Shown: piece by piece, positions 1 to 64,000 of the stretch
Layout: every line of letters begins with the position of its first letter
Position numbering within the stretch: the first letter of the stretch is position 1
IMG/VR virus record: IMGVR_UViG_3300021559_000009
Location: 1-64,000 of that record
DNA length: 64,000 nucleotides
Origin: an uncultured virus (IMG/VR IMGVR_UViG_3300021559_000009)
Lineage: Duplodnaviria > Heunggongvirae > Uroviricota > Caudoviricetes
Direction: 5' to 3' (one strand)
Notes under the pieces: model-generated
What the model was told of the DNA's origin: nothing
The model's input: only the letters and a program-made list of their open reading frames with translations
The model's database searches: none
Position numbers and translations under genes: made by a program

Positions 1-328
1 CAGCAAGCAGGCCGTGGTTCCGACGCAAATCTTCGAAGTCGCGCTCGATGCCGGTGCTCAGATCGGAAAGCTTCTTCTCCTGCTCGCGCGCTGCCTTCTC
101 GTCGGCGAGCTGCTTCTTCAGTTCCTCAACGGAGGTTTGGAGCGGCGCCACGCGCTGCTCAAGCGGATCAGGCTGATCCAGCTCGGGGATCTCGGCTTTG
201 GGATCGAACGCCTTGTTGGCCTCAAGCAGCTTGCGCCGCGCGACGGGATTCTTCATCCACGCACCGATCTGCTCACGCAGCTTGCGGTTAGCGCGAACTT
301 CCTCCTCGTCCACTTCGATAAGCGCCAT
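1..328 (-). CDS. probable capsid scaffolding protein (3' end runs out of window)
   Basis: Hand translation from ATG at 328: MALIEVDEEEVRANRKLREQIGAWMKNPVARRKLLEANK...EELKKQLADEKAAREQEKKL. Charged coiled-coil downstream of the portal. ATG overlaps the upstream TGA. Confidence 0.55.
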   Translation of the reverse strand, partial: MALIEVDEEEVRANRKLREQIGAWMKNPVARRKLLEANKAFDPKAEIPELDQPDPLEQRVAPLQTSVEELKKQLADEKAAREQEKKLSDLSTGIERDFEDLRRNHGLLA

Positions 329-507
329 CACTTGGTTCCGATGCTGCTACCCGCGTTCGGGATGTGGGAGATGGTCATGGCGGGCGACGACGCCTGCGCC
401 GGCAAGTGCGACTTGCGTCCCTGAATGTCATCCGACTCCATATCGACGCGCACGATCTGCTCGTCCGACTTGGGGATCGACTTGGCGGGATTGTGAAAAA
501 GGCTCAT
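328..507 (-). CDS. small hypothetical protein (59 aa), head operon
   Basis: MSLFHNPAKSIPKSDEQIVRVDM...; AGGAG SD upstream; TGA overlaps the next ATG. Confidence 0.6.
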   Translation of the reverse strand: MSLFHNPAKSIPKSDEQIVRVDMESDDIQGRKSHLPAQASSPAMTISHIPNAGSSIGTK

Positions 508-519
508 TCGCTCGACTCC

Positions 520-693
520 TCAAACAGCGTGGCCGCGACGCGGCCTCGCGACGTGTTCAACCGATCGGCCGGACAAATGCTGTTCGCCGGACAAGAGCGG
601 CGTGCCGGGCAGCGTGTCCTCGCGCACCATGGCGGTCGCCGTGTTCTCGTACTTGGACGGCATCTCGTCCTTGCACTTGAAAATGTCGGTCAT
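520..693 (-). CDS. small hypothetical protein (57 aa), head operon
   Basis: MTDIFKCKDEMPSKYENTATAMVRED...; ATGA overlap with ORF 690..1073. Confidence 0.55.
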   Translation of the reverse strand: MTDIFKCKDEMPSKYENTATAMVREDTLPGTPLLSGEQHLSGRSVEHVARPRRGHAV

Positions 694-1073
694 GCAGCCA
701 TCCCTTGCGGCCCGGCTTGCTGGCCTGCGCCCCCGGCACCACCCTGCTTGAGCGCCTGCATCTGCTGGTTCGCCTGGGTAGCGCGCATCATGGTGTTCTC
801 AGCCATGCTCTTCTGCCCGGCCGGCGTCACCGACCCAGGCGGCACGTGCTTGGCAAGCGAACCAAGCGCCTTGAGCACCGCGGCGCCCGCCTCGGACGTG
901 GCGCCGAGCATCGGGACGAGCTGCTGAAGCTGTTCGACAATCATGCCGAGTTTCTGGAGTCCGGCGGCCTCGTACCCCTTATTGGGCGTCGGGCCCGTCG
1001 CCGACGACACGCCCATGGGGGGAGCTTGCGCTTGAGCGCCGCCGGGCATTCCAGCTTGCGGGGTAACGGGCAC
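690..1073 (-). CDS. Gln/Pro/Gly-rich hypothetical protein, head operon
   Basis: 127-aa ORF, co-oriented with and coupled to downstream genes. Confidence 0.65.
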   Translation of the reverse strand: MPVTPQAGMPGGAQAQAPPMGVSSATGPTPNKGYEAAGLQKLGMIVEQLQQLVPMLGATSEAGAAVLKALGSLAKHVPPGSVTPAGQKSMAENTMMRATQANQQMQALKQGGAGGAGQQAGPQGMAA

Positions 1074-1088
1074 TGTGTGGCAGCCTGT

Positions 1089-1133
1089 TTACTTGCGCCG
1101 GCCGCGTCGCCCACGCCGATTGTACGTCAGCAT
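1089..1133 (-). CDS. 14-aa Arg-rich microprotein MLTYNRRGRRGRRK
   Basis: Strong SD (CAGGAGAG) about 5 nt before ATG; first ORF of the head operon. Confidence 0.55.
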   Translation of the reverse strand: MLTYNRRGRRGRRK

Positions 1134-1258
1134 AGTGACTCTCCTGGTTGCGCGTGGAACTATTCCCACGGTTACGCTCAAGAATCCTCGCTGCCCTTGT
1201 GAATCTCAATAGACTTTGTTATGGAAGTTCTAGGAGCTATCAGGACATCCTTGCGCGC

Positions 1259-1456
1259 ATGCCATCCATAGACCAATTCCTCGATGTCAGAGACTGCGCC
1301 AGGATACTCAAAATGAGCACGCGATTCGTCTATCTTGCACTGCGTTCAGGGCGAGGACCGCGCTACCAGCGTTGGGGAGGCGAAAGAGGCCGCTACCGGA
1401 TACGCTACTCCGACCTGATGCGATGGGCGCAAAGACCAAACGGAAAGGAACGCTGA
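1259..1456 (+). CDS. excisionase-like (HTH_17/AlpA-type) DNA-binding protein
   Basis: FLDVRDCARILKMSTRFVYLALRSGRGPRY...RYRIRYSDLMRW fits the winged-HTH Xis-like pattern. Confidence 0.75.
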   Translation: MPSIDQFLDVRDCARILKMSTRFVYLALRSGRGPRYQRWGGERGRYRIRYSDLMRWAQRPNGKER

Positions 1457-1806
1457 TGTACTGCCTCACCATCTGCTTCGGACCGGCGGCTACGACGTGG
1501 GCGCTGATGTTCAAAACGGAAGAAAAAGCGATCCAAGCACTGCAATTTGTCAACGAGCATGTGGACGGCAACTTCACTGACGATTTTGGTCAGACAATCG
1601 CGCTAAAAACATCCGAACTTCACGGCGTCATGCTCGAAGACCTCAGCCTCAGCAAGCTCGCTCACATCGAGCGCGCACTCCACCAGGCGCGCATGCAAGC
1701 CGAAGGGCAAAAAATGGCGCAGACCGACCCGGCGCTCATGCACGCCGCACGAGGACCAAACATCATCTCGCCGATGATGGGAGGCAATGGGAGATTTCCA
1801 ACTTGA
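1456..1806 (+). CDS. hypothetical protein
   Basis: MYCLTICFGP...; TGATG coupling to the HTH gene; AAGGA SD. Confidence 0.65.
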   Translation: MYCLTICFGPAATTWALMFKTEEKAIQALQFVNEHVDGNFTDDFGQTIALKTSELHGVMLEDLSLSKLAHIERALHQARMQAEGQKMAQTDPALMHAARGPNIISPMMGGNGRFPT

Positions 1807-1895
1807 AAGCGAGGTGATGCCTTTTGAAGACCGAATGCCTCTTGATGCTCCTAGCATTTTGCAATGTGGCGACCGGCCATGCCTATTTAGTAGCG

Positions 1896-1919
1896 GCCCC
1901 GATACGAAAGTATCGGGGC
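1896..1919. terminator. perfect 10-bp hairpin at the convergence of portal and plus-strand genes
   Basis: GCCCCGATAC-GAAA-GTATCGGGGC; no clear T-tract. Confidence 0.5.
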
Positions 1920-3643
1920 TAGTGCTTTCCTCCTCCTACCTGCCGCAGCAGCACCTTCTCCCCGACTTCCGGGTGCTCCTGCATGAGCTTCTGCATGAAC
2001 TGCGCCTTCTCAACCTTGCGCTCGCGCGCCGCGAGCTTGGCCGCCTCCTTGTTCGGGTAGTGCATGTTCTCGAGCACGTACTCGTCGTCTACGATCCCCG
2101 ACTTGTGCGAAGCAAAAATAAGCTGTTCGGTCTCGCTCGCAAAGATCGGACTGGAGCTGTGACTATCCACCGTCACCCGCCAATCGTCAGGCAGCTCCGA
2201 CAAGAGAAAGCGCGTCTCTTCACACGATTCAAACGTGTCGCCATTCGTCCAATAAAACCGCCCATCCTTCGCCTCCATAATCGACAGCGTAAGATCGGCC
2301 GAATCGGCGCACTGACGTTCCACTAAAAGAGAGCGATCACGCAGCGTCGGCGAAGCCGTCTTGACCAGCGTGTCGGCGTGCGCGCCGGCCCGCACGCCAG
2401 GCTCGCCCTGCCCGCGCATGATCTCGGGAAACGACCCCAACTCGTTGATCTTCTGCTCAAGGTGCTGAATCATCGGCAACAATTCAGACGGAAACTTGGG
2501 CGTCAAATCCTTGATGTCTGACCCTGCCCCTTGGTTCAAATAACCGGCGATTCGCGCCTGCGAGTACAACTCATCCGTCATCCCCGACTCGCCAACGAAA
2601 CCCAAAAACTTGTCTATCTGCTGCCCTATCAAGCGTCGCGCGTCAGCGTACCACTCCGACAGCAATCCCTGCGGCTCAATCAAATCGGTCAGCTCGCTGC
2701 GCCCCCAAAACCAATTCGTCACCTCGTTAGGCTGGATTAGACGATAAGGCTGAAGCCGAGAATCCTTGATCAGCAAGTTCGCCCTGGCAAACCGCGGCGC
2801 GATGACGATGTCGGGATCAACTACGATGATGGTCGTGTAATCCTTCTCGTCCTGCACCCACAGCTCGTGGACCTTAACGACCGGCGCCATTACCTGCGGC
2901 CCCATGACCGCATAATTCGGATCGTTGCCAAGCTGTACGATACCGCCCGGTGCTGGCTGCGTCGCCCCCTGAAGCCCAGTGTTTAGCTGCGACGCCGACA
3001 GAACCTGATGAAAGTAACTCGTCATATCCGACATCGACGAACCGGTTGCCGCGTGCGCCTTGATGCGGTCGTAAAGCTTGTCCGCGTCCGGCATGTGCCA
3101 GATGCGTCGCCACACCTCGGCCAGCGTCATCACGGTCGTCTCGCACAGCGCGATCTGCTTATTGATGTCGTTCTCGGCCTCGTTGTAGACGCCGAATCGC
3201 CACGGCAACACGAGTTTCTGGTAATACCGCGGCGTCTCCTTCTCGCCCTCAACCTGCACAAACTGCTTGAGAATGGCAGCGCCGTACTTGAGCGCCTCGA
3301 ACACGCCAAGACCGAACAGAAGGTCCGTGTTGCTGCGATCCCACTGGCGGGTCAGCGCACGCGCCGCCACCTTCGCCCGCTCCATCTCACGCTTGGGATA
3401 AAGGTTCTCGTAGTCCAAGTCGAACTTCAACTCCACGGGGCTGTAGAGATGCGCCGCCGACCGCTCCAGATGCTGATGCATCATGTTGACGAGCGACTTG
3501 GTCCCGTCGTAACGCCCGGTTTCAGTGATTGCGTTGAGAAGCCGGCACTGCGCCTCGCGCGAAGCCGCACTCACGCGGCACTGCTCGATCGTCTCGTTGG
3601 CAAAAGCGAGCAGTGCGCGCTTCTCGGCGGGAACACGGAGCAT
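1919..3643 (-). CDS. portal protein
   Basis: 574 aa, two genes downstream of TerL. Portal-like elements (ALKYGAAILK; WFWGRSELTDLIEPQ; EIMRGQGEPGVR; coiled C-terminus). Confidence 0.8.
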   Translation of the reverse strand: MLRVPAEKRALLAFANETIEQCRVSAASREAQCRLLNAITETGRYDGTKSLVNMMHQHLERSAAHLYSPVELKFDLDYENLYPKREMERAKVAARALTRQWDRSNTDLLFGLGVFEALKYGAAILKQFVQVEGEKETPRYYQKLVLPWRFGVYNEAENDINKQIALCETTVMTLAEVWRRIWHMPDADKLYDRIKAHAATGSSMSDMTSYFHQVLSASQLNTGLQGATQPAPGGIVQLGNDPNYAVMGPQVMAPVVKVHELWVQDEKDYTTIIVVDPDIVIAPRFARANLLIKDSRLQPYRLIQPNEVTNWFWGRSELTDLIEPQGLLSEWYADARRLIGQQIDKFLGFVGESGMTDELYSQARIAGYLNQGAGSDIKDLTPKFPSELLPMIQHLEQKINELGSFPEIMRGQGEPGVRAGAHADTLVKTASPTLRDRSLLVERQCADSADLTLSIMEAKDGRFYWTNGDTFESCEETRFLLSELPDDWRVTVDSHSSSPIFASETEQLIFASHKSGIVDDEYVLENMHYPNKEAAKLAARERKVEKAQFMQKLMQEHPEVGEKVLLRQVGGGKH

Positions 3644-4197
3644 CAGACGCGCCGCCTATAACCAGGCTGCAACACCTCGTTGGCGGGCAAGTCGCCCACC
3701 TTATCCCACCCCATGCGCTCGGCGTGCGCACCACGCAGCGCAGTCTGCGTGCGCGCACCAGCATTGGGGAACGGACCACCCGAGACATCAGTGCTGTACT
3801 CCAACCCCGCCGAGTAACCCACCTGCGCATTGGGATTGCGCGCACGGATCGCATCCATGTTCTTCGTAATAACGTTATGAACCACTGGCGCTGCCACATC
3901 GCCCTCGTGGCGCGTCGGCGCGAGGTCGGTGATCTTGAGCCCTGACATCTCGGAAACAGGGACGCCCGCCATCTCAGCCGCCATCTCGGCTCGCCGCTCC
4001 GACCCACGCTCCATATCACGATAGACCTTGTCGCTCGCTGTCGTCGAAGCGTGGCGAATGAACGGTACGACTATGTCATCGTCATCCCGATCGTGCCCCA
4101 CATAGGCGCCGCACAGCATGCAGTTCTTGGGCATCCCCTTACAGGGATCCCACGCGAACTTGCCGCGACAGTCAGGGCAGCGGAGACTAAATGCCAT
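3643..4197 (-). CDS. zinc-ribbon hypothetical protein between TerL and portal
   Basis: CPDC...CMLC at the N-terminus. Confidence 0.7.
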   Translation of the reverse strand: MAFSLRCPDCRGKFAWDPCKGMPKNCMLCGAYVGHDRDDDDIVVPFIRHASTTASDKVYRDMERGSERRAEMAAEMAGVPVSEMSGLKITDLAPTRHEGDVAAPVVHNVITKNMDAIRARNPNAQVGYSAGLEYSTDVSGGPFPNAGARTQTALRGAHAERMGWDKVGDLPANEVLQPGYRRRV

Positions 4198-4295
4198 TTT
4201 AATGACTCCGGTGGCCCGCCGGCTAAACCAAGGTCACCCAGGGCTCGATCTCTCCGTGTAGGTAGAGACCCGTAATCCTCAGCGGGCCGCCACAA

Positions 4296-6218
4296 TCATC
4301 TATAACGCCATGACAACCTCGCCGCCTCCGCCTGCTGGCGCACTCGTGCACGCTGCTTCTCGGCAAAGAACGCCTCCAGCTTGTTCTTGTTGAACAATTG
4401 CAGAGCCCCTTGCATTGTCAAGGCCCGCCGCGCCGCCTCCGCCTCGCGCGTGAGCTTGCGCATGATCAAGTTCTTTCTGATCTCCTTCTGCCAATAATAC
4501 ACCATCAGGGCCGCAGAAACAGCCCGGTCGTCCTTCTTGCCGCTCGGCGCCTCGATCGTGTCGCCGTCCTGCGCGAGCGTGCGCATCTCTTCGATGAGGT
4601 CGGTCGATCGCACACGGAACAACCCCGAAATCACGTAGTCCCGCAAGTGGTTCATGTACATGACTTTGAGATTAGTGTTAGTCTTCATGTGCCAGTTCTG
4701 GCCCGCCGCCATCCCGTCCGGCCGTGTGTAGATGAACGTGCGCACGTTGCGAAATATATTCTTAAGCCCCTTCTCCTCGATCTCCCGCGACTGGTAGCCG
4801 TTGTCGATCTGGTGCCGCAGGCTCTTGATCTCGTTGAACACCGTCTGACCCGGACCATTCAGCTCCAGCACATAGCGCACCTCAGCCTTCTCGGACCCAC
4901 CGTACCAACCCATGATCGCCGCGAGCATCCACGCGAACTGCTGCGGTGTCGGGTGCGGCGAAGCGAACTCGGCCACCTGATCGATGCCGTCGGCGTAGCA
5001 ACGCCCCACCTCGATCGAGGAGCGATCGTTATGCTCATTCTCCCCGAAAGCGGTATCGACGCCGAGACAATAGACGCCCTCGGGATCGGGCTCCTCCCAC
5101 ACTTTCATCTCGGTCAGCTTCACGGAGTTCGTCCGGTGCACCATCATCCGGGAAAACTCGTCGCCGGGCGTAAAGTGATAGCGATCGAAGCGGTCGGAGG
5201 CGGAGTAATGATACTGCGCCGTGAGCTTGTCGGCTGGAATAAACTGCGAACCCGTGATCTGAAACGCCTCGTCCTCAGTCCACGGCTGCTCCTGGATGCG
5301 AGTTGTCGAGCCCTCGTACTCGGTCGTCGTGTCGGAATCCGTCTCATAGACAGCCGTCGGGTCCATCTTGCGCCTGATCCAGGCAAGCTGCTCCTGCGTA
5401 ATCTCGTGCCCGTACAGCTCGCGCACCAGCCTGATCTTGGCAACCTCGCGCTCGGTCGGCAGCTGCTCGCCGTAACGCAAGAAGTCGGGATCGTCGCGAC
5501 CAATGCACTGGCTCGGCTTGGACCACCACCCGAGGAACACACAGCAAGAATGCGCCTTGTCCCTGCGCGCCTCCTCCCACATGTCCTGCCACTTGTTGGG
5601 ACCGCGCGCCGTAGACTCGTAAATGTAGAGTCGATCGGGGTTCACGTCCGACAGCGACTGCTCGAACGCCTCCAAACCCTCATCGTTGTCGTAGGAACAC
5701 AGCTCCGATAAAGTCGCGAAGGCGAGGCCAATCGACCGGCCCAGCGTACCCGACGACTTGGACTTCTTGACGCCGGCCGACTTAAACAAAATCTTGGAGT
5801 TGTTCTCCAGCGTCAGCCCCTCGCGGTTGCCCTCACCCGCCCCCTTGACGTGAGGAAACTTGATCGACTCGGGCAGGTCACGGATCATCGCGACCAGCTC
5901 CTGGCGCGCATTCTCGCGGTTGGGAGCGGTGTCGAACACCAGCGCACCGGCGAGTCCGCGGTGGATGCCCAGCATGAAGACCGTGAGAGCACGGACGATA
6001 GTGGAAATGCCAAGCTGGCGGGATTTCAGAACAAAGATGCGATGAACATCCCGCTCCAGCGCGTCAAAAATCTCGGTAATGAGCTTGATCTGCCCGTCAT
6101 AAAGGTTCTCGCCCAGGCAGATGTGCCCGTCGTCCTTCGAGTCGATGCTGCAAGCGTTGAGGAACTGGTAAAAGGCGGCTTCCACCACACCGCGCTTGCG
6201 CTTGGACCATCCTGGCAT
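4296..6218 (-). CDS. terL: terminase large subunit
   Basis: Walker A-like VLKSRQLGIST, Walker B-like ATLSE, motif III YESTA, RNase H-like nuclease GVDTAFG...DRSSI...KKDDR. Confidence 0.92.
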   Translation of the reverse strand: MPGWSKRKRGVVEAAFYQFLNACSIDSKDDGHICLGENLYDGQIKLITEIFDALERDVHRIFVLKSRQLGISTIVRALTVFMLGIHRGLAGALVFDTAPNRENARQELVAMIRDLPESIKFPHVKGAGEGNREGLTLENNSKILFKSAGVKKSKSSGTLGRSIGLAFATLSELCSYDNDEGLEAFEQSLSDVNPDRLYIYESTARGPNKWQDMWEEARRDKAHSCCVFLGWWSKPSQCIGRDDPDFLRYGEQLPTEREVAKIRLVRELYGHEITQEQLAWIRRKMDPTAVYETDSDTTTEYEGSTTRIQEQPWTEDEAFQITGSQFIPADKLTAQYHYSASDRFDRYHFTPGDEFSRMMVHRTNSVKLTEMKVWEEPDPEGVYCLGVDTAFGENEHNDRSSIEVGRCYADGIDQVAEFASPHPTPQQFAWMLAAIMGWYGGSEKAEVRYVLELNGPGQTVFNEIKSLRHQIDNGYQSREIEEKGLKNIFRNVRTFIYTRPDGMAAGQNWHMKTNTNLKVMYMNHLRDYVISGLFRVRSTDLIEEMRTLAQDGDTIEAPSGKKDDRAVSAALMVYYWQKEIRKNLIMRKLTREAEAARRALTMQGALQLFNKNKLEAFFAEKQRARVRQQAEAARLSWRYR

Positions 6219-6267
6219 GCAGGATGATTACTACTCCCAAGCACGGACGACAATAGGAGCGCGATCG

Positions 6268-6537
6268 TCATCGCCTCAAGAACCCCGCCTGACTCTGCCG
6301 CTGCTGCGCATCAAGCGCCTGCAACTCCGCGTCGCACTTAGCCTTGAGCATAAGCCAAAACGTCATCCCGTCCTGCCGCGCATCGAGGATGACGGTCGCG
6401 ATCGGGTTGCCGCAATCCTTTGGGGGCACCACGACGAACGCTCCGCCGAAGCCAGAGGCCGCATTGCGGTCGATCTCCTCGGCAACGCGGAGAAAAAACT
6501 CCGCGTTGGAGGGAGGCTTGGGCTGCTCGTCAGCCAC
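6268..6537 (-). CDS. hypothetical protein
   Basis: 89-aa ORF in the minus-strand operon. Confidence 0.6.
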   Translation of the reverse strand: MADEQPKPPSNAEFFLRVAEEIDRNAASGFGGAFVVVPPKDCGNPIATVILDARQDGMTFWLMLKAKCDAELQALDAQQRQSQAGFLRR

Positions 6538-6540
6538 GAA

Positions 6541-6897
6541 CTAGGGACCGGGGCTAGCCGGTACGGGCTGAGAAACGTGCGTAGCGTCAGCCGTATCAAG
6601 TACGATGTTACTCGGTGTCACGTCTTGCACGATATCCACGACCAGCGTCGCCACCTTCAATCCGGCCGTGTCAGACACGGTGACCGTGATCCCCGGTGAA
6701 ACCTGCACGAGTGGCGTGAGAACAATGGCGGGATTGCCACCCTTATCCGTCCCAACCGCAGTACCGAGGCTAGCCGGCTTGCTGGAAGTTACCGAGAACA
6801 CGTCCCCGGTCGGAACCGGCTCGGTTGTACCAGCCGCGTTCTGAGTCTTGATCGTGATGGTATCGATCTCGTCGTTCGGCAGCTCATAGTTCGGCAT
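6541..6897 (-). CDS. beta-rich (Ig-like) putative virion accessory protein
   Basis: MPNYELPNDEIDTITIKTQNAAG...FSVTSS...; T/V/P-rich; AAGGA SD. A longer start at MAFQQ is possible. Confidence 0.5.
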   Translation of the reverse strand: MPNYELPNDEIDTITIKTQNAAGTTEPVPTGDVFSVTSSKPASLGTAVGTDKGGNPAIVLTPLVQVSPGITVTVSDTAGLKVATLVVDIVQDVTPSNIVLDTADATHVSQPVPASPGP

Positions 6898-7006
6898 CAG
6901 CTTTCCTTTCTTGGTTCGCGTTGGCAGTTCAAGCCCTATAACGGTAGGCTTGTGGTAAAACATGTACAGAGCTTCAACCAGTTGCTGAAAAGCCATGGTT
7001 CCTCGG

Positions 7007-7339
7007 TCACACACTTCTGCCTTGGCGCATTTCAGCAACAGTTCGAGCATCATCGAGACGATGCTTGCCGCGATCAGGATCGCCAGCACCGTACTCTTGC
7101 CGATAGCGTTCAAACTCATCAGCCAGCGCTCTCACCGACGCAGCGTATCCAGGGTCACAGAACTTAAACGCCTGTTCCGCATACGCTCGCAACGCAGCCG
7201 GCGCGCACGGGTCTCGCGCTCCAAGCGTGAACGACGGCCACTCGACTACAGTGCCGTCACGTCGCTTCACCAAATACTTACCTTCCGGCGTCGCTGGATC
7301 GTCACGCCAGAGCCCGTGTATCAGAGGCTTCTCATCCAT
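7007..7339 (-). CDS. hypothetical phage protein
   Basis: GKYLVKRRDG...FTLGARDPCAPAALRAYA, a motif type often seen in phage proteins; GAGG SD. Confidence 0.65.
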   Translation of the reverse strand: MDEKPLIHGLWRDDPATPEGKYLVKRRDGTVVEWPSFTLGARDPCAPAALRAYAEQAFKFCDPGYAASVRALADEFERYRQEYGAGDPDRGKHRLDDARTVAEMRQGRSV

Positions 7340-7343
7340 TTTC

Positions 7344-7559
7344 CTACCTCACGTAGCGGTGCGAATAAACGTTCTTGACCTGCGCATTGAGCGCCTGCCC
7401 CACCGACGGCGCGTTCGCGATCTGCACAGCAAGCTCCTCGGCCACGCCCACGTAGGCGCTGACACGACCACTCTGCCACGTCACGAGAAGCTCGTTTGAG
7501 TCACTGTCGTAGCCAACCTCGGCGACGTGGGAGGAATAGACCGGCTGGGTCCAACTCAT
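7344..7559 (-). CDS. KTSC domain protein
   Basis: VYSSHVAEVGYD...LLVTWQSGRVSAYVGV...APSVGQALNAQVK matches the KTSC pattern. Confidence 0.85.
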   Translation of the reverse strand: MSWTQPVYSSHVAEVGYDSDSNELLVTWQSGRVSAYVGVAEELAVQIANAPSVGQALNAQVKNVYSHRYVR

Positions 7560-7717
7560 TTGTCCTTCCTCTCCCAATGCCGACACCACCCGTGCGAGGA
7601 AATCCTGCCCTCGACGAGGGTGCACAAATACGGCTTCCTGAACATGGAACAGCCCTCGCACTTATGCAGCGCCTTCGGGTTATCCTGATACTTGGCCTCG
7701 GTCTTGGTAATTTTCAT
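7556..7717 (-). CDS. HiPIP-like (high-potential 4Fe-4S) protein, 53 aa, no export signal
   Basis: YQDNPKALHKCEGCSMFRKPYLCTLVEGRISSHGWCRHW = C-x2-C-x8-C-x10-G-W-C. ATGA overlaps with both neighbours. Confidence 0.8.
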   Translation of the reverse strand: MKITKTEAKYQDNPKALHKCEGCSMFRKPYLCTLVEGRISSHGWCRHWERKDK

Positions 7718-7905
7718 TTTACATCCGTCAACCGCCAGCCCTCAATTAGCGAACTCTCGGCTTTTCCATTACACACCCACGACACCTCGTAAGAAACCTG
7801 TTGCGGACTGCGATAGTGCACCGCCGTTATCACCCCGACAAGTTCCCTACATCCGTCCACATAGACGCGATCCTTAATCGTAAAAGCCGTGTCGATCTTA
7901 GGCAC
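7714..7905 (-). CDS. small hypothetical protein (SH3-like beta barrel?)
   Basis: 63-aa ORF, coupled to neighbours. Confidence 0.55.
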   Translation of the reverse strand: MPKIDTAFTIKDRVYVDGCRELVGVITAVHYRSPQQVSYEVSWVCNGKAESSLIEGWRLTDVK

Positions 7906-8252
7906 TAGCGCGCCATCCCATGTTCCTTAGCCGCATCCACCATGATCTGATGAACCAGAGGGAGCAGCACCTCGTCGGTGTCCTCGACGGTCTCGTCGGC
8001 AAAGAGGAGGAAGGGAATCTTGAGGAGCGGCCGGCGCGCGGGATCGTAGAACGGGTTGCCCTCCGGGACGCGCCATACCAGGACGCGCCTGCGGTCGCGG
8101 TTGTGGTCGCCCAGCGTCCTGAACTCAGCCTCCATCTCGTCCACGACACCCACCGCGCGCTGGCGGTTCTTCGCAAACTCCTTCGCGGGCAAGCGAATGC
8201 GCGCCCGGCGATCGGGGTGATCGGCGAAGAACTGGGCGTCTTGATCAGTCAT
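7905..8252 (-). CDS. hypothetical protein
   Basis: DAQFFADHPDRRARIR motif; coupled ORF. Confidence 0.6.
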   Translation of the reverse strand: MTDQDAQFFADHPDRRARIRLPAKEFAKNRQRAVGVVDEMEAEFRTLGDHNRDRRRVLVWRVPEGNPFYDPARRPLLKIPFLLFADETVEDTDEVLLPLVHQIMVDAAKEHGMAR

Positions 8253-8430
8253 ACCCGCCTCGCGCCCTAAACAAATCGCGCTCCAACTCTTTTATCCGCC
8301 TCGCCGCCTCTTGAAAAAGATCGTGCCAATCGGCCGCAAGCTGATCGTAGGTGCGCGGGCTCAACGTGGCTTTAACGCGTTGGTCGCACTTGGCCGCCGC
8401 CGTCTCAAGCCGCATCACGAGATCACTCAT
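8245..8430 (-). CDS. coiled-coil paralogue 3 (MSDLVMRLE...QEAARRIKELE)
   Basis: Similar to the two adjacent ORFs. Confidence 0.6.
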   Translation of the reverse strand: MSDLVMRLETAAAKCDQRVKATLSPRTYDQLAADWHDLFQEAARRIKELERDLFRARGGYD

Positions 8431-8662
8431 TGAGCTTCTCCTCACGCTTTCGCGTCGCCTCCATCTCTCGCGTCGCCTCCCGCAAAATACCGTAAACGTC
8501 ATGACACTCACGGTTCAGCCTTTTTATTTCTCGCGCCGCCTCTTGCAGAAGAATACACACCGCATCAACCTGTATGTAGTAATTAGCTACGTGCGCGAAA
8601 CCTTCGCTTTGTTTAGCGCACTTGGCCGCCACCGTCTCAAGCCGCGTCACGAGATCACTCAT
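8423..8662 (-). CDS. coiled-coil paralogue 2 (MSDLVTRLE...QEAAREIKRLNREC)
   Basis: Near-duplicate of 8655..8876. Confidence 0.65.
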   Translation of the reverse strand: MSDLVTRLETVAAKCAKQSEGFAHVANYYIQVDAVCILLQEAAREIKRLNRECHDVYGILREATREMEATRKREEKLNE

Positions 8663-8876
8663 TGAACTTCTCCTCACGCTCTCGCGTCGCCTCCTGCAAA
8701 AGACCATAAGCGTCTTGACACTCACGGTTCAGTCTTTTTATTTCTCGCGCCGCCGCTTGCAGAAGAACGCGCACGGCATCAGCCTGTATATAGTAAGTAG
8801 ATGTCTTCGCGAAACCTTCGCTTTGTTTAGCGAACTGAGTCGCCACCCTTTCAAGCTGCGTTACGAGATCGCCCAT
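8655..8876 (-). CDS. coiled-coil paralogue 1 (MGDLVTQLE...QAAAREIKRLNREC)
   Basis: Near-duplicate of 8423..8662. Confidence 0.65.
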   Translation of the reverse strand: MGDLVTQLERVATQFAKQSEGFAKTSTYYIQADAVRVLLQAAAREIKRLNRECQDAYGLLQEATREREEKFNE

Positions 8877-10257
8877 TGAGCTTATCCTCCAACGCTGACG
8901 TTATCCCCCTGAACACGCTCGACCAGCTCTCGCCCTGGAGCTGCCTGAAAATACGATGCTTCGGCGTCCACAGCAGCTTCTCGCCTGCGAGCCCGACTCG
9001 GTAGTCACGGCCGCCCCACGAGTACGGTATCCAGCATTCCTTCCCTACGAGCGCCGCGATGTGCCCGAGGGCTGACTCGCAGCATATCACAAGGTCAAGG
9101 TCACGCAGGAGAGACACTGTGTCCGCCACGTCGCTGATGTAGGGCGTGAGGTCGCGGATGAACCCCGCCGCCCCGACATCGTGCATCTCCTTGCCCTTCT
9201 CATCCTTTTGAAGCGAGTAAAGCTGCACGCCCGGCACGCGCAGCAGCTCGAAGAACTGGGTCACCGGAATGTTGCGAAAGCGATCAATGTCGTTTGCGGG
9301 CGAACCCGACCACGCGATGCCGACATGCAGCTTCCTGTCGGGAACCTTCCAGGTACGCGGCATCCCAAAGACGGGCGCTTCTATATGCTTCTGGCTGACG
9401 ACCTCGCTGTTACCCAGCCCAAGCGCATAGGGCAGGCTCACGAACGTCGTCCAGTAGTCGGCCGCCGGAAACGGCGCTGGCGCCGGGATCAAGTTGACGT
9501 TCGGGAGGTGCGCGAAAGCGTGAGCGAGGAGCCGCAGAAGCGCCGGCTGAATGAAAAGGTGAAGGTAGCGAGCGCGCTTGGCGGCGGCAGGAACGAAGCG
9601 TGCGAATGACAGCGTGTCACCCAACCCTTGGTCCGCCGCCACAAACACGGTCTTGCCCGGCTGGCCTGCCCACTTCTCGTAGGGAAACTTAAGGAACTGC
9701 GGCAAGCGCCATTCAAACCGGCGCTCGAAGTGCCTGAAACCGCGCTCGTAATCGCCGTTAAACAGGCAAGCAAACGCAACCGCAATCTCGCAGTTGGCGT
9801 TCTCGGGCGCGTCCTTAGGGCACAGCTCCCAGCACTTCTCGGCCGCCACCTGCATGTGAACGCTGTCGCAAAGGTGCGACCGGATCAGCGACATGTTGAG
9901 CCAGCCGAGAAAGTGCGTATCGTCGAGCTTGAGCGCGGCATCGGTCGCGGCTAGCGCTTCGTTGGTACGCGCCAGCGAGTGCAATCGCCAGCCAAGGTTG
10001 ACGAGGGCGCGCACTTTCTCGTCCTTGGTCATCTCGCACTGAAGAGCGAGCCGCCAGTTGGTGATAGCGGCCTCGTAGTGGTTAAGGTTCGAGTTGTTGT
10101 TGCCGGCCTGAAAATTTGCTTCGTACCACGTCGGATCGGCGTGGCAGGCGGAAGAAAAAAGCTGGTAAGAAGTCGTGAGATGCCGCGGGTCGGTCGCAGT
10201 GTTGTGGGCCTCGACGGCTTGGTTATAGAACTTGACAGCGGTTGCGCGATCACCCAT
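8851..10257 (-). CDS. TPR-repeat protein with C-terminal GT-B (GT9-like) glycosyltransferase domain
   Basis: N-terminal TPR-like helices, then DQGLGDTLSFARF, VGIAWSGSP, LYSLQK, DVADTVSLLRDLDLVICCESALGHIAALVGK. Confidence 0.85.
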   Translation of the reverse strand: MGDRATAVKFYNQAVEAHNTATDPRHLTTSYQLFSSACHADPTWYEANFQAGNNNSNLNHYEAAITNWRLALQCEMTKDEKVRALVNLGWRLHSLARTNEALAATDAALKLDDTHFLGWLNMSLIRSHLCDSVHMQVAAEKCWELCPKDAPENANCEIAVAFACLFNGDYERGFRHFERRFEWRLPQFLKFPYEKWAGQPGKTVFVAADQGLGDTLSFARFVPAAAKRARYLHLFIQPALLRLLAHAFAHLPNVNLIPAPAPFPAADYWTTFVSLPYALGLGNSEVVSQKHIEAPVFGMPRTWKVPDRKLHVGIAWSGSPANDIDRFRNIPVTQFFELLRVPGVQLYSLQKDEKGKEMHDVGAAGFIRDLTPYISDVADTVSLLRDLDLVICCESALGHIAALVGKECWIPYSWGGRDYRVGLAGEKLLWTPKHRIFRQLQGESWSSVFRGITSALEDKLNGRSRNAA

Positions 10258-10329
10258 CAAACAGGACTCCAAAAAGCTAACCAGCAAACCGCAACGAAAA
10301 CAATTAAGGAGACGACTAGCGAAATCACG

Positions 10330-11049
10330 CTAACCGCCATTTGCAAATCCCACTCTGTCATTTCTAATCATCCTCATCACCTGCGTCGCCTGCACCGGCT
10401 TCTCGCCACGCAGACGCACGCCCATCTCGTTGAGGCGAGTCGCCACACGGTGCGGGCGCGCATGCAGCTCGCGCCAGAGCTTGGCAGTCAGACGAATAAC
10501 CTCTTGCTCATCCTCGCGGGGCTCGAGCACCGCCTGCCTGCCCTCGCCTACAACTTTGAAGCCGTAGGGCGCCTGCCCGCCGATGTGACCGCCGTTGCGC
10601 CGCTTGCCGGCGCGGCCCTCGATCGTGCGCTCGCTGATGCGCTCGCGCTCGAACTCGGCGACGAGGGCGAGCAAGCCAAAGAACAGCTTGGCGACCCCGT
10701 TCCCCGTCACCGGCTCGGCGCCCATGTCGATCAGGATCAGATCGATCCCTCGCTTCTTGAGCTGCTCGGCCGTGAGCATGGCGTCGGAAGCCGAGCGAAA
10801 CAAGCGATCGAGCTTGTTCGCCACAATCACGTCTCCCGCCTTGGCGGCGGCGAGAAGCTCGGCGCCGGCAGGACGCAAGCCAAGCGAAATCGAGCCGCTG
10901 ACACCCGCGTCCTCGTAATGGGCGAAGTCGTGCGCGGAGACGCCACGCAACTGCGCAACCGCCCAGTTCTTGCGCCGCTGCTCGGCAAGCGAGGTCGCGC
11001 CGTCGGCGGCTTGCTCTGCTGTGCTCACGCGCGAATACGAGAGAATCAT
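10330..11049 (-). CDS. serine recombinase (resolvase catalytic domain plus short recombinase domain)
   Basis: YSRVST catalytic Ser, EDAGVSG, KLDRLFRS, AEFERERISERT, GGQAPYGF. Confidence 0.92.
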   Translation of the reverse strand: MILSYSRVSTAEQAADGATSLAEQRRKNWAVAQLRGVSAHDFAHYEDAGVSGSISLGLRPAGAELLAAAKAGDVIVANKLDRLFRSASDAMLTAEQLKKRGIDLILIDMGAEPVTGNGVAKLFFGLLALVAEFERERISERTIEGRAGKRRNGGHIGGQAPYGFKVVGEGRQAVLEPREDEQEVIRLTAKLWRELHARPHRVATRLNEMGVRLRGEKPVQATQVMRMIRNDRVGFANGG

Positions 11050-11050
11050 C

Positions 11051-11314
11051 TCAGCACTCCATCAACGGAGGCAAGTACCTCACCGTAACCACGTAGGGCT
11101 TATCAGGAGGCGGCGAGAACTCAATCGTGTTAACGAATATAGCACACACCCTTGGCCTGCCCGCTTCCAGATTGCGCTCCAACGCCAAGGGGTTTACGAT
11201 CTGCAGCACGTATCTATGCAATTGGTTGTGCTTTTGATTACCCTCGATCCACGCTGCCACCACCTGACTATAAGCTGGCAGCTTGTACTTGGTCTTTCCC
11301 TTGCGAAGCTTCAT
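11051..11314 (-). CDS. hypothetical protein
   Basis: GGAGG SD; lies between an operator and the recombinase. Confidence 0.5.
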   Translation of the reverse strand: MKLRKGKTKYKLPAYSQVVAAWIEGNQKHNQLHRYVLQIVNPLALERNLEAGRPRVCAIFVNTIEFSPPPDKPYVVTVRYLPPLMEC

Positions 11315-11327
11315 GTCGCACCTCCCG

Positions 11328-11346
11328 TGTAGTCACCCTTACTACA
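11328..11346. promoter_or_regulatory. palindromic operator copy 1 (TGTAGT-N7-ACTACA)
   Basis: TGTAGTCACCCTTACTACA, just downstream of a minus-strand TTGACA. Confidence 0.65.
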
Positions 11347-12322
11347 CGGACGCCCTGGTGTCAAGCCTCGCTTGCTTGATCGCACGCTGCACGCCCTCCG
11401 CGAGGAACACCTTCGGCCGATAAAACTGCCGCATCTTGGCGGTGTCGGCAACACGCCAGAACACGCCTTCGGGCTTGGTCTTGTCCACAGTTACCTTCGC
11501 CTTCCGAGCCGCGTAGACCAGAGCTATACGCGCCAAGTCCAAAAACGAAGTGGGGTAACCGCTACCAATATTGAGCACCTCTCCCGGCGCAAGCTTCCAC
11601 GCCGTCTCCATGACGCAGTCCATCACGTCATCGATGTGGACGAAGTCGCGCACCTGGTCACCCGAGCCCCACACTACTAGCGGGCCCTCACCAGCAACGG
11701 CGCGCTTGATGATGCTGGGAAACGGGTAAGCGAGATCCTGGTCCTCGCCATAACCCGAGAACGGACGATAGATAACAATGTCAACGCCACGCTCGACCGC
11801 GCGTTGAGCCAAGTACTCGCCGGCGAGCTTCGCCCAGCCATAAGTTGCATCAGGGACGCCGATGCGATCGCCGTCAAACGCCATCAGCGGCTCGCCGAGC
11901 GAGCAATGGGATTCTCGCCGCTGGAATATCGTTGGATAGACAGCGGACGAAGAGAAGTAGACGATCTTCTGGCCTTTTTGCGGGTCACGCGAAACCCAAC
12001 AAAAGAAGTCGGCATCGATCGCAAAGTTCTGCGCGATGGCGAGAGGAGCGCCCTCAATCTTCGCACGCCCGCCCACCACGGCGGCGCAGTGGATAATGAG
12101 ATCAAAGCCCTTGGACGAACCTGTCGCTGAAAAATAACTGCGTACGGCGTTCTCAGCGAACGTCAAATTGATCTCGTAGTTCGATTTGAACATCCACCTG
12201 TGAGGAGGAAGACCTGCGGACATATCGTCCACTCCCGTGACCTTCCAACCGTCGTCGAGGAGACGCTTCGCGAAGTGGCGACCAACGAATCCTCCACAGC
12301 CTAAAATTAGCGCGCGCTTCAT
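11342..12322 (-). CDS. NAD-dependent nucleotide-sugar epimerase/dehydratase (extended SDR)
   Basis: GCGGFVG Rossmann motif, SSSAVY, YGWAK (YxxxK), WGSGDQVRDFVHIDD. Confidence 0.92.
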   Translation of the reverse strand: MKRALILGCGGFVGRHFAKRLLDDGWKVTGVDDMSAGLPPHRWMFKSNYEINLTFAENAVRSYFSATGSSKGFDLIIHCAAVVGGRAKIEGAPLAIAQNFAIDADFFCWVSRDPQKGQKIVYFSSSAVYPTIFQRRESHCSLGEPLMAFDGDRIGVPDATYGWAKLAGEYLAQRAVERGVDIVIYRPFSGYGEDQDLAYPFPSIIKRAVAGEGPLVVWGSGDQVRDFVHIDDVMDCVMETAWKLAPGEVLNIGSGYPTSFLDLARIALVYAARKAKVTVDKTKPEGVFWRVADTAKMRQFYRPKVFLAEGVQRAIKQARLDTRASV

Positions 12323-13101
12323 TCGATCCCCTTCTTTTTTCTCATCCTGCGTCCCAATTTGTATAGCTTGCGCAACGCTGCAGCGTCGTAGTGAGGCGAG
12401 TCGTCGATCGACGCAACTGCCGCTTTAGACGCGCGGTAACCCCACTCGTGCTCGTACACGTCGCCCCACAGATCGACCGTGCCGCTCACGACGATAGTAC
12501 CATCCTGCTCGTAGTCCCTGATGTAAGAACAAGCGCGATGCCTGTTCTTGAACCCGTGCACCCCCTCGTCGATCTTGTTGGGATCGCCCTCCGCCGGCTT
12601 ACCCGGATGCCACGCGTAATTCGACATCGCAGCGCTATACAGCAGGCCATCGCGAAGCACCCAACAGCGATAGGCGACTACTTCGCCGGCTCTAATTCCG
12701 GCGTCTTCGATGGGCTTCGCCGGCGGCGGGGAGACGGTATTGAAGGCTCCGACGGAACCGATGGTCGCGCTGGTAACACCGGGTCCGGGCCAGAGGGAGG
12801 AAGGCGGCGGAAGGGACGGCATTTGGACGGAGGAGATACCGCCGGCTCCGGCGCCTGCACCGGGTGGCGCGTTGGCACCGCCACGAACTTTCGCAAGGGT
12901 TCTCCGATATAAGCCACGAGCAGCCTCCCATAAATTGACGACGTAGCGAGTGCGCCTCTTAAACGCGCGAATTAGCGGAGAGACGACTCTCTCCTGGAAC
13001 AGTACCCTCTCGACCTTGCGATCGACAGCCTCGCCCTCTCCCCTCGACCGCAACAACTCGTCCAGATAGCGATCAGGGCAATCGAACAAGTTCCAATCCA
13101 T
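12319..13101 (-). CDS. hypothetical phage protein
   Basis: C-terminal GEVVAYRCW...GVHGFK...GTVDLWGDVYEHEWGYRASKA. Confidence 0.55.
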   Translation of the reverse strand: MDWNLFDCPDRYLDELLRSRGEGEAVDRKVERVLFQERVVSPLIRAFKRRTRYVVNLWEAARGLYRRTLAKVRGGANAPPGAGAGAGGISSVQMPSLPPPSSLWPGPGVTSATIGSVGAFNTVSPPPAKPIEDAGIRAGEVVAYRCWVLRDGLLYSAAMSNYAWHPGKPAEGDPNKIDEGVHGFKNRHRACSYIRDYEQDGTIVVSGTVDLWGDVYEHEWGYRASKAAVASIDDSPHYDAAALRKLYKLGRRMRKKKGIE

Positions 13102-13103
13102 GA

Positions 13104-14396
13104 CTACACCGGCGGCAGTTTGTGCCAGTCGAACCACCACTGCGGCGAGAACGGCTGCGGCTCGCGCGATCGAACGCCATAGAAAACCATGCCAGGAGAA
13201 AGAGCCGTCAACCGCACATCGCGATACGACACCTGCGCCGGAATGGGAAGCGAGACGAGATCGCGCGGCGGCAGAGTTGGACTAGCGACGTAGCCGCTGT
13301 GCGTGTCCTCGACGCGCAGAGAGCCGCCCTGTTTTCCTCCACTCGCAAGCAGCTCGACAGGACCGGAGAGAGGGATCGTCACCGTCGGCGAACCATCAAA
13401 CAGCGTCAGCCGCTGACCATTCAGCTCGTGTTCAATATTACCCGCGCGCCACGCAAACGGCCCAAAGCCCTGGCTGAACTCCAAGCGCCAGTCGCCCTCG
13501 TAGCACGCGCCAATGCCCTCCACCTGGTGGGCGAAGTACGTGAAGGTGCCGGAGGCGGGGTCATGCAGCACTGACCCGAGACAGCCGGCATCCTGCTCGC
13601 CCCGCCTGATCGCGGCCGTGCGCGCCGCGTAGGTCGCGAACGCCTCGTCGTTAGCTAGCTGTTCGACCGGCTGGCCGGCAATCTTCAACCCCTGTTCGGC
13701 CAGAGGGGGTTCCTGCCCGATCATCTCGACCGGCGAGGGAACGAGGGCGAGCGAAGCAAGGCCGTGAGAGGCGAGCACGCGGTCGTTTCCCCAGTCTGCG
13801 CACAGCATACTATCGTGGCTGCGAAACGCCCACCAGCGTCCGATATCAAGGTTCGAGAGGCGGGCGAAGAGGCGACGGTTCTCGGAGGTAAGCGACGTTC
13901 GCATGTGCGCGAGGGACAGCGCCGCGGCCTCACGCGTCAGTATCTGGGTTCCCCAGCCGAGATTGTGCATGACGGCGTAACCGTCTCGCTGAAAGAGAAT
14001 GCGATCCTCGTAAGCTCGCGCCGACACGGCTCCCACCGCCAAGCCATCCGCGGCTCCGCGCTCGAAGAGAGCCATGGTTGGTCCAAACCAGTCGGGTTGC
14101 AAGAATACATCGTTCTCAACAAGACCGACATGCGTCCAGTCTCCTCCCTTGAGCATCTGGGTCAGCGCGTAGGCGACCGCCGCATCGGGCCCGCCGCGCA
14201 CATTGCCGTGCACGATGATGCCATGCCGCTCGCCGGCGCGCATCTGGGTCTCGTGCGGGAACCGCCTGCCCTCCTCCGTCGTCGAACCATCGCACCACAT
14301 GATATTGGCGCCAGTGGCGAGGAGCGGCTCGATCGTCTGACGGGAGAGATCGATGCGGTCCTTGGATAAGAAGGCGAGGCAGACTTTACTCATCAT
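13104..14396 (-). CDS. putative GT-A fold glycosyltransferase with C-terminal beta domain
   Basis: N-terminal AFLSKDR...WCDGST...HVGLVENDVFLQPDW (DxD-like); lies within the sugar cluster. Confidence 0.6.
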   Translation of the reverse strand: MMSKVCLAFLSKDRIDLSRQTIEPLLATGANIMWCDGSTTEEGRRFPHETQMRAGERHGIIVHGNVRGGPDAAVAYALTQMLKGGDWTHVGLVENDVFLQPDWFGPTMALFERGAADGLAVGAVSARAYEDRILFQRDGYAVMHNLGWGTQILTREAAALSLAHMRTSLTSENRRLFARLSNLDIGRWWAFRSHDSMLCADWGNDRVLASHGLASLALVPSPVEMIGQEPPLAEQGLKIAGQPVEQLANDEAFATYAARTAAIRRGEQDAGCLGSVLHDPASGTFTYFAHQVEGIGACYEGDWRLEFSQGFGPFAWRAGNIEHELNGQRLTLFDGSPTVTIPLSGPVELLASGGKQGGSLRVEDTHSGYVASPTLPPRDLVSLPIPAQVSYRDVRLTALSPGMVFYGVRSREPQPFSPQWWFDWHKLPPV

Positions 14397-14628
14397 CCGG
14401 CAGCTCGCTACCCAATATGTTTACTACGCACGCCAACAGCTCTTCAGCGCGAACCGAAGCCTGTTCATGCGCAAAATAGTCAAAAGGTTGAAGTCCGTTG
14501 CGCTTATCCTGCGCATAGTCATGCCTACTGATTATATAATCTAGCGCCTTGCGCAAATACTGAACCTGATCATAACGAAGCCTAATGTCAAACCAGCGAA
14601 TTTCAACCGCTTGCAAATCTTCGCTCAT
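14386..14628 (-). CDS. hypothetical protein
   Basis: ATGA overlap; 80 aa. Confidence 0.5.
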   Translation of the reverse strand: MSEDLQAVEIRWFDIRLRYDQVQYLRKALDYIISRHDYAQDKRNGLQPFDYFAHEQASVRAEELLACVVNILGSELPDDE

Positions 14629-15704
14629 GTCATTGCCCTCCCGCAGTCGCGGCACCACGCCTCGCCAAGCTCGGCCACGCCGCTAGGCAAACGCCGCAGC
14701 ATCTTCTCGGTCTTCCACAGCAGCTGCGCCATCTCAAGCGGGGAGAGATTCGCGGCGAACGTCTCCCGAGCGAGCCAGTCGGCAAACTCGATGACATGCT
14801 GCATCCCCCACAACTCGGCCTTCAGATCCTTGACGAGGTCGTGAGAATTGCGCTGCTGCCACACGAACGGCCTGCCATAGTGAACGCAAAGGTTGCGCTC
14901 GCACATGACGCGCTGGGCGACGAGGCCGGCGAAGATGTCATCGTAGCGAAAAAATTGCGGAACCATGAGAAAGCAGGGAGCAAGCTCGCGCAGGAAAGCG
15001 ATGTTCTGGGCATTGAGTGGCGCCCACGTGGTGCGCGGGTCGGAGACGACACCGGCGCGAAGGATTTCCGATACCTGGTGCACCATCGGATGCCGCGAAA
15101 TGCGATCGACGGCGGAGGTGTCAGGGTCACCCAGGACTGCGCCTTGCGCCACGCCGATACGCGCGTCAACGACGGGCTCGAAGGATTGGAGACCGAGAAA
15201 CTGCTGGGGAAAGCCACGCTGGCAAACAGGGTCTACGCCATCGGCGGGGAATTGGAGCTGGCCGGGATCGAACCAGCCGCGACCGCTGACTTTTAACCCA
15301 CTCCACGCACGATTCCACGTGATAGGCGGCGTGCTTGGATCGTCAAAATAAACTTTGTCATCGAACATCTTAAAATAATTTATAAAATATGCAGCACCCA
15401 TCGGGATGTTGTCGTCGTCCACACTGACGATCAGCTCGGCGCCCCACTTGAGCGCCTCCAGGAGCGCGATGTTGCGCCGCGCGATCGTATTCCAGCCGAT
15501 GAGGGGGGAGCACTCCCAGCCCAACTCCTTCTGCCTGCCGGGCGAATACGCTTCGCAGTCGGGGATGGATGCGCAAAAGTCGTAAGCGGCCTTGGGGGTC
15601 TTTTCGTCGCAAGCAACAAAAAAGCGAACGCTTGGGTCGAAGCGCCGGTAGAGCGCGAGAACGTGAGGGACGTTGATCGTCGTAAGAATGAGCGCAGTCT
15701 TCAT
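14625..15704 (-). CDS. STELLO/DUF288 or reversibly glycosylated polypeptide (GT75-like) family protein
   Basis: ILTTINVP...ACDEKTP...ARRNIALLEA...SVDDDNIP...QRGFP...GDPDTSA...NAQN...RYDDIF...QQRNSHDLVKD. Confidence 0.78.
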   Translation of the reverse strand: MKTALILTTINVPHVLALYRRFDPSVRFFVACDEKTPKAAYDFCASIPDCEAYSPGRQKELGWECSPLIGWNTIARRNIALLEALKWGAELIVSVDDDNIPMGAAYFINYFKMFDDKVYFDDPSTPPITWNRAWSGLKVSGRGWFDPGQLQFPADGVDPVCQRGFPQQFLGLQSFEPVVDARIGVAQGAVLGDPDTSAVDRISRHPMVHQVSEILRAGVVSDPRTTWAPLNAQNIAFLRELAPCFLMVPQFFRYDDIFAGLVAQRVMCERNLCVHYGRPFVWQQRNSHDLVKDLKAELWGMQHVIEFADWLARETFAANLSPLEMAQLLWKTEKMLRRLPSGVAELGEAWCRDCGRAMT

Positions 15705-15904
15705 GGCGGACCAGGATCTCGATCGATCGAATCAGGGATGCGCTTTTTCCGCACTTGCGAGCGCTTCTCCCTCACCTCCCACTCGCGCAGAATCTGCGCG
15801 ATCTTGAACGAGACGGCGCAGCCCTGCTCATTGGCCGCGCGCCTCACACTTTGCAAGAGGTCGGGAGGAAGGCGGACGGAGGTGGGTTTTTCCAGGCGAG
15901 ACAG
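15701..15904 (-). CDS. ribbon-helix-helix (CopG/Arc-like) regulator, probable CTG start
   Basis: PTSVRLPPDLLQSVRRAANEQGCAVSFKIAQILREW; AGGAG SD 7 nt before CTG. Confidence 0.65.
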   Translation of the reverse strand: MSRLEKPTSVRLPPDLLQSVRRAANEQGCAVSFKIAQILREWEVREKRSQVRKKRIPDSIDRDPGPP

Positions 15905-15916
15905 CGCGCAACTCCT

Positions 15917-15971
15917 AAAAAAGGCCGGGCGGTTGGCGTCACATACGGGGAGGATGTATGGCCGCCCGGCC
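15917..15971 (-). terminator. nested hairpin plus T6, directly upstream of the RHH SD
   Basis: GGCCGGGCGG/CCGCCCGGCC outer stem, inner CATAC/GTATG stem, TTTTTT on the minus strand. Confidence 0.6.
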
Positions 15972-15994
15972 CGCTCGCTTTTGGGGACGAGCGA

Positions 15995-16013
15995 TGTAGT
16001 CAATAGCACTACA
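15995..16013. promoter_or_regulatory. palindromic operator copy 2
   Basis: TGTAGTCAATAGCACTACA; overlaps the -10 region of a minus-strand TTGACG promoter. Confidence 0.65.
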
Positions 16014-16440
16014 GAGGGGGAGGCGTCAAGGGCTCCTTGGCGAGAGCGCGAATGGCGGTGGCAATCTCGATACGCTCCATTGATGGTGAAACTCCTATCG
16101 ACAGCAGCGATTCTCCGTCTGCCAACTTCGCGCACCGCTCGATCGTCGCGGCTTCGACATCTCGTCGAACAGCGTCGAGACATTCTACGCTCATGGTGGT
16201 GTCCTCCAGCTCCCGCACGTGGGCTTCGGCTCCCTCAGCGCGCACTTGAAACGCGCGGATGAGCGAGCTTTGCGTCACAAAGTCGGACTTGCACCTCTCA
16301 ATCTCCTGTGCCTGTGCGGTGAGGGCAATCACCATGTCAGCGATCAATTCCCACATATCGCCCGGCATGTATGATCGGTTCGCCTCGTGCAAATCAACCT
16401 CATGATTTGCATGCGCGATCAATTCTGCGGTGTCGGTCAT
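16009..16440 (-). CDS. modular coiled-coil hypothetical protein (TDTAELIA/AQAQEIER family)
   Basis: Shares motifs with 16437..16703 and 27580..28068. Confidence 0.6.
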   Translation of the reverse strand: MTDTAELIAHANHEVDLHEANRSYMPGDMWELIADMVIALTAQAQEIERCKSDFVTQSSLIRAFQVRAEGAEAHVRELEDTTMSVECLDAVRRDVEAATIERCAKLADGESLLSIGVSPSMERIEIATAIRALAKEPLTPPPL

Positions 16441-16703
16441 CCGTCTCTCCCGATGAGAGCGTTTTGAAGCTTGCCGATTTTGGCGACGTGCCGGTCTATC
16501 GTTTGCGCGTCATCCTCAATGCGATTGCGGGCCGCCGTCAATGCAGTTTTAAGCCGCTCGATCTCCTGCGCTTGCGCGGCGAGAGCAGCAACGGCTTCCT
16601 CAGCCAATGAGGACCACGGAGCGCGGTGCCCATTTTGATCAGGCATCGCTATGTACTTAAGCCGCGCGATCAGTTCTACGTGGTCAGTGATGCGGTCAAG
16701 CAT
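16437..16703 (-). CDS. modular coiled-coil hypothetical protein
   Basis: TDHVELIAR...AAQAQEIER. Confidence 0.6.
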   Translation of the reverse strand: MLDRITDHVELIARLKYIAMPDQNGHRAPWSSLAEEAVAALAAQAQEIERLKTALTAARNRIEDDAQTIDRHVAKIGKLQNALIGRDG

Positions 16704-16851
16704 GAAAACTTCCCCAATATTTCTCGATCTTGGCGCCCAAAGAAAAAGCCGCCAAGCCGACCTGAATTACGTTCGTAGGAAAAGGTAGTGTCACGCCAAC
16801 TACGATCACGACTATGAGCAGCGGAATCCAGAACTTGTCGCGGTCAAACAT
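16696..16851 (-). CDS. small membrane protein (51 aa)
   Basis: MFDRDKFWIPLLIVIVVGVTLPFPTNVIQVGLAAFSLGAK...; GGAG SD. Confidence 0.5.
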   Translation of the reverse strand: MFDRDKFWIPLLIVVIVVGVTLPFPTNVIQVGLAAFSLGAKIEKYWGSFHA

Positions 16852-16893
16852 AATCATCTCCATTCGTCCGCGCGATCAGTTCTGCGGTGCCGA

Positions 16894-17595
16894 TCATCGT
16901 GTCCCCCCATCGCTTCGCGTCGCTCCGCGATAAAAGCGCGCTTGCGCCGAATTTACGCCTTCCATGACCGCCGCCATGCGCTCCAAGTCGAGGTCTCTGT
17001 CGGGAGCGAACTCGTAGCCGTCGAGCAGCGCGATCGCATCGCGATAAGCAGCAATCTGCGCGTCGATGGCGGCGAGCGGCTGCGCGGTGGAAGCGGCCTG
17101 CATTTTTAAAACTTGGCGCAGCAGCGGGTTGGCGAAGCGCTTGGCCTTGAGTCGCGCTTCCACCTGTTCGAGCTTCAGCCTGGCGCGCTCAATCGGGCGC
17201 TTGGCTGCTTCGAACTTGGCGATCTCCTTGGCGAAGGCTTCGCGCGCAAGAGCGACGAGGTTCATGGTGAGCGGATCGGTGGCGCCGAAGCGCACGTGCT
17301 GCTCCACCACAGAAGCAAAGAAACCAACGCAGATCGATACCGCCTTGGAAAGAGAGTTGTCGGCGGCGCTTTCGTCGATCGTACCATCTTGGTCGAAGCG
17401 CGCGCGTTTCGCGGGATCGGCGAGGACGAGGTGCGCGCGGGAAAGACGAGAAAACGCCTCGGCGCTGCCGCCGGCATCGGGGTGGAGACGCTTGGCGCGA
17501 GAGCGGTAGGCTGCTCGCACACTGGCAGTGGAAGCCGTCTTGTCCACGCCTAAGATTTGGTAGGGGTCGAAGGTCAAGCCATTAACTCCCGCCAT
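16894..17595 (-). CDS. J-domain (DnaJ-like) protein
   Basis: DPYQILGV...AYRSRAKRLHPDAGG...LADPAKRARFD; HPD motif intact. Confidence 0.88.
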   Translation of the reverse strand: MAGVNGLTFDPYQILGVDKTASTASVRAAYRSRAKRLHPDAGGSAEAFSRLSRAHLVLADPAKRARFDQDGTIDESAADNSLSKAVSICVGFFASVVEQHVRFGATDPLTMNLVALAREAFAKEIAKFEAAKRPIERARLKLEQVEARLKAKRFANPLLRQVLKMQAASTAQPLAAIDAQIAAYRDAIALLDGYEFAPDRDLDLERMAAVMEGVNSAQARFYRGATRSDGGTR

Positions 17596-18026
17596 ACTTT
17601 TTCGCACCACTTTGCATCAGCAAGCGCGTTGTGCTCGCTGCCATCTTGCTTATTGAACCGTGGATTTCCTAGGCTATCGGCAAGCTGTTTAACGTCACGA
17701 CAGTACTTGGGCCATCCTTTTGGAAGATCGATCATGCGCCCAAAAAGCTGGCATAGAACAACCCAATCGTAATCAGCGTAATAAGCCCAAATCTCTGGCT
17801 TCTCGCCCATGAACGCGATCAATTCCCGCGCAATTACGAAGCGGGATTTCTCAGGTCCAGACAAGTGAGGCAACACATTGTCGCGCAGCCAGTCCGTCGA
17901 GCACTTCTCGCGGGCAAAATCGGTTTCAGCGTAATAAGTGCGCCCATCCTCGGCAACCACGCCGATCGAGATGAGGTCGATGGTGCGACCATCCTCGTTA
18001 AATTCAGTATCGAACCAAAAACGCAT
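17574..18026 (-). CDS. DEDD 3'-5' exo(ribo)nuclease, Rv2179c/RNase AS-like
   Basis: FWFDTEF...LISIG...YYADYDWV...HNALADA. Confidence 0.85.
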   Translation of the reverse strand: MRFWFDTEFNEDGRTIDLISIGVVAEDGRTYYAETDFAREKCSTDWLRDNVLPHLSGPEKSRFVIARELIAFMGEKPEIWAYYADYDWVVLCQLFGRMIDLPKGWPKYCRDVKQLADSLGNPRFNKQDGSEHNALADAKWCEKVWRELMA

Positions 18027-18076
18027 GCTCTACTCCATCGCGATCCAAAAGAGAAGGCGGTTGATAGCACGGGGAG

Positions 18077-18095
18077 TGTAGTCAGTACAACTACA
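18077..18095. promoter_or_regulatory. palindromic operator copy 3
   Basis: TGTAGTCAGTACAACTACA upstream of the exonuclease/J-domain operon. Confidence 0.65.
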
Positions 18096-18431
18096 ATCTG
18101 AAAAAATTTTTTATGGTTTTTAGGATTTACGGTGGGGGGAATGCATGGGGAGGACAAAATCCTCACTCGGCAGAACCCATCGTGCCGTCGGTTGTAAAAA
18201 AGTGTTGTCTCGCGCGGTTGTTGCAACTCGATTTACCCTTGCAAGTAGAAAGCATCATGTTACCCGCAATTAGCGATTTCAGCGCGCCGAGCGCTCGCAG
18301 CCGTTTGATATCTCGTGATAGTTCGTGATAGTTGCAAAAGCTTCCTCAACAAAATCAAGCGGTTACAAGGCGCTTAGCTTTGCGGTACCTTCGCACAGTC
18401 TTGTAAGGCCGTAAAGAATTGACGCGGCATT

Positions 18432-18872
18432 ATGTCGCAAATTGGTCGAAAAAGCTCGCCAATGCGCCAGGCGCACGGTACGCGAATCACGATGCGACGA
18501 AATTTGATCACGGAAGCGCGAATCGAATGCGAGGAGTATGGTCCTAAAAACCTAGCTGACTGCGCTCCCGTGTGCCGTGCTAGACCTGCTTTCGAACAAG
18601 CCGTTATGTGTCTTGTGCCATGGACTAATTCACGTGCGCCTGGTCACCGCAAGTTTCCTGGTGTGCATCGTTGCTTGGTCGATCTATTCGCCGGCCGCGC
18701 CCAATACGGCGCTATTCAAGGGTGGCGCTTTGGGCGCCGCAATCCTCCCGATTGGGCGATCGACATGCTTGCGCAGCGCCTCGAAGACGAAGCCTCACAG
18801 CGCCTCGCCGCGGCCCGTCTGTTGCGCGAATCAAAAAAGCCGGCCCCAACCAGGACCGGCTTGAAAAAGTGA
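18432..18872 (+). CDS. hypothetical protein, possible C-terminal HTH
   Basis: AIQGWRFGRRNPPDWAIDML resembles an XRE recognition-helix region; start uncertain. Confidence 0.45.
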   Translation: MSQIGRKSSPMRQAHGTRITMRRNLITEARIECEEYGPKNLADCAPVCRARPAFEQAVMCLVPWTNSRAPGHRKFPGVHRCLVDLFAGRAQYGAIQGWRFGRRNPPDWAIDMLAQRLEDEASQRLAAARLLRESKKPAPTRTGLKK

Positions 18873-18883
18873 TAGGCGAGGCT
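18826..18883 (-). terminator. cassette terminator repeat, copy 1
   Basis: AAAAAAGCCGG-N13-CCGGCTTGAAAAAG; 58-bp unit repeated at 19239. Confidence 0.75.
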
Positions 18884-19168
18884 CTAATCAGCATCGAGCT
18901 CGTCACCGGTATCAGGATCTACATCATACAAATCCCTGATGTGCGCTCGCGCTTCGGCCAAGGTGTCAAATGGGCCACTCCAATCGGTGCAATCCATATA
19001 ACCGGGCGCAGACAAGCGGCACCAAAACTTACCGCGAACGTGCTCAATTTCGTCGCCCTCATCCAAATCAGCCGCATAGATCGGATGCGGGAACGATTCG
19101 CTTTCCCCGTTCTCATGCGTCACCACGTCAAATGGCTCGTTAGTGTAAAACGGAACCATAAAAGCCAT
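18884..19168 (-). CDS. early cassette gene, acidic hypothetical protein
   Basis: FWCRLSAPGYMDCTDWSGPF; GGGAGG SD. Confidence 0.75.
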   Translation of the reverse strand: MAFMVPFYTNEPFDVVTHENGESESFPHPIYAADLDEGDEIEHVRGKFWCRLSAPGYMDCTDWSGPFDTLAEARAHIRDLYDVDPDTGDELDAD

Positions 19169-19243
19169 GTAACCCTCCCATTAAGCGACACCACGTCGCC
19201 ACAGCCTCTTATGTACTCCCTAAATATCACCCTGTCAAGCGAA
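19166..19243 (-). promoter_or_regulatory. sigma70-like promoter plus leader hairpin plus SD repeat, copy A
   Basis: TTGACA-N17-TACATA, GCGAC/GTCGC hairpin, GGGAGGGTTACATG. Confidence 0.8.
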
Positions 19244-19296
19244 TCAAAAAAGCCGGCCCCGACTAGGACCGGCTTGAAAAAGTGACAGGCGAGGCT
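19239..19296 (-). terminator. cassette terminator repeat, copy 2
   Basis: Near-identical to 18826..18883. Confidence 0.75.
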
Positions 19297-19297
19297 G

Positions 19298-19465
19298 CTA
19301 CGAAGCTATTTCAGCCTCTTCACGCCACACTTTCGCCCATTCTGAATAAGGATAGCCCGGTTTATCCTTTTGAGCTTCACACCATTCAGCACGCCGCAAA
19401 CAAAGCTCTTTCGTACGGTGTTCTATGCCGCCTATTTGATAACCAAAATCAGATTGACGGTTCAT
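19298..19465 (-). CDS. early cassette gene (55 aa), not in the ORF track
   Basis: MNRQSDFGYQIGGIEHRTKELCLRRAEWCEAQKDKPGYPYSEWAKVWREEAEIAS; exactly fills the cassette. Confidence 0.7.
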   Translation of the reverse strand: MNRQSDFGYQIGGIEHRTKELCLRRAEWCEAQKDKPGYPYSEWAKVWREEAEIAS

Positions 19466-19540
19466 GTAACCCTCCCTTAAAGCGACACCACGTCGCCACA
19501 GCCTCTTATGTACTCCCTAAATATCACCCTGTCAAGCGAA
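19463..19540 (-). promoter_or_regulatory. promoter/leader/SD repeat, copy B
   Basis: 78-bp near-identical copy of 19166..19243. Confidence 0.8.
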
Positions 19541-19590
19541 GCCGCTATATATCACGCCCATGTCCTCCAATCGTAAGCCGCAATTCGAGA

Positions 19591-19785
19591 CTAGGTGCCC
19601 CACACGCCAATAAAATGCGAGACGTTCCCGTTTTCGATCCAAATCGCGACGCGCCCGAAGCTCGCCAGCATCCTTCCCGCCTTCTCCAGCGTGACCGCCA
19701 AGTTCCAGATGCAAACGTCTCGCGGACAAGGCAAGCGCGCGATCTCGAGTCCGTCACGCATGATTCGAAGCTTGTGCATGTTCAA
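19591..19785 (-). CDS. hypothetical early protein
   Basis: GGAGG SD; coupled to the upstream ORF. Confidence 0.5.
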   Translation of the reverse strand: MNMHKLRIMRDGLEIARLPCPRDVCIWNLAVTLEKAGRMLASFGRVAIWIENGNVSHFIGVWGT

Positions 19786-20027
19786 TCCTCCCCACCAAAA
19801 GACAATCGGTAAGCCGCAGCAACACCTTCACGGTTGGCGCCAGCCTTAACCATGGCCAAGGCCGCCGCTTTCGCATAGATTTTGTTTTTTCGAGCTATAC
19901 GATTCAAGATACCCATGTAAGCGCCGTAGTGGTGCTTAGTAGCAGCCGGCGCAGCTTCAAGCGCCGCAATCGCCGGCCGTAAATCGTTGGCCAGTTCAGC
20001 GATTAACTTGGTGATTTCCGCATCCAT
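19782..20027 (-). CDS. hypothetical early protein
   Basis: Preceded by the same TTTAAGGGAGGGTTAC SD element. Confidence 0.7.
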   Translation of the reverse strand: MDAEITKLIAELANDLRPAIAALEAAPAATKHHYGAYMGILNRIARKNKIYAKAAALAMVKAGANREGVAAAYRLSFGGED

Positions 20028-20101
20028 GTCGTAACCCTCCCTTAAAAAGCCGGCCGCACGTCGCGACCGGCTTGTTATATATGCGGACCATGCCACCCTC
20101 C

Positions 20102-20593
20102 TCACAACCACTTGTGCTTAAGCGCGTAACCAGCGCCACCAAACCACTCGCGACCGGGCTTAGTCCAATCGGGTGGCTCCTTCTTGCCCCCTTGGTGCCA
20201 ATAGAACTTATCCGCCTCATAGATAGCCTTGCGAAGCGCATTAGCAGCCTCGCCAGTGCCCTCCGACGCCTCTTTGCCCCACAGCGCATAGCCGAGCGAA
20301 TGAACAATGTGGAAGCCCATATCCATCCCGCAACCGCCGACCACAAGCCCATCGCGCTTGGCCCGCCGATAACCGAGCACAAGCCCAGCCGCATGGTTAG
20401 GATGGAGATCGATCGGCCTATCGTTCTCGCACTTGAGCACCACAAGGCGAATATGCCGGCACATGCCCGACCGCGACACGTGGTCAAGGATCGTGTGCAC
20501 CGTGTCTCCAGGCTTAAGCCATTTGCGCAACAACTCGCGCGCCTCTGTAACTTCCGGCTTCTCTTTCTTGCTTCTATTCGGATGATTTAGCAT
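20102..20593 (-). CDS. conserved-type phage early protein
   Basis: MLNHPNRS N-terminus; LKPGDTVHTILDHVSRSGM...VGGCGMDMGFHIVHSLG. Confidence 0.75.
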   Translation of the reverse strand: MLNHPNRSKKEKPEVTEARELLRKWLKPGDTVHTILDHVSRSGMCRHIRLVVLKCENDRPIDLHPNHAAGLVLGYRRAKRDGLVVGGCGMDMGFHIVHSLGYALWGKEASEGTGEAANALRKAIYEADKFYWHQGGKKEPPDWTKPGREWFGGAGYALKHKWL

Positions 20594-20654
20594 CTAAAAC
20601 ACTCCGCCCCTGCTGAGCCCTTGTCGAAGGATTGGCCGCGAGGCGCCGGCACGC

Positions 20655-20687
20655 TCTTTATGTACTCCCTAAATTATTGGGTGTCAA
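20655..20687 (-). promoter_or_regulatory. third copy of the early promoter core
   Basis: TTGACAcccaataatTTAGGGAGTACATAA. Confidence 0.7.
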
Positions 20688-20847
20688 CTCCGTCCTCAAA
20701 AATTTCAACCCGTATTGAGTCTCTTTCATCTAACGTCTTGATCCAATTAACGATTTTTTCCGCCGCTTGACGCGTATTAGTCCGGACCGTCTTTAGATGA
20801 TAACGCGTTCTTCCACTCCAGATTCTAATCACGACTACGTAGCGCAT
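20674..20847 (-). CDS. small hypothetical protein (57 aa)
   Basis: MRYVVVIRIWSGRTRYHLK...; GGAGAG SD. Confidence 0.45.
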   Translation of the reverse strand: MRYVVVIRIWSGRTRYHLKTVRTNTRQAAEKIVNWIKTLDERDSIRVEIFEDGVDTQ

Positions 20848-20859
20848 TTACTCTCTCCA

Positions 20860-21138
20860 CTTTTTGTTGCACCTGTTTTGGGTGTGTGGCGCCCCCATGT
20901 TGCACCTGTTCTTTAATGATTTCAACGCTGTGGCACCTGTTGCACGTTCTACCATAGAGCCCTTATAGAATCTTATATAATATGTAGTATATAATTATGT
21001 ACTCTATAAATATATATCTCTATATTCCATTACATTATTATAGAAAAGGCAAAACAGGTGAAACAGGTGCCACAACGATGAAATCACTACCGAATTTCTG
21101 TTGCACCTCCCCCATGGTACCCGCAACACCCGCAACAC
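20860..21138. other. probable replication origin
   Basis: Very AT-rich core (about 20960-21045) flanked by 29-bp imperfect inverted repeats (20917-20945 and 21058-21086) and TGTKGCACCTGTT iterons; directly downstream of the primase/helicase gene. Confidence 0.7.
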
Positions 21139-23430
21139 TTACGCCTTTTTAGTGTAGCCTCTAGGGGTTCCGCCCGCAAATCTGATGGTTTTTGGTCCAT
21201 CCCACCCTAAACGCCGCAAGCTATACGCCAAACGCTTCGCTATCGTGTCCGTTTGCTCTCGCGCGCCCAATTTCAAACATTCGCTTAAGATATCCTTGGT
21301 TGGCACTCTCCATTCGCCCCCTCCATCGCCCGCTTGTTCAAGTTTTACTGAGTAGTGTTTTTCAAGTTCCGCCAAGGCGTCGTCCCATGGGTCGCGGTCA
21401 AGGCGTTCCCCTTGGAGCGCTCTTGCCTCTGCCCACAATGCTCGCGGCAATTCGAGCGTTATCCCTTGCTCCTCGATCGCGCTCGCCTCCGCCCACAGCT
21501 GGTCGCGATCGCGCCGTAGCGCCTCCAAATCGATTCGCCCGCAACGTATCGGCCAAAACCGCCGATTGCCCGTCTGCGATTGCAGATAAGTTTCGTTGTT
21601 CGTGGTCCCGAAAAATATGCAGCGCCTTGGCTGATCAACGCGCCGCCGCCCGTAGGCCGGCCGCGCCCTGTCATGCGTGCGGCTAGCGAACGCTTTCATG
21701 CGCTCGACTTCCCACCGCTTATGGCCCGCCAGGTCCGCGATTTCGTAGAGCCACACCCCGCTTACCGCCTCCTGTTCCCGCTGGTCGCCAAGCCCGAGCA
21801 GCGTCTGGTCCGAAAACCACTCGCCGGCGAGTAGGCGCACCGCCGAGCTTTTGAGTGTGCCCTCCGGTCCCTCCAGAACCGTGATCTGGTCGAACTTGCA
21901 GCCGGGCTCGCGGGCCCGCCGGACCGCGGCAACCAGCACAAGCGTCCCGACCACCTGGTTGAACGCCGTGCCGGCCGCCCCCAGGTAGGCGCTCAGCCAC
22001 CCCGCCAGCCTCGCCCGGCGGTCCCAGGCGAGCGAATCGAGATAGTCGAGCACCGGATCACGGCTCGCGGCCAGGCACTCCTGTACGGCCGCGTCATGTG
22101 TAGAAATCGTGCCAGGGTCGAAACGGTACGTCTGTTCAATCGCAACGCGCAGGATATGCACTGCGTTGTCCGTGAGTTCCCCTGACCAGTTGTCCACAAC
22201 TTGCCCCCCGAGCGTGCACCGGTCCCGAAAAGCGTCGTGGCGGCACTCGATCCCGAGCCCCCGAATCGCCAGGCGCGCATTGCGGCACGTCGCCAATGGT
22301 TTACCGGCTTTGTTGGTATCGGGAAATGCAATGCGAGGCGTGCTTGAGAAAATAGGCGCAGGCAACGCCGCAACGCCATTGACTTTACTGTGGTTTACGT
22401 TGTTAGTGTCCGGCGTAAAATTTTCCGTCCATCCCCACCGCTTGGCCTCCGCGCAGATGAAAGCCACGGTCACCCGCAACCCTGTGTAGTTCTTGTTTTG
22501 GAACCCTTGCCACCGCTTCGCAAGGTCCGCTCGTCCCCGGTACTCCCCGTTGCCCGCGCCTTTACCCTGACTGGTTCGTGACCACGCGTCCCACAACTCG
22601 AATCCCACATCCTGCCCGTCCTGAGTGCTGGTCGAAGGATGGTTCCAGCGGAGATCGCACAGCGCTGCACCGATCTTGAACCATGTTTCTCCGTCAATGT
22701 CGGCCGGCACAGCCGCGAGCATCGAGCGCAAGCGCGTCTCCGCCTCGGGTGACCACGGTTGAGCCTCCGCCTCCTGAAGCGCTCTCATTGCCCGCTGAGC
22801 GGTCGTGGCGGCCCCACCTGCCACTGCCCGCAGGTGGGGCCCGTTGGTAGGGGTTGAAGTTCTTTCAGCTGGCACCACCCCCTTTCCTCTCGATCGCACC
22901 CATGGCCCGACCCACGCTGGCACCGCTACCACTGGTGAGTCCACAACAATTGTGTAGATAGTACCGTTCTCGTGGACGCACCCCGGCGCCAGCACGTAGC
23001 CGGTACTGCCGCGAACGTCCAAGTGCTCGCCCTTGACTTGGCTCGATGGTACTCCTGAGCCCGTCGAAGGGGCCGCGTAGTAAAGATGAAATCCCCCTGG
23101 CCGCCCCGTCTTGACGGTCAATGTGCGCGGCACAAACGTGCCGCACTTTTCCAAATCTTTCCGTGTTTCCGAGAGTTTCCGTAGCAGTGCTTGCCCCTCC
23201 GGACCGTCGAGGTCGAGCACCACCAAGCCTGAAGGCCCGGTCGCTATTCCGCAATTGGCGTCGGGCGCCGCTCGCCCCCATGCCTCCACCTGCGCGCGGT
23301 CGAGCGTCGCATCCTTGAACCCGCGGCTGCCTTTGAACGGCAGCTTGGAGCGCGGCTGCAATGGAAAAACCCACCACCCGCGGGCGAGACATGGCAGGGC
23401 AATTTCAAGAAATCGTGGCTGGTCTGGCAT
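21139..23430 (-). CDS. bifunctional primase-polymerase + PriCT-2 + VirE/VapE-type P-loop helicase
   Basis: GWWVFPL...NCGIATG...VVLDLDG...TGRPGGFHLYY...LDVRG; WFKIGAAL...WDAWS; REPGCKFD, GPEGTLKSS, RPAYGR, GTTN, TGNRRFWP. Start set at MPDQ because of an AAGGGG SD. Confidence 0.9.
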   Translation of the reverse strand: MPDQPRFLEIALPCLARGWWVFPLQPRSKLPFKGSRGFKDATLDRAQVEAWGRAAPDANCGIATGPSGLVVLDLDGPEGQALLRKLSETRKDLEKCGTFVPRTLTVKTGRPGGFHLYYAAPSTGSGVPSSQVKGEHLDVRGSTGYVLAPGCVHENGTIYTIVVDSPVVAVPAWVGPWVRSRGKGVVPAERTSTPTNGPHLRAVAGGAATTAQRAMRALQEAEAQPWSPEAETRLRSMLAAVPADIDGETWFKIGAALCDLRWNHPSTSTQDGQDVGFELWDAWSRTSQGKGAGNGEYRGRADLAKRWQGFQNKNYTGLRVTVAFICAEAKRWGWTENFTPDTNNVNHSKVNGVAALPAPIFSSTPRIAFPDTNKAGKPLATCRNARLAIRGLGIECRHDAFRDRCTLGGQVVDNWSGELTDNAVHILRVAIEQTYRFDPGTISTHDAAVQECLAASRDPVLDYLDSLAWDRRARLAGWLSAYLGAAGTAFNQVVGTLVLVAAVRRAREPGCKFDQITVLEGPEGTLKSSAVRLLAGEWFSDQTLLGLGDQREQEAVSGVWLYEIADLAGHKRWEVERMKAFASRTHDRARPAYGRRRVDQPRRCIFFGTTNNETYLQSQTGNRRFWPIRCGRIDLEALRRDRDQLWAEASAIEEQGITLELPRALWAEARALQGERLDRDPWDDALAELEKHYSVKLEQAGDGGGEWRVPTKDILSECLKLGAREQTDTIAKRLAYSLRRLGWDGPKTIRFAGGTPRGYTKKA

Positions 23431-23503
23431 CCCCTTGCGCGCCTCTGCGGCTTCTGCTACGCAAGGTTCCGGTGCAATCCTCCCAGGACGTACCACCTTG
23501 CCT

Positions 23504-23547
23504 AAAGGCCCCACCGCATAGCCGCGCCGGTGGGGCCTTTTCTTTTT
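23504..23547 (+). terminator. 13-bp stem terminator, T-tract on the plus strand
   Basis: AAAGGCCCCACCG-N11-CGGTGGGGCCTTT followed by TCTTTTT. Confidence 0.7.
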
Positions 23548-23632
23548 GCGATGGTGCACCCTCGCCGCAATATCGTCAACATGTGACGCCGCGCAATTTT
23601 ATTGCTTTTTAGTGAGAGCAGCGCGCGGGGAA

Positions 23633-23691
23633 TTGACTTGCTACGGGCGTTTAGCGTACTAGCTAAATGTACTCAATGGGAGGGCTTCATG
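23633..23691 (+). promoter_or_regulatory. rightward promoter/SD repeat, copy 1
   Basis: TTGACTTGCTA...GTACTAGCTAAATGTACTCAATGGGAGGG...ATG. Confidence 0.7.
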
Positions 23692-23913
23692 AGGCGCATT
23701 CTTTGTCTTTTTGGGATTCATCGGCTAGGTCCGCCGGACTGGACGTTTACGAGCATGGACTCGTATCGCTGGTATCGCGAGTGTAAAATATGCCGATGCA
23801 CGAAGCACATAGAATCTTTGGGTAGTCCTCCGAGCCGTTTTGTGGATGGCCGTGAGGAATACCGTCCTGAGTTGCGAACAACAAGTCAAATAAAAGCCGG
23901 TGTGAGGGCTTGA
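23689..23913 (+). CDS. small Cys-containing protein (DUF1660-like LCxxFGxH...CxxC)
   Basis: MRRILCLFGIHR...RECKICRC. Confidence 0.6.
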   Translation: MRRILCLFGIHRLGPPDWTFTSMDSYRWYRECKICRCTKHIESLGSPPSRFVDGREEYRPELRTTSQIKAGVRA

Positions 23914-23969
23914 CTTGCTAAAGCGCGCTAGTGTACTAGCTAAATGTACTCAATGGGAGGGTTCGCATG
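23910..23969 (+). promoter_or_regulatory. rightward promoter/SD repeat, copy 2
   Basis: Same element as at 23633. Confidence 0.7.
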
Positions 23970-24194
23970 AGCCAATATCTACACGTCCGCGCCCAGTTTA
24001 CCTGCGTGTGCTGCGGTGGCGGCAAGGACAGGGAATTGCTTCTTTGCTGGCCCTGTCACCACAAGCAGAAACGACAGAACGAAGGCGGCTACTCGCATCG
24101 CGTTGAGTCGCTGCTCGCTTCGCTCGAGACGCGCTTGCGGCGGCAGACGAATAGTGCGCTGCCCGCAGTCTCGCGTGCTTCGCACTATTCGTAA
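23967..24194 (+). CDS. small zinc-finger protein
   Basis: CVCC...CWPC; SD lies in the repeat. Confidence 0.6.
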   Translation: MSQYLHVRAQFTCVCCGGGKDRELLLCWPCHHKQKRQNEGGYSHRVESLLASLETRLRRQTNSALPAVSRASHYS

Positions 24195-24205
24195 ATGGAA
24201 GCCGC

Positions 24206-24460
24206 GTGACCGAGCACGAGCAGGCAAAACAGTGGCGCGAGCGCCGCGGGCTCTCCAAGGCCCGCCTCGCCGAGCTGACCGGCTACTCCTACGAGTCGAT
24301 TCACCACTTCGAGAAAGGGCTCACGCCGCCGCGAACGTGGCGGTCACGGACGGCCGCCAAGGTGAAACAGCGGGTAATCGACCCTTACGTGTGGCACAGA
24401 TATAAGACTTGCTGCGCGGGGGTGGAGGCGAAGCTGGGTGGAACTGAGTTTAATTGGTAG
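24206..24460 (+). CDS. XRE-family HTH regulator
   Basis: KQWRERRGLSKARLAELTGYSYESIHHFEKG. Confidence 0.85.
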   Translation: MTEHEQAKQWRERRGLSKARLAELTGYSYESIHHFEKGLTPPRTWRSRTAAKVKQRVIDPYVWHRYKTCCAGVEAKLGGTEFNW

Positions 24461-24659
24461 GGAGGAATGTGATGCTTTGGATGGCCGTTTATTATCACAT
24501 TGACACTCACAAAGCTGCGGATATTCCGCCGGTCACAAACCTCTCAAGAGAGGAATGCGACGCGCTTCGAACAAGCTCGGAGCTCTGGAAAAACAGCCTT
24601 TACCTAGTTTGCAAACCTCAGCAATCGCTGATCAAGACAGATAGAGGGGAGGATTTTCA

Positions 24660-24839
24660 ATGGTAAAAATAAGGGTTTGTTGGGATGAGCGCTATCCTGA
24701 CTACATGATTGGGTCAGATACAGATACTAGTGGCGCGGAAATCGAGGTCACCGACGAAGAATTGGCGTTTATAAAACAAGCTGTCGAGTTATACGAAAGA
24801 GCACAAAATATTTTAGCGCGGGCAGAGGAGCAGCCATGA
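24660..24839 (+). CDS. hypothetical protein
   Basis: MVKIRVCWDERYPDY...; GGAGG SD. Confidence 0.5.
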   Translation: MVKIRVCWDERYPDYMIGSDTDTSGAEIEVTDEELAFIKQAVELYERAQNILARAEEQP

Positions 24840-25162
24840 CCCATTGGCTCCTCTCTCACTTGCTTGCCGCCCTCGCCGCGGGACTGCTCGCCCACGTCAT
24901 CGTCTCACTTGCGCCGGAGGAGAAACCGTGAGCTTCATCGACATGCCTAGCGACACCCTGGAAATCGTGATCGACGCGAGCGGCACCAAGGTTTGGATCA
25001 ATGATAGCAAGGGGCAGTGCGTGGCGCGCTGGTATCGCATTAAAAACCTCGTTCTCAAAGACGAGAGAGATAGGCGATGAACTTCGCACGCGGAATCGTT
25101 ATCGCTCTTCTCATCGAAGCGGAAGCTGTCATCCTCGTCGCTCTCGTTTGGCATTGGTTCGG

Positions 25163-25492
25163 ATGAAAAACTCTCCCAACGGCTACGTCCGCACCAGGCA
25201 GTTCTGGCACACGCGCGTCATGTGTCCCCACTGCCAGCAGCCGATGCCCGAGATGCGTCTGGGCGTACGCTTCCCGCCCCTCAAGGCGGCGATCTTCGAT
25301 CTGATAAAGCTTACGGGCGATCACGGCATGACGCAGCAAGAGATACAAGACTCGTTCGAGCTGAGCTCGCTCTACACGGTGCGTGCGCACGTCTGGGGCA
25401 TCAACGAGCTGATCGAGGACACGGGCTGGAGGATCAGGGGCGGCACGAAGCATGCGCCGGGGTATAAGCTGATTAGAGTCGATCCGCGATGA
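25163..25492 (+). CDS. zinc-ribbon plus winged-helix protein
   Basis: CPHCQQ...TVRAHVWGINELI...GYKL, resembling an OmpR-type C-terminal wHTH. Confidence 0.6.
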   Translation: MKNSPNGYVRTRQFWHTRVMCPHCQQPMPEMRLGVRFPPLKAAIFDLIKLTGDHGMTQQEIQDSFELSSLYTVRAHVWGINELIEDTGWRIRGGTKHAPGYKLIRVDPR

Positions 25493-27363
25493 GAATCGTC
25501 GTCATAGATTTCGAATCGTTTTTTGCCGACGACTATACTTTGTCCAAGATGAGTACGGAAGCTTACGTCCGTGATAAGCGTTTCGAGGCTCACGGCGCCG
25601 CAATTAAATGGTCCAAGGATACGCCTGCACGATGGTACGATGAGAGGCAGTTGCGAGAGGTGTTGAAGAACGAGGACTGGTCAGATGTGTTTCTCCTTTC
25701 CCACCACGCGAATTTTGACCACCTCATACTATCTCACCACTACTCCGTGGCGCCTCGAATGTCCGGTTGCACGCTGTCCATGGCTCGGCTCTTGCTTGGC
25801 AACCATATCTCTGTCTCCCTCGATTCTGTCCGACAGCAATTCGGTTTGCCCGTTAAGCGTACCCCGTATCACCTTTTCAAGGGCAAGCATTGGCGCGAGC
25901 TGAGCGATGAGATAAGGCAGCAGGTCGCTGACGGCGCTTGCGATGAGGTCGAGTCGATCTGGACGCTGTTCGGGATACTCTCGAAGCAGTTTTCGAGCGA
26001 AGAATATTCCGTCGTGGACACCACGATAAAAATGTTTACGCAGCCCGTGCTGCGTGCTGACACCGAATTGCTCGCTCAAATCTGGGAGAAAGAAGAAAGT
26101 GACAAATCACGTCGTCTTGCCGATTTGGGCGTTAGTGCTATCGAGTTGCAGTCCAGTGATCGTTTTGCTGACCTTATTCGCGCTGAGGGCATTGAACCTG
26201 AGACCAAAGAAGGACCGGAACGCAAGGACGGCTCGCGAGGAATAATCTACGCGTTTGCCAAGACCGACTATTTCATGGAGGAATTGCTTGAGCACGAGAA
26301 CCCGCGAGTTCGCGCTCTCGCCGAGGCTCGCATCGGCCAGAAGTCCACTCTCATGCAAACGCGCGCCGAGACGCTGGGCTGGATGGCAAGTCGGGGACCT
26401 CTGTGCGTTTATCTGCGCTACGCAGGCGCTCACACGACGAGATGGAGCGGAGGAGACAAGACGAATTTCCAGAACTTCAAGAAGCCCGATCCCGATCTCC
26501 CTCCAGACGAGAACCCGAATATCAGGGACGCGGTCTTGGCGCCCGAGGGTTATGTCTTAATTAAGCCCGACTGTTCGCAGATCGAATGCAGGCTGCTTAA
26601 CTTCGTTGCCGGCCAGCACGACGTGATCGAGCGGTTCCGCAACGGCGAGGACCCTTACGTCAACGTCGCTTCGGCGTTCTATGGTTATGCCGTCAACAAG
26701 CGCGACCATCCGACCGAGCGCCAGTGCGGCAAGGTGCTTGAGTTGCAGGCAGGTTACGGCTCGGGCGGCGATAAGATCAGGCACACGCTGCGCGTCAAGA
26801 CCAAGGGCAAGATACTGCTAACACCGGAGGAAGGGCTCAAAGCGCGCGACGCGTACCGCGACACCCATCCCGCGGTGACCGACCTTTGGAAACAGGCTGG
26901 CCGGATGCTGGCGCGGCTTGCTGGCGGACCACCGACGACATGGGGCCCGTGCGAGGTGCGCAACCATCGGATCGTTTTGCCCAATAAGACGGAACTTATC
27001 TACGACACTCTGGAATTTCACCGCCCCGAATCCGAGGAAGAGATAAAGACTGACTGGGATCGCGATGGGTGGTGGCGCTTGCGCACGCGGCGCGGCTGGA
27101 CCAAGATGTACGGCGCGAAACTGGTGGAGAATTTGATCCAGGCCCTCGCGCGTGTCGTCGTGTCCCAGGCGATGATTCGCGTAGTGAACATGGGCTATCG
27201 CGTGGTAAGCATGGAGCACGACTCGCTGTGGATTTTGATTCCGGAGCAAAACGCTAAAGACCACGCCGAACGCTGTCGTCTTGAGCTGTGCCGCGACGTG
27301 CCGTGGCTGCCGGGATTGCCGCTCGATGCGGAGGTGACGCTGGGAGAAAAGTATTCGAAATGA
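25489..27363 (+). CDS. phage DNA polymerase, family A
   Basis: Exonuclease DFES...HHANFD; AHTTRWSG...NFQN; motif A DCSQIECR; motif B RQCGKVLELQAGYG; motif C EHDS. Confidence 0.93.
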   Translation: MRIVVIDFESFFADDYTLSKMSTEAYVRDKRFEAHGAAIKWSKDTPARWYDERQLREVLKNEDWSDVFLLSHHANFDHLILSHHYSVAPRMSGCTLSMARLLLGNHISVSLDSVRQQFGLPVKRTPYHLFKGKHWRELSDEIRQQVADGACDEVESIWTLFGILSKQFSSEEYSVVDTTIKMFTQPVLRADTELLAQIWEKEESDKSRRLADLGVSAIELQSSDRFADLIRAEGIEPETKEGPERKDGSRGIIYAFAKTDYFMEELLEHENPRVRALAEARIGQKSTLMQTRAETLGWMASRGPLCVYLRYAGAHTTRWSGGDKTNFQNFKKPDPDLPPDENPNIRDAVLAPEGYVLIKPDCSQIECRLLNFVAGQHDVIERFRNGEDPYVNVASAFYGYAVNKRDHPTERQCGKVLELQAGYGSGGDKIRHTLRVKTKGKILLTPEEGLKARDAYRDTHPAVTDLWKQAGRMLARLAGGPPTTWGPCEVRNHRIVLPNKTELIYDTLEFHRPESEEEIKTDWDRDGWWRLRTRRGWTKMYGAKLVENLIQALARVVVSQAMIRVVNMGYRVVSMEHDSLWILIPEQNAKDHAERCRLELCRDVPWLPGLPLDAEVTLGEKYSK

Positions 27364-27557
27364 GTGATCGGTGTCTTTGTTCCGATTTCGAGTTGCGTGG
27401 TCAGAACTACGAAATCTGGTCAGACTCTATGCATCCGAGCAATCAGTGTCTCATTGATCCGCGCAAGCACGAAGTGGTAGACACTGATCACGCTTTTGAT
27501 CCGCCGCTCTCTAACGATGAACTGCTGAGCATATATGACTACGGAAAAGGCTACTGA
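27360..27557 (+). CDS. hypothetical protein
   Basis: ATGA overlap with the polymerase gene. Confidence 0.45.
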   Translation: MSDRCLCSDFELRGQNYEIWSDSMHPSNQCLIDPRKHEVVDTDHAFDPPLSNDELLSIYDYGKGY

Positions 27558-27579
27558 CGCCCCCTCGTGGGTACGCTAA

Positions 27580-28068
27580 ATGACTGACACCGCAGAGCTG
27601 ATCGCGCGACCGTGCCCGACGTGCGGCTACCAGATAGATCGCGTTGAGCGCCTTACCAACACGGTTGCCGCGCAGGCGCAGGAGATCGAGCGGAAGGAAC
27701 TCAATCGGTTGCAGGCATGGGCGAGATGGGAAGTGTCACAGCGTCAGTGGGAGGCCGCCGAAGCCCGCGTGAGGGAGACAACGCAAGAATACAACGCGCT
27801 TATAGAAAGCGTGCGATCGCTGTGCAACGACGAAATTGAGATCACGCCCGCGATGATCCGCGCGGGCGTCGAAGCTTTCAAGCCTTTTCTTTTTGAGTAT
27901 TATCATATTTTTGATTCTGATCACCCGGAGATAGTTCGGGCGGTTTGGACGGCCATGTGTAAGGCAGCCAGTTATCAAGCTTTTGTTTCAAAGGCCGTCA
28001 AGACTTACCCGCAACCTTCCCTTCGACCACCCGGAGGCGCTCGTGAAGGCCAGGAAAATCCAACATGA
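27580..28068 (+). CDS. modular hypothetical protein (TDTAELIAR/AQAQEIER plus EITPAMIRAG)
   Basis: Motifs shared with the 16-kb ORFs. Confidence 0.6.
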   Translation: MTDTAELIARPCPTCGYQIDRVERLTNTVAAQAQEIERKELNRLQAWARWEVSQRQWEAAEARVRETTQEYNALIESVRSLCNDEIEITPAMIRAGVEAFKPFLFEYYHIFDSDHPEIVRAVWTAMCKAASYQAFVSKAVKTYPQPSLRPPGGAREGQENPT

Positions 28069-28787
28069 ACACGCTAGACGGCGTTCCCCCCTTCCTCGAC
28101 CGCACGCGCCTCGTCGGCATATACTCGATCCTCAATGCGTATAAAAACTGCCCCCACCAGATGGCGCGACGCTATGTCATCAAGGACCAGCCTTTTATTG
28201 AAACGCCCGAGATGGCTTGGGGTAACAAAGTGCATTCCGCAATGGAACTGCGCGTGGGCGGCAAGAAGCCGCTGCCCGTTGACATGCAGCAGTGGGAGCA
28301 GTTCTGCACCCCGTTTGACCGCGTGTACGACACCGATAAGTCGGCAATAGCAGTTGAATTGAAGCTGGGCGTCACATGGAACATGCGCCCCTGCGATTTC
28401 TGGGACAAGGAAGTCTGGTTCCGCGGCAAGATCGACGTGACGCTCGTGAACCACAAAACAGACGAGATGTCCGCTTACATCGCGGACTGGAAAACTGGCG
28501 GCTCCAAGTACGAAGACCCGTTTGAGCTAGCGACCAACGCGGTCTTGCTCAAGGCGAAGCATCCTGGATTGACGCGCATCTGCGGGAGCTATATTTGGCT
28601 CAAGGAGAATCGCGTCGGCGAGCTGCATGACCTGTCCGACGTAACCAAGACGTGGGCCGAGATGAAGCGGCTGATGGGTGAGATCGAGGAGAAGAAAAAG
28701 AGCGGGCAATGGGACAAGACCAAGAGCGGACTCTGCGGTTGGTGCAGCGTCAGGGACTGCGAGCACTGGCACGAGGCGAGAAAATAA
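28065..28787 (+). CDS. PD-(D/E)XK exonuclease (Cas4/RecB-like, Cys-ligated)
   Basis: CP...GNKVH...RGKIDV...IADWKTG...LCGWCSVRDC. Confidence 0.85.
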   Translation: MNTLDGVPPFLDRTRLVGIYSILNAYKNCPHQMARRYVIKDQPFIETPEMAWGNKVHSAMELRVGGKKPLPVDMQQWEQFCTPFDRVYDTDKSAIAVELKLGVTWNMRPCDFWDKEVWFRGKIDVTLVNHKTDEMSAYIADWKTGGSKYEDPFELATNAVLLKAKHPGLTRICGSYIWLKENRVGELHDLSDVTKTWAEMKRLMGEIEEKKKSGQWDKTKSGLCGWCSVRDCEHWHEARK

Positions 28788-28946
28788 TGGGAGAACTGCC
28801 TTATCCAAATTGTCCATATTGTGGGGCTCGCGGCGTTTGTTTTTCTCTTGATACGTGTTTGTGCAAAAACGGTCACCAGTATGCCCGAATGGACCATCCA
28901 AAAGATTCCGCCCTACAAGCGCAACCGCTACCCGCGAGGACCGAGG

Positions 28947-29357
28947 ATGAAGACGCCGGAAGCAGTGGAGAAGGACGAGTTAAAGAAGTACCTTGCCGGG
29001 ATCGGTGCGTTCTACTTCCTCACCTTCGCTCCCGGCTTCGGCAAGTCGGGCCTGCCCGACATCGTGGCGTGCATTGCGAGAAGCAGTGAGAGGCCGAGGA
29101 GTAGCGCCTTCATAGCGTGGCTGGATAGAAATAACCTTACGGGCATCGACGCGTTAAACAGCGCTTTCAACTGTGGCTACGCCACGGGTCAGCGCAGCGT
29201 TGGCGCATTCTGGGGGATCGAGGTCAAGCGTGAGGGCTTCGGGCCAACCAAGATTCAAGAGATACGAATGGAGGAAGTTAAGAGAGTGGGTGGCATGACG
29301 GCGTGGGGAACGGCTGAGAAAGTGATAGGGGAGATCGAGGCGTGGAGAAAATCCTGA
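28947..29357 (+). CDS. VRR-NUC / Holliday junction resolvase-like nuclease
   Basis: TPE...GLPDIVAC...FWGIEVKR...PTKIQ...GG. Confidence 0.8.
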   Translation: MKTPEAVEKDELKKYLAGIGAFYFLTFAPGFGKSGLPDIVACIARSSERPRSSAFIAWLDRNNLTGIDALNSAFNCGYATGQRSVGAFWGIEVKREGFGPTKIQEIRMEEVKRVGGMTAWGTAEKVIGEIEAWRKS

Positions 29358-29821
29358 CGGGTGACTGTCGTGTGCTGCTCCGCGATCTCCCCGCCGAGTC
29401 GATTAACTGCGTGGTGACGAGCCCGCCCTATTGGAATTTGCGGGATTATAAGATCGAACCGCTGCTGTGGGAAGACGGCTGGCGCGGTGTGCACGGATTG
29501 GAACCAACAATTGAGCTTTACGTGCGCCACTCGATTGAGATTTTCCGCGAGATACGCCGCGTGTTGCGCTCTGATGGAACGCTTTGGCTTAATCTGGGTG
29601 ACAGTTATGCAAGCGGCGGTCGCGGCGGCTCGCCTCTCCACGGAATCGTGCTCGACCCATTTGCCGGCGCGGGAACGGTTGCCCTGGTAGCGCGTAATCT
29701 CGGCCGGCACTGCGTGCTGATGGAAATGAACCCTGAGTACGTGGTAATGGCCGAGCGGCGTCTTGCCGGTCTTCCCGTCGCGCCTCCCATTACCGAGCAG
29801 GCACATGCAGTTCTACCATGA
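29342..29821 (+). CDS. beta-class N4C/N6A DNA methyltransferase, internally shortened (possible pseudogene)
   Basis: GDC...VVTSPPY...LRSDGTLWLNLGDSY joined almost directly to VLDPFAGAGT; only 159 aa. Confidence 0.75.
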   Translation: MEKILTGDCRVLLRDLPAESINCVVTSPPYWNLRDYKIEPLLWEDGWRGVHGLEPTIELYVRHSIEIFREIRRVLRSDGTLWLNLGDSYASGGRGGSPLHGIVLDPFAGAGTVALVARNLGRHCVLMEMNPEYVVMAERRLAGLPVAPPITEQAHAVLP

Positions 29822-31421
29822 CGCCGCGCGCAAACTTTTAATTTACGAGCACCCCTCCTCGCTCGTCGCGCAGCACGTGCCGGACGCCGTGCAGGTCAAC
29901 GGGCAGTACGTCGCGGTACCGCAGACGCTGCGCAACAGCCAGGTGCTGCGGTGGCTGGGGTATCCCGTGGCGCCAATCATGACCGACTACGATTGGCCGA
30001 TCGGACCCGGCAAGGTGCCGGGAGCGCATCAGAAGCTCATGGCCAATTTCCAGCTCATTCATCCCAAGTGCTTCAACCTCTCGGATCCCGGTACGCAGAA
30101 GACGCTTCCCGCCCTGTGGGCCGCCGACTGGCTTATGAACCAGTTCCCGCCAGGCGAGTGCCGCTGCCTCATCGTGGGCCCGCTCAATGTGATCGAGACA
30201 GTGTGGGTAGACGAGATATGGTCGAACCTGCTTGGGCGGCGCACTTTCGAGGTGCTCTATGGTGACGAGCAGAAGCGACTGCGCCTCTTGGCGAAGAAAC
30301 CAGACTTCGCGATCGTGAACATCGACGGCGTGGGGGTGGGGGCGCACACCTATCGCAGCGACCGTAAGATGCGCACCTCGGTGCGGCTCGACGGCTTTTC
30401 GAAGGCGCTGGCCGAGGACAAGAGCATAAAAATAATAATCGTGGACGAGGCCGACGGCTACGTTGACTCGCGCACCAAGCGTCATCACATCGCGCGCGAA
30501 ATCTTCGGCTCGCGTCCCTATCTATGGATGATGACGGGTACACCCACGTCGCAACGCCCCGACGAGGCGTACGGAATAGCGAAGCTGGTTAACAACGCCT
30601 TTGGCAAGTCGTACACCGGTTTTCGTGACGAGACCATGACCAAGATCGATCAGTTCAAGTGGGTCCCGAGGAAGGACGGTTACGAAAAGGCATTTCAGAT
30701 TTTAACCCCCGCCGTGCGCTTCACGCTTGAGGAGATATGGCAGAACCGGCCTGCACTAAGTACAGTTTTGCATGAGGTGGCGCTAACCGAGGAGCAGAAA
30801 AAAGCGGCGAGCGACCTCAAACGCACGCTTTTAATCCAGCTACAGGGCGGCAAGAAGCTGACGGTCGCTAACGAAGCGGTCGCGAGAGCGAAGCTCTTGC
30901 AAATTGTGCTCGGCGCCGTATACGATGACCTGCACAAAGTACATAAAATCGACGCCGAGCCGCGTTACCAGATGATTGAGGAGATAGTTGCGAACGCAAA
31001 ACACAAGGTTCTTATCTTTTGTCCCTTGACAAGCGTAGTCAACCTGCTGCATTATAGACTACAGAAGCGGTGGCGGTGCGGGATCATCAATGGCCACGTG
31101 GCGCCAAGCGAGAGAATGGCGGTAATCAGGGCTTACCGCGACGAGGCGGACTTCAAAGTCATGGTGGTGGATGCGCAGAGCGTCAGCCACGGCATTAATC
31201 AGTTCACGGTCGCGGACACGGTGGTATGGATGGTCCCGATCGACAAAACGCGGCTTTACATCCAGGGCAATAGAAGGGTTTACCGGCCGGGACAGAAGAA
31301 CGACGTGACGGTGCATCGAATTACAGCGACGCCGCTGGAGAAGGAGATGTACCGGCGATTGGACACCAACACGAGCATGCAGGGCGCACTGTTAAGCTGG
31401 ATCAGGAGGGGAGAGATATGA
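29805..31421 (+). CDS. SNF2-like superfamily 2 helicase
   Basis: DPGTQKT, IVDEAD, MTGTP, KVLIF, HGINQF, QGNRRVYRPGQ. Confidence 0.88.
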   Translation: MQFYHDAARKLLIYEHPSSLVAQHVPDAVQVNGQYVAVPQTLRNSQVLRWLGYPVAPIMTDYDWPIGPGKVPGAHQKLMANFQLIHPKCFNLSDPGTQKTLPALWAADWLMNQFPPGECRCLIVGPLNVIETVWVDEIWSNLLGRRTFEVLYGDEQKRLRLLAKKPDFAIVNIDGVGVGAHTYRSDRKMRTSVRLDGFSKALAEDKSIKIIIVDEADGYVDSRTKRHHIAREIFGSRPYLWMMTGTPTSQRPDEAYGIAKLVNNAFGKSYTGFRDETMTKIDQFKWVPRKDGYEKAFQILTPAVRFTLEEIWQNRPALSTVLHEVALTEEQKKAASDLKRTLLIQLQGGKKLTVANEAVARAKLLQIVLGAVYDDLHKVHKIDAEPRYQMIEEIVANAKHKVLIFCPLTSVVNLLHYRLQKRWRCGIINGHVAPSERMAVIRAYRDEADFKVMVVDAQSVSHGINQFTVADTVVWMVPIDKTRLYIQGNRRVYRPGQKNDVTVHRITATPLEKEMYRRLDTNTSMQGALLSWIRRGEI

Positions 31422-31552
31422 ACTGGCTGGCAGTTTTTGCGATCAGTCTATTTTTTGGCATTATTGCCGGCAGCAAAAATGGCCCTATTTTTCCATGGGC
31501 ATTACTAGCCGCGATAGTCGCAGGAACATTAGCCGCATTGGAGGTAATTTAA

Positions 31553-32020
31553 TTGAGCACCCAGTCCCTTCTCCAGGTCGATGTTTCCGCTCTCGTCCAG
31601 GAATGGAATCAGCTGAAACAGCACCTCGCCGAGCAGTCCAAGGCGTTTGCCGAGTTCTGCAAGCCCTATCGTGAGCGCCAAGACGCGATCGAGAACGCAA
31701 TTCACAAGTTTCTCAATGAAACCAACCAGCAAAGCGCGCGCACCGAGCACGGGACGGCCTACAAGTCGGTCAGCACGACGCCCAAAATCGAGGACCGCAA
31801 CGCCTACCTCGACTTTTGCCTTGACTCGTGGGACGAGGGCGGCAACGAGATGTTGCAACTAGGTGCCCCGCAGATCGACGCATTCAGAAAGTACATGGAG
31901 ATGCGCGAAAAACAGCTTAAGGAAATGAAACAAAGGGGAGCGTTACCCAACGACTTGAGTGTCACGCCTCCCGGCACGTCGGTGTCATTCTTCGAGAAGG
32001 TCAACATAAGGAAATCGTGA
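31553..32020 (+). CDS. hypothetical protein of the replication module
   Basis: Coiled-coil N-terminus followed by SARTEHGTAYKS; GGAGG SD. Confidence 0.65.
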   Translation: MSTQSLLQVDVSALVQEWNQLKQHLAEQSKAFAEFCKPYRERQDAIENAIHKFLNETNQQSARTEHGTAYKSVSTTPKIEDRNAYLDFCLDSWDEGGNEMLQLGAPQIDAFRKYMEMREKQLKEMKQRGALPNDLSVTPPGTSVSFFEKVNIRKS

Positions 32021-32253
32021 TGAGCGCTATGAACATTAATGCGCTGGTGGATTCGCTCAAAAATAATGTCAAACTTGTTGGCGCCGACTTGCCTGCTAGT
32101 GAACGCCTGAACGCGCAATCACTGGCAGTTGTCGGGTTGGAGCTGCTGCGCCAGTTCCTTTTCGACGTGAACCGCTGCGCCGACGCACTGGAGGTGCTCG
32201 CAGACGCTCATAGAACCTTCGTCGAGCACAACGAGAAAACCAAACATCGCTGA
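32017..32253 (+). CDS. hypothetical protein
   Basis: Coupled ORF. Confidence 0.5.
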   Translation: MMSAMNINALVDSLKNNVKLVGADLPASERLNAQSLAVVGLELLRQFLFDVNRCADALEVLADAHRTFVEHNEKTKHR

Positions 32254-32279
32254 CTGGTATTAAAGGAGAGTAAGAGCAA

Positions 32280-33410
32280 ATGGTCGATCACAATCAACTG
32301 CCGGACTACATCCGCAACAAGCAGGGCAGTGCCCCCTCGCTCGCTTACAAAGCAATCGGGAACGTCGGCGCAGGCGCCGGGCCCTACCTGTCTATCTTGG
32401 GCGACCGGTTCACCCTCGTGGACATTGCGGGCAACGAGCAGCCCATCCAGACGCTTTACATCGATGTCGTGATCGTAGACGTGAACGACCACATGTCAAA
32501 GATGTACTACGAGACCAAGTACGACCCAAAAAATCCGACGCCGCCGGCTTGCTTCTCGGACAATGGAATTGCGCCCTCGATCGCGGCAGGCTCGCCGCAG
32601 TCGCCAACTTGCGCGTCGTGTCCTCAAAATGTGTGGGGCAGCAAGATCAGCGAGATGGGATCGAAGGTGAAGGCGTGCCGCGACGAACAAAAGACCGCGA
32701 TCGTCATTCCCGGCATGCCCAACAGCATGTTCCGGCTGACCATCCCGCCCAACTCTCTGAAAAACTGGCGGGCCTATGTCGCCAAGTTCCTCAACGCCGG
32801 TTTCGACATGAGCGATGTCGTGACCAGGTTGTCGTTCGAGGGCGGCGGCGAGCGTGGCACCCTCGCATTTGCCCCGTCGCCGCAGGCATGGCTCGATGCC
32901 GCGACCCTCGCGGTACGCGACCAGGCCATCAAGACCAAGGCATCCGACATCATCGTGGGCCGCCTCGACCGGCCGCGGCAGGCTGCGATTGCGCCTCCTG
33001 TTGGCATTCAAATGGGGGATCAATACGCGCCGCTTCCTGTGCACCCTTTCCCTGCGGCCACTGCGGCGCCGCCGGCGGCGATCCCCTCCGCCGCGCCCCC
33101 CGCGCAGCATTGGGGCGCCCCTACCCCGCAGGCCACCCCTACAATGCCTGGACCGACTGTTGCGCCTATTGCATCCCCTTCTGACCCGCCCGCGCGTCGC
33201 CGGCGCCGAACGAAGCAGGAGATGGAGCAGGCCAACACGCAACAACAACCTGCCGCGACCCCGGCAGCGGCGCCTCCCGCGTCGGGCCCCGGTCCGGTGC
33301 TGGCGCCGTTCCGCCCAGCTGCCAACTCCGGTCCGGCGTTCGGCATGCAAGAGGCGCCACCCCCGAACGCCGAGCTGCAAGCGAACATCGAGTCCATCTT
33401 TGGCCGCTAG
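32280..33410 (+). CDS. putative ssDNA-binding/annealing protein with Pro/Ala-rich tail
   Basis: CFSDNG...CASCPQNVWGS...KACR zinc site; position in the PolA module. Function inferred. Confidence 0.5.
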   Translation: MVDHNQLPDYIRNKQGSAPSLAYKAIGNVGAGAGPYLSILGDRFTLVDIAGNEQPIQTLYIDVVIVDVNDHMSKMYYETKYDPKNPTPPACFSDNGIAPSIAAGSPQSPTCASCPQNVWGSKISEMGSKVKACRDEQKTAIVIPGMPNSMFRLTIPPNSLKNWRAYVAKFLNAGFDMSDVVTRLSFEGGGERGTLAFAPSPQAWLDAATLAVRDQAIKTKASDIIVGRLDRPRQAAIAPPVGIQMGDQYAPLPVHPFPAATAAPPAAIPSAAPPAQHWGAPTPQATPTMPGPTVAPIASPSDPPARRRRRTKQEMEQANTQQQPAATPAAAPPASGPGPVLAPFRPAANSGPAFGMQEAPPPNAELQANIESIFGR

Positions 33411-33575
33411 GAGGAGCAAAGATAACATGAGGCTCGTTCGAATTCGAACCAAGCGGTGGGGCGTCATTGCTTTAGACTGGTGGTGGCCAGAAGCTGGTTG
33501 TGTCCTTTGGATCGGAGGCATGATTCGCTGGAAGACATGGGGCAGTCGCTGGGGATATCGCCGGAAGGTGCTTTT

Positions 33576-33833
33576 ATGATCGTGCGAACGCTGTCGGCTC
33601 TCGTAGTCCTCGCGCTTTCGACGTGCGCGGCGGCGGCGCAGCGCCATCACGCTTACCACCACGTCGCGGTCGCGCATCATCGCGCGATTCCCGCCGACGC
33701 ATTCGCGCAAGCTAAACCTGGTGCTGTGCCTATTCTTATTAAGCCTGAGGTCGAGAGTATCCCACTACCGCGCCAGCGTCCCTTTGATCTGATTTGGTAC
33801 GACCGTGTCACATCCGTCATTGGAGGAAGATAA
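33576..33833 (+). CDS. small exported His-rich protein
   Basis: MIVRTLSALVVLALSTCAAAA signal-like N-terminus; IPLPRQRP. Confidence 0.5.
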   Translation: MIVRTLSALVVLALSTCAAAAQRHHAYHHVAVAHHRAIPADAFAQAKPGAVPILIKPEVESIPLPRQRPFDLIWYDRVTSVIGGR

Positions 33834-34253
33834 ATGACCAGAGCAAATGGAGCGCCCGAGTTCCTGCGCCGTAACGCCGCGACCGACCTCGGCAAACCGG
33901 ATTACGCCGTGGACCTCGACGAGCCAAGGGCCGAGCCGCAGCTCGGGCCAGATGACTTTGGCGGACGCCGAAACGCTAGACAGCGCAGCGCTGACGCGGT
34001 CAATTTGTCCCGTTTACAAGAAGCGATCGGCGACGTGGCGGCCAGCAACGTCAGGGCGGCAAAGACCTGGGAGGACAAGGTGCCCCTCGACGACATCGCC
34101 GAACGAATGTCACGGCTGACATACGGCGAACTGGTCGAGTTCGCCGAGGGACTCGTCAAGGTCCAGGACTACAAGGCGACCGACGATCCGTCTCTGCTAG
34201 CTTCTTTTTTGTGGAAGTGGTGCGTTAATATCCAACAAGAGGTGAAAAAATGA
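33834..34253 (+). CDS. hypothetical protein
   Basis: GGAGG SD; 139 aa. Confidence 0.6.
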   Translation: MTRANGAPEFLRRNAATDLGKPDYAVDLDEPRAEPQLGPDDFGGRRNARQRSADAVNLSRLQEAIGDVAASNVRAAKTWEDKVPLDDIAERMSRLTYGELVEFAEGLVKVQDYKATDDPSLLASFLWKWCVNIQQEVKK

Positions 34254-34516
34254 GACCAGTCTGCATTGACAGAAATGAACTTCGGTCTAAGCTTAGTGGT
34301 GCAAGGATTTGTGCTTCGGATCGCTTCACTTGCCAAAGCGAAGGAGGAGGTAAAGCGTTATGTTGACCAACTTGCGCAAGCAGCCGCTGCCGCATCAGGA
34401 GGGGGAGCCGCATCGCAAACGGCTCCTACAGGAGGAACTGGAAGCGCACCCCCTGACGACGGCAAAGAAAGGCCTTCTTAAAAAAAGTCAGGAAAGGCGT
34501 GACGAGTATGAAAAGT

Positions 34517-34730
34517 ATGCTTGACAGTCAAGCATCGTTTTCATATTGTGCGGGGTATGAACAAGCTCCCCGCCGAGAAGCGCACTCAAATTCTTCATCT
34601 CCTTTGCGAGGGGAACAGCCTTCGGGCAACAAGCCGCTTGGCGGACGCGGCCTACAACTCGGTCGCCAAGCTGTTCGTTGACGCCGCGAAAGCCTGCCTC
34701 GATTACCAGGATCGCAGAGCCCTCGGTTGA
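34517..34730 (+). pseudogene. IS1-like transposase N-terminal HTH remnant with its palindrome/promoter
   Basis: ATGCTTGAC-A-GTCAAGCAT palindrome over TTGACA-N17-TATTGT. ORF 34557..34730 MNKLPAEKRTQILHLLCEGNSLRATSRLAD... stops before any DDE domain. Confidence 0.65.
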
Positions 34731-34752
34731 TCTTGGCCGGGGGCTGGCCGCT

Positions 34753-35502
34753 CTATCCCGCCTTCATCAACAACACTGCAATGATGGTGCCGACGCCAGC
34801 GGCCATGGCAATTGCCGTAGCAATCCAGGCAAAGACTTGGCCTTGACCGATATGTCGTCCAGATATGCTGCTGTCTGACTCTCGCATGTTTGCCAAGGTA
34901 ACGGTTAACTTTGCGATGGCTTCGGCAGTCATAGCAGATGTCTTGTTCATGGCATCGGTAGTCGTGGTTGAAAGCGAAGCTATTCCCGCGGCCATCCGAG
35001 ACAGCGCGTCGGCCGTCTGGGGATCTTGAACGGAACTCTTGCCAGCCTGGGTGAACGCTCCGGCCTCCAACTTAGTGACACGCGTGTCGAAGGTCGCCTG
35101 AATCTGAACGAGCTGCGTGCTGACCAAGTTCGATGTTGTGCGCACCGACTCCGCCAGCATGTCGCGGATGGTGTTCTGGAACTCCTGACGGGTCTGGGCG
35201 AGCTGGTCGATGCGCTTGGTCTCAGCGTCGCGCTGGGCGTTCTGATAGGAAACCATCGCGCTGGCGGTAATTTCGAGCCTGTCGCTGACGCCGGTTACCT
35301 TCACATCGAGGAGCTTCTCTAAGGCATCCCGCATAGCATCTTGATACTTGCTCTCAGCCCTAACGAGATCGAGGACATTCTTAGTCGGATCAATGACCTT
35401 GCCGCCGCGAAGGTCAATGCCGTGACCGACCCTCTCCTCAAGCTCGGTATTGTTTTCATTGTTGTGGACGCGTCGGCTACTTATTCTAGCTGTCTTGGCC
35501 AT
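34753..35502 (-). CDS. coiled-coil protein with C-terminal TM anchor (lysis region)
   Basis: DPTKNVLDLV...; C-terminal hydrophobic helix. Confidence 0.7.
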   Translation of the reverse strand: MAKTARISSRRVHNNENNTELEERVGHGIDLRGGKVIDPTKNVLDLVRAESKYQDAMRDALEKLLDVKVTGVSDRLEITASAMVSYQNAQRDAETKRIDQLAQTRQEFQNTIRDMLAESVRTTSNLVSTQLVQIQATFDTRVTKLEAGAFTQAGKSSVQDPQTADALSRMAAGIASLSTTTTDAMNKTSAMTAEAIAKLTVTLANMRESDSSISGRHIGQGQVFAWIATAIAMAAGVGTIIAVLLMKAG

Positions 35503-35592
35503 AATGTAAGATCCTTGCGCTTGAGCTACGCAAGTCGCACGTCCTTGCTCCTTGACGGTACCATTTAGCTACCGTCTAGCAAAGATGCTATT

Positions 35593-35811
35593 TCAACGTG
35601 GCGGAAACAACGTGATATTGCCAAGCACCGGCCACAATAGCCTGACGAGGATCAGGATCGCGACCAGTATGAAAATGACACCGAGGATCGTGAGCACCAT
35701 GTGCGGCAAAGCAAAGCCAAGCGCACCGAGCACCCAGATAATTAAGTAGTAGCAGAGGGCGACGACGCAGAGATAGATCAGCGCGCGGACGACGGCTTCG
35801 AACAGTCCCAT
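35593..35811 (-). CDS. small 2-TM membrane protein (holin/antiholin candidate)
   Basis: Two long hydrophobic segments. Confidence 0.6.
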   Translation of the reverse strand: MGLFEAVVRALIYLCVVALCYYLIIWVLGALGFALPHMVLTILGVIFILVAILILVRLLWPVLGNITLFPPR

Positions 35812-35899
35812 GGCTTTTTCCTTCAGGACAGAGCCCAGATCGCGAACGCTAGCACGAAAGCGCCCAGGATTACCACTAGGGCGATTATTGGGTAGATGG

Positions 35900-36140
35900 T
35901 GGGCCGATCCCGCCTCAGTGGAGAGTCGTCGGAATTCGAGAAGGATAGTTCAAAAGTTTGGGCCAGAGGATGGTCCCCTGGCCCTTAAACTCTCGGCGGT
36001 TGGTTACCGCTAACCTAGCCCTGGTGCAACAGGGCGCAACCTTGGAGGTTTTCAATGCGGCACTTCGACCGCATGTCAGGTAGATAGTCAGCCGGTCGCG
36101 CTCTTGGGGTAACCGCCCTTGGGCGCGGCCCGCTGGCCAC
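35900..36140 (+). ncRNA. candidate structured ncRNA of unknown family
   Basis: Seven consecutive stems; G-U wobbles favour the plus strand. Confidence 0.4.
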
Positions 36141-36303
36141 ATTTGATTCTTTAGCAACATTCGCCCCATCATGCAAGCGCATTCAGGTCGATGAAGCGAG
36201 GGCGTTTTGCTACGCGAAGCAAAAGAATGTGCCGACCGCGAAGGCTGCGCCCGAGGGTGCTGGCGACCACTACCGATTATCGCGAGGACCATCCACTCGC
36301 CTC

Positions 36304-36498
36304 TCATGGCTTTTGCCCCTTGGTCGCGTTCCGCCTCGGCGGACGGTGGTTTGCCCCGCCGGCGGTCGCTTCCAACGGGATAAATCGCCGCCCCAGGTCG
36401 CGGATGCCGTCGCGAATCAGCGGCCAGTGCTCAGACACATTATCCGGCCTGATCTCATCCAGAGCTCGAAGCAAATCCTCGAACGTCCGCCGCGGCAT
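36304..36498 (-). CDS. hypothetical protein
   Basis: ORF in the lysis operon. Confidence 0.45.
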   Translation of the reverse strand: MPRRTFEDLLRALDEIRPDNVSEHWPLIRDGIRDLGRRFIPLEATAGGANHRPPRRNATKGQKP

Positions 36499-36506
36499 AG
36501 TCTAAC

Positions 36507-36719
36507 TCAATGTACAACGGTAACGGGCCAGTAGAAATGACCCAGCAAGATGCCGAGGAACAGGCCAAACAATCCAATACTTAGTGGCCACTTGCTCCCG
36601 ACGTGGGCCATCGTCTCGGATAACGTCCACTGGCGATCCCGATGGTTAATCGCGTACCGTTCAAAAACGGCAAACAAGCCGACCGCGACTGCCAACCAAA
36701 CGATCCACAGCCATGCCAC
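36507..36719 (-). CDS. small 2-TM membrane protein
   Basis: WIVWLAVAVGLFAVFE...TLSE...LLGHFYW. Confidence 0.65.
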   Translation of the reverse strand: MAWLWIVWLAVAVGLFAVFERYAINHRDRQWTLSETMAHVGSKWPLSIGLFGLFLGILLGHFYWPVTVVH

Positions 36720-36731
36720 AGGAAATAGGTC

Positions 36732-37055
36732 CTAGCCAAGCGATTTGATCAGCGCCTCGACCTTGGTCCAAGTCTCGTCGCCCACGATGCCATCAACCTC
36801 TAGCCCGTGCGCCGTCTGAAACGCCCGCACGCGATCCTCGGTGTCCTGCGAGTAAGCCAGCATCGCCTGCACCTGGGCGACCGCGGCGACGGGGTCCTGG
36901 TGCGCCGCGATCGTCGCCATGATGGCCATAAGGTCAGGCCCGGCGCCGGCTGCGAAGCTCATGGCGGCGTCAAGACCGCCGAGCCGCTCGACGATGTCCT
37001 CGATCTCGCCGCGGTTCGAGAACAGGACATCGAAGAAAGCGCCGACGCTGGCCAT
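36732..37055 (-). CDS. peptidoglycan-binding domain protein (PG_binding_1)
   Basis: VRAFQTAHGLEVDGIVGDETW. Confidence 0.85.
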   Translation of the reverse strand: MASVGAFFDVLFSNRGEIEDIVERLGGLDAAMSFAAGAGPDLMAIMATIAAHQDPVAAVAQVQAMLAYSQDTEDRVRAFQTAHGLEVDGIVGDETWTKVEALIKSLG

Positions 37056-37058
37056 TTT

Positions 37059-37286
37059 TTAAGAGGGTTGTACTGGCATCGGCACCGGGATCGACAACGG
37101 CTTAGCGGTTTCTGACAATGCTGGAGCGGCCGTACCTCCAGCAGTGTTGTGATCAAACCAAGCTTGAAAGGCGCTTTCGACCGTATGCGCGGCATCGGAT
37201 GCCATGATTTGCTGGATGGCTTCGACAACCTTCGGGATCGACGCCGAAGCCTGCATGATGATCTGGAACATCGTAAACGGGTTCAT
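37059..37286 (-). CDS. hypothetical protein, lysis region
   Basis: AAGGA SD; amphipathic N-terminus. Confidence 0.55.
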   Translation of the reverse strand: MNPFTMFQIIMQASASIPKVVEAIQQIMASDAAHTVESAFQAWFDHNTAGGTAAPALSETAKPLSIPVPMPVQPS

Positions 37287-37532
37287 TTTTAGGTCCTTTC
37301 ATGCGCGGTCCCGCCGCGCGCGGTTTATCTATTTGTAGCCGTCCCTATCTTCCAGCGGTGCCGTAGTCCGCACGTCGATCACTACTTGGACAACGCTTGC
37401 TCACAGTGACCTCGCCAGACCCAAAATGCGCAATTGTTTGCTTGGCCATTTCCCTGATCGACTTCTCGAAAGCCTTGCAAGCCTCTATGTCGCGTAGGAT
37501 TTCACAGCTCATTTTTGTCCTCCTGATTAAAG

Positions 37533-38711
37533 CTAGATCACCTTGGGCTCAGTGGAAGCTGGCCACCAGTAGCCGAGCAGTCCCATGGTGGAGCCGGATA
37601 TCGGGATGGATTCGATCATCACTTGATCGTTTTCGTTGCCGCCTAGAACATTGATGCGCCCAGTCGCGGCATCGCCGACATAGAAGCCGACGTGTCCCTC
37701 AGTACCGGACGGAGACCCGCGCCAGAACACGGCGATCGCGCCCAGCCGCGGCGTGTCGATCTTGGTAAAGGCTGGAGAGGTCGTAAAGCTGCGTGCCATT
37801 GCGTTAATGCCTGTGAGCGTGATGCCGGCCTTGCGCAACATCGCTCCGGCAAAGATCGCGCACCACGGTTCGCCGTCTGCGCCATAGCCGGCGAGGTCCA
37901 CGTATTTCTGAATGCCGTGATTGTCGGGCAGCTCGTGAAAGCCGATCTCTGCGCGCGCAAGGGTGAGCCATGGAGGTTCGCTTGCCACGCCGGCAGGGAC
38001 CGTCGCAGCGGGTGCGCTCAAGCCCTCGAATGCCCAATCGACACTTCCCTTGCCGTCGATGCCTACGGCGCGCGCGGCTGCGGGTGTCAGGTCGATGCCG
38101 GCCAGGTTGGTGTGACGGCCACCCATGTCGGTGCCGGTCTCGGCTTGGGGCCGTCCGCCGGTCTGCCAATAGGGATCGTGCGTGTTCCAGGGACCGACAT
38201 CGACGATATCGCAGACGGCATCGCCCTTCGGTCCCCAGACATGGACCCGGGGCCGCGTGCCTGGGAAACGATAGGGCAGGGCGACACCCAGCTCAGTATC
38301 ATTGATGACGTGGTTGTCGTAGGCGCTGGTATTGGGGTCGGAGGCGCCACCGAATTCCGTGGCCGTGATGCCGGTCTGGCGATCCGTAGCGGGTTCAGGG
38401 ATAGGCTTGGGCGCTGGAGGCGGCTGCGGAACGCTCACCGGTGGACTCGGCGCAGGCACGACAGGAACTTGCGGGAGCTGTCCGGCGATCAGGGCGTCCT
38501 TTGCACGACTCCCTGCGCTCGACCCAAGCTCATAGCCCAGCGCCCAGCAAAAACCGGCCGTCAGAACGCCGAACACGCCCCCCGTTAGGGTCAACGCGAC
38601 ATCGCCGGAAACGTCAGGCTTGATCCAGCCAGTGAGCAGCAGGTAGCCGAAAACCAGATAGCCAAAGATAACAAGGAATGAAACGATCGCTGTGCGGGTC
38701 CGGTCGCTCAT
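37533..38711 (-). CDS. endolysin fusion: 2-TM holin-like N-terminus + RlpA-like DPBB + TIGR02594/NlpC-P60 (CHAP-like) domain
   Basis: Two TMs then YELGSSAGSRAKD; ATEFGG...VALP...DVGPW...IDLTPAA; PPWLTLARAEIG...PWCAIF...GHVGF...LGGNENDQV. Confidence 0.82.
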   Translation of the reverse strand: MSDRTRTAIVSFLVIFGYLVFGYLLLTGWIKPDVSGDVALTLTGGVFGVLTAGFCWALGYELGSSAGSRAKDALIAGQLPQVPVVPAPSPPVSVPQPPPAPKPIPEPATDRQTGITATEFGGASDPNTSAYDNHVINDTELGVALPYRFPGTRPRVHVWGPKGDAVCDIVDVGPWNTHDPYWQTGGRPQAETGTDMGGRHTNLAGIDLTPAAARAVGIDGKGSVDWAFEGLSAPAATVPAGVASEPPWLTLARAEIGFHELPDNHGIQKYVDLAGYGADGEPWCAIFAGAMLRKAGITLTGINAMARSFTTSPAFTKIDTPRLGAIAVFWRGSPSGTEGHVGFYVGDAATGRINVLGGNENDQVMIESIPISGSTMGLLGYWWPASTEPKVI

Positions 38712-38717
38712 TCCTTT

Positions 38718-40109
38718 TTATGCTCCTATGCAAATCCAGGACGCTGTCGTCGCTGCCGCGCTCACGAACCCTATAGTCAAGGTAGTCGCAGTTACAGTCA
38801 TGTTGGTCGTTACGGGAGCAGCAACAGTGCAAAACGGTATGTTTGCAAACGCGGTGCCAAAATTGAACGAGCAAGTGCTAGCATTGCTGGTAAATGTCGC
38901 GCGTCCAGCAAAATCAGTCGCTCCTGTTCCAAGCGCGAATCCCGCGCAGGTGTTTACGACGGGCACGCTTGTGGAGACGCTAGAGAGATGTCCATTATTG
39001 TCAAACACGAGCGATTGGTTGTTAAGACCGGCAGCGTTGCTTGTGCTAATTTGCACTTTGGTCGGGACGTTGCTCCCGCTCGGCGCCGCGGAGACGATCG
39101 CCTGTATCTGTGCCGCATTGCGCTGAGCGGCGTTCGAGAAGCCGCTGAAATTGACGATGCCGAGCACATCGCTATTGAGAACCGCGCCGCCGCTTCTGTT
39201 CTTTTGGAGATTGTAGGAAGCAGCTGACGCATCGGAAGTCGTATTCTGGTTGACGTGCGCTGGAGTGGCAGTCACGCTTGAGGCGCACGAGACCGTGTTG
39301 TTCGCGTCGATCGTGCAACCGCTCACGGTTGGGGCGCCACCAGCGCCTCCGCCCAACATGACTGCGTTTGCGGTAAGCGCGCCCGACGATGCTAGCGTGT
39401 TAGCGGAGTTGAAATAGGGAACGCCTCCGCTAGTGCCGCCCGTGAGCCCTGTACCGCCAAAACCAACGGCAATGGCGGTTCCTTGCCATACGCCGGTCCC
39501 GATCGTTCCAACGGTCGTGATGTTTCCCTGCACCGCCGCGGGGAGCGTGGACGAGATCGACGGCACGCCTCCGGCCGACGTAACGAGCGCGCCATTGTTG
39601 GCAGTCGCGAGTCCCGACACCACTGCGCCGCTCGCGGCGTACCACGCAAGCTGGTTAATTGTACCGCTGTTGACGCCATTGGTGTTGCCACAGTCCTTGA
39701 GGTCCCCGGTAGTGTCTGAGAAGCACGCGAAGTCGTTGATGGTGACAGGGAGGCCGGTAGTGATAGGCAATCCCTGCGTCACACCATTGAGAGTCCAGGT
39801 GAAACCGCCAGTTGCGCCGCCGAAATTATCAAGCGCGAAACCGCCGCCGGTTCCGGTGACGTTGAAACAAAGGCGGTTGTAGGGACCCGAAAAGAACCCG
39901 CTGAACTGGCATATGCCGAAGCCGCTCGCGGTCGCGTTGAGGCTCGTTGGATTGGCGCCTGCGGGATCGGGCCCGCCATCACCGATGACACCCGTTGTGA
40001 TCCACTTGGTGACGTGACCCGGCGTGACGTTGCCGCTCTGCCGAACTTGCTGCGCGCTCGCGGGGAGAGAGGCGAGGAGAGCGGCTAGAATCGTAAGGAT
40101 TTTTTTCAT
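38718..40109 (-). CDS. tail-fibre-like protein with Sec signal peptide
   Basis: MKKILTILAALLASLPASA; fibre repeats GTINQLAWY and ITTVGTIGTGVWQGTAIAVGFGGTG. Confidence 0.7.
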   Translation of the reverse strand: MKKILTILAALLASLPASAQQVRQSGNVTPGHVTKWITTGVIGDGGPDPAGANPTSLNATASGFGICQFSGFFSGPYNRLCFNVTGTGGGFALDNFGGATGGFTWTLNGVTQGLPITTGLPVTINDFACFSDTTGDLKDCGNTNGVNSGTINQLAWYAASGAVVSGLATANNGALVTSAGGVPSISSTLPAAVQGNITTVGTIGTGVWQGTAIAVGFGGTGLTGGTSGGVPYFNSANTLASSGALTANAVMLGGGAGGAPTVSGCTIDANNTVSCASSVTATPAHVNQNTTSDASAASYNLQKNRSGGAVLNSDVLGIVNFSGFSNAAQRNAAQIQAIVSAAPSGSNVPTKVQISTSNAAGLNNQSLVFDNNGHLSSVSTSVPVVNTCAGFALGTGATDFAGRATFTSNASTCSFNFGTAFANIPFCTVAAPVTTNMTVTATTLTIGFVSAAATTASWICIGA

Positions 40110-40177
40110 GGAAGCCTCTTTTACGCTACCCAAAACTCGTTTACAACTCGCTGGCTAGCAAACAGGAGAACAAGCGC

Positions 40178-40687
40178 ATGCCTTCCACCCTAGAGGATTT
40201 TGTAGACAATTTGGAAAAAAGCCCAAGCTCCATCGAGATGAACCGCCACTTCGACGTATTCGTGGACGCCATGCGCGACGTGCGGCAGCGACTGGAAAAC
40301 CTTGAGCTGGCGCACATCAAGAGCGGAGTTCAGGTGGCGGCGCATGAAACGAAGCTCGTTGACAATGGCGTCGTTATCGCCTCGCTGGAGCGCGATCGGA
40401 CCGATCTCAAGAAGCGCCAGGACGCCATAGAGAGCAAACCGCTTGCTCACGATGACCGGCTCGACGAACTGGAAGCGCGAGTGCGCATAACGGAAGGCGC
40501 CATTGGGGCGCTTGGCGGCAAGATCGATAAACCGCCGGCAAAAACGGAAGCGCATCCAATTGCTCCTGCTCCGGCAAAAAAAGTCGAAGCGCCTCCAACT
40601 GCTCCTGCTCCGACAAAACCGTGGTTTGGGGCCCAGAGCAAAGAACATGAGACCCCGCCCCCGATGGGTGCTCCGGTACCAGCTTAA
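40178..40687 (+). CDS. opposite-strand coiled-coil protein with Pro/Ala-rich tail
   Basis: AGGAG SD; protein-like composition. Confidence 0.7.
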   Translation: MPSTLEDFVDNLEKSPSSIEMNRHFDVFVDAMRDVRQRLENLELAHIKSGVQVAAHETKLVDNGVVIASLERDRTDLKKRQDAIESKPLAHDDRLDELEARVRITEGAIGALGGKIDKPPAKTEAHPIAPAPAKKVEAPPTAPAPTKPWFGAQSKEHETPPPMGAPVPA

Positions 40688-41172
40688 GACAGGTCAATTC
40701 CCACGAGGTAGATATCCGCCGTCGCCGCGACGGGCTGAGCCGTCGTAAGCGCGAACCAAATATTGAGCAGCCCGCCGATCGTCCCGAGGTTCGCCGACGA
40801 GAACCGCGTGCCGCTCCCGAACGCCGCGAGCGTGGCGTTAAGCAGCGCGTTGGCGGTCGTAAGCGTTGAGTACGCCTGCGCAGCTGCCACGATCGGCGTG
40901 CCCGCCTTCGCTGCCTGTGGGTAGAACCCGCCCACGGCTGCCGTTAAACTGAGCGAGGCGTTCGTCACTATGATCCCAGTAAGCGCAAAGGCCGTTACGC
41001 GCTGCGGGATCGCGATCGGCTGGTCACTGGTCGTGTTGAAGTTGGCGCCGCGTAGCGAGGCGAGAACGCGCTGAGCCGCGAGCGCTGCGCCGCCGTCACC
41101 AATGACGCCTGGCGCGACCCACACAGGCAGATGCCCTGGAGTAATGTTGCCGCTTTGCTGGACAAAACCCAT
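40684..41172 (-). CDS. putative virion structural protein
   Basis: N-terminal QQSGNITPGH...GVIGDGG shared with the 38718 gene; beta-rich. Confidence 0.65.
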   Translation of the reverse strand: MGFVQQSGNITPGHLPVWVAPGVIGDGGAALAAQRVLASLRGANFNTTSDQPIAIPQRVTAFALTGIIVTNASLSLTAAVGGFYPQAAKAGTPIVAAAQAYSTLTTANALLNATLAAFGSGTRFSSANLGTIGGLLNIWFALTTAQPVAATADIYLVGIDLS

Positions 41173-41175
41173 CGG

Positions 41176-42276
41176 CTACACCACGACCATGATGCTATCG
41201 TCAGGGCCATACACTCGCACGCGTCTAATGCTCAATGGCCAGTCGCCACCACCTGGCTGGTTGCCGCAGGTGATGTAGAGCGAATAGCCCAGGTAGTCGG
41301 GAGTGTTGGTCACATTCTCACACGACGAAAAAGTGCCGGCTGGAGCCCCAGGCGGGTAGCTCGGTGGCGCCGTGCGGGAGTACGTCAGGCGATTCGGCGC
41401 GAACTCTTTGTCATCAAAATAGCGCTCCATGAACCCCGTGCCGCCTCCGGTAACGGTGTCGATGAGCAAGTGGCCAACCGTGTGCAGGTCCGTACCATCG
41501 AATTTCGGATTGCCAAGGTCGGCGAACGTCGGTTGCGGGAACTGTCCACTCTGCAGAGGTGGATATGTAGTGACACCCTTTGAAAAATCCCCACAATTGA
41601 AACCGATCGACCCGTTCTGTCCGGCCTCGACGGGAAGGCCGGCGAACCGCGTCTGTGGAAAAAACTCCAAGAAATCGATTTCCGTGCCTAGAATACCATT
41701 CCACCAATCGACGCCCCAAAAAGCAGGAAAGCCCGCGCCGCCGCGCGCGAGGCGCTGGTCGAACGTGAACTGAAAATCAATGTACCAAGGCGGACGGAAG
41801 AAACGACCGTGATTGTTGGCTCTAAGCACCGCCATGTTTGCGGCGCTAGCATTCCCCAATGAGCCAGGGAACCAATTGCTGGCCAGCGTTGGCTGGTTAT
41901 TTTGATAGTACGCGCCGGGTCGCGCCTGGGCGATCCGAAGGATGCCGTTGCTGACCGACAACGCGCTCGCAGGAATGTTCGGGATCAGGCCATAAGCAGG
42001 GTTTTCTCCCGGCTGCCCAATGTAGCTGTTGGCAACCCACCAGTCCGTTGTCGCGGTCGAGGTGTTGGCGTTGTTGATGTCGATGCGCGACAGGTCGGTG
42101 AATGGACCAGACTGAAACACAAGTTTCGGCAGGCCGTGGGCAACCGCCTGCAGTGGAGGCGTCGCATCGAGCGCGACTTGCATGGGGTCGAGGATCGCTT
42201 TCAGCGCGTCATCTGACGCGCCGATGCTTGTTCGTATCTGCTGCAAGGCTGCAAGCGTGGCAGGTTGGATGCTCAT
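41176..42276 (-). CDS. GH16-like (ConA fold) glycoside hydrolase
   Basis: GFPAFW...TEIDFLE (ExDxxE), HTVG, RYFDD, WPLSIRRVRVY. Confidence 0.7.
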   Translation of the reverse strand: MSIQPATLAALQQIRTSIGASDDALKAILDPMQVALDATPPLQAVAHGLPKLVFQSGPFTDLSRIDINNANTSTATTDWWVANSYIGQPGENPAYGLIPNIPASALSVSNGILRIAQARPGAYYQNNQPTLASNWFPGSLGNASAANMAVLRANNHGRFFRPPWYIDFQFTFDQRLARGGAGFPAFWGVDWWNGILGTEIDFLEFFPQTRFAGLPVEAGQNGSIGFNCGDFSKGVTTYPPLQSGQFPQPTFADLGNPKFDGTDLHTVGHLLIDTVTGGGTGFMERYFDDKEFAPNRLTYSRTAPPSYPPGAPAGTFSSCENVTNTPDYLGYSLYITCGNQPGGGDWPLSIRRVRVYGPDDSIMVVV

Positions 42277-42289
42277 GGTGAGCACCTCC

Positions 42290-44737
42290 CTACGCGGTTA
42301 CAGGAGGGGCATTGCCGGGCGACGAGTTCCAGCCTGACGCAGTCGAGACGTACCAATTGCCCTGGTTGTTCTTGGTCCACACGATGCCGATTTTGTCGAT
42401 CGTGAGCGAGGCACCGCTTCCATTGGCGAACGGCACGTTGTCCCGGAGAATGACGAAGCCGTAGGGAGCCGTAGCGCCAAGCGACCAGACGTGGCCCGCA
42501 GCATCCGTTATGGTCGCACCGCCTACAGGCGTCGTGCCACTGATCGTAGTCCCAGGAGGAGACGTAGTTCCCGGAGGGAGTCCCGCTGCGTTGGCGAGGA
42601 TTGCAGCGAACTGCGTCAAGGCGCTCTGGATTTGCCCGTAAACGCTTTGTAGCTGCGCGAGCGTCGTCGGGTCTATGATGGCGGCCATGTTGATCCCCTT
42701 GATGTGGATGCCCGTCTTGCAGTTCTCGATTGTAACACGAGCGAACCTGACATCGGTAGCCCCAGCCGGCAAATCGACTAGCAGCGTCGGATGCGTAGCG
42801 CGCGACTGCGCCAACGCGGCGCGTATCTGGTCATCAGTCGCCACCACGGCGTCTGCGATGGGCGTCGAGCCGTTGGTCGTACCGTAGAGGCGGTTCTCCA
42901 GCGTCCCAGCCCCCGCAGCGTATGGGACCGTAGTGAACGCCGACAGGAAGCTGCACCCGCCCACGAACATGGCGTAATTGGCAGCCCCGCCCAACGTCGT
43001 GCTCAAAACCTCGGCAGGACCAGAGACCGCGACGGCCCCGGCTGATTGCATGTTATGAACGCAGCCCTCGACCGTAACTTGGCTTGCACCCATCACCGAC
43101 ACCAGGACCGGATTGATAGCGCTACCTGTAGGCGTGTCGTTCCACATGTCACGCACGACGACGTTTGCGCTGTCGGCCAACACGTTAGTCACGTTGAGGT
43201 CGGCAGAGCCGGCGAGCATCGCCATCAGTGATGCAACGCCACCTTCAATCTGGGCGCCAACGGCGCAATTTTCAAAGTTGAAATCCCGCAACTCGACGAG
43301 CGCGAAGTTCACACCATCGACGAAGATGCCAGCGGCGCTCGCTGCGATGAAGATCGGCTCTTGCAAGAGGACGCGGCCAGAAAATGCGTCCTCAATCGTT
43401 ATCGCCGTATCAGCGGCATTCTTGACGTGCAAGCCGCTCAACGTGACGCGTGATCGCCCTTGAATGTCGATGCCGATCCCCGGCGTGTTACCGCAATCGA
43501 TGATCGTATTCGGCCACCCATCGCCGATGATCTGTACATCGCACACCGGCACCGTGATCGGCTTGCGCAGCGCGAGCGTCCCGACCGGGATGTGCACGAC
43601 TGGCTTGCTGCCATTGAGCGCGGCGGCTTGCGTGATAGCGGCTTGGAGCGCGGTGCCGTCGTCCGTGATCGGCACCTCGAAGACCTGACGGCTCGTCAAC
43701 AGGGGCGTAGGCGGCAACACCGGCATCAATGGCAACGTCAGCGAGGACACAACCGCGTCATCGACGGATCGCAACCGACTGGCTATCGGCGATACCGTGT
43801 ATTTGTTGCCGACAGAGATGATGTCGCCGCCGTTGGACGAGGTCACAGTGACGGGGCCGGCAATGGTGCTGTCCGTAATCAGCAATGGACCGCCGTTGCC
43901 CATGTAGATGCCGCTGTCGGCGACGCAGTTCTGAACCCGCGTCTGAGCGGCGTTTGTGTAATAGAAGACCTCGTTGATGAACTGCCGCGAGCCTTTTGAA
44001 TAACAATCCCGAAAATTGAAATTCCCGGTATTGCCGATCTGGATATCGGCAAATGTCGAACCGAGGAATTGGCAGCCATAAGCGTGAAACATGCCCGCGC
44101 CACCGGCCGCAATGTTGTCCTGCGGAGTATTGGCAATGCCAGTTCGGCAATTCACGAACTCGCAGAACCAATGCCACCAGTCCAAGCAATTGCCATTTAG
44201 TAGCAGGACGCCATTCTTGAGGCCGAGGAACTTACACCGCAGGACTGTACTCTCGGCCTCGCCAATGCCCGCATCACCCGCCCTGATGCCTATCGAGGCG
44301 TTCTGAAATACCAGATCAGCGTATTCGTTGCCAGTACCAAACTGGCGCGGTGGTCCGCCAACGAGCGCATTCTGATCCACCAGAATGGTCGTATTGCGGC
44401 CCCCATCCAGCGTCAGCCGACCAAGTCGCCCGTAGGCGCAACCGTCAAGATGCAGCAGCGTGCCGTCAGCGGCGCCGCCCCACTTGATGGTTGTGGTCGC
44501 GGGATCGGCTCCGATGATGCCCGCCCCGAGACCACCGAGCAGCGTGACGGTCTGGGTGACGAGGTAAGTCCCGGACGGGATAAACAGGTTGCGCGGTCTG
44601 CCAGTCGCCGTGAGATCGCTCACCGCCGCCTGCAAAGCGGCGGTGTCGTCGGATATGCCGTCTCCCTTTGCGCCGTAATCACGCTTGAGGTTGGACCAAC
44701 TGGCGAAAGGACCGACGAACTCTTCCTGCGCACCCAT
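42290..44737 (-). CDS. beta-helix tailspike/depolymerase (pectate lyase 3 / GH55-like, two helix units)
   Basis: YGAKGDGISDDTAALQAAV...LFIPSGTY; second unit DDGTALQAAI...VHIPVGT. Confidence 0.82.
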   Translation of the reverse strand: MGAQEEFVGPFASWSNLKRDYGAKGDGISDDTAALQAAVSDLTATGRPRNLFIPSGTYLVTQTVTLLGGLGAGIIGADPATTTIKWGGAADGTLLHLDGCAYGRLGRLTLDGGRNTTILVDQNALVGGPPRQFGTGNEYADLVFQNASIGIRAGDAGIGEAESTVLRCKFLGLKNGVLLLNGNCLDWWHWFCEFVNCRTGIANTPQDNIAAGGAGMFHAYGCQFLGSTFADIQIGNTGNFNFRDCYSKGSRQFINEVFYYTNAAQTRVQNCVADSGIYMGNGGPLLITDSTIAGPVTVTSSNGGDIISVGNKYTVSPIASRLRSVDDAVVSSLTLPLMPVLPPTPLLTSRQVFEVPITDDGTALQAAITQAAALNGSKPVVHIPVGTLALRKPITVPVCDVQIIGDGWPNTIIDCGNTPGIGIDIQGRSRVTLSGLHVKNAADTAITIEDAFSGRVLLQEPIFIAASAAGIFVDGVNFALVELRDFNFENCAVGAQIEGGVASLMAMLAGSADLNVTNVLADSANVVVRDMWNDTPTGSAINPVLVSVMGASQVTVEGCVHNMQSAGAVAVSGPAEVLSTTLGGAANYAMFVGGCSFLSAFTTVPYAAGAGTLENRLYGTTNGSTPIADAVVATDDQIRAALAQSRATHPTLLVDLPAGATDVRFARVTIENCKTGIHIKGINMAAIIDPTTLAQLQSVYGQIQSALTQFAAILANAAGLPPGTTSPPGTTISGTTPVGGATITDAAGHVWSLGATAPYGFVILRDNVPFANGSGASLTIDKIGIVWTKNNQGNWYVSTASGWNSSPGNAPPVTA

Positions 44738-46260
44738 TAGTTCTGCACCAGCTTGTCAGTCAGAAGCGTTTGCCATACCTGAATGTTTTTGACATGCATG
44801 GGCCAATTACCGCAGCCTCCACCAGGGCAACCGGCTGTCATTCCAGCACTGCAGGCCGAGGTCGTAAACGAAGCCGTACAACCACTGGAAATAATCAATA
44901 TAAAGCCGTTGCTGCCATCGGCTTCCGTAAACGCCCCATCATATGGACTCGCCGTGCATGTCGCCTGCTTGCCCGAGCCTTTGGCAAAGTAGGTGCAGTT
45001 ATTGGCATTAGTTGCGATCATCAACGACGACGCCACGGCTCCTCGGTTAAAGCTCAAAGCATAGACGCCCACCTTACCTGGAGTGCCGCTGGTTTGCGAT
45101 GCGACCGTTGTCGCTGCTGTCGTGGAGTTGCCGTTTCCTATGTAGCTACCAGTAGCAATCGACCCGGCAGACAGCATTTGCGTCACATGAAGCGTCACGC
45201 CGTCGCTATCGATCGAGCCGGTAAAAACCGCGTTACCGGGGCAGGTATCTGCGTCTACCAGATAGCCGTAAAATCCCACTCCGTTGTTTTTTGCCGGAGG
45301 TACCCACAACTGATCAAAGGTGTGAAACGTATTGCCGTCCAAAACCGGATTGCATTCCGTCGAGCGCAGCGGCGGCGTGCCAAAGTAGTCCGAAAAAATA
45401 GAACCGCCCGAGCATGAGACGCCGCAGAGATTATCGTGGAGGAAGTTGTTGAGCAACACGCTACCATTGGCAGAGAAACAATCACAATTATCGGTTTCGA
45501 TAAAATTCGAACCAGGTATCGTTCCGGGCCATGAAGTCAACCACCACGCAGGCCACCGCCAAGGTGAACCGGCTATGCCGTTCGGCGCCTTGGTCTCATC
45601 GAATGAAACGTATGCGCGAGCATATAGACCGTTTTTAAAACTGATGCCTCGGTAGGTTTCCGGCACGCCCGAGGGCACGTTCAGCGAAGTCCATGTGCTG
45701 ATGCCGTAATTGCTGTCGCCCTGTGAAACATTAGTTAGTGTCAACCCGGTAACGGAATCAACCGATAAGGTGTTAGTGGCTTGAATGATCGAAGCCATGA
45801 ACTCGCAGCTAGCGAGCGTCTGCGCCGGACTAACTGTGTATGTCCCCGTTCCGCCGGAGCCTGCCGTGATAGTCGTCCCTATTGACGGAGCGCATCCTCC
45901 GGCTCCGACACCAGGACTCAATGTCATTCCAATTTTGAGTACCGCAGAAGACACAGCCGTTACTGTCATCGTGCCGGTGTTGGCGATCGACGCAGTCACG
46001 TCTACGCGGGTCAAACCCTGAGTTCGCCAATTGAATCCGGCCGCATTGGTGGCGCCAAGATCGATCGTCCCAAGCGATGTCATTGGATCAAAAAAGGTAC
46101 ACGTATTAAATCCAAAAGCACCAGCGGTACTCGGAACGGCGTCAGGACAACCTTGTGAAGAACCGCTTGAAAAAACTTGAAATATAGCAAATCCTGCCGT
46201 TGCTAATTTAGCGACCAACAGAATACCGACGATTGATAGTGCAATTAAAAGACGGCGCAT
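44737..46260 (-). CDS. secreted-type, Cys-rich GH16/ConA-like appendage protein
   Basis: Signal peptide MRRLLIALSIVGILLVAKLATA; WPAWW...IETDNCD; FHTF; WPMHVKNIQVWQ; GTGTYTVS repeats. Confidence 0.6.
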   Translation of the reverse strand: MRRLLIALSIVGILLVAKLATAGFAIFQVFSSGSSQGCPDAVPSTAGAFGFNTCTFFDPMTSLGTIDLGATNAAGFNWRTQGLTRVDVTASIANTGTMTVTAVSSAVLKIGMTLSPGVGAGGCAPSIGTTITAGSGGTGTYTVSPAQTLASCEFMASIIQATNTLSVDSVTGLTLTNVSQGDSNYGISTWTSLNVPSGVPETYRGISFKNGLYARAYVSFDETKAPNGIAGSPWRWPAWWLTSWPGTIPGSNFIETDNCDCFSANGSVLLNNFLHDNLCGVSCSGGSIFSDYFGTPPLRSTECNPVLDGNTFHTFDQLWVPPAKNNGVGFYGYLVDADTCPGNAVFTGSIDSDGVTLHVTQMLSAGSIATGSYIGNGNSTTAATTVASQTSGTPGKVGVYALSFNRGAVASSLMIATNANNCTYFAKGSGKQATCTASPYDGAFTEADGSNGFILIISSGCTASFTTSACSAGMTAGCPGGGCGNWPMHVKNIQVWQTLLTDKLVQN

Positions 46261-46270
46261 TAATCACCTA

Positions 46271-47182
46271 TCAGCTAGTTGGGCAGGAGCCGTGCACTGT
46301 GGTAAAATACGTGCAAAGACGACCTTCAAGGTTTGTAACATCAGTAGAGGATAAACTGCCTCCAATAGTGATTGCACCAAGCTGTAAAGCACTCCCGAAA
46401 TTCACCGTCGATCCAGCAACACGCTGAGCAAGGATGGCAACGTTACCATTGAGAACGGCGGCAGAAGCTTCTGTGCTATCGCCAACATCGGATGCATTCT
46501 TGTAATGTTGAACTGCACCAGCACCAGAACGATTAACCACATAATGTCCGATGCTGTCAGCATTCAATATCCCTGTAGCGTTTGTTGCGGAATTAGCATC
46601 ACCGTAAAAGTTGCCATCATTGTATTTCGGAAACAGTCTCGTGGAATTAGTTGCCGCCAACACAAGACCCATAACCGTACCGCCCGATGCGCCGCTTGTC
46701 GCATTTGTGAAACTCCATGCCGATATGTGCGAAGAATTCTGCGTGAAATGCGGTGAAGTTGCAGTGGAAGGATTGAAACCCGTATCGATATAGATCGTTG
46801 TGCTGGCATCGACACCGCTCCATCCATTATTTGCAGAAAAACAAGCAGTAGCCCCAGCGCAACCTGTTGAAACATTACCGTTTGCGGTCCCATTAAAAGT
46901 GCCAGGATTGACAGCATTGACGAGAGAATTTGCACTTGAATTGACAGCAAAAACATAAAGCACATCAAGTTTGGCAAACACACCATCAGTTACCATCCCG
47001 CATATCAATGTCGTAATAGCACTTGAATTTTGACTACCATCAAGCATACCATTATACGTAGTCGCTTGAGAGCAGCCGCCGCCTCCTGCCGAGGCCGAAA
47101 CGAGCGGCAGCCAGCCAGCAGCGCGAACAGCGACAGCAGCAAGTACAAAGAAAACACCAATGACGGCGGCGAGCCGTTTCAT
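46271..47182 (-). CDS. secreted-type LamG/ConA-like protein
   Basis: MKRLAAVIGVFFVLAAVAVRA; AKLDVLYVFA...YIDTGFNPS. Confidence 0.65.
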   Translation of the reverse strand: MKRLAAVIGVFFVLAAVAVRAAGWLPLVSASAGGGGCSQATTYNGMLDGSQNSSAITTLICGMVTDGVFAKLDVLYVFAVNSSANSLVNAVNPGTFNGTANGNVSTGCAGATACFSANNGWSGVDASTTIYIDTGFNPSTATSPHFTQNSSHISAWSFTNATSGASGGTVMGLVLAATNSTRLFPKYNDGNFYGDANSATNATGILNADSIGHYVVNRSGAGAVQHYKNASDVGDSTEASAAVLNGNVAILAQRVAGSTVNFGSALQLGAITIGGSLSSTDVTNLEGRLCTYFTTVHGSCPTS

Positions 47183-47439
47183 GGCTTCTTTTCCTCCCCA
47201 GCACTTTCCTTCGCCTTCTCGGCTGCGTCGCGCTCGGCTTTCAGCGCCTCGGGTAGCTTGACCTTCGCAAGATCGCAAAAGTCCTGGAACCTCATGCGAA
47301 AGCCGTAAAGAGCCGCCTCACAGAGCAGCGGAATGATCGTCGCTTGATCGGCAAGCGTCAGCGGAATGTTGACCGTGGACTGCTGAGCGCCGGCACAAGA
47401 TGGCGCAAGCAGAGCGAAAACAAGTAAAACCTTGCGCAT
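47179..47439 (-). CDS. small signal-peptide protein (fibre chaperone-like)
   Basis: MRKVLLVFALLAPSCAGA followed by a helical mature part. Confidence 0.6.
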   Translation of the reverse strand: MRKVLLVFALLAPSCAGAQQSTVNIPLTLADQATIIPLLCEAALYGFRMRFQDFCDLAKVKLPEALKAERDAAEKAKESAGEEKKP

Positions 47440-47447
47440 TCAGCATC

Positions 47448-47798
47448 TCACTTCGGTGCAATGGGCGTATAGGTGCTAACCGCGTTTTGCTGCAGTATTT
47501 GCTGATCGAATCCGCTCACATCAGAAACGATCCCATTTTTTATGGTATCGGCCCAAAAGGTCAGCACCTGCCCCGCCGTGCAAATACCGTTTATGCTGCC
47601 ATTGCAGCCCTTTTGATACGTCGCGATCATCTTCGCAATTGTGACATTAGGTGGCGTAGCCGTAGCGTCGCTATAAGTTTTTGTGCATCCGGCGCCAGAG
47701 CATAGGCCGACAGGTGCTGTTAGCGTGATCGTCAATGTATCGGCGATAGCCGCAAATGAAGTGCAAACCAGCGCCATAGCGATTAAAGTGCGTTTCAT
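47448..47798 (-). CDS. small signal-peptide protein with two Cys pairs
   Basis: MKRTLIAMALVCTSFAAIA. Confidence 0.65.
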   Translation of the reverse strand: MKRTLIAMALVCTSFAAIADTLTITLTAPVGLCSGAGCTKTYSDATATPPNVTIAKMIATYQKGCNGSINGICTAGQVLTFWADTIKNGIVSDVSGFDQQILQQNAVSTYTPIAPK

Positions 47799-47802
47799 TT
47801 TC

Positions 47803-49224
47803 TTACGCTCCCTTCCACGAAGTGCCATCATAGAATACTGGACAAACCACAGACCCTCCACCTGTCGGAGCAGCCAGGAATGTGCAGGCGACCGCGTCGG
47901 TCACATAAGCCATCGCGCCAGTTATGCCTGTTGGCAATCCAGCTACCGTATAGCCCTTTAAAACAACCGGGATAGCTGCGGTGATCGCAGTAGCCGTCAC
48001 CGTTAAGTCAGTTACGCCGCTGCTCTGAATAGACAACGTACCTAGATTATTCCAGGTCGTACCGTTTGCAATGCCTGCGCCAGAAGTAACATTGGTGCTG
48101 CTGTTGACCGTAAAAATAGACTGCCCTGATATGTTTGTATTATTTCCCAATAAAATTGTTGCATAGGCACTAGAAAGAGCATTACTATTTTGAGCATAAA
48201 TAGCTCCTCCCTGACCATTATTGGACAAACTTGATTGTATAGTTGAACTAGCGGTAATGCCATTATTTAACGTAAGTTGCCCATTCCGAGATACGCTAAA
48301 TTCACTCGTAGTGCCGGAAGCGCCGCCATAGAGATTAAATAATGTCGTGCTTGCACCTCTTGCCGTATCCGTAATACGAATAGCAACGACATCCGGCGAT
48401 CCCGTTGTATTCAACGTGCCAGAAAGATCAAGCAAAGATGACGCATTCGATCCGGTAAGAGAATATCCGGTCTCCTTGATCGCTATGCTGTTAGCTTGGC
48501 CAACAACATTGATTCCCTCAGTTCCGAGTGCCCATGCATTGGTAAGCGTTACATTAGTTCCGGCCACCGGCACCTTAATATATGCACCATAGTAATTCGT
48601 AAATGTAGCCGCGCTTGATGCCGCAACCGTGTTGCCGCCAAAAACATCCGTATATGCAGCCGCAACCGTTCCACTCGACGATGTGTCAGTCATTGTCGCT
48701 GCAACATTCGCGTAGCGAATACCGCTCGTAGTCCATGCCGCCGCCGATATGTTGCCGCTCAAGACGAAACTGGCGCCCGCTACAGTAGTCTTTCCATTGA
48801 GCGTCGTGGTTCCTGTCGTACACAAAACATCCGTACCAATGGTGCAGCCGCCAATCGCAACCGAGGTCGCGGTCGCAACCCCGAGCGCAGGCGTAACAAG
48901 CGCTGGCGAGGTCTGCATCACCGCGACCGTACCACTGCCGGTCAGCGTGTATTCTCCAAGCACTCCCGCATTGTCGTAGAGAATGCGCGTCGTCGTCCCG
49001 CTCGTGATCGTGCTAGTTCCAACAGTGAGCCCACCGCCACTGCCACATGCGCCGGAGCCCACAGTGCCGCTGCTGATCGTGAGGCATTGGCCATTTGACC
49101 CGCCCGTAACAGGCGTCGTATTGACGACAATCGTTGTCTGCGCCGAAGCCGTTATGGTCTGCGGGTAGGCAGGCGACAGCGCGAAAAGTAGGCCAAAAAG
49201 AACACCAGCCAAGGTTCGTCGCAT
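47803..49224 (-). CDS. tail-fibre-like protein with signal peptide
   Basis: MRRTLAGVLFGLLFALSPAYP; TSPALVTPALGVATATS repeat; C-terminal YTVAGLP...AYVTDA...VFYDGTSW. Confidence 0.72.
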   Translation of the reverse strand: MRRTLAGVLFGLLFALSPAYPQTITASAQTTIVVNTTPVTGGSNGQCLTISSGTVGSGACGSGGGLTVGTSTITSGTTTRILYDNAGVLGEYTLTGSGTVAVMQTSPALVTPALGVATATSVAIGGCTIGTDVLCTTGTTTLNGKTTVAGASFVLSGNISAAAWTTSGIRYANVAATMTDTSSSGTVAAAYTDVFGGNTVAASSAATFTNYYGAYIKVPVAGTNVTLTNAWALGTEGINVVGQANSIAIKETGYSLTGSNASSLLDLSGTLNTTGSPDVVAIRITDTARGASTTLFNLYGGASGTTSEFSVSRNGQLTLNNGITASSTIQSSLSNNGQGGAIYAQNSNALSSAYATILLGNNTNISGQSIFTVNSSTNVTSGAGIANGTTWNNLGTLSIQSSGVTDLTVTATAITAAIPVVLKGYTVAGLPTGITGAMAYVTDAVACTFLAAPTGGGSVVCPVFYDGTSWKGA

Positions 49225-50579
49225 CACATCACCATGCCATGAATGAAGCCCGTAGTCGCCAGCGTCAACGTCGCACAAGTCGTGGAAGAAATCGCCGCAG
49301 TAATCCCTACCGAATAAACAGCAGGCGGTCCGCCAGCATAATTAACCGATCCAAAACCGCCGGCTGAAATCGGAATACACTCGACCATATTGCCAGATGC
49401 AACACCTGCCGTAGTTGATCCATTACTCGGTGCAGAGGTCGAATTGAACACCATCAACCAGCAAGCCGCCGAACATTCAGCGTAGACACTATAAAGATTG
49501 CCGGCCGCATTTTTAAGAACAAGTGATGACGCTGCCGAACCACCAACGACCGGTGTTATGCCAACCAATGCCGAAGATGACGGAGCAGGACCAACAAATG
49601 GAACAGCGTTCGCCGCAGCAGCAGGACCAAGCGTGATAATGCCTGGACTATCCGGCCGGAGATCGACCACAAGCGCCGTATTAGTTGCCGTAACCGGAGC
49701 AGTGTTTACTGCAACTTGACCTGTCGTAGTTGCAGTACCACCAAAAGCTGCAACATTAACTGGAATATTAGATTGATTACTCGCAACTACAACTGGCGAC
49801 GAATTCGCCATCGTCGCTTGACCATTAACGTTCGCATTCGTGACATCGACATTGAGCGCGTTCGATGTCGATGCAATCACGTTGCCCGCGCCGTCTACAA
49901 CCTGGGATTTTTGCGAAGCGTTCGTCTGGTTGGCAGAGGTCGCGAGCGTCGAGGTATTAAGATTGGTCCCAGCATTTGCGGTAACGGTAGGCGTATTTGT
50001 TATAAAAGCATTGACGCCCGGCACAAGAACCGCCCCCGGCGACGTGCCGTAATTCGCCATCGCGCCGAGGGTGCCGCCAGCCCAGGTCGTTATCGCTGAC
50101 GATCCTCCGCCGCCTCCGCCACCACCGCCGGAACCCGTAGCGAGTCCCGTTCCGCCCGAAAGAACCACGAGGTTAGAAACCGTCCCCGTCTGGTCGATAC
50201 AAGCGATATTGGTGTTGGCCCCGACCGTGTAGGAAAAAAACCCTCCTGGCGCTATTTGGTCTTCATTTGCAACCGCCGTCACACCGAGCGTGCAAGAAAC
50301 GGCTGTCGTCCCGGTATTGTAGGCGACAACAACAATCCCGGCCGGCAGCGCAGTAGTTGCTGAAGAGCCCGTGGCGGTCAGCGTCGCGTAGGCGCCCCCT
50401 GGCGCGAAGCCGCCCACTGTGGCGCTAACCGTGGCGGTGACAGGCAAAGGGTTAGACGCCGAGACAGGGGGGCAGTTATTAACCCCTAGCGTCACACACG
50501 GACGCACAATAGCTTGCGCCGACCCCTCGACATAACTTAGTAAAAGCAGGGCGATGGCAAGCCCGAGTTTGCGGAGCAT
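49224..50579 (-). CDS. virion decoration/fibre-like protein with signal peptide
   Basis: MLRKLGLAIALLLLSYVEGSA; VSASNPLPV; GQATMANSSPVVVASNQS; KNAAGNLYSV beta-sandwich. Confidence 0.68.
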   Translation of the reverse strand: MLRKLGLAIALLLLSYVEGSAQAIVRPCVTLGVNNCPPVSASNPLPVTATVSATVGGFAPGGAYATLTATGSSATTALPAGIVVVAYNTGTTAVSCTLGVTAVANEDQIAPGGFFSYTVGANTNIACIDQTGTVSNLVVLSGGTGLATGSGGGGGGGGGSSAITTWAGGTLGAMANYGTSPGAVLVPGVNAFITNTPTVTANAGTNLNTSTLATSANQTNASQKSQVVDGAGNVIASTSNALNVDVTNANVNGQATMANSSPVVVASNQSNIPVNVAAFGGTATTTGQVAVNTAPVTATNTALVVDLRPDSPGIITLGPAAAANAVPFVGPAPSSSALVGITPVVGGSAASSLVLKNAAGNLYSVYAECSAACWLMVFNSTSAPSNGSTTAGVASGNMVECIPISAGGFGSVNYAGGPPAVYSVGITAAISSTTCATLTLATTGFIHGMVM

Positions 50580-50581
50580 AG

Positions 50582-50809
50582 CTATTTTTCCTCTTTTTCC
50601 TCGCTCGACTTTGTTGGAGGAATGAGTTGGGTATTCGCCTGCGAGATCAGTTTTTGCAATAAGGGGTTGACCTCGTTCCACGGCGCCTCGCCGAGTTTTT
50701 TTATGATCTGGTTGGCTTCAGAAAGCGTTATGGTCCACGTAACATTGCGCTCTTGCGCCAAGACTCCCGCGGGCAGTAACAGCAATATCGCGATAAACGT
50801 GCGCCACAT
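50582..50809 (-). CDS. small signal-peptide protein resembling fibre-adjacent chaperones
   Basis: MWRTFIAILLLLPAGVLA then ITLSEANQIIKKLGEAPWNEVNPLLQKL. Confidence 0.65.
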   Translation of the reverse strand: MWRTFIAILLLLPAGVLAQERNVTWTITLSEANQIIKKLGEAPWNEVNPLLQKLISQANTQLIPPTKSSEEKEEK

Positions 50810-51063
50810 CATCGCTTTCTCACAATCCAGTTGGCCGCAAGCACGAACAGCGCGTAAATCGAAAGCGAGGTGATCTGGTAGACATTCGGATCGGGCACTG
50901 ACCACCACAGCCACCACGCGCCGAACACGGTGAGTAGACAAAAAAGGTCGGCAGCAGCCACGAGAGCGCGCTGAGAGAGGGCACGCAGCGCCAGCATCAC
51001 GCCGGCGACGGCCGCCGGCTCGGCGTCACCCTCTTCAACTATCTCGAACTTTCGCTCGGCCAT
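50809..51063 (-). CDS. small membrane protein
   Basis: Two TM segments. Confidence 0.6.
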   Translation of the reverse strand: MAERKFEIVEEGDAEPAAVAGVMLALRALSQRALVAAADLFCLLTVFGAWWLWWSVPDPNVYQITSLSIYALFVLAANWIVRKR

Positions 51064-51280
51064 TACCCACTTCCTCTACTTGCGCTGCAAAGTCCTCGAA
51101 GGTCGGCGTATCGTCCCGCTCGGGCGTCTTGCTACGGTTCTTGCTCACTATAGCAAGATACGCCGCCAAAGTCTTGAGCGCATCCACCTTCTCGCCAAAG
51201 CGAGGGGCGCCCTTGCCCGACTTGACCGCCTCGGTTGCGACGTGGGCAGCGAGCGCCCCAATGTCGTCGTCTATGCTCAT
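51035..51280 (-). CDS. hypothetical protein
   Basis: Coupled ORF. Confidence 0.55.
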   Translation of the reverse strand: MSIDDDIGALAAHVATEAVKSGKGAPRFGEKVDALKTLAAYLAIVSKNRSKTPERDDTPTFEDFAAQVEEVGNGRAKVRDS

Positions 51281-54200
51281 TCGACGGCCTCCGATGACGG
51301 TTCTGACGCCTGTTCAAGTCCCTCGCCCACCCCCGCCCCAACGGCGCCGCCACGCTGGAGCGCCTTTTGAACCTGTTGGCGCACTATCTCGCGTGCCGCG
51401 GGATCGCCAGTCAATCCTTTCTGCACCCAGCGCAGGAAAGCGGGCGAAGTCGCGAGCTTACGCACGAGACCGTAGTAGCTGCCAAGCATTGTTCGTCCAG
51501 TCGCGTCGGCAAAAGGGACGATCTTGGTCGGTGCCATTAATGTCCTTGCAATTGCGCCACCGCGTCCCAAGATCGATGCCCACGGGTGCTCCACTTTGGA
51601 CTGTGCAGACATCGACTTAGCGGTACCCTGCGTCCCCCTGGTTGACATCAAAAAATCCATCTCTTTGGCAAGCTGCTGCATCTGATCGAGCGTCACTCCG
51701 GGGAACATGACCCGCTGCACCTCGGGCGATATCTTGGCAAGTTCCTTGCCCGGCTCAAGTGTCCCCTGAAGGATGCGTTGCGCGTGTACCTGCCGGAGCA
51801 TCTCGAACTCGGGCGAGTCTTCGCCAAACCGCGCGGCGGCGGCGAGGATCAAATCCTCCGAACCTAGAATGCGGTCAACCGCATCAGCGGCGCCCGTCGT
51901 GGGCTTGAGCAAGAACCCGAACGGACCGGCCAGCCGCTTGGCCCGCAAATCAGCCGACTCCTTCTTCGTTGCCGCCTCGATCCCGCCCATCTCGCGCTTG
52001 AGCGTGCCCAGCGGATCCTGTTTAGCGACCGCTTTGGCGGCGTCACCCGCTGCCCGCGCGCGAGCAATTATTTCGGTCACGGTGTCACCAGGCCGCACCG
52101 GTATCTCCAGGCGTCCGCCCAGCATCTCGATGCGCCGCGCCTGCTCGATGAGCTTGGCTGATGCCTCGCGCCCGTGCACCGCCTCCAGCATATTACCGAC
52201 GCTGCGATGTCGCTCCAGAACTTGACGGGCGAAAGCACGACCATCGATCTGATCGGGCACTAAAGTCTTGCTGGCATCTAACATGGCCTGCACGTCGGCC
52301 GCCTTGACGCCTGCCCACAAGTTGGGACCCACCAGACGCGCGACCGTCCTGGTGAGGTCCGAGCGTCCCTCCCTGACGAGCGTGTCGAACAGGTTCTTGG
52401 GATCGGCCGGCATGCCTGACTCAAGCCCGCTTACCACCGCCTGGATATGCTTGTCGGTCAGCGGCCTGATGGCATCGCGGTAGAAATCATCCGCTGCCCG
52501 CAGCGCGCGCGCCGCCTCTTGCAGCTCCGGCACCGCGCCGGGATCGTTGAGAATCTCATCCACCCGGTTGGCAAAAAACTTGAAGGTGCCCTGCTTCACA
52601 TCGGGCGTGAGATCGAGGTGATTGTAATTGGCGCGCAGCACGGAGCGCAGATTGTGCAGCTGCCCGAACGTAGGCGTCGCAGGCTCCTTCTCCCACTCGC
52701 CGGTCGGCACGCCATGCTCATCTAGCTTCTGGACGCCCGCGAGGTCGCGAATCTGCTTGACGATCGAGGGGTAGCGGTTCTCGAACCCTTCCGGCAGCTC
52801 GGCCAGGAACTGCGCGGCGCGCTCGGGGAGCCCCGCCATGTCGGGCAAGTGCCCACCCGCAAGCGCATCAGCCTCGTTGTACATCTTGCGCGCACGCGCC
52901 TGGATACCTTGCTTTACTGCCTTGAGCTTCTCACCCACCATCTGCCACAGATCGCCGGAATTACCTCCTGCCTTGGACACCTTAACGGCACCGTCAATGT
53001 CCTGTTGGATGTCCCGAAACCCTGCATCAATCAGGTTTTCAGCGGCTTTTCGCGCCGCAACTTCGGCCTGCCGCAACCCCTCAACGCGCGCGCTGTGCTC
53101 GCCCGCCTGACCCACGACCCTGCCGAGCGCAGCGCCTACCTCGCCCTCCCGCCTCGCCGCGTGCTCCGCCGCGAGACGCGCGTCCTGCTCAGCAGCGACC
53201 GCTTGCGCACGAACGAGGATCGCCGTACCGGCGCGCTCCGTGGACACCGCTTCGGTCGGACTGGAAATCGAGCCCGCAGGTCTATCGCCAAACTGCTCTA
53301 GGATGTCACCCGCTTTTTTCTCGTAGTGACGAGTAGCCGATTGTAGAAGCGGTTTTTCAGTGTGAAAAGCGGGATCAAACACCTCGTGCACGTTCTGAAG
53401 ATGCGGCGCTCCCTTGGCCCAACCCGACAGCGGAGCCATTGCACCAGGCTCAGTAATGCCTAACATGCGCAATAAAGCGTTCGAAGACTCGTGTTCACCT
53501 CGCTCGCCACCTTGCTCGCCTAACGTAATAGCCGTTTGCAGCCCTTCGGGATCGACGCCAAGAAATTCGGCCGCCACGCCAGGCAGTCCCAACTTGGCGC
53601 CACGCATCCGGGGCAGCACGGAAGCAACACCGCGCCCCATCGCAGTCCCGGCGCCTGCCATCACGCCCGAAGCGCCCAGCTCCATTGCCTCCTCGCCCGC
53701 GGAACGATCGTAGACCCCCGCGAGCGCCATGATCGCGTCGTTAAACCCCTGGCCCACCGCGCCGCCCGCTGCCGCGCCACCGACCGCCCCTGGCAGGCCG
53801 CCCGCGAGACCGCCGCCGATCTCACCCGCAACCGCGCCTACGGTCGGAAAAACGCCGCCCGTCGCCGCGGCGCCGGCTGCCTTCCAGTTCTCAGCGAGCG
53901 ACTCGTGCTCTTCCGACGGCCCTCTGGGACGACGGCGCGTGCCGTTCCGCTCCTGGACGTAGAGACCCTTCGGATCGTTCCTGATCTCAGCGCCGGGATA
54001 ACCGCGCTCCAAAGCGCGACGCTGTTCCCGCTCGTTGACCGCCATGTTGAACAATGAATGAGTCGTGAAATCCACGCTCTCATAGCGCGGCTTGGTACGC
54101 AGATTGCCGCGTGGGTCAAGGAAGTCGGCGCCCTCGGGCACTGCTTCGTAAGAATCTTCATCCGCGACCGACCACGGCTTGGTTCGGGTATTGCCCTGCG

Positions 54201-54384
54201 GATCAAGGAAGTCGGTACCAGGAGAAAGAGCGTCGTACTCCTGCTGGGACGCTACTTTCGGAGGTGGCGCCTTGTAGGCAATGTCGGGCCGGTCCCGCAT
54301 CGGTGCGCGGGGCTCGGCTGCAAGCCCGCGCTCCTTGAGAAGAGAGCGCTCGGCATCGAGCTGCGAGGAATACGCGTCACTCAT
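51277..54384 (-). CDS. large internal virion (ejection) protein
   Basis: 1035 aa, helical, with Gly/Ala TM-like segments; duplicated ALxPGxDFLDPxGNxRTKP motif; position in the podovirus gene order. Confidence 0.7.
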   Translation of the reverse strand: MSDAYSSQLDAERSLLKERGLAAEPRAPMRDRPDIAYKAPPPKVASQQEYDALSPGTDFLDPQGNTRTKPWSVADEDSYEAVPEGADFLDPRGNLRTKPRYESVDFTTHSLFNMAVNEREQRRALERGYPGAEIRNDPKGLYVQERNGTRRRPRGPSEEHESLAENWKAAGAAATGGVFPTVGAVAGEIGGGLAGGLPGAVGGAAAGGAVGQGFNDAIMALAGVYDRSAGEEAMELGASGVMAGAGTAMGRGVASVLPRMRGAKLGLPGVAAEFLGVDPEGLQTAITLGEQGGERGEHESSNALLRMLGITEPGAMAPLSGWAKGAPHLQNVHEVFDPAFHTEKPLLQSATRHYEKKAGDILEQFGDRPAGSISSPTEAVSTERAGTAILVRAQAVAAEQDARLAAEHAARREGEVGAALGRVVGQAGEHSARVEGLRQAEVAARKAAENLIDAGFRDIQQDIDGAVKVSKAGGNSGDLWQMVGEKLKAVKQGIQARARKMYNEADALAGGHLPDMAGLPERAAQFLAELPEGFENRYPSIVKQIRDLAGVQKLDEHGVPTGEWEKEPATPTFGQLHNLRSVLRANYNHLDLTPDVKQGTFKFFANRVDEILNDPGAVPELQEAARALRAADDFYRDAIRPLTDKHIQAVVSGLESGMPADPKNLFDTLVREGRSDLTRTVARLVGPNLWAGVKAADVQAMLDASKTLVPDQIDGRAFARQVLERHRSVGNMLEAVHGREASAKLIEQARRIEMLGGRLEIPVRPGDTVTEIIARARAAGDAAKAVAKQDPLGTLKREMGGIEAATKKESADLRAKRLAGPFGFLLKPTTGAADAVDRILGSEDLILAAAARFGEDSPEFEMLRQVHAQRILQGTLEPGKELAKISPEVQRVMFPGVTLDQMQQLAKEMDFLMSTRGTQGTAKSMSAQSKVEHPWASILGRGGAIARTLMAPTKIVPFADATGRTMLGSYYGLVRKLATSPAFLRWVQKGLTGDPAAREIVRQQVQKALQRGGAVGAGVGEGLEQASEPSSEAVE

Positions 54385-57300
54385 CGCTGGCAGTCCGCGA
54401 GGCGCGCTTGCGCTTCGGCTTCAAGCCGGGAGGAAGCTCCTCGTCCTCATCCCTCACCAGCTCGGGCAGCGTTTGCTTCGGCGAAGCAGCTTTCTTGCGG
54501 GGCGTGCGAGCGGACGCGACAAGCCCTTTGGAACGCGCGGTGGGCGGTACCGTGCGCCCCGGCACCGGTATCTTGGTCGAGGTGACTGCCGGCGGCAGGC
54601 CCTCCAGGATGCTTGACGGCAGGCGGCTGCCGTATTCCGACGGGTTGGTCAGGTTCTCCCAACCCTGCTTCTGAGCCTCGGCGCCGCGCGGCAGCACCGT
54701 CGCATCATAAGCGTTGGGAACCACAAAGGAAGCGTCGAATGGCAACGTGGCAGCCGCCGCGATAGTCACCGGGCTGTGCCCCTTGTCAGCCAGGGTTTTG
54801 AGAATCTCGGCGTGCTCCTTGTTGTACTCCTTGAGCGTGTTGACGAGAGGCGTCGCCGCGGTCTTGTCACCAGCTGCTAGCGCCTTTTCGGCTTTTTCGG
54901 CAGTCTCTTCCCACTTTTTTATGTACTTGTTGGCAGCGGACGCCTGCCGCAGCTTCACGGCGTAGGGGATCGCTGCAGAGAGCGAGGTCCCAATCCACGG
55001 GAGCATAGAGTTGAGAACGGGATAACGGTCGCGGAAGGCCGCGGTGCGCGCCTTGTATTCCGCCGCTTCCTTCTCATCGGCCTGGTGCTTGCGCTCAGCC
55101 TTGTCAGCCCAAAACTTAGTACGCTGCTCAGCATTAAAACCACGGTAAAGAGCACGCTCGTCCTCCGGCAGGCTCGAAACCTCGGCCTCAAGCTTGGTTC
55201 TGGCCTCCTCGTCGTGCTTAGCACGTTCTTCCTTCTCGCGCCCCTCCCTCTCTTGCTCGACTTGACGCTCGCGCGTTTCCTTCTCGGTCTGGGCGCGACG
55301 CTCGCCCGCCTCCTTGGCGAACGACTGGAGCAAAGCCGGCCGATCGGCGCGCGGGCTTCGGCGCAAAATTTCCTTCTGCTCCGCCGTCAACCCCTCGTCG
55401 CCCGCCTCAGCCCTTGATGCTGCGAGCGTCGTGCCCGCCCCTGCACCGGCGCCGAGCAACGTCGTCATGAGCTGCCGCACCATCGGCCGTGCAAGCGGCA
55501 TCCCGGCACGCACTGCGGCGCCGCCAACCGGTATGGCCGCCGACATAGCGTGGGCGCCTGCCTCCGATGGATTGTCTGCCTGAATAGATTCCTGGGCGCT
55601 CAGAGCCGCGCCCACGGGCGTGAGATCAAGCGCCGAGATGCCGCTGCCGCCGACACCAGTCGTACCAATGCCGGACGACCCAATCGTCTCGCGTGCCATC
55701 TGACGCGTGTGGTAAGACGCGCTATCGGGCAATATAAAGTTGGCAAGCCGATCACGCCACGTCGGCTCGTAGGCGCGCAATTCCGCATTCTGCGAGGAAA
55801 TGGGCTGCGAAAAAAACCCGCCTGCCTCGCCGGCACGTTCTGACCGGGCGGGAGGAAGCTCCTCCGCCTGGGCCGCCCCTACTGGATTGAAAAACGACGC
55901 GATTTTACCAAAAGAAGACTCGTTGGAAGACCTCTTATCCGCCGGCGTCTTGATGGGTGCCGCGTCCCACGGCATCTTCTCGTCGCCAGTCCCGCCAGCA
56001 GGAACTGTTTCACGTGGAGCACGAGGAGCGCCCGCGTCGCGAGGATCGAACACGCCCTCATAGCGACGCGTTGATTGCTCGCGCATCGTCCTAAACAGTT
56101 CCTGAAGGCGCAGGAGGCGCTTGGCGGTGTTCGCTGTGGTGTCGCCAGCGCTGAGACCAGGGATGATCCGTGCGATCTCGGCTTCTTCGGCCGCCAGCGG
56201 GCGTCCTTTCGATTCGTTGAGAAGCCGTGGACCCCACTCGCGCAACTCGGAAATGTAGCTCGCGAACTGCGCCCGATCGGTCGCGTTCGACCCGAACACG
56301 TTGCCCACCACTTCCGCAGGACGCGTGATCCGCCCGCCGAGGCCCGCAAGCGCGTTGTGCTTCTTGAGCAGCGCCTCGACCTTATCAATCGTTTGATCCG
56401 ACAACTGGAGTCGCTCGATCTGTCCCGCGAGATCGTCCTTGGTCTTGCCCGATATTGCCGCACCCTCAGTCTTAAGCTGCCGCGACACGTCTTCACGAAT
56501 GCGGGCGATGTCCTCCTGGCTCTTGCCTTCCAGCTCACCGCTCTGGCGTTTCTCCTCCATGATCTTGCGTACCGCGTCAGCGCGCTGGCGCTCGTCGGTG
56601 AGGTTGACATTGCCCCCGCTGCCCGCTCCACCAAGATACGGTCGCGTCAGCGCCTCGGTGATCTCCTTGTTCTTGGCGATCAGCTCATCGGCCGTCGGCA
56701 ATCGCCCCTTGCCCTTGATGGTTTCAGCCGCGAACTGGCCCAGCGCCTGCGCGCGCGGGTCGCCCGGCTTCATGTGGAGAAAAAACGCGTTGTTGAACGC
56801 GTCGAGCAGCGCCTGCCCCCTCTGAGTCGGGTCCTGAATGTGCTCCTCAATCGTCTTGGCGTCGCGCTCGAACACCAGCTTCTGGAGTCCGCGCCCCGTC
56901 ATCTCCTGCACGGCCTGCCCGGTCTTGTTGATCGCGTCGGCGCGCTTCTCCATCGCCTCGTACAGCTCGGGGAACATGCCGTGCTCGATGAGCACCATCT
57001 CCTTGCTCATCCCGAACTGAGCTGCCACCATGCGCGCTTTTGCCGCACCCGCCGCCATATCCGTGTCCATCAGACGCAACGCATCGCCCAGGCGCTCGTG
57101 CTCAAGCTGATGGCGCTTGAAAGTGAGGTCGGTGTTCTCCTTCCACGCGTCATGAGCGCGGTTATACGCCTCCTCGTCGCCAGCCCTGACTGCGTTCATA
57201 GCGGCAGCCGAGGCGTTAAGGGCGTTCTCCATCGGGGCGCGCGTGAACGCGCTCGCGAGCATCCCGAACACGCTGCCAAGCGAGCCGAACGCCTGAATCG

Positions 57301-57625
57301 GATCGGTCTGGTACTTCTTGCTCTCAGCGCCCGCGTCCCACTTCTGAAACTCGCCGGGCCCAACACCCTCCGCTTCGTACTGATGCTCGATCCGCGCGCG
57401 ATCACGTTCCATGCGCGCCTCGGTCTGCGCATCCACGTCGAGCAAGTGCTTGAACGTGCCGCGCTGAGCCTGCGTGTAATCTTCCTTCAATCCCGGCGGC
57501 AAACCGTCGTCGTCAGAAACTGGTAAAGCTCCGCCCGTACCACCAAGCGGGATGCGCGCACCCGTCATGTTTTGCGGTTGCTTGCCATCCAAAAGGTCGT
57601 TGCCAACAAAGGCAGAATCAGTCAT
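54377..57625 (-). CDS. internal virion (ejection) protein
   Basis: 1082 aa, helical and charged; position. Confidence 0.68.
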   Translation of the reverse strand: MTDSAFVGNDLLDGKQPQNMTGARIPLGGTGGALPVSDDDGLPPGLKEDYTQAQRGTFKHLLDVDAQTEARMERDRARIEHQYEAEGVGPGEFQKWDAGAESKKYQTDPIQAFGSLGSVFGMLASAFTRAPMENALNASAAAMNAVRAGDEEAYNRAHDAWKENTDLTFKRHQLEHERLGDALRLMDTDMAAGAAKARMVAAQFGMSKEMVLIEHGMFPELYEAMEKRADAINKTGQAVQEMTGRGLQKLVFERDAKTIEEHIQDPTQRGQALLDAFNNAFFLHMKPGDPRAQALGQFAAETIKGKGRLPTADELIAKNKEITEALTRPYLGGAGSGGNVNLTDERQRADAVRKIMEEKRQSGELEGKSQEDIARIREDVSRQLKTEGAAISGKTKDDLAGQIERLQLSDQTIDKVEALLKKHNALAGLGGRITRPAEVVGNVFGSNATDRAQFASYISELREWGPRLLNESKGRPLAAEEAEIARIIPGLSAGDTTANTAKRLLRLQELFRTMREQSTRRYEGVFDPRDAGAPRAPRETVPAGGTGDEKMPWDAAPIKTPADKRSSNESSFGKIASFFNPVGAAQAEELPPARSERAGEAGGFFSQPISSQNAELRAYEPTWRDRLANFILPDSASYHTRQMARETIGSSGIGTTGVGGSGISALDLTPVGAALSAQESIQADNPSEAGAHAMSAAIPVGGAAVRAGMPLARPMVRQLMTTLLGAGAGAGTTLAASRAEAGDEGLTAEQKEILRRSPRADRPALLQSFAKEAGERRAQTEKETRERQVEQEREGREKEERAKHDEEARTKLEAEVSSLPEDERALYRGFNAEQRTKFWADKAERKHQADEKEAAEYKARTAAFRDRYPVLNSMLPWIGTSLSAAIPYAVKLRQASAANKYIKKWEETAEKAEKALAAGDKTAATPLVNTLKEYNKEHAEILKTLADKGHSPVTIAAAATLPFDASFVVPNAYDATVLPRGAEAQKQGWENLTNPSEYGSRLPSSILEGLPPAVTSTKIPVPGRTVPPTARSKGLVASARTPRKKAASPKQTLPELVRDEDEELPPGLKPKRKRASRTASDE

Positions 57626-57626
57626 T

Positions 57627-58580
57627 TCACGCCGCCATCCTCGTCATCGGCCCCGACAGCGCGCCCGCGAAATTAGCAATGGCTTTCCCCATATTCGCGG
57701 TCTGCTGCTGGTCAATCTGCATTAGTTTATCGAGTATCTGGCTCGATAGCTGCACCTCGTTCGCACCAGCCTGGAACAACTGCTCGCCCTCCTGCGCCAC
57801 CGCAATCAACGCGTTGCGGTCAGCCGACGCCAAGTCCTGCGCCAGCGCGCTGTTCTGCGTCGGATCGGTCGAGAGCCCGTTGCGCGCCGCGTTGGCGATA
57901 ATCTGCGCCTTGGCAGCCTGGGTCGCGCGATCGACCGCCGCCTGCAACCCCGCCGGCAAAGTGCCGGTCTGCAGGTAGCTCATAAACTGCTGCCCCTGCG
58001 CGCTAAGCTGGTTCGCCTGCCCCTGGAGCTGATTCTGCTCGGGCAGTTTCTTCTGCCCTTGCATCATGTTATAGATGAGCCCGCCGGTACCGGCAGCGAC
58101 GCCCAGCGGATTCTTGAGAATCTGATTACCGATCGCGCCAGGAATCCCCTCGACACCACCGATCAGCTTGCTGATGAAGCTATCGCCCCCACCCGTCGCG
58201 GCGCCAAGATCGAGACCGGGCGTACCGGGGCGAGGAATTGGCAGCGGCACATCGCCCGACGCAGCGTCGGCAAAAGAAAGCACGTTGCCCCCACCCCCAC
58301 CACTCCCGATCAGATCGGTAATCGCGCCGCCGGCATCACCAGTCGCAGCTCCTCCCTCCGCCGCGAAGGGCAACGCACCACCAGCGGCTTCGGCTCCACC
58401 AAAACCGAGCGCACTACCCGCCCCAGCGGCCAACCCAGGCAAGGCAGCAAGCGCAAAAGGCGCCGCGACCGCTGCAGTTCCTTCCAGCGTCTGCGCCAGC
58501 TCATTCGGCCGGAACATGCCGCTGATATCATTGCCGAGATTCGAGGTCTTGCCTTCAAACAAATCGCTAAAAAAGGAGAT
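57627..58580 (-). CDS. pilot/ejection protein, probable ATC start
   Basis: Gly/Ala-rich then Gln-rich; AGGAGG 5 nt before an in-frame ATC giving (M)SFFSDLFEGK. Confidence 0.65.
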   Translation of the reverse strand: MSFFSDLFEGKTSNLGNDISGMFRPNELAQTLEGTAAVAAPFALAALPGLAAGAGSALGFGGAEAAGGALPFAAEGGAATGDAGGAITDLIGSGGGGGNVLSFADAASGDVPLPIPRPGTPGLDLGAATGGGDSFISKLIGGVEGIPGAIGNQILKNPLGVAAGTGGLIYNMMQGQKKLPEQNQLQGQANQLSAQGQQFMSYLQTGTLPAGLQAAVDRATQAAKAQIIANAARNGLSTDPTQNSALAQDLASADRNALIAVAQEGEQLFQAGANEVQLSSQILDKLMQIDQQQTANMGKAIANFAGALSGPMTRMAA

Positions 58581-58592
58581 GGCAGCCTCCTA

Positions 58593-59054
58593 TCATAACC
58601 TCGCGAACACAACCTGCCGCGTGAACAGCCGCCCCATGCGCTCCTTGATCATGTCGTGCGGCACATCGCTCATGGCCTCAACCATCACAGCATCGACGCC
58701 CTGGTTCTTTCCCCACCTCACGAACTCGTCGTAGAAAGCGACGGCCTCGCGATCGTGCCCCTCCTTAACGAACACGAACATCTCCTGCACAACGGGCTTC
58801 ATCTCCAGCGGGTGCGCGCGCGTGACCGTCGCAAGCGCCACACCGTGCTCCTGGTAGAGGAACAAAAACTCGTTCGAGTAGATGATCCCGCGCAGCCAGC
58901 CCGCGAGATCGCGCGCGGTGCGATGCGGATACGCCTTGAGCAGACGGTCCGTGATCCAGCCTCCGTGGCGGTCGAGATCAGGCACCTCGAACCGGCGCAT
59001 CGCAATTTGCTCTCGCACCACCTCGCGCTTTGCAATTTCAGCTGTTACGGCCAT
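58593..59054 (-). CDS. GNAT-fold-like tail-region protein
   Basis: QEMFVFVK...FVRWGKNQGVDAV; typical position before ejection genes. Confidence 0.55.
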   Translation of the reverse strand: MAVTAEIAKREVVREQIAMRRFEVPDLDRHGGWITDRLLKAYPHRTARDLAGWLRGIIYSNEFLFLYQEHGVALATVTRAHPLEMKPVVQEMFVFVKEGHDREAVAFYDEFVRWGKNQGVDAVMVEAMSDVPHDMIKERMGRLFTRQVVFARL

Positions 59055-59223
59055 ACGCGCCTCATTGCCCCAATATAAACTTCGCTTGCCGCATGTACGC
59101 AGCCTGCACTTGCGCCGGCTGTGCCGCACATACCGACTGCTGATCCGCCGGTTTTGCCAACGCGATATTGTTTTCCAGGATGCAAAGCATCAACGCTAGT
59201 TGCACTACCGTCATTTCCAACCC

Positions 59224-59559
59224 TCACAGATTAAGAAGCGTCCTCGCCCTGTCGTGGTTGTCGCCGTTGTCATTCATCCAGCGTATCACGTCCTGCGGGT
59301 CGCGCCAATCGATCGAGAGCAAGTCGTAGCCCTGGATGCCCAGCGCGTTGTTCATCTGGTCGTGCATCGCCTGGTGACGATAAAGCCACGAGGAGTCGTC
59401 GCGCCGGAACGGGTCAAGCACGTACTCAACGACCCTGATTCCCAGCGTCTGCAAGACCACCCGGTCAATGTCGCGATGGTCGGCGGCGTGCGCAAAGGAC
59501 CAGCGAGTAAAATCGTCCTCCGTCCACCCTTCCTCGGTGAGCTGGTCAATGTTAGGCAT
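59224..59559 (-). CDS. hypothetical tail-region protein
   Basis: His-rich HAADH...HQAMH; coupled ORF. Confidence 0.65.
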   Translation of the reverse strand: MPNIDQLTEEGWTEDDFTRWSFAHAADHRDIDRVVLQTLGIRVVEYVLDPFRRDDSSWLYRHQAMHDQMNNALGIQGYDLLSIDWRDPQDVIRWMNDNGDNHDRARTLLNL

Positions 59560-61859
59560 CAGCCACGATACCCCACCACGTCCTCGCCCAGCATAATCGA
59601 CACCAACGACGCATCCGCCGCATTAGTCTTCCACGTCATCCCGGTCAGCTCGCCCACCTGCCCCACCGCTTGCGGCGGCACCACAAAGTAGCCAGTCGCG
59701 GCCGGACCGGCAATCGTGTAGGTCGCCGAGTTAGCTGGCGCCTGCTGGTCCACGATCGCAGTCAAATTAGGGGAAACAACGCTATCGTACTTGGCAAGAC
59801 CCCACAGGCGCGTCGCGGCTTTCTTGAACAAGAAACCACCGGGCGCCTCCCACAATTTGGTCTGCACCGTCTTCTGGAAGCCCGACGAGGGGACCGCGAA
59901 CAGCGGCTTGATCGTGATGCCGTCGGTCCCGTAGGTCGTGATCTGCGACTGGATTTCCTGATGCTTCACGTAGGTCAGCGTCATACTTTGCTGCGACGCG
60001 AACCACTCCTTCTCGTGGTAAAGAAACAGCTTGTTTACGGTCGCGCCCGACACCGGATCCACGATCGCCGCCAGCACCACAATCGCCTTCTTGGAACCGA
60101 AGATCGTCGCCTGCGCAGCCGACGGCTGCATGCCAAAGTTGTAGCCGTTCGCCAGCGTCGCAACCGTGTTCCACACGCCATCCAGCTCGTGGCTGATCTT
60201 CTCGACGTTGCCGCCACGAATAACGTGCACGCCAAAGGCGTTCGCAAACAGCACGTCGCGCCCAAAACTTTCTACCGACGCCGGGAACGGCGTGCCGGTC
60301 TGCGTGTCGGCATTGAGGTTCGAGAAGGTCGTGGTCGGCGGCGTCCCCGTCGTCTGCACACCGCTGATGTAATTGACCGATGAGTCGCCGATCGCCCACA
60401 AGTAAGCGTTCGCCTGGATGAACTTGGAGTAATTGACGCGCAAGACCGAGTCGGCCGACGTGGTGTTGCCCCCACCATCCGAGGTCGCGAAGTCAGTGAG
60501 TGAACCGGGAGCGCTCCAGTAATAGGTCGCCCCATTCGCGACCCACGCATGCCCCTGGTAGATCTCGACCGTCGTCCCCTGGATCGCAAAAGGCATGAGC
60601 GAGATAGTTGCGGTTGCCTGGACCGCTGCGTCATTTATCGCAAGCGTAGGAGGCGTATTGGTACCATAAAGACCGGCCCCGACAATAGTTACGCCTGTAA
60701 TGACGCCGCCGGAGATCACCGGCTGCAACGTCGCCTGCGCAACCGGCGAGCCACCGCCCGACGCCGTGATCTTGGTCGAGGGCGAGTAGCCCGTACCAGT
60801 CGGCGTCCCGGTGACGCTACTGACATAAAATCCTGCACCGTTATCCGTGACCGTCACAGTTGGTGGCGTAGAAGACGTGTATTCGTTATGTCCACTAAAA
60901 CCGTTAGGAACAGGAACCGCACCTGTTATAATACCTCCCACTATCGTCAACTGTACAGCAGGAACGCTTCCTGGGTTATTAAAAGGATTTCCGCCAGAGA
61001 GAGAAGCCGTGGTATTACTGCTGTATCCACTCCCGCCGTTGTTCACCGTAATGCTACTAACAAAGAAAATACCGCCGCCACGGGCTGTCATAACAGCCGT
61101 CAACACGGCGCCAGACCCACCCGCTTGATGACTTAGCACCGCCGTGAGAGACGCTCCAGTGCCAGTCGAAGCTCCTCCAGTCAGCGTGAGCGTCGGCGTA
61201 TCGCCAGCAATATATCCAGTTCCCGGATTGAGCACCGTGATGCCGGTAACCTGCCCATTGCTGACAGTCGCCGCGAATGTCGCCCCCGTACCATGACCGC
61301 CCGAAATGACGACTGCGGGCGGCGTCTGATAAGCCGCTCCAGCATTAGTCACCACAACCAGCGGCGATAACCCGCCCGCCCCAAACGTCGTCGTGCCATC
61401 CCAAAGCCAATATCCGTTCGTCTGGTTGGAAACGGTAATGAGGTATTGCTGCCCCCACTGCGTGATCCCCTGGTTGAGTACCGACGGATTGATAATCGAA
61501 CCGGCCGTTAATATCGTCGTGACCGCAAGCGTCGTCGTGTTGACCACGACCACCGAACCGTCGGACATAAACACAACGCAGTAGGGCGTCACTCCGATGT
61601 TGAAAAAATCGAAGAATACGATCGTCAGGGAATCGGTACGCGTGAAGATCGCACTGCCCACATCCCACAGAGTACGAAGTTGCCGCGGCCCGACCCGGAT
61701 AAAACCGTCTATCCAGTAGCACTTCTCGTCCGGCACGCCGGTCCGGCCGCCCGACGTATCAAGTCCCATCCACTGGTCGTGGATAAGAGGTTGCGGTCCC
61801 GCGGGGAGATACGGGTTAGCCTGCTCTTGGGCTGCTTGCTCGGGCTGTTCGAGAGACAT
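59559..61859 (-). CDS. tail nozzle / DNA stabilisation protein with inserted repeat domains
   Basis: Beta-propeller-like body interrupted by several GxGYxxxPT(V/L)T repeats. Confidence 0.7.
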   Translation of the reverse strand: MSLEQPEQAAQEQANPYLPAGPQPLIHDQWMGLDTSGGRTGVPDEKCYWIDGFIRVGPRQLRTLWDVGSAIFTRTDSLTIVFFDFFNIGVTPYCVVFMSDGSVVVVNTTTLAVTTILTAGSIINPSVLNQGITQWGQQYLITVSNQTNGYWLWDGTTTFGAGGLSPLVVVTNAGAAYQTPPAVVISGGHGTGATFAATVSNGQVTGITVLNPGTGYIAGDTPTLTLTGGASTGTGASLTAVLSHQAGGSGAVLTAVMTARGGGIFFVSSITVNNGGSGYSSNTTASLSGGNPFNNPGSVPAVQLTIVGGIITGAVPVPNGFSGHNEYTSSTPPTVTVTDNGAGFYVSSVTGTPTGTGYSPSTKITASGGGSPVAQATLQPVISGGVITGVTIVGAGLYGTNTPPTLAINDAAVQATATISLMPFAIQGTTVEIYQGHAWVANGATYYWSAPGSLTDFATSDGGGNTTSADSVLRVNYSKFIQANAYLWAIGDSSVNYISGVQTTGTPPTTTFSNLNADTQTGTPFPASVESFGRDVLFANAFGVHVIRGGNVEKISHELDGVWNTVATLANGYNFGMQPSAAQATIFGSKKAIVVLAAIVDPVSGATVNKLFLYHEKEWFASQQSMTLTYVKHQEIQSQITTYGTDGITIKPLFAVPSSGFQKTVQTKLWEAPGGFLFKKAATRLWGLAKYDSVVSPNLTAIVDQQAPANSATYTIAGPAATGYFVVPPQAVGQVGELTGMTWKTNAADASLVSIMLGEDVVGYRG

Positions 61860-62048
61860 TTAGTAAGTCCAAGTCCAATGCACTTTCGAACGCCTGACCA
61901 TCCAATTTCCAACTAAATACATTACTCGCCGCCAACGTGGATACGAATACCAGCGAGCCAAAGACTCTTGATTAAGCCGAACGTTCAAATCGCGAAACCG
62001 CTGAAACATAGGGTCTTGCCCCTTTGCGTGCTCGCCAAAAGAACCCAT
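61860..62048 (-). CDS. small hypothetical protein
   Basis: GGAG SD. Confidence 0.4.
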   Translation of the reverse strand: MGSFGEHAKGQDPMFQRFRDLNVRLNQESLARWYSYPRWRRVMYLVGNWMVRRSKVHWTWTY

Positions 62049-62049
62049 A

Positions 62050-62979
62050 TTAGATTCTCCCGTATCGATTGGGCGCGCGCCCAACCCGCGCATAGTTGCT
62101 GTAGCGCAGCAAATGCATGTCAAACAGTTCGAGGTAGAACTTAGCAGCATTGTAATTTTGAAGGTCGAGGTAGCACAAATGTGCAGTGAAATACTTCACT
62201 GCCTCGCTCCAAGGATCAGGGAGAATCTCGACGCTCAAGTCGGTCTTCAGGTCTTGCGGCAAGCACAGACAATCCATCTCGTACTGATACGCTTGCGACG
62301 GCAACGGATAGACAAACAAGCTTCCCGCCGTCCCCTGACCAAATTGAGCAGCGAACGCTGGCACATACTGGTATTGAAACGGGTACTGGCGAATCATCGC
62401 CTGATAGTCGGAGAACGCCGCAACGTAGAGCGTGTAGCGATAATTCGCGTAAATCACCGACACCGTGCGCGCATAATAGATCGCCCCCACACCGGGGAAC
62501 GCGCTGAGATCGATGTCAGCGTAATTGTAAACCTCCAATCCCTGACTAAACTGCGTAGTCGCCGAGAGCACCGGCGTCGCCGCCGCCCCAGTTCCCCCGC
62601 CGCCCGAGAACGATATCTGCGGCTGGAAGTAGCCATAGCCGCCGTAGTTGATGTCCACCGTCGAGACCTTCCCGCCGCTGATCAGAGCCTGCGCAGTCGC
62701 CTGGCTGCCGTTAGGAAACGCCCCCATGCCCGACGGAAAATCCGGCGCCGTGATCGTGACCGTAGGGGGACTGGTGTAACCCGACCCGCCGGCCGTCACG
62801 CTCGCCGACATGATCGAGCCCGAAATCGGCGTGAGCACGCGCACGCACTGCGCGCGCATCGCCACCTCGCGGCGCGCGGTGTTGACGTGGGCGATCATAT
62901 CAAGCGGGTTGATCGACTCTTGACGTGCGTCGCGCAGGAGGCGAGTGGTGTCCTTTAAATACTGATTCAGCGACGCCAT
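62050..62979 (-). CDS. head-tail adaptor-like protein with inserted GSGYTSPPTVT domain
   Basis: LNQYLKDTTRLL...VNTARREVA...LFVYPLPSQAY...CLPQDL...AVKYFTAHL. Confidence 0.65.
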   Translation of the reverse strand: MASLNQYLKDTTRLLRDARQESINPLDMIAHVNTARREVAMRAQCVRVLTPISGSIMSASVTAGGSGYTSPPTVTITAPDFPSGMGAFPNGSQATAQALISGGKVSTVDINYGGYGYFQPQISFSGGGGTGAAATPVLSATTQFSQGLEVYNYADIDLSAFPGVGAIYYARTVSVIYANYRYTLYVAAFSDYQAMIRQYPFQYQYVPAFAAQFGQGTAGSLFVYPLPSQAYQYEMDCLCLPQDLKTDLSVEILPDPWSEAVKYFTAHLCYLDLQNYNAAKFYLELFDMHLLRYSNYARVGRAPNRYGRI

Positions 62980-63728
62980 CAGCCCGTCGCCTTCTGCAGA
63001 CCGAGCTTGCTCGTAAGCGTCGGATCAAGCGCTTGTTCGTACTGAGAGCGCAGCACCGATGGGTTCGCAAATTGTCGCGCGCGCCCCATGAACGTCTTGT
63101 ACTGCCCGAATAAACGCTCGGCATCCGCAATCCGCGCATTCGTCTGCGCCGACATGAGCGCAAGATACGCAGCAAAGAACGGTGCAGCGTCAGTCCATAA
63201 AAATGGAATTGCCTCCACGTCGCCGTCGGCCGCTAGCTTCTGCGGGTAGCAAACGCAATCGCAGCTGAGCACATAGACCAGGTCGGGGGGCGGGTCGAGG
63301 TAGAAGCTCCCCGACGCGCCGCTCCCCGTGCTCTGCCCGCTTGAACCCTGAGCGAATTGACTCCACTCGACCGGCGAACCCGCCTGCGGCTCCGGGTTGT
63401 TCAGCGAGAACAGCTCAAACCACGGCCACGCTCGCGACTCAACGCGCTGAAAACCGTCGCCGACCGCGTAGCGCACCGACCGGACGTGAATCACGCCCTG
63501 CACGCCCGTCGTCGCCGCGACCCCGACGTTGATGGACGAGAAGTTGTAGGCGCGCTGCCCGATAACGGTCGGAATCGTGCCAATGGCGCGGATACATTCA
63601 CCCTCACCGGCGAGCTGCCCGCGCGCCGTATTGATCCACCCCGTGAGGTCAGACGTAGCGTAGAGTGGCGATGGCGCTGCCGGGTTCTGGAGAAGCTGCT
63701 GGGTTTGAAGGAGATATTGATTGAGCAC
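62979..63728 (-). CDS. head-tail adaptor-like protein (paralogue)
   Basis: LNQYLLQTQQLL...INTARGQLA...FYLDPPPD...CYPQKL...AAPFFAAYL. Confidence 0.68.
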   Translation of the reverse strand: MLNQYLLQTQQLLQNPAAPSPLYATSDLTGWINTARGQLAGEGECIRAIGTIPTVIGQRAYNFSSINVGVAATTGVQGVIHVRSVRYAVGDGFQRVESRAWPWFELFSLNNPEPQAGSPVEWSQFAQGSSGQSTGSGASGSFYLDPPPDLVYVLSCDCVCYPQKLAADGDVEAIPFLWTDAAPFFAAYLALMSAQTNARIADAERLFGQYKTFMGRARQFANPSVLRSQYEQALDPTLTSKLGLQKATG

Positions 63729-63746
63729 CGGCAGTCCTCCCGCCGG

Positions 63747-63971
63747 TCACACACGCCTCAAAACCGGGTTGGCAGGTGTCGATCGTCCAGCGTCCAGCAC
63801 ATAATACGCCTGCGATCCATCGGGGTTCAAGCACAGCAGCGGCGTATGAAGCTGCTGCGCCCGCGCCATGGCCCCCGGCGTCGCGCCCGAGTCGGGCAGC
63901 GTATGCACTTTTTGCGCAAACTTCTGTCCGATACCGGCGCCCGTGACCGCAAGGCTATAGGTCTCAGCCAC
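63747..63971 (-). CDS. hypothetical structural-region protein
   Basis: 74-aa ORF in the minus-strand operon. Confidence 0.55.
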   Translation of the reverse strand: MAETYSLAVTGAGIGQKFAQKVHTLPDSGATPGAMARAQQLHTPLLCLNPDGSQAYYVLDAGRSTPANPVLRRV

Positions 63972-64000
63972 GTTACGCCGCCGGCTGGATGATGCACACG

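Follow-up and report, generated by a model that had tools for sequence, protein, structure and literature searches.

Late genes with predicted export leaders in a soil podophage clade suggest a periplasmic route for fibre assembly

Introduction

The fibres of known tailed phages normally fold in the cytoplasm and lack leaders and, to our knowledge, the prevailing view is that tailed-phage particles are complete in the cytoplasm before lysis. Phage proteins that are routed through Sec include pIII and pVIII of filamentous phages, SP and SAR endolysins and the spanins, with disulfides in pIII and the spanins. Among tailed phages, Cellulophaga phi18:3 (gp085-087, KC821620) and phi10:1 (gp091-094, KC821618) encode proteins recorded in GenBank as 'structural protein, experimental MS/MS', and 7/7 of these pass the leader heuristic used below. 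Leaders go unmentioned in the annotation notes shown for these phages, and MS/MS of phage preparations, as for the Cellulophaga phages, can pick up co-purifying proteins. In Burkholderia phage Bcep781, gp49 (AF543311) is annotated in GenBank as 'possible tail fiber; possible signal peptide domain', and in BcepC6B the gp19 gene (AY605181) falls in the interval from the tail fibre gene to the holin gene. The accessible text of PMC10769870 describes the mosaic adhesive trimer (MAT) fibres of Bdellovibrio, in which a signal peptide precedes a conserved N-terminal domain and fibre parts that resemble those of phages, with S74 in 13/21.

We found no description of tailed phages with exported, periplasm-folded virion fibres in the open literature; the original Cellulophaga and Bcep781 papers may mention leaders. 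Exported virion fibres are likewise absent from the accessible parts of PMC3556154, PMC12407071, PMC8951688, PMC10820202, PMC5723332, PMC13412088 and PMC10769870. LME-1 was considered as a precedent and is unsupported, the word 'signal' never occurring in the main text of PMC12407071. The accessible part of PMC13412088 reports dsbA and tatC among its host hits, but finds a Tat motif in none of the phage proteins.

The genome analysed here is that of a complete 67-kb soil podophage (uncultured, short-tailed), and its clade is known here from sequence alone. The window is the whole stretch of DNA that was analysed, 64,000 nucleotides, and all positions refer to it.

Results

Eight late genes encode products with a leader

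Eight minus-strand genes encode products with a leader-type N-terminus (Table 1). Leaders were scored with a home-made heuristic, not SignalP, and 8/8 pass; each has K/R in the n-region, no charge in the h-region and small residues at the cleavage site (-3/-1). The preliminary description had proposed leaders at these eight starts and seven consecutive genes. Each gene does begin with ATG there, and genes 1-7 (50809 to 46260) are consecutive and tightly coupled, with overlaps or gaps of 0-10 nt. The block lies inside the late operon, between the ejection and lysis genes, and is translationally coupled. The fibre motifs quoted in that description were located at residue 197 of the product starting at 40109 and at residues 105 and 425 of that starting at 49224. 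Three genes inside the span that it gave are leaderless. The small products that it called chaperone-like do have leaders, while the chaperone label itself comes from size and position only.

Table 1. Features of the fibre region and neighbouring genes (for leader-bearing products, Cys refers to the mature chain)
Feature	Position	Strand	Length (aa)	ATG start	Leader	Cys	Remarks
Two-helix membrane protein	50809..51063	-	84				Directly upstream of block; family in 36 clade loci
Small helical protein	50582..50809	-	75	50809	yes	0	
Fibre-like G/A/S/T-rich protein	49224..50579	-	451	50579	yes	8	
Fibre-like protein	47803..49224	-	473	49224	yes	6	
116-aa protein	47448..47798	-	116	47798	yes	4	
Helical protein	47179..47439	-	86	47439	yes	2	
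303-aa protein	46271..47182	-	303	47182	yes	6	
507-aa protein	44737..46260	-	507	46260	yes	16	
Beta-helix tailspike-like protein	42290..44737	-	815		no	14	PF12708, PF13229; PHROG tail spike and fibre
366-aa protein	41176..42276	-	366		no	3	No family match
Paralogue of 463-aa fibre	40684..41172	-	162		no		N-terminal QSG..TPGH motif, then putative jelly roll
Main fibre	38718..40109	-	463	40109	yes	10	
CHAP/TIGR02594 endolysin	37533..38711	-					N-terminal membrane segments; start of lysis cassette bounding block
Podovirus tail core	51277..63728	-			no		
SU10-type adaptor	62979-63728	-					PF24175
Adaptor paralogue	62050-62979	-					
Probable nozzle	59559-61859	-					Label from position and size
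Probable ejection proteins	51277-58562	-					Label from position and size

Wrong start codons or chance hydrophobic N-termini could give the appearance of leaders, and the heuristic does produce false positives. Of the remaining called ORFs with 60 aa or more on both strands of the whole genome, 3/202 passed it, a background that includes spurious calls and leaves out the minus-strand block; the three comprise a membrane segment at the N-terminus of the endolysin, the Rossmann motif of an epimerase and an antisense ORF. However, in codons 8-46 of all eight genes no other in-frame start codon has an RBS score >2, the starts are tightly coupled to upstream stops, and most homologues of the main fibre also pass, as set out below. 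Cysteine parity is an independent signal, and an artefact, already refuted by the comparative data, has next to no probability. In agreement with the Cys pairs reported earlier, mature counts, with cleavage sites set by eye, are even in 8/8 (0 to 16). Pfam and NCBIfam gave no match for any of the eight proteins, and the sole PHROG match among them is that of the 303-aa protein to an unknown-function family.

Leaders and even cysteine counts are a clade-wide trait

Homologues of the 463-aa fibre were taken as the best 120 of 298 matches to its mature N-terminal domain, a set biased by a profile built mostly from leader- and Cys-bearing members; entries in all counts over related proteins are not independent. 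A QSG..TPGH motif was present in 118 of the best 120 of 298, and 112/118 of these pass the heuristic. The possibility raised earlier that homologues start downstream of the leader was not borne out, as nearly all keep it. The leader is kept as a feature, not as a sequence. Ungapped identity among the homologues amounts to 21% over the leader and reaches 64% over the motif, and for the 86-aa protein close relatives differ by 5-7 amino-acid changes in the leader, which is still a leader, compared with 2 in the mature part.

At the cleavage position the homologues have Ala at -3 in 90/108 and at -1 in 85/108, often with Gln next. Ala at -3 and -1 is the signal-peptidase pattern. This pattern and the short h-regions argue against the leaders being uncleaved anchors that tether the fibres at the inner membrane, where particles would pick them up, perhaps with the two-helix protein. 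The gene for this protein almost always adjoins the block (36 loci), which would fit such tethering; the atlas search returned no named family for it, and a holin or an assembly factor are guesses. The paired cysteines in turn imply a mature chain that is periplasmic, not cytoplasmic, and we consider anchoring highly improbable.

Cys counts are even in 95/101 of the 463-aa homologue set. Among Cys-containing proteins, even parity was observed in 58/66 from the clade, compared with 50/101 in the core and 8/32 in outgroup fibres, and density was 1.70 Cys per 100 aa for the clade (67 proteins examined) against 0.38 and 0.22, respectively. Leaders and even Cys counts on most fibre-like late proteins are a trait of the whole clade. 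The tail-core families have 0 leader calls across the clade except 1/32 adaptors. The 451-aa protein has its Cys at unchanged positions in L081 and L083, which are close relatives. Among unrelated phage fibres that share the repeat of the main fibre, 57/58 are leaderless, and such fibres are Cys-poor. The 303-aa domain in cultured phages (phiM12 gp398, Mwe-JY13 and RHph_N3_13) is leaderless with 0 Cys over the aligned part (3/3 examined). The sole clearly leaderless homologue in the best-120 set, P0231 (start shared with L122:9986), is missing both invariant Cys. The 507-aa protein is weakly similar (pairwise E 1.7e-4) to its leaderless 366-aa neighbour, and a 40-residue stretch of the 473-aa protein shares 60% identity with a leaderless protein from Bradyrhizobium phage ppBjS10J-1. 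On its own, Cys density lacks specificity, because some leaderless fibres are Cys-rich, as in the 815-aa window protein and a 631-aa protein of L123 with 18 Cys.

Candidate twin-arginine-type leaders were seen in 7 clade block proteins (11/430 ORFs flagged, 4 rejected by eye) and in 0/378 of the outgroup; curated Tat models matched 2/7 of these candidates, both below cut-off. Because of such leaders in some relatives, and of the Cys-poor Cellulophaga cases, disulfide folding is not the sole reason for export. The comparative evidence nevertheless agrees with the export and disulfide-dependent folding proposed in the preliminary description, and we consider it very likely that the leader-bearing proteins are exported through Sec or Tat and fold oxidatively.

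A motif shared with a cement-like paralogue

The 463-aa fibre consists of the leader, the QSG..TPGH motif, a domain with an invariant Cys pair, a GTIGTGVWQG repeat shaft and a C-terminal beta-sandwich. Cleavage at the AxA-type site would in all likelihood expose the conserved motif. The putative jelly roll of the 162-aa paralogue has as its best structural matches the trimeric capsid proteins KHP40 cement, Pam1 and GP4, at a borderline Z of 8.1-8.7; against 7dou and 7eel the Z is 8.7, with an rmsd of 3.2-3.6 over 110-113 aligned residues. We lean towards the exposed motif, common to this cytoplasmic cement-like paralogue, acting as a docking or trimer-nucleating element. In the complete relatives G001 and G004, the sole motif-carrying gene has a leader. 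We also note that the cytoplasmic paralogue would reach any shared docking site before the exported fibres.

AlphaFold gave a poor model of the 463-aa fibre (mean pLDDT 54), with which Foldseek returned nothing at E 0.001 and VIA, using the C-terminal beta-sandwich, a best Z of only 6.1. Given this value and the empty Pfam and NCBIfam searches, the lectin-like folds described earlier were not recovered. The motif profile had no match among PDB sequences. In the atlas the N-terminal domain of the fibre fell in no named family, T4 gp9/10-N and Mtd_N at 0.84-0.85 being leads only, and in tblastn searches of cultured phages the 40109 N-terminus, the adaptor and a small protein from a relative all stayed without a match.

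Gene order, cargo and host

Relatives' leader-bearing proteins carry several domains familiar from phage particles. Peptidase_S74 lies behind a leader in 6/71, PHROG tail- or head-category matches occur in 13/62, and the RcGTA head-spike fibre domain (NF048003) was found in two, with E 3.9e-41 to PDB 6tb9. In G004, leaders are present on 5/5 genes from the membrane-protein gene to the first leaderless late gene, and in L116, L120 and L112 a leader-bearing fibre gene lies directly behind the adaptor gene. From this indirect support we infer that the exported proteins probably join the virion, one of the options in the preliminary description.

They need not be on the particle, because leaderless receptor-binding candidates exist: the 815-aa spike of the window and, among relatives, a 447-aa gene (G004), a 256-aa post-nozzle gene (G001) and a 1041-aa gene (G005). 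The fibres of L123, L127 and part of L134 are mostly leaderless. With adsorption left to leaderless spikes, the exported and oxidised proteins could instead build up in the periplasm, without ever joining the particle, and be freed at lysis. As adhesins, decoys or enzymes that degrade polymers, they would make nearby cells or the soil matrix ready for the progeny. The enzyme-like cargo of relatives' blocks (GDSL esterase, GH141-like, pectate-lyase-like and the metalloprotease NF038122) would suit this role, as would the second leader-bearing block that G002 and G003 carry away from the tail genes. However, S74 chaperones, the head-spike fibre and head-decoration domains all belong to virions, the leader-bearing Cellulophaga proteins are annotated from virion MS/MS, and a free protein has no evident need for an N-terminal motif common to the cement-like paralogue. 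We regard release in free form as a minor possibility.

The proteins could also have a role within or at the surface of an infected or lysogenic cell, through periplasmic receptor masking, superinfection exclusion or surface adhesins. The genome encodes a serine resolvase (PF00239) and sugar-modifying genes, which makes a temperate life with surface conversion possible, relatives also have leader-bearing outer-membrane-protein-like genes, and Bdellovibrio displays S74-bearing fibres with signal peptides, according to the accessible text of PMC10769870. The eight genes are, however, coupled within the late operon, from ejection to lysis, and are not free-standing morons, and none of the block genes was recognised as encoding an outer-membrane translocator. 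The host-surface display that the preliminary description had entertained is less likely, because the mature chains are without a strong membrane segment (best 19-residue hydropathy 1.69) and no canonical lipobox was seen by eye in the eight leaders. A role in the host cell therefore appears quite unlikely.

A search for the host through prophages found none in a long bacterial contig, and two short contigs in Acidobacteriota MAGs. Family searches gave no informative name for the outer-membrane-protein-like gene; its leader motif gives the impression of an Alphaproteobacterial host. One RNA library yielded three short contigs only, which do not demonstrate expression.

Discussion

We propose that eight late genes give rise to fibre-like and small accessory proteins that would be exported by the host Sec system. 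The leader is predicted to be cleaved, and the mature chain would fold with disulfides in the periplasm and dock on finished particles once the inner membrane fails at lysis. Particles may collect the exported proteins after the holin has acted and before the outer membrane ruptures, or shortly after their release. The likely gain would be adhesins stabilised by disulfides, together with the freedom to take up secreted domains of bacteria as receptor-binding tips. On balance, this whole route of export, periplasmic folding and docking at lysis offers the best explanation of the gene block. The novelty would lie in the route; its parts are variants of fibres already known.

A wider proposal, which we hold to be evenly poised, is that many tailed phages of diderm bacteria run a second, periplasmic assembly line. 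Fibres, head spikes and small chaperones would pass through Sec or Tat, fold oxidatively and, using an N-terminal motif that signal peptidase has unmasked, snap onto naked particles at lysis; the cytoplasmic paralogue would serve as a placeholder or partner. Lysis itself would thereby count as a morphogenetic step. Should receptor-binding parts be finished in the periplasm, the secretion and Dsb systems of the host would act as phage assembly factors, the timing of lysis would belong to assembly, and the whole bacterial secreted-protein repertoire would be open to phages as a source of new tips. This would also account for the missing annotation of many such fibres. In practice, when such fibres are expressed, the leader should be dropped and an oxidising compartment chosen.

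How does the block compare with the systems described to date? Inoviruses differ in assembling at the membrane without lysis, and the Sec-routed endolysins and spanins in not being virion parts. The Bdellovibrio MAT fibres, as presented in the accessible text of PMC10769870, show that fibres made by export are feasible, but are chromosomal cell proteins, not phage late genes. Bcep781 gp49 and BcepC6B gp19 share a leader and an even Cys count (14 and 4) with the window proteins; they are single genes, not a block, and have no similarity to the eight. The Cellulophaga phages phi18:3 and phi10:1 resemble the window in having consecutive late genes with leaders, in their case for virion proteins annotated by MS/MS, and differ in having 0-3 mature Cys, a Bacteroidota host and no detectable similarity to the eight. 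Podovirus fibres and tailspikes (T7 gp17, P22-type, S74-chaperoned) have the same gene position, from ejection to lysis, and the same conserved N-terminus with a variable C-terminus, and S74, beta-helix and head-spike domains in relatives link the clade to these fibres and to the RcGTA head spike fibre Rcc01080 (PDB 6tb9). In contrast to the window proteins, which have leaders and paired cysteines, those podovirus fibres and tailspikes are leaderless.

Genome and gene order

The start of the single 67,213-base virus record recurs at 66508, and the map is therefore complete and circular; the window covers bases 1–64000. It encodes a probable portal (1919–3643; 26–27% identity to annotated portals) and an SU10-type adaptor, and the phage is short-tailed. 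It also encodes a paralogue of that adaptor, together with a nozzle and large, cysteine-free ejection proteins, the last two labelled as probable from position and size. In the gene order the portal, adaptors, nozzle and ejection proteins are followed by a block of genes with signal-peptide-like N-termini (leaders), and then by a CHAP endolysin. The two adaptor paralogues lie in tandem at 62050–63728 on the minus strand, with three in some relatives (contig L120, genome G003), suggesting stacked tail rings, and an inserted domain is common to the second adaptor and the nozzle. The best-matching public sequencing runs were soil metagenomes, and searches against cultured phages found no close cultured relative.

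Features of the window and of related phages (L, contigs; G, whole genomes)
Feature	Location	Strand	Match or remark
Serine resolvase; possible integrase	window 10330-11049	-	PF00239
Sugar-modifying cluster: NAD epimerase, RGP-like match, two unassigned genes	window 11342-15704	-	PF01370
DnaJ-domain protein	window 16894-17610	-	PF00226
Small histidine-rich leader-bearing ORF, outside block	window 33576-33833	+	
169-aa coiled-coil ORF, opposite strand within late operon	window 40178-40687	+	weak DUF7310 match
Two-helix membrane protein, C-terminus FVLAANW	window 50809-51063	-	conserved in 36 clade loci
Second block of leader-bearing fibre-like genes, some twin-arginine-like, away from tail operon	G002:C1:17342-23731; G003:C1:5040-10702		
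Leader-bearing metalloprotease recruited into fibre block	L124:8347-9213		NF038122
Leader-bearing outer-membrane-protein-like genes, lysis region	L086:16748, L115:12992, L124:13440, L129:13879, L138:13121		

Genes like the sugar-modifying cluster, which may glycosylate the virion or host surface, also occur in G001, G002 and G003. The outer-membrane-protein-like genes have 73 homologues, nearly all nameless. The two-helix membrane gene adjoins the leader block nearly always in its 36 loci; its product may be a holin, because in L150, a short contig, a lysozyme-like gene directly follows it.

The leader block and its cysteines

Re-examination of the eight leader-bearing genes (starting at 50809, 50579, 49224, 47798, 47439, 47182, 46260 and 40109) confirmed that the start positions, the leaders and the quoted motifs are as in the preliminary description and that the first seven genes are coupled; the lectin-like folds and chaperone-like character also proposed were not shown for these products. 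Leaders were called with a purpose-written tripartite heuristic, not SignalP, which passes 8/8 block genes. Elsewhere in the genome it passes 3/202 called ORFs, and in relatives hardly any of the conserved core families. No downstream in-frame start with a ribosome-binding site was found in any of the eight, and cysteines are even in number in each of their mature chains. The span also contains three genes without leaders, for proteins of 815 aa (a beta-helix spike), 366 aa and 162 aa.

Contigs of relatives, many of 60–67 kb, were fetched by the two-helix membrane gene, the adaptor and the N-terminal motif (QSG..TPGH) of the main fibre, the 463-aa product of 38718–40109. Most relatives inspected have several consecutive leader-bearing genes at this position, with bodies largely unrelated to each other. 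The cysteine survey started from 890 non-redundant proteins, of which 71 from relatives were leader-positive and at least 200 aa long. Nine of these were excluded manually because they resembled outer-membrane proteins or secreted hydrolases rather than fibres or, in one case, were a falsely called adaptor. With the five from the window the set came to 67 proteins, which are related and not independent; 66 contain cysteine, 58 of them in even number, at 1.70 per 100 residues. Control core proteins gave 50/101 even and 0.38 per 100 residues, and control fibres with the GTIGTGVWQG repeat, from unrelated phages, 8/32 and 0.22; a leader occurs in only 1/58 unrelated-phage fibres sharing this repeat.

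A profile built on the first 85 residues of the mature main fibre matched 298 longer proteins. Among the best 120 the motif is present in 118. The heuristic accepts 112 of these; in five of the other six a leader is visible in whole or in part, and the start call is problematic. Pairwise identity is 21% in the leader and 64% in the motif, alanine predominates at −3 and −1, and 95/101 chains of at least 300 aa have even cysteines. The single clearly leaderless homologue, P0231, is without both invariant cysteines. Similarly, in three cultured phages the domain of a 303-aa window protein has neither a leader nor, over the aligned part, any cysteine; in two relatives it has both a leader and cysteines, with a C37–C61 pair in common. 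In relatives, the leaders of seven block proteins are of twin-arginine type, with weak support from curated models. From the leaders and cysteines, including these natural leaderless cases and the twin-arginine-type leaders, export and oxidative folding of the block proteins are therefore very likely.

Do the leader-bearing proteins join the virion?

Among leader-bearing proteins of relatives, S74 intramolecular chaperones occur in 6/71 and tail or head PHROG families in 13/62, and some contain the RcGTA head-spike fibre domain. The motif of the main fibre is shared with the leaderless, cysteine-poor 162-aa protein (40684–41172; 572 matches, with a leader in none of the best 120), whose model (pLDDT 83) is closest to trimeric capsid proteins with a borderline Z. 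In two complete relatives the sole motif-bearing gene carries a leader, and at three loci such a gene lies directly behind an adaptor gene.

Counting against a virion role, every whole genome examined has at least one leaderless candidate, some relatives rely mostly on leaderless fibres, leaderless spikes are sometimes cysteine-rich, and the second leader block of two genomes is distant from the tail genes. The main rival readings are that the proteins are released free at lysis, which we consider unlikely, or that they act in the host envelope, to which we give still less weight. We favour, with some reserve, a morphogenesis split between the cytoplasm and an export route. The head, the tail core and part of the spikes would be made cytoplasmically. 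Fibres, further spikes and small helper proteins, in a set that varies, would be exported, cleaved and oxidised, and would encounter the particles once the inner membrane is breached.

Comparison with known systems

The leader block is real, widespread and without explanation in the literature searched, which yielded no report of a tailed phage exporting its virion fibres. New here are the joint loss of leader and cysteines, the N-terminal motif that the fibre has in common with a cement-like paralogue of the cytoplasm, and the Tat-type leaders and head-spike domain on leader-bearing proteins of relatives. Three fibre-like genes with leaders, two for cysteine-poor products, also occur in L018 (4525–12062), an unrelated phage whose genes include baseplate-like ones. 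In Cellulophaga phages phi18:3 and phi10:1, seven proteins annotated as structural by MS/MS all pass the leader heuristic, as does gp095, which is without MS annotation; the other structural proteins tested were negative (9/9 and 6/6). These Cellulophaga proteins are cysteine-poor and have no sequence relation to the eight. The GenBank note on Bcep781 gp49 reads 'possible tail fiber; possible signal peptide domain', and the MAT fibres of Bdellovibrio show that a signal peptide can precede an S74 fibre.
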